Shown here piece after piece: positions 1 to 64,000 of a DNA stretch of 64,000 bases. Origin of the DNA: Zygnema circumcarinatum SAG 698-1b (Eukaryota; Plantae; Zygnematophyceae); contig CM074805.1 in NCBI GenBank assembly GCA_037447605.1, positions 4,001,361-4,065,360 on the forward strand. The letters are read 5' to 3'. Under the pieces are notes generated by a model. It saw nothing but the letters and a program-made list of their open reading frames with translations, did not search any database and was not told the origin of the DNA. Position numbers and translations under genes: made by a program. Each line of letters opens with the position of its first letter. Position 1 is the first letter of the stretch.

Positions 1-329
1 ATGAGCCAAAAGCAGAACAGAGCTGATGAGAGAGAGCGAAAGCGACAAACGATTCTCCGCCGGCCAGCGAATGAAGGCGGATGCGGTACGGATGAGGCGG
101 CGGTTACATGGGATATGTTTGCCGTTGCGTGCAGGAACGACGATTACCGTAACTATGTCAAAGAAACGGTTCTTTTCTGGGCCCTTCAGCCAGTCATGGT
201 GCGCCACGTGACGAGCGCACAACGGTGTTGAAAGCGACCAGGTAGAAAAGGGAAGGTGCCAGCGGCACCCGTAAGGATTATGGATTTTGTGCATACGTGG
301 CGATCTGTGATTTGATGAGGTTATAGTTA

Positions 330-960
330 ATAGCTTACCGTACGGCTGGATCGCGCCCATGACCGCCGCGTCCAGTAAAGATACCGTACGGCCGAGATAC
401 CGTACGGAGGGACCTCGTTTAATCCGGTGGCGATTCGTACGGCACGGAAGTGGTGAGCAGCAGTTTTAAGCTCCGTGTGAACAGCCATTCGAGGGAAGTG
501 TGAACGCATTTGCGATGGATGACGACACCGTTGACATACCTACCGTTGACTGGCTTCTGCCTACGTGACGAATATATCCGTCGCAATTTTCTTCTGTCTT
601 GCGGACGTGGCATGACGTGGACGGGCGATGCCCAATGGGAAGCCTCTGCGCAAGGTCCGCTCCAAACGGAAACTTTCTGCGCCCACCACGTCGGATGATG
701 ACTGGACCTCGGCACGGCCGTACGGATACTTCTCATATTCATTGACCCGTGCAGAATATGTGCGTACGTGGCAACCACGTGGCGATTTTTATGCCGTTGC
801 CGGCGGCGGTTCCGGCGTAGGTCCGCGCGTGACGTGACGCCGCACGGCGGCCGGAGAAGCGCGATGGGCGGTCCCCACACGTGCGAAGGCGCCAGGCGGG
901 GGGACTAATTTTAGGGTTTTTTCGCTATGGCGGGAAGAGGCGGCGTATAAAGGGAGCGGC
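330..960 (+). promoter_or_regulatory. GC/CpG-rich upstream island of the PDV-like gene with 4 CCGTACGG palindromes, ACGT boxes, a telo-box and a TATA box
   Basis: CCGTACGG at 338, 384, 400 and 718; TAGGGTTT at 912-919; TATAAA at 946-951, about 140 bp before the ATG at 1093. Confidence 0.55.
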
Positions 961-1092
961 TTCAGAGAGCTGGCCGTTTGCTGGGGCTGGTGCTGGGCGA
1001 GAGGGAGGGAGAGCAGGAGGGAGAGGAGGAGAGTGAACGAAAGGAAGGGTTTCTGCTCGCGAGGGAAGGGGAGGAGGCAGTGGGAGGCTTCC

Positions 1093-3934
1093 ATGACGGA
1101 GGAGAAAGTTGCAATCGGCTCTGTGATAGCGCGGGCCTCAACTATTCTGCTCAGTTTGAACGATGCGATCGAGCGGGCTTTGAAGAATGAGCTCTCGAAT
1201 AAGAGTTCCCTTCGGAGGAGGTGCAAGCCGCATCTTCCCGTGTAGATCTCGTGATGTTGTCCAGGTCCTGTCGTGAGTCGGAGGAATGCACAAGCACAAG
1301 CAGGGAATGGATTTGAGGTAGCATTGGTAGGATTAGTTGTCGATTAGTCGTCTGGGGTACCGTGGAGATTGAGGTGGATGATCTTCTGAAGTTACTGGCT
1401 AAATGTGTTGGACTTAAACGACGCTTTTTTCAACCTTTTGCATGGAAGGTGTTGCTACTTGATTGGCTTGTGTAATCTAATCTTTTCTGCTCGACATGTT
1501 ACGTGGGTGGATCAGGCAGTCTTTAGTTCATGAAGGGAGCGTTCTCCAAGGGATATATTCTGGCGGTGTTTCAATAGATCTTATGTGAAATTTGCGTTAA
1601 GTAACGTCCTTTTTTTTAGTGTCGTTAAACTTTCTTTAAATCATCGTACACAACTGACACATTCTTCGCATTGATTGCAGCCACGGTGCGCCTCTTGAAC
1701 AGACGAGCATTATGGCTTCCCCGAGGTAAGCAAATGACAGCACTCTTTGTTCATCGTTGGCGGTTGCATACAACTGTTTGATATCAAAATTTGTTTTAGT
1801 ACGAAATGTATCCTAAGCCTTTTCATCCTTAAAACGCTCGCTCCTCACTGTCGAACTTCAACTCAGAGAATTTTATACGAAGCATTTTGACGACCCCACT
1901 TACTTCGCTGTGTTGAGGGGCACTCTCTGATGCGTGTCTCAAGGGAGCTTCTGATAAGAAAGTTAATTCATAATCCTCCGAATCGCAGTTAGTTCTGGTC
2001 TGCGGTCCATAATCTCATTTGACCTTGCCTAATCTAAAATATAAGGGAGGCATCCTCAAGAAGCATGTGCCACTGCTTATTTGAAACTGGAACTAGGCAT
2101 GTGCGAGCATTTTTCCAGTTTTCCGTTTTTTAATAGGTTTGGCTGGAAAGTTGGGCAGTCTGCTCATCTCTTATGTAGGATATCACTCTAATGCGACTTC
2201 GTTGCTCTTTCGGAGAATGCAGTGAGCCTAGGTCTGAGTACAGATTCGTGCCGACTGGAGAGGGGTATCCTCCTGCAGCACGGCCTGCGTATGCGGAGGG
2301 AGGGGTGTCAGGAAGGGTTCTGGAGGACTACTCCTTCTCATCAGGAATGGGTGCCAGAGACATGCCAAGGGGAGAAAGCAAGGGCGAGGCGCTAATGCTG
2401 AGGAAAATCAGGGATGCGCTTCTTGAACTGGAAGAGCAGCTTTACAGAGTGCAGGTGAGCCGAGTGTGGCAACTGATGGGTATTGTCTATACACAAAGGA
2501 TGCGCGGTGACTTGAGTCAAGCTGTAAAACGCAACCTGTGTTCATCTGTGGAGCAGGAGCTAGCAGAGCATCAGCGGGAGGAGAGGGCAGCTGCCAGCCA
2601 TGAGGTGGATTGCAAGCGTGAGGAGCTTCTGCAGTTGCTTCAACAGCACAAAGGTCAAGAATGGCAGGTAAACGGTGCAACCAAATTACAACTTTAAAAC
2701 TATAAACCTAGATGCTCCGACGGTTTGATGTGGTTTTTGTAAAAGGCATAACATTGGATGAATGTTTGGTCTGTGGAAGAAGGTATTTGGGAGAAACTTA
2801 GAGTCGTAACGCAGACACACTTAGCTAGAAGAACGCACATTGCTTTCTACGAACATTTGTTCTCCGGTGTCTGTGCCTTTCTTGCAGGTGGTCCTTGAAG
2901 TGTTGAAGTTTGCAGGTGGGGACGATAGCCAAGAATTTGGTGCGTCAGATTTGATGCCTATTGGCAGCAGCTCAGTTTTTTTTGAGAGAAGCATGCTGCA
3001 ATCGTGGAGTGGCGAAGCCACCGAGAGTGACGCTGGATTAGGGTCAGTAGAGAATCCGCATGACGACCTCTCCTCCCGTCCTGCCAGAGCAGATGGAAGC
3101 CGAGTTTCCCCTCGGAAGCCTGCAGATAGTGGGGGGCAATCGCTGAGACTTTCCTTCCAAGGAGCAGATACACGTTCCTTTGAAGACTGGGATGACGTCG
3201 AGAGTGTAGGACGACAGAGTGATTGCCGGAGCAGAGATGTGAACTCCGGGTCACAGCTGGTGGTTCGAGAAAGGGGGCACGAAATGGGTAGTCACGACGA
3301 GGCATCCGGGCAGAGTGAGGTTGAAGAACTCTCTGCGGGAACTGGGCATAGCGGGAATGAAATGCAAGAAGATATCGTGGACGAAGGTGACTTGGAAGGT
3401 GAAACGGATTTAGGTGCTGTGGTGATGAGCCTACCAGGGAAGGCTCTAGGGCTGCTGGGAGATGCTGCTGGGCATGTGGCCTCATTCTCTGTGAAAGTGG
3501 CTGTGGTGACTCTGGGCGTGGCGGCCGTTTTCTCTGTTGGAGATAAGCTCATGCGTGCTGAAAAAGTGAGAATAAGGAGTGTAGGGCCGGAATCTCGAAT
3601 GTTTGCTCCTTTCTCGCAGAGCGGTTCCACCCCTAAAGCAATCTTGAGCCCTGGGAGAAGAGTTCCGGTTCATACCACTCCTTCCAAGACTCCCGAGAAG
3701 AGACCTGCACCTGTGGGCAATGTTGTGGCGAACAAGTCAAGCCCACCGCCTATCCATAGCCATAATCATAGCCATAGCCATAGCCATAGCCATAGTCTCC
3801 CCTCAGAAGAGGCAGGCTCTCGCGTGTTCCGAGAAGGCGAATTCCCGCAGTGTACCATTCGCGAGCGTATCGAGCGGAAGGTTCAGCAGCAGAGTGGAAC
3901 AAGAAGAAAGGCGGTCTATCTTGCACGTGGCTGA
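1093..3934 (+). CDS. PDV: Plastid division protein PDV-like (outer envelope), 5 exons: 1093-1220, 1681-1725, 2223-2454, 2557-2667, 2888-3934
   Basis: GT-AG junctions stay in frame. N-terminus IGSVIARASTILLSLNDAI, then LRKIRDALLELEEQL and EHQREERAAASHEVDCKREELLQLLQQHKGQEWQVVLEVLKFAG match PDV coiled-coil blocks from recall. One hydrophobic TM (ASFSVKVAVVTLGVAAVFSVG), CTIRERIE, and a terminal Gly (YLARG*). Confidence 0.8.
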
Positions 3935-4935
3935 TGTCAAGTTCTAGTAATGCTTAACGGTCTCTTACAGACCGTGCTGGGCCTTTTGTAGGAGGAGCGT
4001 ATGGTGACTGAACGATATGCAGATGTAGGGGGAGGGAGGTGATGTGGTTGGCACTGTTGGCTTTATGTAGTTTGTGCATAGCGATAACTGCGAGGTTTGG
4101 TCTGTCTGTATTTAGGGTTGGTAGCCAGTGGTCAGTCACGAGCTGTTTGGGAGGCTGGTAGGCATCGTCATGAAAAGCGGTGGGGCCTTCTGTCGCTAAA
4201 TGTTAGATCTGTTGCTCAAGTCTGTAATGTTATATGTTAGGCCCGTGATGTTATGCCAGGTCGTTCGTGTTATGTTAGGTGCATTTCAGGAGAGCATTCG
4301 CCATCATTAGGGCACCAACTGTCTTCCTTTGCTTCAGTCTCGATCTCTGAAATACTTTTGCAGTGAGAACAGTAAAAAACATATGCAAGAAGATTATGGT
4401 GTCTTCGGCAGTGTGGAATCCGCCGGAACGCCGCTTTGAACATGTTGTGGCTTTGCACAGAGCTGTGAAACAAAAATCTTCCAACATTTCTTGGGGGCTT
4501 CTGGCAATCATGGCGTATTGATTGGAGGCGTTCTCTTTTTTTTTTTTTTTTTTTTTTAGCTCAACGTCATCCCGTTGACAAGTGGGCAAAAACGAACAGA
4601 GATTTCAGAGGAAAAAGATAGGAATGTAAGACATGCTCGGTTCTTGAGGGGCAAGAGAACGTGATCATGTCAAGCTTGGAACCTAACTAGAATTCAAAAG
4701 CTGAACGCCAACTGACCTAAGTAAAAAACTGGCCGACTGGTACTCTCTCTGTTATTTTCAGTGTGACAACACGAGCTCACATGTGACGCCTGTGCGTGAC
4801 TGCTGAATTGACTAGGTTCGCATATGTCCTTGGCGAAGAGAGTACTGCTCCTTCAAGAAATAGACCAACTAGATACAACTCCAAATGAGGAGAGTTGGGC
4901 CAACCTACAGTGGTTAATCGCATTAACATCTAAAG

Positions 4936-5042
4936 CCGCTCTTAGCTTCTTTCTTTTGTGCTTAGGTCCTTTGCGACCAGTCCCTCGTGGTTCCCCTTGC
5001 TGCTTTTGTTCATGTATGTTTTGATGGCCTCGCCATCGTGAG
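4936..5042 (+). repeat. Dispersed repeat family copy 1 (related to 43542-43795 and 60432-60566)
   Basis: Shares CTTTTG(T/C)(G/C)CTT(A/G)GGTCCT(T/G)TGCG(A/C)CCAG, CGTGGTT(C/T)CCC and a downstream TGGC block with the other two copies. Confidence 0.8.
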
Positions 5043-5114
5043 TTCAACGCCATTTTCCTGTCTAAAGCGACTACGGTGTGTGATGGACGACAATGGTCGT
5101 ACTTGACCACATAA

Positions 5115-5243
5115 GGGGTGTTGGACTTAATATCGTTCTTAAGTTTGAACCAGAACAAGTACTCCGCTGACATCGTGGTTTTGCTGCGGCGGAGTACTTC
5201 CGAAAACTTCTTGTTCGTAAGATCTCGTTAAGTCTGACACCCC
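5115..5243. mobile_element. 129-bp Tourist/PIF-Harbinger-like MITE
   Basis: Imperfect TIR GGGGTGTTGGACTTAA versus TTAAGTCTGACACCCC; TAA on both flanks (5112-5114, 5244-5246); internal 11-bp inverted repeat AAGTACTCCGC/GCGGAGTACTT. Confidence 0.7.
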
Positions 5244-5702
5244 CTAATAGTTAGCAACGGAGAATGGCCTCAATGGTCAGGCTCCCAGAATCCCCAGAGT
5301 AGCCGCCGATCAATTGGGTCACACCCTTGAAGTGGGCTACCATACAACTTGTAGATCACGTCGTCTCAGGTCGAGGTTTTGGCTCTACGGAGAGCCTCCG
5401 CCCCCTTCCAGCACCCACAAGATAACGGCATACACCACCCTCTCTCCACCCCAACTGTCACTTCAGAGGACAGAGGCAACAAGGAACAAGGACAAGGAAA
5501 CTCTTTGGAACGTTGCTTCTATTACATCATGAAAACACTGAACAGAAGATTGCTACTTTTCAACGAGCGACTCTCTACCGTTGACGGAGAGGTCTTCGCC
5601 GTTTGCTTTTGCACATATTGCACAGCTTTGCCATATTTCGACCTGTATCGTGGTGCTTTTCTGGCAGAATAATACCTATACACCTGCACTCACATACGGT
5701 AC

Positions 5703-8700
5703 TCAGTTCGATTTTCCGTTGGGGCTTTCCCATGACTCGTCATTTCGGGGGACAATGATGCCATAGCCTCCGTGTGTTCTCTTGTAAAGGATGTTGATTT
5801 CTCCTGCAAATGAGACATGTGCAGGCGGCCGGACAAGTCAATGAGCCATGAACCAACCACGGTACCATTACTTGTAAAATGACAATGAACATTTCCCTTA
5901 GCAAAGTAAAAAATGTAAAAGAAGTTCACGTACCTAACACCTAAAGTACTGACTTCAGCAGTAATCCCCTCAAAACTACCCGATACAATTGGACCTCTAC
6001 AGTTCTGAGAAACAGCCTTACCGGAAGTCTCATTTCTGAAGGCGTAGAACTGATGCCCAAGATTGACGAGTTGCTCCACAGCCTCCTCAGCGCGCATCGG
6101 CTTCATTTCAAAGTACTTTGTTCTCACCACCTGCCGTCAAAGATCTCCAGTTTTTAGGATGTGCTCGATCCTCTCCCTCTCCCTCTCCCTCTCCCTCTCC
6201 CTCCATTCCCGATCCGCAAAACGATAAATCTCATGTGCAATTGACTCTCAAAGGCAGAACATGGACGTAAACTTGGCCCATTCACGTGAGACATCATTTG
6301 GAAGCTCCACTACTTGACTGCATTATGCAGAACTCACAGTCGTTTCCAAACTAGCAATAAAGGAATATTTGAGGATTGACATTATTTCAAACTATGTCCA
6401 ATCTTCCACCAAGAAACTACCACTATTCTGCTCTACGGAGGTCAAGTTAAGACCCCTGAAAATTGTTAAACCCCTCGAAAACTGCATCCAAGACGTCCAA
6501 CTCACCTCCGCTGGAATGTCATCCTCAGGCTCTCTATTCAAGATCGGAGTGATAGGGTCAGGCTCGCTCCCTATAAGCTCTCCCAACTTGGGCTTTCCGC
6601 GCATCTGCCAAGATCGCCCGTGACCGCCGTCCTTCTCCTTGATCTTCCGCAACTTGCGAGAAACAATGTCGGAGACCTCGTCAATTGCAGCGTACATTGT
6701 CTCATCCTCTTCTTCAGCTCGCAACACTCCATGCTTCTTGGTGAAGATGGTCACCTGTTACCCGAGTCCCCCGCACCACACAAGGACAGAAACCGTAATC
6801 GTTTGAAAAGTTCAAAAGATAAGAAAGACAAGGGAGGAGTTGAAGGGGGGGCAGATTTCATTATGGAGGAGTTTTCTTACCCAGAAAGGACTTACAATAT
6901 TTTAAAAGTACAACGAGGGCATTCACATTTTCATGACGTGGAGAGCCTACCAGTTTAGGACATGCAATATTAAGAAGTCTTAAATAGTGACATATTAACA
7001 CGAAAGCACAAATACAATGTTCACCATTACAAATTGGACGCCGAAAAAAAAGAAATTCCCAGTCAAAGAAACAAACAGAGGGAGGACCCAAGCAACAGCT
7101 CTTAGCTACCACTTTTTGTTAAGACAGTTCCAAAAGGCGACAGGAGCCATTATGAGCAATAGAAATTCTCCCAATCACCAGGACCGTGAGTCTTCTTTTC
7201 AATTCCCACTTTGCTAATCGTTTGAACTCTGCATAATGTTATGAATTTGCAAAAACCACCTCGCCAATCTCCTCGCAGCTAGCTAATTCAAAAAAAAAAG
7301 CGGAAAAAATAATCCAAAGCGCACAGTGCGTTTTGGGAGAACTTGAGGAGAGACTACAGGCTAGAAGCGTAAGAAAGAAACAGGAGCATATCCTCACCTC
7401 ACATCGTTGCAATTTCGGGCCCTTCCCTAAGTCCCCTCCTCGAACAGAGAGGCGCACATCGACCTCCCTAACCAGCGCCCCGTGGTTCTGCACCGCATGA
7501 CCGACCTTCTCCTCCACATATGACCTTATGGAGTCCGTAACCTGCAAAAAACAATAATGCTTCCCATCAGATGGATAAAGACTTCCAAACAAGGCAGTAA
7601 TTACCCTCCCTTTCGAGAACTTTAATCAGCAGACAAATGGATGACTTTACGCTCCTATATTACTATGAAAAACATGAAAAAAATAACTATGTATCAAGGT
7701 TTATTGAATTATCAGGTTAAATAGTTGTAGCATAGAGCATAAAATTCAGCCAAAACTAAGCTCTGTATAATGTAATGGACGACATACGACCTTAAGAAGC
7801 GACACATGATTCTGTTATATCAAATCTCCCCGTGGGAAAGTACTCCTAGAACTTGATTCAAGTTCTATCAGCTATACTTCCACAGAAATCGCCGTCAAGA
7901 TTTTGTCATATCGCAACAAAGCAATCACAACAGCCTGAAATTATCCCAAATTACTGACTCCCTGACTCAGCCTCAACTTGTACCAATCAATTCAGTGGGG
8001 AACAATCTCAGCCAATCACTCCATACATGGCAAAGCAAGAAAAGACGTTCGAACTGTGCAGGCTGATAATAAAGTGAGCGGCCATGAGCATACACAGTAA
8101 ACGAATTCGCTATATCTCACTCAAACAAGCCATCAAATTTTTTCGCTTGCGATATAAACCTGCAAATTCGATGCCGCAACTGGCAGATGAAAAGACTCTA
8201 CAAGGTTAAGAAACGCGAAACTTGGCAAAGACAGAAAAAATACAAAAAAATAAATAAATAAATAAATAAATAAAGGCCAAATTCTCTGTATACAAACCAA
8301 TTCCAAGAGCAGAATGAGCTGCATTTTGACCTTACCCCTCCATAGGTCACTCAGTTTTCTCAGAAAATCAAGTCCACATTGTTCTCCCTCCTCAGCATTC
8401 ACATTGTCTCGCCTCACCTCCATGTGCTTCCCCTGAATTATCAGTCGAACTGCAGCAAGTGTGCCGCCCCACGCCATAGAAGTCACTGTCCCTCTCCTCT
8501 GTTCAGCAGCGCCATTGCGCGCATCTCCAACATACAAACCGATAGCAACATTGCTTCGATCAGACGGCGCACTTGCAATTCGCAGCTTTCCGAAGACAGA
8601 ACAATAGGCGCCTCTCGTGAAGGCGCTTCCAAGACTGATACCCTCCTTGCGAGAATGGTTCTGCGTGCACGCAGAAGCTGCAGAGCTCAACTGGCTCCGC

Positions 8701-8750
8701 AGAGAAGTCTGCAAAGCCCGGGGAGTATGCAGCAGTCGAGCACTCGCCAT
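5703..8750 (-). CDS. PSRP1: Plastid-specific ribosomal protein 1 / ribosome hibernation factor (HPF family), 5 exons: 8750-8418, 7541-7398, 6754-6506, 6130-6022, 5803-5703
   Basis: Transit-peptide-like N-terminus, then [11 protein letters not shown]|[17 protein letters not shown]...[48 protein letters not shown] and [18 protein letters not shown]. Confidence 0.93.
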
Positions 8751-8949
8751 TGCTGCTCCGAATCTCCTGCAGCCTCGGGCGCTACCCGTCCTCCTTAAGC
8801 ACTTCCTACGGCCCGCTCCCGCCCTGCAGCACGAGAGAGGCTTTGTCTGGGCTCAACTGCCAACTTCTGAGAGCGCTGGGACGGAGGGAGGGAGGCACGG
8901 AGGGACGAGGGAGGGAGGCCAGCACGGAGGGGAGAAAAAGTGACTCAAC

Positions 8950-9560
8950 ATTGCAATTTCTTTCTTTTGAATGGAAACGGTCAGGGCGAGAGCGGAAAGG
9001 TAAAAACGTTTTGTAGAAAATATCGACAACGGACGGCTCAGACTATCCCATGTCAAGATCGGATGGACATTATTGAAATGAAAAGTTTTGACAAACATTG
9101 TTTTTTCGCTGACCGAGAATATTGAAATGAAAAGTTTTGGCCAGATTATTTTTGCCTGGACAGTCGGATGGGCTGACGTGGCGGCGACGCGAAGATTCAC
9201 GCTGGATTCAAGCTGGCCACGCTGGCGTCGCAGATCCGGTCGTCGTAATCGTCGCAGAGGTGGTCGTTGCACGCGTCGCAGCCAAAGGGAGGCCAGGGAG
9301 GGGCGGGTGAGTCGCCGCCGTGGCGGCGACACGTGGGCGCGTCCCGCGGGACAGCTCGTGTTCGTACGGAAGACGGTTGGAAGGCGCGGGCTTGGGGGCG
9401 GCGCTACATGTGGGAAAGACTGTTCTGTTCGGCGTTCGGCCAGTCAGAGGGCTGGCGTTTCTGAGCACGTGACGAGGGTAACTGACGTGGCACGCCATGA
9501 GTGCTGACAGGTGCCACGTGGAACTGATAAAGATCTCGCGTCGTGTGTGAATGTCGAATA
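8950..9560. promoter_or_regulatory. Divergent promoter region between PSRP1 and CCB2
   Basis: Head-to-head genes; CACGTG boxes near 9330 and 9515 with GATAA next to the second; 20-bp direct repeat TATTGAAATGAAAAGTTTTG at 9071 and 9120; CpG-rich. Confidence 0.55.
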
Positions 9561-9630
9561 TTTTCCGTCGTTGTCTTAATCGTGTGTTCACACAGAACCT
9601 CTTCTTTGGTTCGAGTTCTGGTCAGTCGGC

Positions 9631-9832
9631 GTTAGCATTTAGGGTCAAGGTAAGGCTGAGATTAAAGTTAGTGTTAAAGTTAAGGTTAGGGTTAGGGTTA
9701 AGGTTAAGGTTACCAAGGTAGGGGTCAGGGTTCAGGTTAGGCTTAGGGTGAAGGTTAGGGTTAGGGTTAGGGTGAGGGTTCGGGTTAGGGTTAGGGTTAG
9801 GGCTAGGGTGAGGGTTAGGTTTAGGGTTAGGG
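9631..9832 (+). repeat. Interstitial degenerate (TTAGGG)n telomere-like array, about 33 hexamers
   Basis: Directly visible GGTTAGGGTTAGGG runs with variants TGAGGG, TCAGGG, TTAAGG, CTAGGG. Confidence 0.9.
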
Positions 9833-9954
9833 CTTTTTCAATGGAGGGTTGGCCTTATGGAGCTTATTCATGTGAATAAGTACACACCTGAGAGGGCAGG
9901 GCTTTGACTGATTTCTGGAAGGAAGCCCATCGTAGAAGCAATTGAGGTGAGGAC

Positions 9955-12366
9955 ATGCTGCGGGGCGCTTCTCTTATCGCCATTGTTGACTTTGGAGCAG
10001 CAAGAACCAAGCTTTATTCTGCACATGGCTGCAGATTGCAGCGATCTGGAGAGCTCCTCCGTCTAGGGTTGGTTCCAAAGAATGCACGCAGCGTTTGTTG
10101 CTCTCGGCGATGCTGGAGCCGTTTCCCAGGCGCAAGTGGAGCATTTTTGGGAACCAGGACATCGCTATGGCGAAGGAGGAAGCTTCCTGGCCATTCCGCT
10201 ATGCAAACTGGAGTTGCAGGGTTGGAAGTTCGGGCAAGATCAGTGGGTGATGACAAAGACCAGTCGTCAGCGCGTGCAGAAACTGAGTTTGCTGTTTTTC
10301 GTTTCACACTTGGTATGTTTGCTTCAACTTACAGAAACTGTAGTTCTTTTTCAGCTGTCAGTGATTTAGAACATGCTGCCGAAAGATAAAGATGGGGGAG
10401 AGGAGGAAACGGGAAGTTTTATTTGGGCAGGATGCGCGAGTAGCCAGGAAGGAGTGAATGTGACTATGAGCATGTTAAATGGCAATGTGCACGATGAGTA
10501 AGTGTTCATGAGCGAAAAACGTTAATAGATTAGAGCTAGAAAACTAAATGGCAAGTACAGACCCTCATACTCTATGTACAAGTATGGTTAGTTTCCCTGT
10601 TTGTTGTGCAATGACCTTAACAGCTTGTGTTGTGCAACTCTTTTTTTGTCGGCTTCTGTTATTAGGCACTTGTAACTGGATGGGATTTTATGGTAGAGCT
10701 GTTGGTAAAGATTGAGACGGTTGGCTTTCTCTTTTCAGGCATTCCGGGATTCGATGATGCGAACTTACCACGTGTGATCGGCATTGTTGTTGGAATTCTT
10801 CTTCTCCTTAACCACTTTTTTTCTCCTGGCGCTACCACGGATGCGCAATGGGTAGGTTTGCTTACCCACAGAGTATCTGTACGAAACGTTTTTGTTACAA
10901 GAAGAACAGACTTTAGTGCTCCCTGTGTTTTCTGATTTAGGAGAAATTCCTTTGTTACGCTCAAGGAGGTCAGGTTGAAGCTTCAAGTCTCTGAGATGAT
11001 TATGCAGCCTTATTCGTGATGCTTGAGATTCGAATTGTTATTTCTAGCTTAAGTATTGATCTCGAGGTTGCCTCTCCTTTGATTGTTGTAGGGCAGCGCT
11101 CAGAGGCGATTGGCTTTCTTTTGGCGGCTGTGGCTATAGCAGTTCCTGAACTTGGAAGGCGGATGAAGGTGAGCCGATCAGCACTCAGTGGCTCACTTCC
11201 TGGACAACTTGAGGGAGAAAAAAAGAAAAAAAAATGAAGGATGAAGCATATCCTGTAACGGTACAATTCAAAGAAAATGCAAACCTATTCACGGTTTCCT
11301 ACTAATCTATTCTTGAAACATGGCCTTCTATGCCTTTGATACGGTTCATTGGCTTCATCCCGTCCGGACTTGCTTTCAAACGTGAATTGTAAGGTGCAAT
11401 CAAGTATTGCCTCCTCATTCTACGCAGTCCATTGCTTGATCTCTAGTTTCCCTGTTTTGGAGGCTAGGAAGCTCGGGGAATGCGAGAAAAAGTTATTCCA
11501 CCGGAAGGACCACAAGTCTTCGCTTTGGATGAAAACCTTGGGGAAGAGTCGCAGCAGGAGATAGCTTGGTGCTCCTACGTGCTTCTCCGAAACACACCTT
11601 CAACTGCTGTGGTATTTTTCTTTGGAACACCTCATTCTAGTCTTTGTGGTGAAGAAGAATAGTCTTCTGCTACCTTGAATTCTCCAAGTTTCTGTATTTG
11701 TGACCTTCTGCTACCTGAACAAGCTTCAGCCACTATGCGAGTTCGCTGCAGTTTCTGTGGAGGAACGGCACCATTCTTTGTGCTCGAGGTTCTATGGCTG
11801 GTTTTTCGTCGGCTACCACTCAGCCCGTTGAGAAGATGGCCCTTCTAAGAGAGTGTGGGGAGGCGATGGAGCGCAGTTTGAATGCGTCTGAAGACCTGCA
11901 GCGAGCTGTTGCAGGGGAGACTGGAGCATTATACATCTCGTCAAGTGCAAGTGAGTTATGCAATTCGATATTGTGCCTTTAACGTATCAGGAGGATGGCT
12001 TTAGTAAATGCTGCTGTTTGTAAAGAACCCTTCAGAGCCCCGCCGAGAGGAGGGAAAACACTTGAGGCGAGTGTTTTTGTTCAGGCAGAAGAATGACTTG
12101 AGATGCCTTGCTTGCTTGCTTGCTTCTGCCCAGGTAGTAGCCAGCAGTGGGACATCCTGCCGGCCGGCTCTGTGTCAGCCCTCGTCCAGCCCCTTGGAGG
12201 CAGGCCCAGCGATGGACCACCACCAGCAGCTACTCGGTGGGGAGGGGGAGCCCTGCTGCTTGTCTCAACGCAGCCGCGAGCCTTTAGCAAGAAGGACCGC
12301 CTGTGGGCTGCTGCTCTGGCCCGCAAGTTGGAAGCGACCCTGCCCGAGCGCTCGCTCGTTCAATGA
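9955..12366 (+). CDS. CCB2: Cofactor assembly of complex C subunit B CCB2 (cytochrome b6 heme ci attachment), about 6 exons
   Basis: Spliced motif AVFRFTLG|IPGFDDANLPRVIGIVVGILLLLNHF (exon 1 ends 10312, exon 2 starts 10739), RSEAIGFLLAAVAIAVPELGRRMK, EIAWCSYVLLRNTP, and final exon PRAFSKKDRLWAAALARKL. Confidence 0.88.
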
Positions 12367-12679
12367 GATAGGCCTAAGTGCGAAATTGTAGCTAATTGCA
12401 GCCCTTCGTCGCAGTGAAAAACAGCCCTTAGGACTTTATTTTGGAGCGATTTTCCCAAGCATAAGCTCCATTACATTGCCGCGTGAAATAAGAAACCATG
12501 CCTTTTCCTTCAGAGGTGTACTCCCAAGTCATCTTCCTTCAAAGCTTGCTTCAAAATTTTTACTCCCATCACATCCAAACTTGCCGAGGGTTGATCGTCC
12601 CCGCGGTTGTCTCCCGGTCGGAACAACGCTGTTCCATGCCGGGACGGAGCGCCAAATCCACATGGAACACCTCTGCCGT

Positions 12680-12790
12680 ATCTGATGACGTGGCATCACC
12701 ATGCTCCCTTTTGGCCAATGGTGTGCGCCCGCAAGATCCGCCGGCGGCTTTTGACCAATCACATCACTCCGTTCGCCGTGTGGATAGATA
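12680..12790 (+). promoter_or_regulatory. Putative GSA promoter elements (ACGT box, two CCAAT boxes, GATA)
   Basis: ATGACGTGGC near 12684, GGCCAATG near 12713, GACCAATC near 12753, GGATAGATA near 12782; 240-340 bp upstream of the ATG. Confidence 0.4.
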
Positions 12791-13020
12791 CCTAGTTCCC
12801 CTGTCCTGCCACCGTGGCCGCTTAGCGTATTGGAGAACGGGACTGCCCCATAGAGTCAAATATCTCCGTACAGTTCCAATCCTTGGAATATCCAGCTCCT
12901 TCAAACCTTGCTAGCACTACTTGCTCTTTGAAGGGGAGGAGAGAGGAGTGAGGGAAGCCGCTGTCAAGCTTTCTGAGCCGCCATTGTTCCTGCAGGCAGG
13001 TACTTGCTGAAAAAGGTAAA

Positions 13021-17892
<4,872 letters not shown>

Positions 17893-19707
17893 TAACGCTT
17901 CGACTGTCTTCTCTCACAGTAAGGAAAGCAGTGTGCGGCGGAGCTAGTTAGCTTGATGGCAGACACCTGGATCGACAGCCGACCTAATTAAGTGGCTTAG
18001 CGGTTTGTAAACAGCGCCTTAAATGGAAATAAAGAGAGTCTGTAACACTTGAATCGTGAAAGGTTTGGTTTGATAAATCGGCGGCGCCCGGATGGGTCTC
18101 GTTGCCGCGCAGGACCAGCTGCCGCAGCCACTCGCGGTTGTGCTTCGTCACTGCCTGTCACACGGCGGGGTTCAGAGTTAAGGGTTCAGGAGCCGTCTGA
18201 CTGACCACTCACTCTCACGAGCAGGGCTCGGGCTCGGGGGATGAGTTTGCAAACAGAAGGCTCGGGATTTACGCGGCTGTCTGTGTCGTAAGCTTCGGGA
18301 TTCAGTGAGCGGCAAAGGATAGGCAGATTCACAAGCGATGAAAATGAGCAGAATGAGGCACTCAATCCGCAAATGATCAAGCTATTGTTCCGATACTACA
18401 GGTTTTCATACAGAAAAAAAAGCTACAGCTTGTTTCATTATTGTGTGTATCGGGGAGGTATATCGAGGTCTAGCGATAGGAAACGGAAGAAAAGGAAGGG
18501 CTTGGCATGAATTTGTGGTCAACTTGAAAAAAAGTCACCGGTTGAATGCTACTGGCTCAGTGCTGGACCAGGGGAACGGCACATGAGTACTGATTCTGAT
18601 TTAGGCACTGGAAAGCTTACGATGACACTATTGCCTGACTTGAGTTCATACATACAAAGGTCCAAGCCCAACTCTTCCCCATCTCAGCGCAGGTAACCGG
18701 AACTGAACGATTCCTTCATGGAAATGTTCACACATACATGGTTACTGTCTCCCACTGATGAAGGAGTCTGAAGACACGTTTTGGACGAAGAAGCAGACTG
18801 TAAACAAGGCCCCTCCGTGAGGACGTCAGACAACATCGTTGAACAATGGACAAAAATGCCCCAGCGCGGGGGGAGATCTCCATGTGAATAAGTTATGGAG
18901 TGGCACGCATACAGCAGTGGTAAAGTAAAGCTTTGTAAGGCACTCTCTGAGATATACTCTCTCAGTCATCCGTCTAGGGCCTATGGGCCTAGGCTCGCAT
19001 ATGTGCAACGAAGGCTATCATGTGAAGACATGCAGGCCGTGCACCGCCATGCATAGCTTTATCACCACTTTCACTCTTTATTATACTAAGAACTTCTCAA
19101 AAGAAGGGGACTGCCCTTAAACAGCCATAATACATCAAAACGTTTCCGGGGTCAACCGAGTCCCCATGCCCTGACCTCTCCTTAACTGCCGCAGCTTCAC
19201 AAAACCTTCACGGAACTAAAAGTGTTTCACGAGAGGGCTTTCCCAAAGGAGGATAATCTCAAAGGATGGAGTTTCACCTGAACCTGTGGTAACCTAAAAC
19301 CACTTAAAGCCGTTTTAAAAAACTGAAGTAACTTTTAAGTAAGCCGAAGCACCTTCCCAACTTCCGAGCCAACTGGCATTGTCTCCCCATATTCCTCTGC
19401 AAACATCGCTAATCGCCAACACCCGTTCTCAGCAGAGCCAAATGCAGAGCAGCGAGCTGTAAGGGCTGCTGCCCGCCCGGATCTCATGGGTTGAATTTCA
19501 GAGAATGACCCCAGCTATAAGCCAATACTATCCTGCAACTGTCCGTTAGCTGACCTAAACTTTTAAGATTGACGGACAACAGAACGAAACGGAATGGAAC
19601 GGAACGGGACAGGGTGGAGCGAATCTGAATGGAATTGCCTACCTCTGCTTGTGAGAGTCCTTCCTCCAAACTGCCATATGCACAACCTACCTACCAAGAT
19701 CCCGTAT

Positions 19708-22700
19708 TCAGTCTGGCAGATCGATTGAACTATCCCCTAAAGCGTCCACATCGACCGCAGGAGGTGTCATGGCTCGCACACGTGACTGGCGAGGAGTTTC
19801 ATCGCCAGAAAGGTAAGGTGCACCGGAGTTGCTTCTAGACAAGGATCGACTGCTACTAAATGAGTGAGAACGGGGGGAGAGAAAGTTCGGTTCATGTGCT
19901 AACGGGGACTTTGGCAATCCTCCACTCAGTGTTTTGCCATTGAGCTTGCCAGTAAGTCCCCCGCTTGGGTTTCGGACAAACTCCAAACTTTTGCTGATGC
20001 CCGGGGGGGCCTCTTTGCTTTCCGAGGCAAGGTCTATCTTTATGCGATCCTCCTCAGGCAGGCTGGCAAGCACCTTTCTATAAGCCACGATGCTTGGAGG
20101 TGTTCTTGGAACATCTGATGACTTTGGAGAATCAACAGGGGTCTCGTCATGTCTCGCATCTTGGAATGGTCCCCGTGGTGAAGGCAAGCTAGACAAATCG
20201 ATTTCTGGCAACCCATCCTTAGCCAGGTTTGAGCCTCGCCGACTGATGCTACGAGGAATAGGAAGCTCTTGCAGCTGTTTGGGCGGCACTAAGTGAGAAA
20301 TGGGTGAAAGGAAAACGTTCTTCTCTTCTGAACCAAATATAAAATAATGATCTGCAACCCCTCGGTTACCGTCTCCTCCAGACTCCCTTATTTTCCACTC
20401 TTCACCCAAATCATCGTCCTCATCGTCATCGTCCTTCTCTCCTTGAATTTCTGGGAACAAATCTGCTAACCTTCCTGGTGGCCCAACCCCTCCCAACGTT
20501 GGCCCTGCCACGCTCGTCACAGTTTCCACAACCTCCACGATTTCCACGTTCTTCTCCTCCGGAATAGGGGCAATAATTGGAGCGTGAGGGATAGGAGATC
20601 TCTCAGGCTCCCCTTGCCGCCTATGTCTGCTGGCCACGTGGTTGAGGCTGACAAGCAGGCTCACAATTAGCGCTTCTGTTCTATCCTGGTTTGCATGATG
20701 AAGGGACTGCAGGAGGGTCAGTTCAGTATGTCCCTGCAGCCGGCGTTCAGCGGCATATCTGCGGTAGAAATGGACCATAATGTCAGACGGAACTGACATT
20801 ATTAACTGGGAAGGCTCTCGAAAAGCAGGGGTGAGTCTCCTTCTATCCAGGCTATCCGTCTATCCTTTCCGTGAAGCTGCTAAGGAAAGGCAGCAGGATT
20901 AGGGTCACTGATGGACTGTCCTATCAAGATAGTTTTGTTTCAGACAGCATGAAACGCGGAAATGGGCCCATGACTTGGACTATAATTAGCATGAAATAAG
21001 CCACAAATGACCAGTTTTCATTTGAGTTTGTGAATGAAACAGGGAAGGGGCAAGCTGGGAATACCGCACAGTATTAGCACCCATAGTTACAAGCCAATCA
21101 AGGACACTCTCCATCCGCTCCACCAGGGTATCCGTGTCCTCCTGGTCAAACCACCCACAGGCCCTCTCACTCTGTCATGATTGAGCCATACGTCACTTAC
21201 ATGGATGTCTCAACTACTCCGAAAGTAGTATCTTTCAGCTCATCAACATGGGTCACTAGGTGTTAGGAAGGAACCACTCTCACCTGTGCCATACTTCCTG
21301 ACTTCAATAGGGCCCTCTTAAGCTTCCGCTTCAGGGAGGGGGTCAACATGCTATACAATGTATCCCGCAGCTGAGCGGCAGCAAATGGCCTCATGGCCTG
21401 CAGCAAGTCAAAGCAAATAAGGTTGAGGAAAGGTGGGAATGTCGGAGGTAGGCCAAGGCCAATGTAGAGTCACTATAATGGTTGATTCGGCCGGGCATAA
21501 AAGTGGGAAATCGGAACCAAGCTTGAGTCGTATAATGAACAAATCTTACGACAGAACCTCATCGACGTTTGTATGTGATTCTGGTGGCTCACCAGATTAT
21601 CAATCACGTTGATGACATTGGCGTAGTGAACTGCCAACCCAGATACTCCCAGCTTCTGCAAGTCGCTTGGAGATTCCCTAGGCCGATCCATAAGTCCACC
21701 CACTTTGACCACTGCCAAAAGAAAAAGCACTGAATGAGCAATGCCAACAATTGCCACCAAAGAAAACCTTGCAAGAGTCAAGTTCCGTTCTTCCATGTAC
21801 AAGCTTATCTAGGAAGCAAAAATCCATTGCGAAGAAATGCTGAGCTAATTTTAGTATCTTGCCCGGAGCTGCACCACGGAAGCTCCCAAAGGCATGAATA
21901 ATGATGGCAAAAAAAGTGTATGAGCAACCAGATAACAACATATCTGCAAGTCTGCGGAAGTCCACTTAGTGCTGGCCACACATGCCTTCACATCTAGTGA
22001 AATATTTAACATAGGCTCACACAGTACCCAGCCTGCTTAAACATCCAGTTGAAACGTATGGACAGCCCACCTTGCTGCCCAAACACCTGAACGATTTGCT
22101 GATGTAAGAATATTATAACCTCAACCAACTTTCCCACCACCTGTTGAACGCCCACTGGCCCCCATGTGGTATTAGCGCATGAACTAGACTTGAAAGGAAC
22201 TGACTGTGGATAAACTATGGTGAGTTAGGACCAAAGGAACAACAAATTGTACAGCTACAGGTGTATCAAATAAGTGAAGTGGATCGCCGCAGTATTCATG
22301 CTATACTAGATAACTCAAACATTTCCAAATTTCATGATGTGATTGCACTCAAGTAGTGTTGTAGTGAAAAAAATCCCTTTGTCAAGCACTATTGTATAGG
22401 CAAAACAGGTCAGCTGGCAAGTCTCCAATAAAATAAAAGCTAAATTCGGAGCAATCATATAACTTGCGGGAATTGAACTGACCCAATCAAGTCGTTTGGT
22501 CCACAGGCTTTTCTTTTTTAGGGTCTTCACTGACTTCTCTCGTCCCTTCAAGTCACTCTTCAAGGAGGCAAATGGATCTGCAATCAGGATAACCAATGAA
22601 CGTGAACAACAAAATGGACCAGCGACAGAAGAGAAATGCATTAGAGAGTTGAAAGCAACATTAAATATAAGGCACCTACCTTTCTGAGAGCCACTGCCCT

Positions 22701-25700
22701 TCTTCTCCTCCCTATCATCCGACTTCTCTTCACCCTGTAATTTTCGTTGATACAATTGCTCAAGTGACTTTAGACCAATCAATTCGTGGTAGAGCTCCTG
22801 ATTAACCAAAACCAGCAGCCCCACATACACACACAGCAACACGGTACCTTAAGAAAGCAGTTGTCAAAACATGGCACTCACGAAAGGTACATATGATGGC
22901 ATGTTTGCGCACAATTCGACTTCAATCTGGTTGGCTCCAAAAGCAAGCTGCTGAAATAAAGAATAACAGAGTAGTGATATTCATGTTTGACCTAACTCCA
23001 TCCTCTTGACTACCATATACAACACACGCGTCGCATGTATCTTCGTTTTGGAAAATCTTCGGCAGCTTTCTGAAGAAATGGAGCGAAGCATTTAGAGTTC
23101 CTTTACAAACCACTTTGGCTTAGGACTAAGATTACAGCATCATTGCTTTAGGCAAGTCAACACGTTATATCATTCCTAGTATGACCTCAAGCTTCAACCC
23201 ACAGTCCGCATGACCATCTATTTGCAGCTCACCGCGGTTGCCTGGGCATGGCATTCCATGTTCTTCAGCTCCACTTCAATATCATCTTCGGTCAACTTTA
23301 GCTTCGGTTCCTCCACTGTGCCCAGCCTGCAGACGCCACTCTCCATACAATGGTTGAAATTATTTGAATTATTACTATTATTATTTGAATCATGCCTCTC
23401 CTTCCATACAATTCAGTCCTTCCATAAAATCCATCATTTATTGAGGACCTGCTTGGGCTTCCTAAGGGTAGAGAAAACCGGTGTCTTTCAAAGCGCTGGA
23501 AGTAAGAAATTGCATGTGAGAAGCTTAATGCAAACATTGCCTTTTCTCGCGGATGTTGGAAGCACATTTCCAATGCCCACGTGACCCACTCTTTACAAGG
23601 CCTTCTTGTAAGGGGCGTGATAAGGGGTGAGAGGTAAGGGGCGTTGGAAGCAAGACAGGCTCCCTATGCTAATTTCAAGAGTCAGGAGGTGTCAACGTGC
23701 ATAGAAGGTAGACTCCAATAAACTGCTGATGTGTGCCCTTGAATTTGAGGACGATTATTTGGCACAAGTTTAATCAACAAACCAAACAATGAATCAGATA
23801 TAAGACCAAGAGGTCAGTGGACGTCGTTGAGAAGCTGCTCACACTATCCCACATTCATTGCCCTAATAGCAAAGTTTGTGGGTCTCACATGTTGAAGTCG
23901 TGATCTAAGGACTTCATAACTGGATCGGAACAGAGCAAGCCAAGGCGAGCCACCTCCTTCGCCACTGCTCGCAGCTCCATCCTAAGCAGCTCCAATTGAC
24001 AAGCCCCAAGAGACCCCCCTTGCCTGCCCATCTCAGCCAGTCTGACGAACTGCAGCACAATCTTGAGGGAGTCCTTACTCCGAAATCTCAAGTAGCATAC
24101 ATGCTTCTACAGATTCCCCGTTCAACAAACTACTCCATTATTGCTCTAATGCTTCAGAATTCTATGAAAATACTTACAACAAGCCTAGCCCTTGCATAGC
24201 ACCCTCCGAAGACATGACTACAGGCCCACACATGACGTGGCCCTTGAAATCTTGAGTACACCCACAATCCTGCACTCTCCAACCATTCGATTTTCCTCAC
24301 AAACGCTGCTACAAACGTCACCTTTTGTCTTCGGCCGCAATGCACCAAAGGTCAAGTTCGTCCTCTGACACCAACTGCCGGACACCTTCCGAGTTCAGGA
24401 CCTGCTTTCTGAGGTCCTCAATGTCGTCAGGCTGCAACGAGTTCCGAAGATTCAGAACGCGCACAATCACGTTGGCGATTTCAAAAGCCAGAATTTCAAT
24501 GCGACTGCTCCCCCAAACCTCCCACAATCCCTCCCCACAAATTAAAAACAGAAAAAAAAAAAACCAAACAGAAACTTTGTGAGCTTGCTTCAGTTACGTC
24601 ATGAGACTGCATGAGACTAACTGCGGGGAAAAGGATAAAAATACGAAGACACTCTTAAAAGCAGTGCTGTCAACAAACAATGTAATGCGCCGCGTGCCCC
24701 AAGTTTTACAAGAACTGATGCAACAGCAAGCACCATTTCCTTACTGCTGTCTGACAAATTTTGTAATTTAATCTCCCCGTCACATAACTAAACACGTTGC
24801 AGCTTGTCACAACTATCTCAGGGTTCCATTGTTGTTTTGCACATATTGCTATACAAAAAAATGCGTTTAGAATCAAGCGAGGGACAACCTATCATGAGAG
24901 CACAACAGATATAAACAAAATCAGGCTGGTAAGGGTCATTCCTAAATTGTCTGACCCTGCACGTAATTTCTGCTATTCACAGAGTACAGTAACTACTACG
25001 TAGACTAATGAGGCACCCAGGCAACGCAACGATAAGTAAGCTCATGCACTTGAAGGGTGCCACATCTTCTAATTTTGTAATCACACATTCTTGCTCTCTA
25101 TCTTAAAATCTGTTGTCTACCCAGCACCAAAAATGGCACCCATTCCAGGTTCGCAAGCCCTAGCCACTTTTTGAACAGGCATTGTTTTTTTTTTCTAAAG
25201 AAAATACTTGAGGTAAAGCTCAAAGGTGTTGTTCAAGAACAGCTTGCTAATTGAGTTGGCTAATGTATCAAGCTCTCGGACAATGGTTTCTATCAATCAT
25301 TCAATGCTGTAGCTTCCACGACATAACCAGTCAGGCTGGCCATTTATATCCCTTGCTACCTACATCCCAACTAGACATTGAAGGCCTCTAATTGGGAAGA
25401 AGAGTTGGCAACAATAGCAACACTTCAGTTCTAAATGCCTTCAGAGAACATACCCTCCACGTGCCTTTGCCTTGCCCCGTTCATCTTCAATGCTGCACCC
25501 AAGCCCCAACCTAGCTGGCTGAATGAGGATGACTGCACTTCTCAGCAAGTCAGAAAAATGAGAGTCCTATTGATGCGATCGAGTGGAAAGACCGCGGGAA
25601 GGCTTTAGACATGTTACGCTGGATTGCTGATTGGCGGGCCGGACAAAACTGCTGTTATGTCGCCAATGGTTTTCATGAGTCCTCCCCCGCTTGCACTCCT

Positions 25701-26829
25701 CACAAGACGGCTCTTTAGGACCGAGCCATCCTGCACAGGGTAGTGCTCAGTCAGTATGGTTGTTAATCTAGCATGATAATAAACTGCCAACGTGGATACC
25801 AGCATCGAACTACTCGTTAAGAAGGAACGATGCAGTGGTTTCAGCTCACTGCGGGATGCGAAGATCTGAGCAAGTCAATTCGCCTCACCATACTAGTGTG
25901 ATTTTTTAATTATTTCAATTGTACAAACGAGTCTCACACTCCTTGTAAGGGGCTATAACAGCAAGTTTTTGTTATCAGAGCATTGTTTGATGATTGGCTA
26001 TTTGTAATTTTGATGTTGCTTAGTTATTTGCCTGTTCCAACTATTAAGCTGTAAGGAGCTTGCATAAAACAGCCCCTCACAAATAGGAGATGGTCTAGAC
26101 TTCAACAGATGGAGAGAAAGCAGGAAGCGAAATTTAAAGTTAAAAAAAAACACTAAGCACAATTAGAGCAAGAAAGTCAACCTTGGTATGCCTGGCTCTT
26201 ATCCTGGAGAGATTGCTCTGTTCGAATTTCAAATCCCCTTTTGGTTTGCTCTCCTTGCCCCAAGACCCCTTGGCCTTCAACTCCTCCTTCTTCTCATCGC
26301 CAGTTTCCCCTTTTCTCTTCTTGCTTGGCCCCTCTGCTGTTCCCTCGCCTCCATCCAGAGAGTCCGGCCCCTCCCTCTGCTTAACATTGGATCGGAATGG
26401 CCTGTCAAGTGCTCCACCTTTGACCTCGCCCACTTTTGACCGCTGGCTGACGTTGCCTGCTGAAGTGCGATCCTTCTCGTGGTCGTCGCCTTTTCCTTTT
26501 CCAAAAACTGCATTATCCTCCGGACTAGCTTCAGAATGTAAGACATCTCCATCAGGCATCTCCCTTTTCTCGGCATGCTCAGTGTTACCATTTTTTCCGA
26601 ATTCTACTTCACCGGCCTCCAAGGCTTCTTTCTTGACAGCATGAACAGCTTTCTCCAGAGATGAACTATCTGCAGAATGTCGATTACTCAACAACTTGAC
26701 CAGCACTCGATCGCGAAAGCTATGGGATGCCGGATGGTTATCCTCATGTGATTTTATCTCTCGTTCATCCCTGTGAACATCTACAACAACGTCCTCTCTA
26801 ACAACTGGTGCTGAGGCAGCACAGCCCAT
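19708..26829 (-). CDS. PSI: DUF3475 + DUF668 protein (PSK SIMULATOR / PSI-like), multi-exon
   Basis: MGCAAS acylation-type start; RIEILAFEIANVIVRVLNLRNSL...VLNSEGVRQLVSED...AAEDKR (DUF3475); LYHELIGLKSLEQLY, KSLWTKRLD; KLGVSGLAVHYANVINVIDNL and LLQSLHHANQDRTEALIVSLLVSLNH (DUF668). Confidence 0.88.
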
Positions 26830-26973
26830 CCTTGTTGCGTTTGACAGCGTCTTATGATTTGGCCTGACGATGACCTAAATCAGTGGGCTTGCTTCCTTTT
26901 CTCGGTTATCATGCCGCAAACGCCGATAGCTGCATTGTCCAACATGCCCCAAAAGGTGTCGTTAGCTTTCCAC

Positions 26974-29900
26974 CACTCCCAATTGGCAAGGGGAGACCAC
27001 AGAGCCGTGAAGCCTATCAACTGCCAACTGATGAAAACCAGAAAAAGCAAATGGTAATCGTATGGTGAAGGGTTGGACACTTCAAAGGACGACTCCAAGA
27101 ACGTCGAGGTCAGGTAACGAATGTAAACGAACAAGCATGAAAAGGACTGACGAACATTTAAGAAATGCCAAATCATTGTCGTTTTCAGATGCCTAACCAG
27201 TGAGCGTGCTATACATTCTTACTTCGGAGCACAAAAAAGAGGCAAAAAGACGTTCTCCCAGAATGCAAAAAGAATTACCGAACAATACTACATTGTGAAG
27301 TTCCGCGCAAAGGACGACATGAGCTTCTTGTTAGCTGAGAAACACGTATACAGCGGTCATAGGCTAAAAAGTCATCCTAAATAGTTATCACATTATGCTA
27401 CTTTCCAGCAGAGGCAAGCTGCATTAGCACCGTATAGGCAATGCTACACTGAAACACTGCCTGACCGGGGCAATCAAGTTTCTTCAGCAAACCATCTTTC
27501 ACATTCAGGGAAAACGTACTGTCGGGCATATATGCTCAACAAACTTTGGCGACCACTCAAAATCACATGCCATATTGGATGTGTTGGAAGAAACCACAGA
27601 TATTGAGCCTGATGTGCATTCAACAAGAATGCTGGTCGCATACTCACTCCTGTGGAGCTGACATTTCAAAACGATGGGGACGCCTGCAGAGCCAAGTTAC
27701 GAATATTTGCTACTCTAAAATTTTTTTTTTAGCGTGCAGAGGATAGCAGGACCACATTCCTCGGTTCCTCACCAAATACGGCTGCTGCAAGCTGTCGCCA
27801 TGACCCCCACAGGACTTCTCATTACTCGAGAGCAACTATTATCCCCCCCTGTCTCTCTCCCTAAAGCCTGTAACAGCATCTCAACCGCTTTCTACACGCC
27901 ATGTGTCCATATGCTCTAGAATATGCACCGCAACCTTACCATCACTACCCCTCCCCCACCCCTCCCCTCGCCTCCTCCCTCTCCCTCTCCCAGCAAGCAC
28001 TCTAGAGACCTCAAATCTCCCGCCACATCCGCCACCTGCAGCCTGCCTCCAAGCCCCCTGTCACTCCGCCATAGCCGCGCCTCCCTCAGGCCTTTCACCT
28101 TCCTCCCCGCCTCTCCCATCCGCCATTGCCATGGCCCGAAGAGGATCAGAGCTTCCTGGGACTCCACGTGGCGCGGACTTCCCGGGCCTTGAAACCGCTT
28201 GACGGTCGTCAAGTCGTTTCGCCGGCCGGCGCCTTTTGCCCGCCGTCCCGCTAGGGTTGGGGGCACGGTCCCCCTCCGACCCGTGCCCAGGGGCACGTGC
28301 CCCCCCCCCCTTGGGGGGGGGGGGGCATGCCCCTTTTTCGTGCCCCGTGACGTGACTGCATTGAGCAATTCAAATCGACCCCAAAAAGAATATAATATTT
28401 TTAAAACGGTACGGATGAAGGTACGGAAAGTACAGATGAATGTACTAAACGTACGGGTCAAGGTACAAATGTACGAAAAAATATGAAAAGTACGGACAGT
28501 ACTCAACACAACTCTCAAAACTGAGGATCCAGCACAGCACAGTTTTTTANNNNNNNNNNCACTCCCAATTGGCAAGGGGAGACCACAGAGCCGTGAAGCC
28601 TATCAACTGCCAACTGATGAAAACCAGAAAAAGCAAATGGTAATCGTATGGTGAAGGGTTGGACACTTCAAAGGACGACTCCAAGAACGTCGAGGTCAGG
28701 TAACGAATGTAAACGAACAAGCATGAAAAGGACTGACGAACATTTAAGAAATGCCAAATCATTGTCGTTTTCAGATGCCTAACCAGTGAGCGTGCTATAC
28801 ATTCTTACTTCGGAGCACAAAAAAGAGGCAAAAAGACGTTCTCCCAGAATGCAAAAAGAATTACCGAACAATACTACATTGTGAAGTTCCGCGCAAAGGA
28901 CGACATGAGCTTCTTGTTAGCTGAGAAACACGTATACAGCGGTCATAGGCTAAAAAGTCATCCTAAATAGTTATCACATTATGCTACTTTCCAGCAGAGG
29001 CAAGCTGCATTAGCACCGTATAGGCAATGCTACACTGAAACACTGCCTGACCGGGGCAATCAAGTTTCTTCAGCAAACCATCTTTCACATTCAGGGAAAA
29101 CGTACTGTCGGGCATATATGCTCAACAAACTTTGGCGACCACTCAAAATCACATGCCATATTGGATGTGTTGGAAGAAACCACAGATATTGAGCCTGATG
29201 TGCATTCAACAAGAATGCTGGTCGCATACTCACTCCTGTGGAGCTGACATTTCAAAACGATGGGGACGCCTGCAGAGCCAAGTTACGAATATTTGCTACT
29301 CTAAAATTTTTTTTTTAGCGTGCAGAGGATAGCAGGACCACATTCCTCGGTTCCTCACCAAATACGGCTGCTGCAAGCTGTCGCCATGACCCCCACAGGA
29401 CTTCTCATTACTCGAGAGCAACTATTATCCCCCCCTGTCTCTCTCCCTAAAGCCTGTAACAGCATCTCAACCGCTTTCTACACGCCATGTGTCCATATGC
29501 TCTAGAATATGCACCGCAACCTTACCATCACTACCCCTCCCCCACCCCTCCCCTCGCCTCCTCCCTCTCCCTCTCCCAGCAAGCACTCTAGAGACCTCAA
29601 ATCTCCCGCCACATCCGCCACCTGCAGCCTGCCTCCAAGCCCCCTGTCACTCCGCCATAGCCGCGCCTCCCTCAGGCCTTTCACCTTCCTCCCCGCCTCT
29701 CCCATCCGCCATTGCCATGGCCCGAAGAGGATCAGAGCTTCCTGGGACTCCACGTGGCGCGGACTTCCCGGGCCTTGAAACCGCTTGACGGTCGTCAAGT
29801 CGTTTCGCCGGCCGGCGCCTTTTGCCCGCCGTCCCGCTAGGGTTGGGGGCACGGTCCCCCTCCGACCCGTGCCCAGGGGCACGTGCCCCCCCCCCCTTGG

Positions 29901-30135
29901 GGGGGGGGGGGCATGCCCCTTTTTCGTGCCCCGTGACGTGACTGCATTGAGCAATTCAAATCGACCCCAAAAAGAATATAATATTTTTAAAACGGTACGG
30001 ATGAAGGTACGGAAAGTACAGATGAATGTACTAAACGTACGGGTCAAGGTACAAATGTACGAAAAAATATGAAAAGTACGGACAGTACTCAACACAACTC
30101 TCAAAACTGAGGATCCAGCACAGCACAGTTTTTTA
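26974..30135. repeat. 1576-bp apparently identical tandem duplication (26974-28549 = 28560-30135) split by a 10-N gap
   Basis: Identical ORF translations offset by 1586 bp; the N gap at 28550-28559 sits exactly at the junction. Confidence 0.92.
29995..30088. repeat. Degenerate minisatellite of about 21 bp carrying nine GTAC cores
   Basis: GTAC at 29995, 30007, 30016, 30028, 30037, 30049, 30057, 30076 and 30085. Confidence 0.8.
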
Positions 30136-30226
30136 ACTTTTAGTTCTCACCTATCAACTCTCCTTATGCCTCTTCTCACTTGTATTACCCCTCTTATCTC
30201 TTGTCTGCCTCCCACTCCTCACCCTA

Positions 30227-30235
30227 AGAGAGAGA

Positions 30236-30270
<35 letters not shown>
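30227..30270 (+). repeat. (GA)n microsatellite
   Basis: Directly visible, with one GACA interruption. Confidence 0.95.
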
Positions 30271-30271
<1 letters not shown>

Positions 30272-32079
30272 TGAAATTGAAAATGGAAATCGGAAATGTG
30301 GAATGTGGAAATCGGTCTTCTATTTTCAACACCCTCCCAAGAGTCTCCCAAGTCTCTGGTGTGTTAAGCAGGTCGTGAAGACAACAAAATCGAACAGATT
30401 TTTGCGTGTTACTATTACTGTACACATAGTTACTGAGTGAGATCAATGCCAAATCATTTTACTGAGTGCTTTTTCTCTCTTTTCTTTTTTGTTAGTAAGA
30501 GATAGTTGCGATGCGGAACTGAACGCTGTCTTCAATCGTCACCGGCCAGGGCCCGGTCGTACGAGGTAAGCGTCACGTGACAGGGGGCACGGGGGGGCAC
30601 GAAATATATGGGGAAAATTTTTGGAGGCGTGCCCCGGGCACGGACGGTCAAAAATGGGGGGCATGCCCCCCCCCCGGGCATGCCCGTGCCCCCGTGCCCC
30701 CAACCCTACGTCCCGCCCGCCCGCGCGTGCGACGCTCGCCGGCGGTTGCCGGAAACTCGCCGGCCGGCAAAAAGCCGCCCGCCAAAGTTCAAAGCTGGCC
30801 CGATTTTTTCCCTGGAGAGGACCGGGGGCGGACCGTACGACGGCCTTCCTGGGACCGTACGGTCGTCGTACGGCGGCAGCCGGAGTCCCCGAATGGCGGC
30901 AGCGGCGTACGGTCGCCGGCGGTTGGCTTCGGTTGGTTGGGGTCGACGTTTTCGGGTGGACGTCCACGTGACTTCCGCCGCGGGTCGGCACTTCGCGACA
31001 GAATCGGTTGACCTCGCCGCCGTTGACGGGGCGGTCCTCGTCGGTACTCGGTAGGGATGGATAAAATTTAGAATTTGAATGAAGAATTCTTAAAGTCAGG
31101 CCGTTTTATAGAACACTTTTAGAACGGCCAGACAGTCGTGTGACTGTAAGGTCGCGCGACCAAATTGTACGGTTATAAACGACCGTATGTCCGTACATGC
31201 TGTTCAATTTCAACGGTCGTACGAAAATTCTAGACCTCTCAAACTCTTATAAAACTTTAAAAAGTCTCTTGTACGAACTTTCGTCCATTCCTCCTCGTCG
31301 GAATGCGCCGTACCGTACGAAAATGTACGGCACGCATGGGCGGCGTTTATTATGGCCCCTTCCGGCGTCTGTCGGCCGCGGCCTTGGCGGCGACTTCAAG
31401 GGGACGGACGGAGGGGGGCTAACTGCGAACATAGATCCCCTCAAAAGGACAAAGGGACAGGAGACGAAAATCACAGAACGGCGGTCAAGGGAAACACAGA
31501 ACCATTGCCAGTTACAGTTTGGTGAGGGAACTGTAACTGGCTAACGGAGCCTCTGCGCAAAGGCAGGCTTTGAGAGCCAGAACGTCTCTCAAGGGAAGGG
31601 AGGGGTAGGCAGGTCCTTCTGTCCTCGGTAGGGTACTATTTACGTCCAAATGTTTGGACTCCCGATGGGTGCGTTGTTACTACAGGTCCGATTCACTTTT
31701 CTTCTTTGGGAAAATTGATATAGATTATAGAGGCTATGGATTGGCATTTCTTATACATAGAGAAGGGGCAATTGTGAGAATAACGGGACCTGCACACTGG
31801 TCATTCAAGACCACAGCTTCAATGCTCAGACCTTCAAGTTCGATCACCTTCACACGGTGTTGCAATGACAGGAACCTTATTATCTAAACTTCTTGAGACC
31901 ACGGTAGGCATATTGGGAACAACTTGGCTAACGGTTACCATGTTTCAAAGAGATTGGCGGGCAGGTTGAGAAACACCTCCAAGACATAAGAAACTATAGC
32001 AGATGATCGAAATCTTGACAAATGCCAAGACACGGTTTCCTTTTGATGTGCACATGGAGACCAAAACTGAGGCTTTTGA

Positions 32080-35000
32080 CTATGACGTCTGCCTCCGAGC
32101 TAGTGTCGTTACAATTCGCTGCAGGGCTGCCACTTCTGCATCTCGCTCTTCTAAACGCTTTTTAAGCACTTCCACTTCTATTAGTGATGCTGCCACATCT
32201 ATTATGCTTCGCCCTTGCCCATCGCCCCCATTCCCAACCCCTTGATCCTTCCTCCCTGTAGAATGTGGCTGCTTGTCAGCATTCCTCGTCATCATCTGAG
32301 GACTCTTAGGAGTCCGCGACTGCGGACGATCTCCCAACCTCTCCTCCCTATCTTCTTGAGCCAAACCCTCTCCAGAAGCTCCCCACTGATCCCCTCGTCT
32401 TTCCACTTCAGGCACCCCCTCTGCACGCATCCCCTCAACACCAACATCGGCATCCTCCTGCTTAACACTATTCAACGAGGTCCTGCCCTTCTTTCTCCAC
32501 CGGTCGTTCTGTGCAGTTTCAGCGCCCGTGGGCGACTTTGAAGGCCCGTCTTCACCCTTGCCACCGACACTTTCCTTTCGACGTTTCTTCGCTTTGTGGA
32601 TGCCATTTCTGATAAGATTGTCACTGCCATTCTCGAGAGTCTCTTTTTTCGGTCTCTTAACCCCTGGGCTAGCATCCTCAGTGGATAGCTTTGCCTCACG
32701 CATCAGCTCCTTGACCTGAACACTCTCCACCTTCTCACTGCTCTCACCAGCGTCATTTCCCATTGAGGCTTCCCTCGCTTGTGGTTCTTTGCTCCTCTCC
32801 TTTTGTCGTCTCTCTTTGCGATTTTTCTGGCTTGAGCCATTCACCCCCTCAATGAAATCTTCGCCAGTTGTATCCACAGCAGCTGACTTCTTTCCATCAG
32901 CAGTTTTCGCTTCCTTCCCAATAGTATAGACTGCTCCTTTTCGCGTATGTACACCGAAAAGTTGCCCATTATGGCATCCCATTTTACGGACATTCACCTC
33001 CACGACATTCCCCTGCTTTGATGTAACCTTCACTGTTTTCTGGGGCCTTCCAAGCGAGTCCTGTGGGCCCCAAATTTATACAATTTTGATGCATTAGAAA
33101 ACCTCTTGGAATTAGTATTTGCGCCATGCCAAAACGAAGTATCCCAAGCTCATTCTAGAAGTACTAAAAGACTCCATACTCTAGCGTAGGCATTGAAAAA
33201 CTCCCCTCTGTATGATTCCTGTTCTTGAAGTTCATGATTAGTCCAACCGTACTGCAACCTGGCAACTCACGTATGACTCAGAAGTTCGCATGTCTTCCTT
33301 GTCTATTGACTAAGACAAGATAGGGTTCCCACATGGCCCCACAGTGGCTTCATAAAACCTTCCTTCTCGCTGCTCTGCAGGAACAATGCAGACGCCAAAA
33401 CAATTCAACATACTCATGTTCATAAAACCATGTCTGAGTCTACTGCTTGACCTCACCTTGCCTTGAACTCCCCGTAAAGCTTTGAAAGCCATGTTGGCAT
33501 GTTCCGGATTTTTAAAGATCGCAAATGTTGTTCCGCTCTTGGAGGATTTCCATCCAAACATCTGCACCAGGACAAACTTTCATGGAGAAGTGAGCACATC
33601 TTGCATGTATTGCGCGTACACACTAATAGACTTGGCACTGTCTGAACAAATAACTTCTCCTGCCACTTCGCAAAACGATCCTGAGACAATTGAAGACCCC
33701 CGATTGTGATGTTTATCTAGGCTAAGGGCCGGTAAAGGACCACCCTAAAAATACAATCAAGGTGCAAGTTCATGATCGTCTAAAAAGCAGGAATTGAGCG
33801 CAACCAAAAGGATAACCAAACCCATTGGCTGATCAAGATACTGAGGAGGAAGTAAAAAAGAACATCACCTGCACTTGCACAGGATACTGCGTAGGGAATA
33901 GAGCTGCCAGGTCATCAGGGGAAATGCCGGGGGAAATTCGATGGATGAAAAGCTTCGCAAGTTCCGTTTTATCCACCTGCACAAAGCAATAACCCCCAAT
34001 GTCAAAAAGATTCCATGACCAATCACTTATGGTTTGGAACAGCGAAATCTGCAGATACTGCTAACAGTGTTGCTTGTCAAGTTAGCAATTGCCAAGTGGC
34101 AGACAAACAAGTGAAGGAAACCTAAGCTAGATGACTCTCTCGGCAATGTGTACCACACTCCGAACGTAAAATGCGTCATCATGTATGGCTTAGCTTGTCA
34201 ATCCTGCCTGTGCACATCTTAAAAGCATGCAGGATCTGAAATTTGCCTGACGGTCAGGAGTTGGCAAGGGTGGAGTAGGCCCTTTCTCCATCTCATGGTA
34301 CACAAGGTGCAACGGAACGAGAGCATCCTCCGCGCTATCATGAACGGCACTTGCCACACGGAAGCCACGTTTAAGAAGAATCTGCAAACCCATCAATTTA
34401 GCACAGCAGTGACTGTCAGCTTGAGGTTGACCAGCTCTACTGGCTGCCAACTTCTGCATTTGGTCTATTACTGAACTAAGGAAGACAATCAGAAGTGCTG
34501 CACCACCTTAAGAGACCACCACTCAATAAAGTCTGATCGAAATTGTTTCAAGAAGACCCAGACAAACGATGGACTTGTATTTTTACAAACTTCCATACAC
34601 CTAATCAATACTTGCTCCACTTGCTAAATGCCATGCACAAACGGTCATCTAGACAGAAATTTTCAATAGCATGCTGATAACACATTCCCTCCAGTCAGAA
34701 ACTAACGTGATGCATTTGCAAAATTTGGCATAGGAGTGGACAGTTGTGGGTCTCATAGACAAGGCATCGCTGTACAGCCAGATCAGGACCTTGATGAGGC
34801 TGATGAAGGAAAAGAAAATCTTATAAAGAAAAATGCCGCTGAGTTTGCCTACAGCAAGCCCTTGGTTGCTGTTGCTCATGACTTGAAAGCCACTCACCTT
34901 ACAGAGATCGCCAAGTGATGGTATAACATTAGGACATCCATCGTACTCAAACAAAAGAGCTGTGTCAATCACTCGGCCATGATCAACCTTTAGTGCTGCT

Positions 35001-38000
35001 TCCAGCCCCACATAGAGAGAAAACAAATGAACAAAGAAGGCCTTTTATACGAAGTCTGATAAGGTAATCGAATTTACCAGAAAACACAAGCAACAGTATC
35101 TTCAAGTTTCTCCATGCTTAACGGGTACAGAAGACTGCCGGCAGTTAAGGGCCAACTACAAGCTCAGCCAGGAAACAAACGTTTGGCTTTCAATTTTGCG
35201 CACCTCTTAAATCATGATGAAGGCCATGGCCCACCAGGATTGTGCCAGGTGTCAAAAGCTTCTTTATTGACTCCTGTAAACAGCACAACAGATATCCTAC
35301 TTCAGAGGAGGTAAAATAAGGTCATCATACGAATGGGTCATTAGTCAGAGATTTTTCTCATCTATTCAGATGACTGAAAGGCACTTCTGTTCGTCTCTGA
35401 ACACGGCACAACTGCCTACACTTAGGTACTCTTAAAAGTTTGTTTTGAAATAAAAGATTCTATCGTTCATCCTATCTGTTCGTAATTTACCTTACCATCT
35501 ATCCTTTCACCTTGTGAGCTCCCATCAGAAGCTGCTCTAAAACATATCTTGCAAAATAAATTCAATACTTGCGCATCTCACTCAATTGAAGCTTTGACTC
35601 AAAACCTCTCTCCCATCAAATATGATCCTAAGTCAGAACATCTCCATATCCCGGCTGCAAGACCATATCAGATTGTGGAAAGTGTAAGACCTGAGCATCC
35701 GTCTGAGTGAAAGTCACGTCTCGAAGCTCCTCCGGTCCTACTCCCGTGATTGCTGCCTTGTAATCCAAGACCGGCAGACTTGGAGCGACAAGTGAATTTA
35801 GCACCACCTGCCAACACCTCGTAATGAAGCAACGCAACTCACTAGCTATAAGCTTGCAGTTTTTAGTTTGAAGGAGCAGGAAACCCAAGAATGGGGCAAA
35901 GCCCTAACCAGCCGCCGACCTCTCCAACTGCAGCATTCCGGCATTCAATCGCATGCGAACCCTATATCACATACGCTTAACACCAAGCATTTAGTAGTCC
36001 TACCCAGTTCACAAGGGCACATCGCTGAAGCATCACTTTCCTATGAATGGATGGGCGTCCCTGTTTGGCAAAATGCTCATCTAGCATTCGTGTCAAAGGA
36101 CACAATCGACCAAGGCCATAAGAGAGTCAGTTTCTCACCTCACCATCGCGGTCCACCACTGTCACGCGCACAACCTCCTTGACCTGCCCTAAGGATACAC
36201 ACATTTCGCAGTCGAGTCCAAGAAGTCTCTCTGGTTGGGTGGCTCGTTTTGACTTTCCCCTTTTAGTGTACACCCAATCCTGAATAAACCGAAGCCTCTG
36301 TCAGAAATGGCAAAGGTTTCCTAACGCGTAGAAGACATGCATAAATGATTATTGGGTATTCTGTCTACAGTAAGGAGGACATTTTTGTGTAGTAACGACA
36401 GCAGCAAAAAAAAGCATGAATTCTGGTTTTATTCAACATGTACACAGATTGGCTAATTCAACATCCCATAATTGATGTTCATCGTTCCAGTAAACAAGGT
36501 GCTATACCTTGCGATATGATGGGAAGTTGTAAAAACTTTTGAAGTTGACGTGCTGTTTGGTGCGAAGCACCAGCTCCTGTCAATTCAGCAACAAGCCATA
36601 CACTTCACTAGGAAGCTCACAGAGCAAGACCTCTGATATGCTTTCATTTTACAAATCTCGGCGCTAATAACAGTAAGGCTATATTTGAAGTCGGCAGGAA
36701 TCTAGTCTATCAGGAACTTGAAACAGGGACCAAAAACGAAAGCAAAGGTAGACAAGGTGATCAAGCAGCTTTGCTCTAAGATATTAGTGTATGAATCTCT
36801 TCTGTAAAATATTAGGTAGCCAGGCGATTACAGAAATGTCACACAATCTCACATCTTATACACTATGAGTTCCAATGACAGGAAGGCAGCGGTAGAGCAA
36901 CTTGTATACGACGAAGGAAGTAGCAGTGAGCAGAGCTTTAGACGAAACGACAAGGCAAGATAGACACACTTGCGGACACTTTGAAGTGCCTCCTTGCATT
37001 GGGAGACTCAACTTTAGTTCAGGGGGACAGACCCACACGACAAGAACACAGCATGAGTGCACAAAAACCGCAAACTTTTAAACAGAGCTAACTACGGCTT
37101 AACCGACACCCACTACCAACAAGAGTCTGACGAATCATACAAACAAACATCTACTGGAGTTGACACCTGTTCTGGAGTGCGAGCCCACGGGTCAGATTCG
37201 TCGAGTTGATCCTTCTCCAACTTCCACGCCTGCCACTTTCGCATGCTCTCCACTAACTGCATAACGAGCCAACCAGTAAACAAAAGGCTGGTTCAAATCT
37301 CGTCTACAACATTAGCTGAGTGAAGTGCTAATTCAGGGAGACTCATAGGCCTCCAGGGATTTTGACTTTTGCAGAGGGAATACATGCTCAGACCAGTGCG
37401 CTTTATGGACGTGGAAGTTACTAAGGCTGATAGTCATTAACATAGACGACCTAGACAAAGCAAAGAACGCGTGCCATATCAGAATAAACTAATGTGTCGC
37501 TGATCCGTTTGATTGCTCAGTTGAATTGTGAATACCATTTTCGTGAATCGTCTTGCTCTTATGTAAGTTCCCGCAATTATACTTTGTCACCTGTACTCAA
37601 TAAGACCCGATGACCTTCACAATTCCAGATGGTAATTTACTTCTTAACTACAAAACAGCCGCGAGAAAAGGGAAGGGTGGCAATCAAACACAGGCGGCAT
37701 TGTTGGAACTTGGACGCTTTTCCCAAGTGACCGCATGCGTGTGTTAGAGTTGGGTATGAGATGCAAGAAGCTCAATAGCCTTAGTGGAATACAGTCTAAC
37801 GTAGTAAAGGTCCGTACTGCAGACATGACTCGATAAGTTGGCACGACAGAAGTCCAAAAACTGTAATTCTTCGATTAGCTTGTTGCCCTTCAAAATGTTC
37901 CTGTGGAGTAAGTTGCATTCTGAGTTCTCTAGCAGAACAAACCGCGGCATTGGTCGATGCCTGACCAACTTCCGTAAAATCTTGTCGCTGCAATAGTCCC

Positions 38001-38771
38001 ATACAGTGAATGGACTGCTCAACTGTGTAGACGATGTTGTTATGTAACTGCAACAAGAATGTTGTTCACTTCGTTGCACTTTGTTTTTAAACGCACGCTA
38101 ATTAAATAAAGTTATAAATAAATGGTGCAGAACTTTACCTCTACATCCTTTTCGTTTGTGAGTGAATTAATAAATTCAGCCAAAACGGTCCATGAATGCT
38201 TGGCTGGATCGGTTGCAACAGAAGACTTCCCGATTTGGCTCGCCAGAAATTGCGGCCACTGCCCCTTTACTCCCTCGGCATTGTGCCTCTGACATTCCTT
38301 GACTATAGTGACCAGGATCTGCACAGCAACAATCCATTTCAAGAGTTGCAGCACATTCGCTTTCAATGGTGGTTTGTTGAGCTTATGGACTTAGAAATAG
38401 CTATAAGCCATAAAACAGAATTCTTGCTACGCTACGCTAGGTCCACAGTAAAATCTTGTACAGTATCCAAAACAGCTTACTTTTGCCGTAATTTGACTTT
38501 TCTCTCCGAATACACCAAGCGACTAAGGTTCAGCATGCCGATTGATACGTCAAAAAATACGGAAAAAAATAGAAATTTATAGTTATATATGCCTGCACGT
38601 CATCCCAATACTTTCAAAAGTGCTAATCCAGCTCTGTGCGGATAAAGAACTGGTGCTGGTTGCAGGAGGTATAGCACAATCATGACGGCTAGTATCGCCA
38701 CTCACCTCGTGGTCTCCGCTCCCAAACTCTCCGAAAATACTGCTCCTCTTTTCCTCCTTCACGGCCGCCAT
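32080..38771 (-). CDS. SDN: Small RNA degrading nuclease (SDN1/2/3-like DEDDh 3'-5' exonuclease with an RRM-like domain), multi-exon
   Basis: N-terminal IVKECQRHNAEGVKGQWPQFL...DPAKHSWTVLAEFINSL; RLLGLDCEM near 36205-36230; VLDYKAAITGV; ILVGHGLHHDL; KVDHGRVIDTALLF; HDSAEDA; KLFIHRISPG; AIFKNPEHANMAF; C-terminal coiled coil LKKRLEERDAEVAALQRIV. Confidence 0.87.
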
Positions 38772-39050
38772 AGCTCCCACGCAGGTCAACCTTCAGAGTT
38801 CAGAGCACCTCAGCACCCGAGCGCCATGGCGGCGGGGGCAGCAGCTTGCTAGTTACTACGCTCGTGCAGCAACGTCTCTATGTCAACGGAAGGTGAAACC
38901 TAATATGTTCTAATTTTTCACATTTCTTGTTGAACTAGAAACTGCGAAAATCCAGCTCTAATGAACCGAGTTCTTTGTCACAGTCCAGTTTTACGCATTT
39001 GCTACTGCCACGCAACGGGTGTGACATGGAACTTTTTCCTGTGCTTTTAA

Positions 39051-42000
39051 CTACAATATATGCACAGTTGTTGTGTAATTCTCACACAGAATGGCATGTA
39101 CGGCGCATCTGACGCCGCCGGATTTGCAAGGTGCCCTCCTGATCCTGAAACCGCACTCGGCGGATCGGACGGCGGAGGAGCGGCCGACGGGAAGCTGCCC
39201 CGCGTGGATCCTCGACCGTCCGATTCGCTTGCACAAGCAGAACTCGGGGGGAGGTGTTTTCTCTCGGGAACACCCAGCCGTTGGATTCTTTAATCGACCG
39301 CTACGATTGAAGCACAGTGGGCGGAAAACTCGCCCCGGTCGACACCTCCCCAAGGGCGAGCCGCGTACTGTACCCAGATCCAGCCACGCAGGTATCGCCG
39401 CACCCACTGGCCCTTGTAGCACAAGATAAGTGGGGTTAAACAAAGACTGCTGAGCTAGCTGCAGGTGCTGTACGGCCACACGCGCGTCCGTGCTGAAACT
39501 AATGAAGGGTTGGGTTGGTTCTGTGGGTCTGCCTGCAGCATAGAGCCAGGATCCGGGGGATTCAGAGGTACGCGCAGCGGAAGACGTAGGGATCCTGAAG
39601 ATGTTCCCACCGGCGGCTGGACTCGATGCGCAAAGAGCCCTTCCTTGGGGGCTCTCTTCCCCTGTCCTCTCCTCGGCTAGTCTCTTAGCTAGGCTTCTAG
39701 TTATCATCGGTCATTGGGATAAGCGTAGGGCAGATTAGGACAAGATGGCAGCTTTGCATAGTGACAGCAAAGGGAAAAACAGTGCTCAACTTAGATAAAG
39801 GTTGCATTTTGGAAACTCACCCCAGCCAGCGGTTGGCTGGGGAATGTCATTACAATGAAATCGTCTTCTCACTGAAATCTTTGTCTAGCTGGGCTGAATG
39901 GGACGTCTGAATGCTATCAGCAAGAAGAGCCTTTCTCACTCTCTCTCTCTCTCTATCTATGGCATGGAACTCTCACTCTCTCTCTCTCTCTTACTTAGCA
40001 TCTGTTGCTGTAACTGAAGAGGAAGGAAAAAGAAGAAAGAAGAACAAGAAGACAAACCACACAGCAAATACAAATACTAAGCCCAGCACTAAAAGACAAA
40101 ACAGCATCACTGACATCCCATCTACTTAACACTGACAATAGATCTTGAGTCTTAGCAGTGACAGTCTCTGATTGGCCAACTGCCCACNNNNNNNNNNGGT
40201 GAGTCTTGCCGATGTCGAGTGAATGTCTCGCGAAAACTAGGTGATTTCGGCGCAGCACTTGGCGTAGTTGGGAATGCTTGATCGGGTCTGAGAGGACCGC
40301 AGGTCCCAATCGCATCTGCCCCTCTATTTCCAGCCACTCCTCATCACCGATGGTCTCATGTGGGGGAAAGCTGGGTGCAGGTATCACTGGCGTCAAGAGT
40401 TCCTCCGTCGGCATACCGAGAGCTGGACTCTGAGAAGGAGTGGGAGTCTCGTCATCAGTATCAGAATTGGCCGATTCATGAGGAGGAGGGGGGCTGCCGA
40501 CTGAATGGTACATAGTGATCTCCGGGTAGGAGACCTGCGCCGTGGCGTGGCGCTTGGGGTAGGCGGAGGTGGTAAGGGACTCGAGGATGATGGGGAAGGA
40601 GCAGTCCGTCCCGCCAGCAGATAAGTGCAGTTGACAGGTAGAAAAGTCGATTTGTGCTCCCATCGCAATGAGCCAATCTGAGCCCAGCAGAATAGAATAG
40701 TGTTCAGCGGCTGTGATGATTGCATTCACTGTGGCTCCCATCTCGCCAAGACTGATGACCACTTGGGCGCTTCCCAATCCTTCATGTAAGCTCCCTTCAA
40801 CTCCCACATATCGGGGGATGGGCTCAAGTGTCTTGTCCAACTTAACCCCTGCCGCCTTCATCACAGGCTTGGACAGAACTGTGCGCATAGCCCCCGTGTC
40901 GATCATGGCTTTGCTGGGATGACCGTTGAGCCATACATTGACAATGATCCGCACGTTGGGCGTTGGGATGAGAGGGAGGATCTGAATCTGGCGAGGAGGA
41001 TGGCGAGGGGAGCGGACTGGGTCCGGCGGAGGCGCCGTAGCCATGTGGTGGATATCGGCCGGCGAGGGGACGTCCGGAGGAGATGTCATAGGAGCTGTGG
41101 GAGGCCGCAGGGTGGCCTCTGCACTGTCGGCCAGCTTTCGAACTACGGCGGCAGCACCTGGTACAAGCTGCATCAACTGTGACAAGGTAATGCCGATCTT
41201 AGCCTTGTCTCCCATGAGTTGATGGACCATGCGCTCAATCAAGGAGAGGCCGTCTGCCCGGGGGAGCTGTCCACGATCGGTGCTTGGGGCAGAAACCGGG
41301 CTGCTGTGGGCCGGTGCTGGAGGCTCGACGTGCATCCCTCGGGTCGCTGCCGCGGCCTTGTTGCGCGCTGGCGGTCCTTCATCGAGATTCAATGTCCTCC
41401 TCAGGTGGGATCCCAAGGGAGGACCCGTGAGAGGAGAGAGATGATTGAAGTTCTTCTGACAGGTGGCTGACCGACGGAGCTGTGCCTCAGGAACTGGCGT
41501 TGGTGACACTTGGCAGGGGAGGATGAGACATGAGAATGAGCCGGCTTTGAGAGGCAGCCTGCGAGGCAGCCGCAATCTCCGTGATCCCAGCCTCAGCCTC
41601 AGCTTCAGAGTGCTGGGTGATTCTGGAGAAGCCTGACCAAATGCCGCGGGAACCTGGGCAGCCGTGATCGAGAGCAGGATCGTGCTCAGGCATCTGAAGG
41701 AGCCTTCGACAGGAAAGCTGGCAGTTGATGGGGTGGTAGATGGATAGGTGGTTGCGAGTACGGTGTAAGCGGCGAGGAGGTGGCCTGCTCAGGGAGCCGG
41801 TGTTCTTGAGGGTGGGGGAGAAGCCGGGAGCATATCCATGAAAGTGATCTCGGCAGGTGAGTTCCCTGCTGCCGCCTCTTTCCCCTTTCGGGCCTTCTCA
41901 CTCGAGAGTCTCCGCATGCACACACGGGCATCATGTCCCGTGATCTGACAGAAGGTGCAGGTCCATGGTCCGCAACGCAGCCGCGGATTGTGAGTTAGGC

Positions 42001-42190
42001 CACAAGCCAGACATACGCCCTCCGGAACCCCTGCCTCTGTCATCCGCCGGCGCAGATCGGCCCTGGCAGCTTCTCGCTCTTCGGGTGTGCGATCGGAATA
42101 AGGAGCCCGATATCCTGGACGCGAGACATCTGGTATGTGAGGATTCACAGCTGGCTCGATGGGATGCGCCGGAACATGAGGGTATGGGGA
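39051..42190 (-). mobile_element. Ty3/gypsy-type LTR retrotransposon fragments: gag zinc knuckles, aspartic protease, start of RT; broken by N gaps at 40188-40197 and 42191-42200
   Basis: CTFCQITGHDARVC (CX2CX4HX4C); VWLNGHPSKAMIDTGAMRTVLS and ILLGSDWL (retropepsin); QLRQVLRRNHLVFARHSLDIGKTH (pre-RT). 39707-39051 looks like a decayed gag N-terminus (MITRSLAKR). LTR ends were not resolved. Confidence 0.8.
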
Positions 42191-42200
42191 NNNNNNNNNN

Positions 42201-42410
42201 GCGGCGGAAGTCCACCAACACGGTCACCAACAACTGCAGCACGCCGAAGTAGCGTAGAAGCGAGGCAACGCTGAAGGGCGACGGAAATACGTTGTCGATA
42301 AAAGGTAGCCAAGATCGCCGGAGGAGGGCTTCCGGGGCCGTGCATCTCGAAAGAGCGATGGGCGCACTGGCGAAGGAAGGTATCCAAACGGGTGTCCTTG
42401 TACACGGACT
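42201..42410 (-). mobile_element. 3' end of a CRE/SLACS-like non-LTR retrotransposon ORF (restriction-like endonuclease tail), fragment
   Basis: ATFYRQRISVALQRCLASTL resembles the terminal QRISxAxQR motif of REL-endonuclease retroelements (recall). Fragment is short. Confidence 0.5.
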
Positions 42411-42516
42411 AGATCAGTACAAAGTGATCTAAAAAAGGTCATGCTGCACGTTTGCAAACCGCTAGCATGGCATTAACTTCTCTTTCGTCAAAATATTTAC
42501 CGACAAACAACAATTA

Positions 42517-43001
42517 CAGTCTAATCACGTTATAGTGACACTGTTTATAAGAACAGCATGGATATACTGACTTTTTTTCCGGGAACGGAATTGCACCACT
42601 GCAGATCCTGCGCCAGTAGTGACGCCATTACGGATATAATGACGTTGAAAAACCCTGATTGTTACTATATATTCAAAATGTCGATATTATCCACCCACGT
42701 ATTGGAATATGCGTTACAAATATATTACGACCGTACATATTATCGACGAATATCGTCAGATATCGACTTGACCGTACATATCAACTTGTCCGTACACATG
42801 CTCACTAGGATTCGTACACACCTACCCACGTGACGACTGCCCAAAAAGTACAATGTACGGTATCAACGTAATACGGATATACCGCAAAAAACATATGTAA
42901 TAACATTGTTACTATAAATGTGAAATGACAAACGGGTCATTACCGATATAGTGACACAAATGTGTGGGGACCGACACAGTCACTATAACGTGATTAGACT
43001 G
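42517..43001. mobile_element. 485-bp Tc1/mariner-type MITE
   Basis: Perfect 23-bp TIR CAGTCTAATCACGTTATAGTGAC / GTCACTATAACGTGATTAGACTG; TA on both flanks; AT-rich interior with no convincing ORF. Confidence 0.88.
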
Positions 43002-43011
43002 TAGCCTATTA

Positions 43012-43211
43012 GGGGGAGTCAGACCTTGACCATCGCCAAATCAATTTCGTAAGCCTGTCGGGCGAATAAAGCATTGGCTAGGTACGCATTTCAGTACGGC
43101 TGGGCTCGGCGGAGCCGCGGATCCTGACCCGGAATTCGTACACGAAAGAAGTAACTTTTATTCGAAGCAATTCGGGAATTTCGTAAGCGATGGTCAAGGT
43201 CTGACTCCCCC
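43012..43211. mobile_element. 200-bp MITE with a perfect 25-bp TIR
   Basis: GGGGGAGTCAGACCTTGACCATCGC (43012-43036) and its reverse complement (43187-43211); TATTA on both flanks. Confidence 0.88.
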
Positions 43212-43541
43212 TATTAGCTGTAGGAAATTGTAAGAATATGATGTATGCCATAGGTCGCTGCCATGTTCGATCACCATTGGATGCACATGCTAACTTTCTA
43301 CACGTTGCCCGAACGGAATTACCGAGTGTTGACCTACGACTGTGGCCATTTCCACAAGATGACCGCCAAGCGAGCAACACCAGGGCTACTGGTCAGTTTA
43401 GTTACCATACATCATGGCAAGTTTCAAGTTAGTTAACTAAAGTAGTTAGCAGTTTGTACTTGAGAGTGGACTTCATTCGTGACCGGGAGTCACAAGCTCA
43501 CACGGAATTGGCCTTTCACCTTCGCAGTTGCTTCTAGGGAA

Positions 43542-43795
43542 TGCTTCAAGCGTTCTTGAGCCTAGGCGTAGCTTTCCGCTCCCTAGCTTTTTTCTTTTGC
43601 CCTTGGGTCCTTTGCGCCCAGTTCCTCGTGGTTCCCCACGATGTTTTTGTCCATATACATTTGATGGCATCATCGCCATCGTGAGATTTATGCCACATCC
43701 TTTTTCCACGGAATTTCTTGCATATACAAAAAGGGGAAAGATGTGGCATTGACCTCACGATGGCCATGCCATCAAATGTACATGGACAAAATCAT
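43542..43795 (+). repeat. Dispersed repeat family copy 2, ending in a fold-back with arms of about 60 bp (43641-43795)
   Basis: Left arm TTTTGTCCATATACATTTGATGGCAT...GCCATCGTGAG...ATGCCACATC pairs with right arm GATGTGGCAT...CTCACGATGGC...ATGCCATCAAATGTACATGGACAAAA. Confidence 0.8.
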
Positions 43796-44281
43796 GAACT
43801 GCAAGGGGTTTCAGATTGAACTCTCCCGTCATAAAAAAATTCAAGTTTGTTCGCTACGGGTTCTTGCGGATTAATACAGTCCAGAGTCAGAATCGGTAGA
43901 GTGCATATTCTGATTTCATATTGTGAGTCTGAAACCCCCCAGGGTTCCATTACGCCGCGCAGGCTGTCTCGGAGGTACGTCTGCTTTCGCGAAAGGCCTT
44001 TCACGGCTGCCCCTCTCAGTAGAATGGCGTCTACTTCATGCTTGAACAGAGTCATGCATTCTTCAGTCTGCACATTTCAGCAGTTCTTTCCTTGTCAACG
44101 GGACTATCATGCTGATGGACGCTTGAGAAAGTTACCTAGAGTTAGAGTAGAGGTAGAAAACGAAGAGAGTCACAGACTTCATATCCGGTGCGCTCAGGAA
44201 GAAAATGGAAGAAAGGGGAGACTAGAGGGGGCAACAAGCGGGAGAAGGGAGTGTCTTCTTGCCACTGGACTTTCAGCGTCC

Positions 44282-47200
44282 ATGGCGGCGTACAGTATAG
44301 TGCTTCCTGCTTCAGGAGAAGAAGAGGTCGTTTCTGCGCAGTGGTGAGTTGGTCTATTATGCGGTGCTTCAAGCACTCCTGAATTCCCCTTCTGTTCATT
44401 CATCGAACAGATGCAATGCGAACTTTACTGTTCAATGTGGTACACACACGCACACACACACACACACACACATGTTTTGGTTTTCGCCACGTTCTCTGCC
44501 CGACATTTTTCTCATTTTCGTGACACTCACAGTGCTGCCATCTTCAAACAGCATGCACCTCCGAGATTCTAATCATTGCCTAAAGTAGCCGTTACATTAT
44601 AGTGTTAGCATTGTTGGATGAACTAATCCGCATTTTGTTAGTTTTTTTAGGGTGGCGACCCTTGAATAATGCGCTGCTTGAATATGCTTATCTCAAAGTG
44701 CACGGCTGAATATATTTGCATCCAGTGAGTGAGAACGGCACGTCATAAACCCTACCTGTTGTAGGTTTATGGCTTTTTGGATTTTCCTGGATAGAAGGTA
44801 CTTAGTCTGGTCGACGATTTTTTTTTTTTGCATCTCCTCCTTATTATCCTGAAGCACTTATGTAGAGCTAGTAGTCATCTTATGCGTCTTCAATGTTCAC
44901 TAGCAGGTGATACTAGTATCACTGGCTACGTTTGGAACTTGACGACGAATCGTAGCACACAAAGGAAAAGAAGACTTCGCCTTTCTTTGCCGATTGTTTT
45001 GACTAGCTTGAGGTTTCTCATCGTGTTATGGTTTTGTGTTCACAATGTTCCTTTAAACTAAACCATCAAGCATTAAATCAAGCTATTGGTGAAATAAAAG
45101 CATGCATGGTAGTCGGCCCGAATTTCATGTTGATGCCCATTGAATTCCTCAAATATTGTTTATAATCTAATTCTGGACGATCGTTGAGTTGATCCTTATG
45201 CTTGCTAAGGTCAAGGATCCCAATCAGCCCTGAGCATTCTGCAGATTTTCAAGCAGGCAAAGCTTCTTTTGTCGAATATGTGGCAAGCATATACGAAGGA
45301 TTTAGACTTGAAGCGTGATTGTTCACCTCGTGTCTGCAGCTTTCCTATTGGACGTGAACCTGTGGACTTAGCAGAATCCGAACTGTTAGCTTCAAATGTC
45401 CCAGTTCTCCCTCCAGAAGTCTGCAGTTGGGAGCGATTCCGAGGTGATGGATTTGCACTGAGAGTCCCGCCAGGGTTTGAGGATATCATGCCAGAACCTG
45501 AGGTAAGCACTTTCTTGGAGTTGTCGTTTTAGAGCTTTCCTGGACGGAAAAAGGCGCAGTTTTCTGCTATTGACAACCTAATTTAGGTTCTGAGTCAAGG
45601 TTGTCATGCTCGTCCCATTGCAATATGTTTGTTCCATCTGGAAATCTAGTTTGGAAGGAGCATATTGTAGTTATGCAGGAAGCGGAAACCACACACCACT
45701 GCTATCCCACACCTATTGCAGAAGTTGTTGTCTTGAATCTTGTGTACCAACTCCATTCTTTAGTCTTGAGAGTTGTTTTACTTTTTGCATTTGCAGCCTG
45801 ACGACCAACCAAAGTCCACTCTATCAGATGGCCGGTCGAAGAGTCCATTTGTGGCGCGATTTGCTTCGCCTGGCAGGTTGGCAGGAATGGATGCTATTGG
45901 CCTTTCATTGGGTGAAGTTTTTTTGAAACTTTTGAAAGCTGGATGCTTTGCGGAAGAGAAGAGGAAGGAAATGTTGTCCTGATGAGAGTTGAAATTCTTT
46001 TTCTTCTGTTCAAATTTTTTTTTTCTTGCAAATGGAAATCCACGTGTAGGATGTGTGCTGGATGCATCTTTGGTTACACTTCCTTTTGAGTGCTTCGATA
46101 TTGTTGTGATAACATGCTACAATGGAAAGTGGGTAAGATTTCCTAGAGTTCAAAGTGAAGTTAAGCACATTAAATGGCGGGTGGCCTGGCAGAGATGCAG
46201 GAAGGAGGTCCTCAGCGTAGTGGTGCGACTAACAACAAGCCTTAAGCTATCCTTCTTTGAGGTGTGAATCCAGTGAGACGCTTCAGATTGGACTCAAATT
46301 ACTCTTTTCATAGCCAGAACTTTACGAGTTTATGGGGAAAGGCCGCATAGAAGCCTCGTAATGAATCGGAGGAATTGTTCTAGACACCACTGGTCCTCGG
46401 CCTCCTTGATCCTCCATGGCTCTGCTGTGTATTTTTTCTTGTGATCTGTTTTCTATTCTGCAAAAAATAGGAGCATGACACGTAAAGGGGCCAAGAGCGA
46501 GTTAAGGATATGTGTTTTGTGTGCTTCATTTATCGCAGGTGAAGGACGTCACAGATCTCGGCTCAATATCAGAGGCTGCCAAATTCTTGGTGCCTCGTAA
46601 GGTTTCTTCCATCTGGGGGCTCTTGTAGCTGCAGCTTTTGCATTTTTCGCCCCCTGATATACAAAATGCTGCAATGTCAATATGTGTGGCCACAATAGTG
46701 CCGTTTACAGTAGTGCCTAGTTTTTTCATCAGATTATGCAAACAGTTACAGTTTGGCTGGGGTGACAATCCTGTCAGAGGAGGAGCCCTTCCCACCCCTT
46801 TCTCCTCCTCTCCTGTAATGAATTGATGACGTCGGAAAGATTGCTTTGGAAACATACCCCCTTGACTAAACATTACCTTCTTATCGTATCTCAGTTGACC
46901 AAGTGGAACTCAAGGCTAGGTCTTGCATCCCTTGATTATCTGCAGCGTCTTGAAGTTGCTGACAAGAAACCATGCTCGTTAACAGCTGGAGCGAGGCTTC
47001 TCGCCACACGGGAATATTCAGCCACTCCGGCGCGAGTGTCCAGGTGAACTCATTCATCTCTTGGCACTGGTAACGGTGCTTCCTGATTCTGAACTTGGCG
47101 CAGAGTTGTCCAAGCGTACAGCCTCCATGATCATGGCTGAAACTTGGCTATTGTCAAGGGCAAAGTGGCTGCTGGTTTTGGCTTGTTGTGTCTCCTTCAA

Positions 47201-47628
47201 GAACGTTCAAAGTGCCTTGAACGGATCGTCAGGCGACGCTTCTGAACTGTCGGTCCACCTTGTCTGCAGGACGTACTACCTATACGAGTTTATTGCACAG
47301 GGAAAGCACGTGGTTATGGGGGCTGCAGTCGCCAAAGGCCAGGTAAGTCTGAGTCTGTGCTTTTGAATGATAGTGCACAAGTGTAACGGAATGCCCTCTA
47401 TTCCAAGACGTTGCGCTTATGAATTGTTTTGTTGTTCCCGGAATATGGCCACTTTGCCTACCTAAAGGATGGGAAAGATTAGCACATGGAGGGGAAGGCC
47501 CTGTACTGAAGCTTCCTGTCATTGTGCTATAGGTGTATGTGGTGGGCGCTGCCACGGATGATGACCAGTGGAGGGTTGCAGCAGGACGGCTGCGGGCGGC
47601 TGTGAAGTCCTTCTCACTTGTCATCTGA
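44282..47628 (+). CDS. PPD5: PsbP domain-containing protein 5 (thylakoid lumen), multi-exon; 5' exons tentative
   Basis: WERFRGDGFALRVPPGFEDIMPEPE, PFVARFASPG, KEVLSVVVRL..LKLSFFE|VKDVTDLGSISEAAKFLVP, RTYYLYEF, VYVVGAATDDDQWR..GRLRAAVKSFSLVI*. A possible twin-Arg signal RKRRLRLSLPIVLTSL lies near 44965-45010. Confidence 0.85.
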
Positions 47629-48322
47629 GCTTCTTTGGAGGTCCCGGTCCAGGGGGATTTGGCACCCATCGTTTGGCTCAAGTTCTAAAGTTTACGAGGC
47701 AAGGATTGGGGAGCCCTCTGATGTGAAGCAAGTTGCAGCTTTTAGATTTTAGACTTTTAGGTTTTCTGTCTATTGGCACACAGTCGTCAGTGGTCGAAAA
47801 TGGCTTGTGGCTCAGCTTTGGTTAAGTAACACTTTTAGCATGAATAGGAGGCACCGTTCTCATGCGGACTTGCAACTTGCTTCACTCCTATTTTATTATT
47901 TTGAGAATATCAAATCCTTCCTCGTTGAAGTGTGATGTCCTCTGGTGTTGAGCTGAAAAAAGTGACAATCGTTCTAAAGTGAAGCGAACAAAGGTAAGCA
48001 AAAAGCAAAGGACACAAGAGCACATTGTTACGGCGCTTTCAAGAGAAGAAAGGATCCTGTGACATAGTTTCCATTAAGACGTATCGCAGCGCTTCAAGGA
48101 GCATTTTAACGATCATGTATCGTATCTCCAATATCGTCATATCGACATCGCGATGTTGCAAGAACAAAATATCGTAAGAAAATACCGTATCGCGATTTGG
48201 ACTAGCCCGACCCCCGCGGTGAGGGAGGGCTTACAAAGATCGGGTGCCCCGTCAGAAATCCGAAATTTGAACATGTAACGGGACTGGTCACATGGAGTCT
48301 TGAACATTCAAATTTTGCAGCC

Positions 48323-48332
48323 TCCAACGGCA
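48323..48332 (+). promoter_or_regulatory. MSA (MYB3R-type, G2/M) element upstream of the NNF1-like gene
   Basis: TCCAACGGCA fits TCYAACGGY, about 70 bp before the ATG at 48400. Confidence 0.5.
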
Positions 48333-48399
48333 GGGAGGGAAGGGCGCGGTTTGCGGCAGGCGGGAGGAGCAGAAGCAGACGCAGAAGCAGGCGCAGGCT

Positions 48400-50926
48400 A
48401 TGGCGGACATGGCGGACATAGCGGACATGGCGGACATGGAAGCGGCTAAGGGACCCCTGGAAAGTAAACTTCATAGCAGTTTCGACAGCATGGTTGAAAA
48501 AGTGGCCAAGGCAGGGGATAACAAGGTAAAGTAGGCAGATCCGGGGCCGGGAGTTGCAGGTGGATTGCTTCTACAGAGTCCTGAGTTCCCTCGTTTCTGG
48601 AGGTTTCTCTTGCTTGTTTTATTTTAGTAAATTTTGGTTTTTCTCACCATTTTAGGACTTGGGTAATGAGTTTAAATCCCTTCTGGTCAATCGGACAGTT
48701 GATTGCCGGTTTTTTGTAGAATCTCAGCATTTCGAAATCACCGCTGACGACTGTATGATTGGGGCTCTTGGAAGCTGGCTGCAGTTTATGACTTGCTTTT
48801 CTGCTCACACGCCGGAGGAGCAGACTGAAGCTTACCGCGTCCTCAATGAGGTGTGTGCTGACTCGAGGGCAGTTCAGAAATGTTCTACGCAAACAAGTCA
48901 GTTTGAACTTGTTGAAAGAGAAAGGCCGTTCGGATGGTGATCAGGCACAGGGAAACGACACTCCCTGTTGGACTGGGAAACACTGTTTATTCGTCTCCCA
49001 TTGCTAGGCAAGCAAATGTCGGTGGAGGCAGCTATTGAAGGCTCTTTATCTTGAAAGGGAGGAGTTGTAAATTCTAGATGCCTTATTTCCCATTCGGATT
49101 CTCATAATAGCTGTATAGATTCCTGCTTGTAGATTCTTTAGCGGTATCAGCGGACATGATTCAGCGCTTTTTTTCAATTGAGAGAATCCATACTACATTG
49201 CATGGGAAGCACTGGTTGAGACAACAGTCCAGGCCTTGTTCCTGGACAAGTACCTGAAGAGTGGGATAAGCTGGGTTTCGTTTGTACAGATGGCACGGAC
49301 ATTCGTTGACGTTGTGAAGGTACGTCGACATGTCCTTAGGATAGCTCACATTTGTTGCTAGGTAGTTGTCAGATCTGTAGCTGCATTTTACCAGACAATG
49401 ACTCAATCTTGGTTGACAATTTCTCAACCAGTTCCTCCCTCACAGGATTGAAATCGCATTGCCTTTGCAGGAGGAGTTTCGGGCACATTGTATTGAAAAG
49501 GAGGTGAGCTTGTGCACATGATGCTCCGTTTCCGGCTTAATCACCTAATGGTGGTGGCCCATTTTGGCAATCTGAAAATGTTTTACGTCTGGAGGCACGA
49601 GGAAGTTGCAAATGGGTTCAAACGTCAGTAGGGATTCCCAAGTATTGCAAACTTGCTTGGCCCTGTTGATCAGGGCTTCTATGGAAGATTTTCCCTTAAT
49701 AATGCGATGCTGTTTCCGTTTTAACAGGTAACGAAGGCTTTGGACAAATTTTCCTGGCTTTGCGAACTTCAGGGAGTGGAATCGAGTAATGGCAAGCTGG
49801 TTGCCTCAAGGTTCCTCCTCGCCTCTCTTTAACCACCGCACCTGCAGGGGACTATTAAGTTTGGCCCGCAAGCTCCACGCAAAATGAAATGTTCGGCATC
49901 TTGCCTCACTGTACTGGTCACCGTCTCCTTTGAGCTCGTTTGCAATGCTCAAGGTCTTAGCATTACATGTAGCTTCTACACTGTGACCGAGGATATTGCT
50001 ACCATTTAGCTTTGCAGTAGTTTCTTTAAGTTATTTGCAACAAATTGCTGATGCATTTCTACAGGTTTCTAAACTTTTCAACACAATCTGTTTTCACGGT
50101 GATTGACATCGCATGCAGGCCTGCCCCTGGTATCGTGCAACCTGAAAAGTTAGCTGCGGAGCAGAGGATAGAAGCAATGAGGGCAGAAGTGGAATATTTG
50201 CGTAAGCTTGTGCTAGAGGTGGGACTTTTCAACAAGTATATGTGCGCATGATTGTCCTTAAGAAACGGAAGTATTGCCATAAGATTCCCTTCGCTTGAAA
50301 GTTGTTATAAGGGAAATGCTGATCTCGGTGATGCTTCGATACGGCGTACTCATGTGAGCAATACATTGAACTGTCTCGTAAGTTGAATACTTGGAAAAGT
50401 TGTAACGTTGCAACAACTTGTACTTGCAGGTGGAGGCAAAGAAGGGTGCTATCCAAGCTCAGTTGGCCCAGAAGAAGGCTGATGCGGAGGAAGTGTTGAG
50501 TATACTTTCCGGTTCGAGTGAGAACGCTGGACAGGTAAGGACGAGAGACTCTCATGGGCTTACGATCTCAACAGCAGCTCTTTAAAAAAGAAGATATATC
50601 AGGCCTTTCATGTGGCTCAGACGTCAGCATACGCATCGCATCATGACTGGCAGTGAATGGCTGACTGATGGTTTAAGAAAAACGTCTGTAACAATAGCTT
50701 CTTTTTATATCGGCCTATATTCTTTGTCCAAACAAATGTATGGGTTTTGGAGAACTTCTGATCGTTCGTGCTATCACAATGCTTATGAGCCTTACTTCTT
50801 TTCTAGTGTGTATTTTGACTTTTTCTGCAGCAATCGGGGTCTCTTTGCTGGGCCTTTCGGAGGCGCATTCAACCACAGCACCAAGAGAATCCCCAATTCC
50901 CGGTCTCACTGCAATCTCCGATATGA
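48400..50926 (+). CDS. NNF1: Kinetochore MIS12-complex subunit NNF1/PMF1-like, multi-exon; last exon tentative
   Basis: Spliced blocks KLHSSFDSMVEKV, FMTCFSAHTPEEQTEAYRVLNE, EEFRAHCIEKE|VTKALDKFSWLCELQ and the coiled coil RIEAMRAEVEYLRKLVLE|VEAKK follow the order of plant Nnf1 blocks from recall. Similarity is low. Confidence 0.62.
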
Positions 50927-52924
50927 GAGACCTCAACAAAGTTTGGCGCGCAGTGGAAAACGTGTCCGGCGAAACCAGCAGCTTCTGGTGCAAGGTCGAG
51001 CAATAAAAGGATTGTGCTTCTCACAAGCACCTTGCAGGTCACCTATTGGAGCACAAGTCTGGGGGGAACCATCCTATTTTCACCCATTTCATATCGCGGA
51101 ACACAATCACGCAATCAGGCATGGGCTTCGAAGTTTGCTCTCCCAGCAATCTGCACTTCATCTGCATTCCTCCAATATTCCGCGGGTGAGGTGTGAGAGC
51201 TGGTCTCATATCAGCAGCAAGACTCGATGTATGACGAGGCACAGGGATGGAGCATGCTCAGTGAGTTTGCTGCTTTGAGGAGTCCGTGCTCAGCCGGACA
51301 CAGCTACTGTCCGGCCATCCTCCTCCGGCATCTGTCCGACAAGTGGAGAAAAATGCCTCTCTGCGCTATTTTATGTTGTCTGTGAAACTTATTGCTCTGG
51401 GCTATAGAATGTGTTCTGCCGAAGGGAACATAAGTACATTAGGGGAGTAGAGGCCTTTTGCATGGCAGGCCGGGATTGAACCAGTGGCACTGAAGCTTCG
51501 CATCTTCTGTGCAAGCTGTATACTATCGTCTAGCAAGTACTTCTTTGACGTAGTTTTTGGTTTCATCCCTTTTCCAGCTTGTTTGCGCTTATTATTTTCT
51601 TTTTTACCTTTCTTTCTTACTTTGTATCTACGGAATCTTCACTGCATGGTGTGTCGCACCACGTCTGCACATCCTGTACTGTATGTCTTTGCCACGCAGG
51701 GAGTTACTGTTCCAGTTCCAGTTCATGTAGAAGTGGTCAACAAAAACAAGACGAACTGAACTGAACTGCGGAGTGTCATATGCTCTTATGTCAGGGCAAA
51801 CACGAGTCTGGTTTGAAGAAGGTGGAGAGACCCATCCGAGGCAGGTTTCAACAGTCCTAAAAATCAGGAAGAGCTGATGGCGGTACTGTAACATGCAATG
51901 CCCTTTCTGGTCAACGAATTCACAGTAAGGCGGACAGGCAAGGGCATATGACCGGGTTCATTACCATCCAGACCAAGGATGCCATGCTCGTCCAACGACC
52001 CATTCTGCAGCCGGAGCCACATGCTTTGACGCGCTTATGTACTAACAGATTCAATTCTACAAAAAAAAGAGGAGCTCAGACAAGTGCTGAGGCAGGTGGA
52101 CCAGTCGGGGCCTTCCCAGTTTCACAATTGGAGTTGTCCACGCCGTCAACTTGAAGATAGACACTTGAAACCTGCCTATCATTGGCTCGGCATGACTTTT
52201 TCAAAGCCAGAGAGTGCCAGCCAAACCACCTCTTCCGACCGCAAAGCCTAATATTGACTCCAGAGAGGGACATTCATGTGCCCCTGCATTTGACTGAGGG
52301 GCAAATGCCAGTATATGGTCACAACCTGTCCGCAACTTGTAGACCCAAAAACGTGGACGAGAAGAGAGACAAAAGGAGAGAGGAGACCTAACGCTCAATG
52401 ACAGGTCGGCCCTAATCACTTTAGAAGCCAATCAACGCAGACATTTCCTCTGTGACCTCTGCAGGGCCGACTGTACAACGAATTGGATTCACTAAATGTC
52501 AATTAAAATTCGGAAAATCAACACATCCAGCACCTAAAGGGTTCTGCGTTCTCAGTTTTAAGTGTCCCAAGCTGCCAGCTGCAAAAGAGATCCTTCTGAA
52601 TCATCAAAACCTCAATCATATTTAGGGAAGTTGGCTTCGAAGCCGCCATACATACTCCTCGTCCTGACAATCAGTGCTTGGTATTCGCCCCTTTTCCATG
52701 CGCCACTGCTGCAGGATTATGCACGAGGAGGCCTTTGGTTGACATAGGGCTGCACGCAGGAAACACATACCAGAAAACAATAAGCTTACTATCACCATAG
52801 CGTTGTTGACTCACATAAACAGGTAAGGTAAAGGTAAAAACAGAGGAGGTAGCAGTGAGAGTGAGAACCCAAAGAAGACCATCCAAAGACTCCTGCAGAC
52901 CTTAAAATCAACCACTCCCCATCC

Positions 52925-58177
<5,253 letters not shown>

Positions 58178-58379
58178 CGCGAGGCGAGCCCACTCGAGGA
58201 GAGCCGCGGGAGCAGGAAGGGAGGAAAGGAGAAGAGAGGGAGGGAGGGTGGGAAGGAGGGAGAGAGGGAGAGAGGGAGGGAGGGAGAGAGGGGAGGGGAG
58301 GGGAGGGAGGGAAGGAGGGCGAGGGAGACAGGGAGAGAGGGAGGGAGAGAGGGAGGGAGGGTCGTCGGCGCTGACCGGA

Positions 58380-60400
58380 AGGTACTACTCCATCGCCGTA
58401 CGGTACGGCGCCAGGTCCGCCTTGCGCTGGATATGTACGGTTTGACCACCTCTGGTCAAATGGGTGGGGCTGCCGTACGGTACGGCTGGCCCTACGGACT
58501 TCCGGGGCGGGCTGGCAGCTTTCGGGCAAAGGGAGGGAGGGAACATTTTCTCCGGGCAGCGGGCGGACCCCGCTGGAAATAAAAATCAATTTTATCGAGG
58601 GACAAAGTGGCGTCAGCAACCGCAGTTGACGTCAATAATTCGTTCCTGCGAACCAACGGGTTTTGTCTTTTTTTCTTTTTGTCCGTGAGCAGTCATGATG
58701 ATGTGAAGCGCCGTTGTCGTATGCGCGTGAACGCCCCTTATTGAGGCGCCGTAAAGCGCCCGTTTTTCTCGCGTGGCGCTTCCGAAGCGGCCGCGCGAGT
58801 TTTGTGTCCTGACGCAAAAGGACAACCATACCGTACGGTACCAAGCGCCGCCGACAGGTGCCAGCGCCCGAAAACGTTACGTCGTCCAGCTGGAAAAATT
58901 ACTCCCTCCAGATCGTCACTTTTTCCCTGCCCGTTATCGTACGGACGTCAGTACGGCCCGAATCTGTCCGTATGGCTCCGGGCGGCGGCGAGCGCCGCGT
59001 CCTCCGCCTCCAGCAGGCGCCACGTCGCGCTCGGCCTCGGGCCGTCCGCGGAAGTTCTTTGACCGCGCCAGCTCACCGCCCCGCTTTGGCTTGGGCGGTT
59101 TTTGGATTTATCTGCCGTCACCGTACGGCGATCCACGCACATGCGCCGCCGCCTGCCGCCGGGGCCGATCGCTAACCGCCGGCGGCGGGCGGGCGTGCCG
59201 CCCGGGGATGGGCCCGGTCCCCACGCGGCCGTACGGCGGGCTGGCGGGCGGGCGCGCGGGTCGCTGACCGGTCCCGCGAATTTCAGGCGGGCGGGCGGGC
59301 AAGTGGGCGTCAACTCCCCGCGGGCGGGGCCGGTCGGTTTCAACGCCGCGCGCGGCCGCTGGCGGCGTTACCTCGCACGAGCGGGAGGGTGGGCGGGCGG
59401 CGCCTGTCAGCGCGCAAGCCGCCAATCGCGACTGGGGCCGCGTCGCGAGTCGCGACAACAGACCTGACCCGCTTGCACGCGCGTCACGCCAGCCACGTGG
59501 CGCGAGCACATTCGCCGTCCGGGCAGGCGGGCGTGGAAGGCACAGCTCACGCCGGACCCGAGGCAGCGACGGCCCGCCCGCCCGCCCGCCCGGCGGGTCG
59601 GAGCATCAGCAGCTGGAGATGAACGCAGTTCCATGCCGGCGGTAACACGACGGCGCAACGCGGCGGAGGGGCCCCTCCGACCCTCCGCGTGAGGACAGTT
59701 GGCAGTTGAATTGTTGTGGCGCCTGCCGCTGTGTCTGGCTGGCTGTCTGTCGGAACTGGGGCGGGGGCGTTGTCGCTTTGTCATGTGTCAACTGCGTTCA
59801 ACTGCGTTTGAATGAGGGAGGAGAACCGTGCAGGAGTTGGAAACTGGCGGGGGAGAGTGATTTCAACCGAACTGGCATTCAACTCGCTGCAACCACTGGG
59901 ATAAAAACCGCCCACACGAGCCAGTCGGATGGATGCCGGAGGAGCGCAATAACTTCAATAAGGATAGGGCACGCCACATAAAACGTCGAACAACGAATCT
60001 TCCAGGGCGGGGCTCCACGAGCGGGTCCAGCCCGCGCCACGTCGGATGGCGCGTTGGCGTGCTCAGAAACCTGCGGGTTCCGCGAACTTGCGAAACCACG
60101 ATTGCTTTTGCCAGTGGGATCGCCGCCCCTTCGCTGTGTCCGCGAGCGGCGGTCGCGGCGCGCCGTTGGCTGCGAGCGAGCCGGCGGGCGCGGCAGCCAC
60201 GTGGCGCCGCGCGGTTGGACAGCACCTGGTTTCCGGTCAACGTTCGGATCGTCGAAGAGTGTTGCGGGAGAGTTTCGGGAACAGCTCTGACGTGGCAGCC
60301 ACGTTGACGCCACGTCGGCACAACGGGCCCCAAATGGACCCTGGGAACGCGGCGCACACTATGGCCAGACGTTGACGCGGGCGGACTCGTGTGTGTGTCG
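58380..60400. promoter_or_regulatory. About 2-kb GC/CpG-rich island upstream of WRKY, in the divergent WRKY-AUG4 intergenic region
   Basis: CCGTACGG at 58396, 58473, 58831, 59121 and 59229; inverted W-boxes at 58441-58460; TGACGTCA at 58627; several CACGTG boxes. Confidence 0.55.
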
Positions 60401-60431
60401 GTAATCGGTATTCAGTTAGAAGAGAAGTGGA

Positions 60432-60566
60432 GATGATGCCATGAAATGTACATGCACAAAATCATCATGGGAAACCACGACCATGGAACTGGTCGCACAG
60501 GACCTAAGCACAAAAGAAAAAATCTAGGAGCGGAAAGCTATGTCTAGGCTCAAGAACGTTTCAAGC
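60432..60566 (-). repeat. Dispersed repeat family copy 3 (reverse orientation)
   Basis: Its reverse complement aligns by eye along 43542-43675 (CGTTCTTGAGCCTAG, TAGCTTTCCGCTCC, TTTTTTCTTTTG, GGTCCT, CGTGGTT, TGGCATCATC). Confidence 0.85.
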
Positions 60567-60774
60567 CCTCTCTCGAAGCAGCCGCGAAGGTCGCCGATGT
60601 GCGGCACATCGCACATCACATCGCGCGGAGGGAGGGAGGGAGGGACACCACGGACCTCAAGGTCAAATTGGATAAGTTTCAGTATTTACCCCCTTGTTTT
60701 ATTCGGGTACGGAGGGACCCGAAGTTCGAGAGGTTACAACGTCCCTCGTCTCCAGATATAAAAATTTAATTTTC

Positions 60775-61100
60775 CAACCGTTCCCGCACGCGAAATTACA
60801 TGTTCAAAGTTGAACCACGTCAGCAAAGTTGAATGAAGTTGAACATGGAAACGGGAGCGTCTAACATGAATTATGTATGGATTGGAGTACCCCTCACGCC
60901 GATTACGTCACTATGTCGTTAGATGACGCCACAAAGCAGAAAAGTAGAAATTGCAAGGACTCGCTCCAGGACTTCACGGAGGCGTAACAGCCATTATTGG
61001 TTGAATGGTTTTGGATTGACCAACCGTTGGTTCGCAATTCGCCCAATGGTTGGAACCATTAGAGTCAATGGCTAATCCGCCAACCATTGTTAACGGTTGT
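60775..61100. promoter_or_regulatory. Cluster of MSA-like AACGG elements upstream of AUG4
   Basis: CAACCGTT near 60775, CAACCGTTGG at 61021-61030 and TTAACGGTTG at 61090-61099, plus near-matches CAATGGTTGG and CCAACCATTG. Confidence 0.55.
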
Positions 61101-61390
61101 TTTTTTGAACCAAACACTGGTTGGTGCCCATCCTTGCACAGTACAGTATAGCGTTCCTCGAACAGTTTGGGTAACTGATTGACCACTTGACTTCCTTGAG
61201 AACGCTAAAGATGCCACTTCTGACAGTTTCCATGTTGAATACTGCGCTGAATACAGCTGCAGTTGGGCGTTGAACTGCGCGGGAATCTATTTGACATGGA
61301 AGCGCGCCCTTTTTGGCAGCCATGGCGGATTGCAGGCTGCCTCTCCTGTTCGGCGCTGCGCGGGGAAGAAGCTCTTGAAGCTGCGACGCC

Positions 61391-64000
61391 ATGGCAGCTG
61401 AGCACATTTCGTCCAGTATGGAAATGTCGGAACGCGAGGCATGTGCTCTTTCTCTTTTCTGAATCGTGTTGTCTGAGATTTGATAGCCAACCGTTTTCTT
61501 CCTCCTGATCCGTCTTTGAGTCTCGAGAGCTCTTATTCACCGTGGAGCTTAAGCATGGCACGATTGTTCCTTTCAAAAACCATGTCGAAGTTTGTTAAGC
61601 ATAGCTTAGTGCAAAGGAGTGCGTGAGAGTTTCACAGGATGCTGAGAGTTGGCAGGATGACAGTCGAGCATCCGGAGCAAGCACAGAGCAGAGCACGAGG
61701 AAGGAGCGGGGCAGTCTTTGCAAGACGCGTCGCAACTTATTGGATCATGGTTTGCGAGTGCAGGCTCAGCATCGGTTTTCTGTCAGCCGTCGTGCCTACT
61801 ATCAAGCAATGGTGCGCTGTTTCTTTCCAAGTTTGTTTGTTTTTGAGTCTCAACTTTGCTGCTGTTTATTTATCTTAACCTCATTGTCACTCAATCCTTT
61901 CAAATGGATGTCTTTCTTATCTCGCATGTTCAAGGGAGGCCATTTGTTGGTAGAAAGTAAGCATTCTGCGCGTTGCCAGCTGACAATAAGTTAAAAATTA
62001 GCTTCGCACGTTCCTTACAGGTTGAAGCAATGGAGGGAAAAGAGAAGTACTAAGCAAGGAATGATGTAGTATACTCTGTAGCCTATGTTGCAGATTGTTC
62101 TAATGAGTATCTTGTGGATATATCACAAAACTAGTTTATCAAGAATTAGTAAGCTAGCTATCTTTGACTCGTGACGCCTGACCTGGCTCATGCTCTGAGA
62201 GGACGTGACACTTTCTTATTTGATTAGCTTCTGAATGTTGATCATCAGTTGGACTTGTTCGTCGCCCTTAGCTCACTTTAGGCATGCGTCCACTACCATG
62301 AGCAGGCACATGCTTCATATGACTTTTGTGGCATTCTGTTCTTTCTCTACATCCTTCTGAATCGTCCTGTTGCTTGCGTCTGCAGCTGGTGTACAATGAA
62401 GCCTTGGAACTGTTGACGAGCTTCCATCACGCGCGATCAGCTGTCACTGCTGGAACCCCTGAAGACGATGCTTTAAGGCAAGCTGGTCTGCAATGCCGTG
62501 CTGAGGTAAGACCATTTCGTGTACTCTCGGCACTTTTAAAAACACGGAACACCATAGGATTCCGTCGTATAAGTAACTGAGAGCCACATGTTCTTGTGCA
62601 CTTATAGGACATATATTTGTTTAAGGGCAGTAAAATTCGTAAAAGTCTGGCGACAATATTCATATTCATACTAATTTTTTTTTAGGAAATAGGATACAAA
62701 CGTGAGGCTGCAAACTATTAAAAGACTCAGACACAAAAGTAGAGTACACTTGTTTCTGTTAAGTGCACAATCCTATAGATTAGTGTTTGTGGTTTTTACG
62801 GTTTTTTAAATCTGAACATATGTAGGTGAAGGGAGTTCCCAGTTTTCTTCGCTTTATGTACTTTACCAGTTAAACATCTTATCCAGGAAATGGAAAATGT
62901 GCTGCTTTTCCATCTCTATTGTATCAATGTATAAGCTGGGAACTAATTGCAGTAACTCTGCTCCTTTGCAGGATTATGAGGCCTTGGAACACAGTTTGGC
63001 CCTGGCTCAGGCAGTGGAGCGTTTGCAGATACAGTTTCCTCTCAATGCAACAGACAGGGCGCATGAAGAAGGACATGCAAAACTTACAGGCAAAAACCAG
63101 GCGGACAGGAACGGGAATCAAGCAGAGAAGGAAAACGAGCCCTTTGCAGGAACCCATACGCATCTGCTGGGTGTCAAACGAGAAGATATTCAAAAGGGAG
63201 ACAGGTTTGAGGTAGTTTACTCTAATACTATAACCGGTTCCTTCATGGTCTGAATGAGCACTCGCTTTCGTGAGAGAAGGTCATCAGTATTTCAAGTGCT
63301 TCAGCTGAATGATGCTTGACGTTTGACCTTTGAGTGAGCTAGATTTGGACTCCACAAGCTCTAGAAAGCATATGCCCACTTGTTTACAAACAGTATTGCT
63401 TGCGGAACTGGAGGATAAAACGATTTGTCGCGGCGTTCAGGTGAAGAAAGATTATATACCGTCAAAGACAGGGCTTGCGTTGGTCTGATTGAGCTCAGCT
63501 TGTGTTGTTGGGCGATTATATGCGTAGTCTGGAAGCCGACGCGCAGTTTTGAATAAGACACTTGGGATTTTTTTTTTTTTTTTGAGTTTCTCTGAGTGGA
63601 AACATACTTTATTTTAATGCTGTTCCATTTACGTGAAAATTTAGTGCACTATGCAGTCAGGCCTTATGGAAGAGGTGGATGCACGACTGCATGCAAAGCA
63701 TCAGCGGTTGACTGCCATCTTGGAACCGCCCGCAGGTACGGTGACCGTGATTTGAAACTTGAATATGCCATTCCTTCGATTGTCTCACTATATCAGGAAG
63801 TCGCTACTTTTTGGACAGCTTTATCTGATACAGTGACGGTTATTTGGAGGTGTTTCAGATGTCGGAGAGAAAAGTGTTCCTGCTTCATCTCTAGCAGAGA
63901 GGTGAGAGGACTCGTCAATCACATTAATGTCTTGTTGAGCCTTGGGTTGTCAGTGGTTTGCTGCTGGTAGGATTAAGTATTTCTGGATGTGTTACGGACA
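61391..64000 (+). CDS. AUG4: Augmin/HAUS subunit 4, multi-exon, start uncertain (ATG at 61296 or 61391), truncated by the window end
   Basis: SRRAYYQAM|LVYNEALELLTSFHHA, QAGLQCRAE|DYEALEHSLALAQAVERLQI and THLLGVK parallel plant AUG4 blocks (RYLEAMAIYCEAVAMVEEYQQA; VYETLEHRLVVAEAAQKLRL; RFLGIT) from recall. Confidence 0.78.

Follow-up and report, generated by a model that had tools for sequence, protein, structure and literature searches.

PDV proteins, a eukaryotic invention, join the cyanobacterial FtsZ/ARC6 ring to the dynamin ring in chloroplast division, with PDV dosage setting the number of chloroplasts. The Arabidopsis PDV1 protein (At5g53280) ends in ..MMARG. Arabidopsis PDVs localize to the outer envelope at mid-plastid, bind ARC6 and recruit DRP5B (PMC9945983; PMC13650779), and the terminal Gly of PDV1 inserts into a pocket of PARC6 (PMC9945983). 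The origin of PDV2 has been placed in streptophytes or charophytes and that of PDV1 later, in ferns (PMC11285052; PMC13650779). In Spirogyra, a single PDV1/2 orthologue was reported, co-expressed with non-division genes (PMC13519894). Algal PDV homologues are public for Chara braunii (GBG86295) and Spirogloea muscicola (SM000125S26051), each combining a PDV_N domain with a single membrane segment and ending in ..GRG. The PDV2 proteins of non-seed land plants compared here, from Riccia sorocarpa (KAL3685542), Selaginella moellendorffii (XP_024540262) and Ceratodon purpureus (KAG0616152), begin with a ..RAS....[IL].DAIER..K.E. helix, followed by an IRDAL..LEEQL plus ..H.G.EW.VV.E...FAG core. This part order is found again in the gene described below, as are their single membrane segment, FP.C.[VI][KR]ER.E tail and terminal ..RG. 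That gene lies in a 64,000-nt stretch of DNA (the window), and is likely to be an intact, constrained plastid division gene of the PDV family (PDV2-type) from a streptophyte, in a subgroup that is very divergent and that is so far known, apart from this window, from just two other sequenced organisms.

The gene at window positions 1093-3934 (+) is predicted as a 521-codon reading frame of five exons and four GT..AG introns (Table 1). The exons add up to 1563 nt (128+45+232+111+1047), none contains an in-frame stop, and the frame closes with a TGA codon at 3932-3934. Donor sites of introns 1-4 (gag/GTGCAA, gag/GTAAGC, cag/GTGAGC and cag/GTAAAC) are of good consensus, the acceptors of all four introns read ..GCAG, and the intron phases are 2, 2, 0 and 0 in order. 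GC content is 0.52-0.60 in exons, compared with 0.41-0.50 in introns. Exon 5 opens with VVLEVLKFAGG; an acidic linker rich in Ser and Gly comes next, then the membrane segment, a predicted intermembrane-space linker and the C-terminal motif.

Table 1. Features of the PDV gene and its surroundings, in window coordinates.
Feature	Position	Strand	Description
TATAAA	946..951	+	~142 nt 5' of the start codon; possible core promoter element
Exon 1	1093..1220	+	From the frame's first ATG; N-terminal helix MTEEKVAIGSVIARASTILLSLNDAIERALKNEL..; phase-2 end
Exon 2	1681..1725	+	45-nt mini-exon in variable linker; phase 2 in, phase 2 out
Exon 3	2223..2454	+	First half of conserved helical PDV_N core; ends ..EALMLRKIRDALLELEEQLYRVQ
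Intron 3	2455..2556	+	102 nt, phase 0
Exon 4	2557..2667	+	111 nt, 37 aa ELAEHQREERAAASHEVDCKREELLQLLQQHKGQEWQ; second half of PDV_N core
Exon 5	2888..3934	+	348 aa + stop; 44% identity with P0001, full length
Predicted transmembrane segment	3473..3553	+	..HVASFSVKVAVVTLGVAAVFSVG..; Kyte-Doolittle
(CCATAG)7 microsatellite, coding	3754..3795	+	HSHSHS.. stretch in predicted intermembrane-space linker
C-terminal tail	3824..3931	+	VFREGEFPQCTIRERIERK..AVYLARG; terminal Gly codon 3929-3931
PSRP1-type plastid ribosome hibernation factor gene	5727..8750	-	Pfam Ribosom_S30AE_C and Ribosomal_S30AE matches

Just two close relatives were found in the protein collections. P0001 is a 528-aa transcript ORF (runs SRR8128902-08), with the transcript assembled in five RNA-seq runs, and it is from this relative's transcript that expression is known. 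L002 is a genomic contig (run SRR9302961), the last exon of its gene being P0024. Both have the domain order of the window protein and share with it the blocks STILLSLNDAIERA, LPGKALGLLGDAAGHVASFSVKVAVVTLGVAAVFSVGDKL and FPQCTIRER[IM]E...VYLARG. L002 also follows the five-exon plan, with an exon 2 equivalent of 42 nt (45 nt in the window) and an exon 4 of 111 nt in both, although its tail ends in LAVG where that of the window ends in LARG. The ORF of P0001 is uninterrupted and collinear with the window exons over every junction, and the spacing from KNE[IL] to [DE]GY is 36 residues in P0001 and also in the window when exon 2 is counted. This collinearity and equal spacing support the splice model; the clean five-exon ORF described in an earlier note on this DNA is confirmed by them, by the frame being open in all exons and by the GT..AG introns. 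The window protein was tested exon by exon, never as a joined translation, and P0001, a natural uninterrupted ORF, was used as the full-length stand-in for searches, fold prediction and the tree.

When the exon translations were tested singly by hhalign against a profile of 18 canonical PDV2 proteins, their order along the profile was collinear. Exon 1 matched columns 8-37 (E 1.1e-7, probability 94%), exon 3 matched columns 59-88 (E 1.3e-5), the end of the exon coinciding precisely with that of the match, and exon 4 matched columns 90-125 (E 5.3e-9). The membrane region matched the PDV2 membrane region as well (E 1.9e-4). HMMER searches with P0001 returned proteins named PDV2 by their sources in Selaginella, Riccia, Ceratodon, Cryptomeria, Typha, Carex and Tasmannia, together with the Chara and Spirogloea homologues, and P0001 has a weak precomputed Pfam PDV_N match. 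Intron 3 has the position and phase of the sole intron in Riccia and Selaginella PDV2 (..EEQLE[SC]LQ/A..); a phase-0 intron after EEQL...Q is likewise present in L002. Judged by sequence, the five-exon gene is a member of the PDV family, of PDV2 type. The collinear profile matches and the common intron position bear out the earlier identification of a PDV gene, significant PDV profile matches having been obtained for exons 1, 3 and 4 and the membrane region. Alignment with PDV2 holds for both features that had been called PDV2-like, the N-terminal AIGSVIARAS..NDAIERALK and the motif CTIRERIE. Neither P0001 nor any of the four larger exon pieces gave a match in a Pfam scan, the Pfam set used being one without the PDV_N model PF28116. 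Such absence of a direct Pfam match might be expected of a chance open frame or a decaying pseudogene that merely resembles PDV, but this explanation is extremely improbable given consensus splice sites joining five exons in frame, collinear PDV2-profile matches, an intron position in common with canonical PDV2, strong constraint with saturated synonymous sites, and an intact, transcribed orthologue (P0001) in a relative.

Exons 1, 3 and 4, with the start of exon 5, encode an N-terminal helical PDV_N domain; a long, acidic and disordered linker leads from there to the one membrane helix, and the protein closes with a tail of ~125 residues and a final Gly. AlphaFold2 predicts helices in P0001 at residues 2-39, 107-133, 139-162 and 168-177 with pLDDT >85 and a membrane helix at 381-416, the remainder being disordered; these long, confident helices fall at places that match the coiled coils read earlier in the window protein. 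PDB sequence searches returned only His-tag artefacts for P0001 and no match for the window tail. The single membrane segment claimed earlier corresponds to a Kyte-Doolittle peak of 2.07 at VASFSVKVAVVTLGVAAVF (exon-5 residues ~196-222), the sole peak above 1.6, and lies in the C-terminal third of the protein. A 60-aa block around this segment is identical to P0001 at 56 of 60 positions. Among the PDVs compared, only Chara has a membrane segment (GFSVKVAIVG) detectably similar to that of the window (13/29 identical); the Riccia and Spirogloea counterparts showed no similarity. At the site of the HSHSHS.. stretch, P0001 has HKHHHHHH. The terminal Gly was also read correctly: it is the last residue, and is invariant in 14 of 14 aligned tails and throughout the 18-sequence PDV2 alignment. 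Elsewhere in the tail alignment, the FPQCTIRERIE of the window stands opposite the FPKCVVKERVE of embryophyte PDV2. Of the canonical tail motif CPPGK...C[VI]VKER.E.PF....PDV..G.G the window has only the middle part, CPPGK and the PF...PDV block being absent and the end being ARG rather than GRG. Compared with non-seed PDV2, where the block reads PF...PDVLYGRG, the window tail also carries a 15-residue basic insert before its end. Chara and Spirogloea retain even less of the motif, which therefore does not define the whole PDV family.

Divergence from the relatives is uneven along the protein. Identity with P0001 reaches 30/41 (73%) in exon 1, 30/37 (81%) in exon 4, 93% in the membrane block and 24/35 (69%) in the C-terminal tail, but only 31-38% in the linkers. 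For the conserved segments, pN is 0.07 and pS is 0.78 (saturated). Segments that are 69-93% identical despite saturated synonymous sites indicate, at the level of sequence comparison, that the window PDV gene is under constraint; the same saturation, together with the low linker identity, indicates that the window and its relatives come from distant species. In word-index searches, exon 5 found P0001 only, and P0001 found only itself. In a maximum-likelihood tree of 23 PDV proteins, the branch joining P0001 to all other PDVs was very long, at 3.35 changes per column, and P0001 found no supported placement.

Differences from described PDVs are considerable. P0001 has an overall identity of only ~26-31% with Riccia, Selaginella and Ceratodon PDV2, and the window protein is ~520 aa long, compared with 300-360 aa in non-seed PDV2. 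The window gene has four introns, three more than the single intron of the Riccia and Selaginella genes, whereas the PDV gene of Chara is intronless. Canonical PDV2 is highly conserved from Chara through seed plants, and the N-terminal domains of Chara and Spirogloea are canonical and far nearer to land-plant PDV2 than is the window protein. The earlier note had proposed that this locus could be a streptophyte-algal PDV from before the duplication, one that mixes PDV1 and PDV2 traits and would place the PDV machinery before land plants. This reading is possible but somewhat doubtful. It accords with the position of the protein outside every supported embryophyte PDV2 clade, with a membrane region that resembles that of Chara only and not those of Riccia or Spirogloea, with four introns where Riccia and Selaginella have one, and with the absence of the window type from annotated embryophyte proteomes in the collections searched. 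However, the C..[KR]ER.E motif is common to the window and embryophytes and absent in Chara and Spirogloea, so that the lineage characters conflict, the membrane segment being Chara-like and the tail motif embryophyte-like.

The supposed PDV1 trait, the LARG end, did not prove diagnostic. The PDV2 proteins of a liverwort, a moss, a lycophyte, Chara and Spirogloea end in ..GRG; an RG end is thus the general non-seed PDV2 state, algae included, rather than a mark of PDV1, which also tells against a mixture of traits. Proteins of a second fern clade (P0012, P0015, P0034) end in ..HRLG or ..CALG and not in ARG. P0016 is probably from a fern too, its runs (SRR21037xx) being part of a fern transcriptome project. 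Searches by HMMER with P0001 and by word index with P0012, among others, brought up no protein under the name PDV1. What PDV1 has in common with the window protein is the general PDV architecture and the terminal Gly. Furthermore, because PDV1 has been placed later, in ferns, any non-fern, non-seed PDV is pre-duplication by default. A PDV machinery older than land plants would not be a new conclusion even with an algal host, as the Chara and Spirogloea PDVs are public and algal PDVs and a charophyte origin have been reported (PMC11285052; PMC13650779; PMC13519894). The current view is unchanged, since streptophyte-algal PDV homologues are already public and discussed. The PDV family and its presence in streptophyte algae are already known; what is new here is a divergent member.

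By analogy with Arabidopsis PDV1 and PDV2, the window PDV would reside in the outer chloroplast envelope, where its cytosol-facing helical domain may recruit the dynamin DRP5B/ARC5. Its tail would lie in the intermembrane space, with the C-terminal end inserting into a pocket of ARC6 or an ARC6-like protein, and this contact could couple the stromal FtsZ ring with the outer ring. ARC6 binding is an extrapolation, because the tail is without CPPGK and the PF...PDV block and ends in ARG and not GRG. The loss of these motifs, and an extreme divergence set against the high conservation of canonical PDV2 from Chara to seed plants, could also point to a lineage-specific paralogue, in which a canonical PDV2 is kept elsewhere and the role of this long and divergent copy has changed, e.g., to a different intermembrane-space partner or none. 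Mosses do have two PDV2-type genes (Ceratodon M758_5G093900 and M758_8G020000), and the co-expression of the single Spirogyra PDV with non-division genes (PMC13519894) fits such a change. No canonical PDV was seen in the 64,000-nt window. This explanation is nonetheless quite improbable, as conservation is found exactly in those parts that the known function needs: N-terminal domain, membrane segment and terminal Gly.

A PSRP1 gene adjoins the PDV gene in both the window and L002, with PSRP1 exons 55-85% identical between them. Its placement differs: it lies tail-to-tail downstream of the PDV gene in the window and head-to-head upstream in L002. This linkage is absent in Riccia, Selaginella, Chara and Ceratodon (no PSRP1 within 10 kb in Riccia, Selaginella or Ceratodon). 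Pfam scans of 60 further window ORFs found PSRP1, GSA aminotransferase (exons at 13.5-17.9 kb), DUF668, WRKY and retrotransposon protease only. Exact look-ups of 11 window ORFs found none of them in the protein collection. Rfam and tRNA scans of the window gave no rRNA, tRNA or Rfam marker, and a PDB sequence search with the DUF668 exon gave no match.

It is conceivable, though unlikely, that the PDVs of the window, P0001 and L002 belong to a lineage of streptophyte algae that branches outside the group of Chara, Zygnematophyceae and land plants, the tail motif having been lost separately in Chara and Spirogloea. If so, early streptophytes would already have had the PDV link, with the Cys-x-x-[KR]-E-R-x-E tail motif as part of it, and linkage to PSRP1 would mark the lineage. 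As a divergent yet constrained member of the PDV2-type family, the window PDV shows conservation over deep time in its N-terminal helices and membrane block and, in the tail, in the C..[KR]ER.E motif and the terminal Gly, and it adds a previously unsampled lineage for reconstructing the origin of the PDV link.

The window PDV gene (see table) has five exons that together span 1563 nt, or 521 codons with the TGA counted. All four introns have GT..AG ends with a good plant-type consensus, in phases 2, 2, 0, and 0, and G+C content is 0.52-0.60 in the exons vs 0.41-0.50 in the introns. A single hydrophobic peak stands out in exon 5, at VASFSVKVAVVTLGVAAVF (Kyte-Doolittle 2.07); the final residue of the protein is Gly. 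Exon translations were searched, compared, and counted piece by piece, so that no joined protein stands behind any result. A word-index search with exon 5 returned one protein, P0001, an unbroken 528-aa ORF of a relative from transcript contigs of five RNA-seq runs (SRR8128902 to SRR8128908), which serves as a full-length stand-in for the window protein. The two are collinear at every exon junction (for example EEQLYR[VI]Q/EL..HQ...QHKGQEWQ/VV.EV.KFAGG, with junctions marked by slashes), and the spacing from KNE[IL] to [DE]GY is 36 residues in both only if the 45-nt exon 2 is counted. The same five-exon plan is found in L002, a 9.5-kb genomic contig of a second relative (run SRR9302961), where exon 2 has 42 nt and exon 4, as in the window, 111 nt. 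The splice model is independently supported by P0001 and L002, and the exon reading, splice sites, and collinearity with P0001 bear out the five-exon ORF with one hydrophobic segment and a terminal Gly that the earlier note described.

Features of the window and of contig L002, with matches to the PDV2 profile and identity to P0001
Feature	Position	Strand	Remarks	PDV2 profile match	Identity, window vs P0001
Putative TATAAA motif	946-951		read from sequence; ~142 nt upstream of the frame's first ATG
PDV exon 1	1093-1220	+	read from sequence	columns 8-37, E 1.1e-7	73%
PDV exon 2	1681-1725	+	45 nt, read from sequence
PDV exon 3	2223-2454	+	read from sequence	columns 59-88, E 1.3e-5; match ends exactly at exon end
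PDV exon 4	2557-2667	+	111 nt, read from sequence	columns 90-125, E 5.3e-9	81%
PDV exon 5	2888-3934	+	read from sequence; ends with TGA
Membrane region of exon 5				columns 236-274, E 1.9e-4
60-residue membrane block					93%
C-terminal motif					69%
Linkers					31-38%
(CCATAG)7 microsatellite	3754-3795		inside PDV coding sequence
PSRP1-type gene	5727-8750	-	S30AE N- and C-terminal domains; immediate PDV neighbour
PSRP1-type gene, L002	5291-6331	-	immediate PDV neighbour
GSA aminotransferase gene	~13000-17900	+	multi-exon, Aminotran_3
DUF668 gene	19711-22900	-	PSI-like, plant-specific
Direct repeat	26974-27273 / 28560-28859		100% identical, spacing 1586 nt
LTR retrotransposon fragment	39995-41575	-	gag-type aspartyl protease domain
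WRKY gene, last exon	52925-54064	-	C-terminal half of WRKY domain

Membership of the window gene in the PDV family is well supported, because four independent features agree. A Pfam scan of the window pieces and P0001 gave no match, the Pfam copy used containing no PDV model, and a word-index search with P0001 found nothing beyond P0001 itself. An exhaustive HMMER search with P0001 recovered source-named PDV2 of Selaginella, Riccia, Ceratodon, Cryptomeria, Typha, Carex, and Tasmannia, together with unnamed homologues in Chara braunii (GBG86295) and Spirogloea muscicola; the remaining matches were a few giant coiled-coil proteins, and hornworts were the sole major embryophyte group without a named PDV among the matches. 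Tested separately against a profile of 18 PDV2 proteins from these matches, a piecewise form of the profile comparison proposed in the earlier note, the window pieces matched with E values from 1.9e-4 to 5.3e-9 and fell in the correct order along it. The sole intron of Riccia and Selaginella PDV2 (..EEQLE[SC]LQ/A.., phase 0) coincides with window intron 3 in both position and phase. At the tail, window FPQCTIRERIE corresponds to FPKCVVKERVE of embryophyte PDV2, and the terminal Gly is invariant in 14 of 14 aligned tails. The original PDV assignment thus holds on profile matches, shared intron, and tail alignment, as does, by the profile match and tail alignment, the PDV2-like character ascribed to the N-terminus and CTIRERIE.

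Arabidopsis PDV1 ends in ..ARG, and the LARG end of the window protein had been read as a PDV1-like mark. This end is not diagnostic, since non-seed and algal PDV2 proteins (liverwort, moss, lycophyte, Chara, Spirogloea) end in YGRG, TGRG, or NGRG, and with the RG end so widespread in non-seed PDV2 the suggested mixture of PDV1 and PDV2 traits is not supported. A word-index search for PDV1 with a fern protein returned PDV2-type and unnamed proteins only.

Judged by sequence, the window gene is a very divergent member of the family. Canonical PDV2 varies very little between Chara and the seed plants (ME.DEI.VVL.RASELH.KISDAIER..) and is 300-360 aa long, whereas the window type reaches ~520 aa, has a long acidic Ser/Gly-rich linker and a His-rich patch in the tail, and contains neither the CPPGK nor the PF..PDV motif. 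P0001 joined a maximum-likelihood tree of 23 PDV proteins by a terminal branch of 3.35 changes per column, without a supported partner. The microsatellite encodes an HSHSHS stretch, and a His run of P0001 stands at the same tail site; a His-rich patch directly before the C-terminal motif appears to be kept in both. CPPGK is missing outside the window type too, from the unnamed PDV2-type proteins P0016/L003 (run SRR2103747, a number within a fern transcriptome project) and P0040; these carry DDFP.CVVRERLELPF. The window type was found in the window, P0001, and L002 only (word-index searches with exon 5 and P0001; HMMER with P0001), and by the same searches it is absent from the annotated embryophyte proteomes in the collections.

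The gene beside PDV, encoding a PSRP1-type plastid ribosome hibernation factor, lies tail-to-tail with it in the window and head-to-head in L002, in a different gene order, and the PSRP1 exons of the two are 55-85% identical. PSRP1 did not occur within 10 kb of the PDV2 gene of Riccia, Selaginella, Chara, or Ceratodon. This linkage, present in the window and L002 and absent in those four genera, places the two in one lineage, distinct from those four.

Elsewhere in the window, the DUF668 gene closes with an exon that forms a 363-aa ORF (19708-20799), whose tail is long and of low complexity. The second copy of the direct repeat begins directly after a 10-N run (28550-28559), and ORFs 27916-28575 and 29502-30104 are identical in sequence; the repeat is most likely a gap-flanking assembler duplication and not biology. 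N-runs (40188-40197 and 42191-42200) also break the LTR retrotransposon region. We take a second motif in the WRKY exon to resemble group IIb WRKYs. The low-complexity region 54000-60400 (G+C 0.55-0.66) holds long overlapping ORFs on both strands with Pro/Ser/Gly/Glu/Arg-rich translations, and the two scanned against Pfam (54409-55593 and 55721-56470) had no match. RNA-marker scans of the window found none, and eleven of its ORFs had no entry in the protein collection. Taken together, the PSRP1-type, GSA aminotransferase, DUF668, and WRKY genes indicate a green plant, probably a streptophyte.

Conservation between the window protein and P0001 is a mosaic across segments. Over the conserved segments the two differ by 0.07 at non-synonymous and by 0.78 (saturated) at synonymous sites, which means long divergence under strong purifying selection; on the sequence evidence, this is a genuine and intact gene under constraint. 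AlphaFold2, run on P0001 with an alignment of 26 PDVs, predicted confident helices at 2-39, 107-133, 139-162, and 168-177 (pLDDT above 85) and a membrane helix at 381-416, with the remainder disordered. Beyond the architecture, which the analysis itself shows, the window protein would by analogy with Arabidopsis (PMC9945983, PMC13650779) be an outer-envelope protein whose helical N-terminal domain faces the cytosol and recruits the dynamin DRP5B/ARC5, and whose tail lies within the intermembrane space, where the C-terminal end, terminal Gly included, may enter the pocket of ARC6 or of a protein like it. The ARC6 step is the weakest, because the CPPGK and PF..PDV motifs are missing.

The membrane block of the window protein resembles that of Chara only, whereas its C..[KR]ER.E motif is common to embryophyte PDV2 and absent from Chara and Spirogloea PDV; the gene is intron-rich, like that of L002. 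The membrane block, the many introns, and the absence of this type from annotated embryophyte proteomes speak for an alga, the shared motif and the lack of a named hornwort PDV for an embryophyte; an alga is held slightly more likely, as a matter of opinion. PDV homologues of Chara and Spirogloea are already in public databases. A passage of PMC11285052 (citing Liu et al. 2024, Cell Reports) places PDV2 "in streptophytes" and PDV1 and PARC6 "in ferns," PDV1 and PDV2 are elsewhere said to have "originated in charophytes" (PMC13650779), and Spirogyra has one PDV1/2 orthologue (PMC13519894). A PDV machinery older than land plants, raised in the earlier note for the case of an algal host, is therefore already in the literature, and any single PDV outside ferns and seed plants is "pre-duplication" by default.
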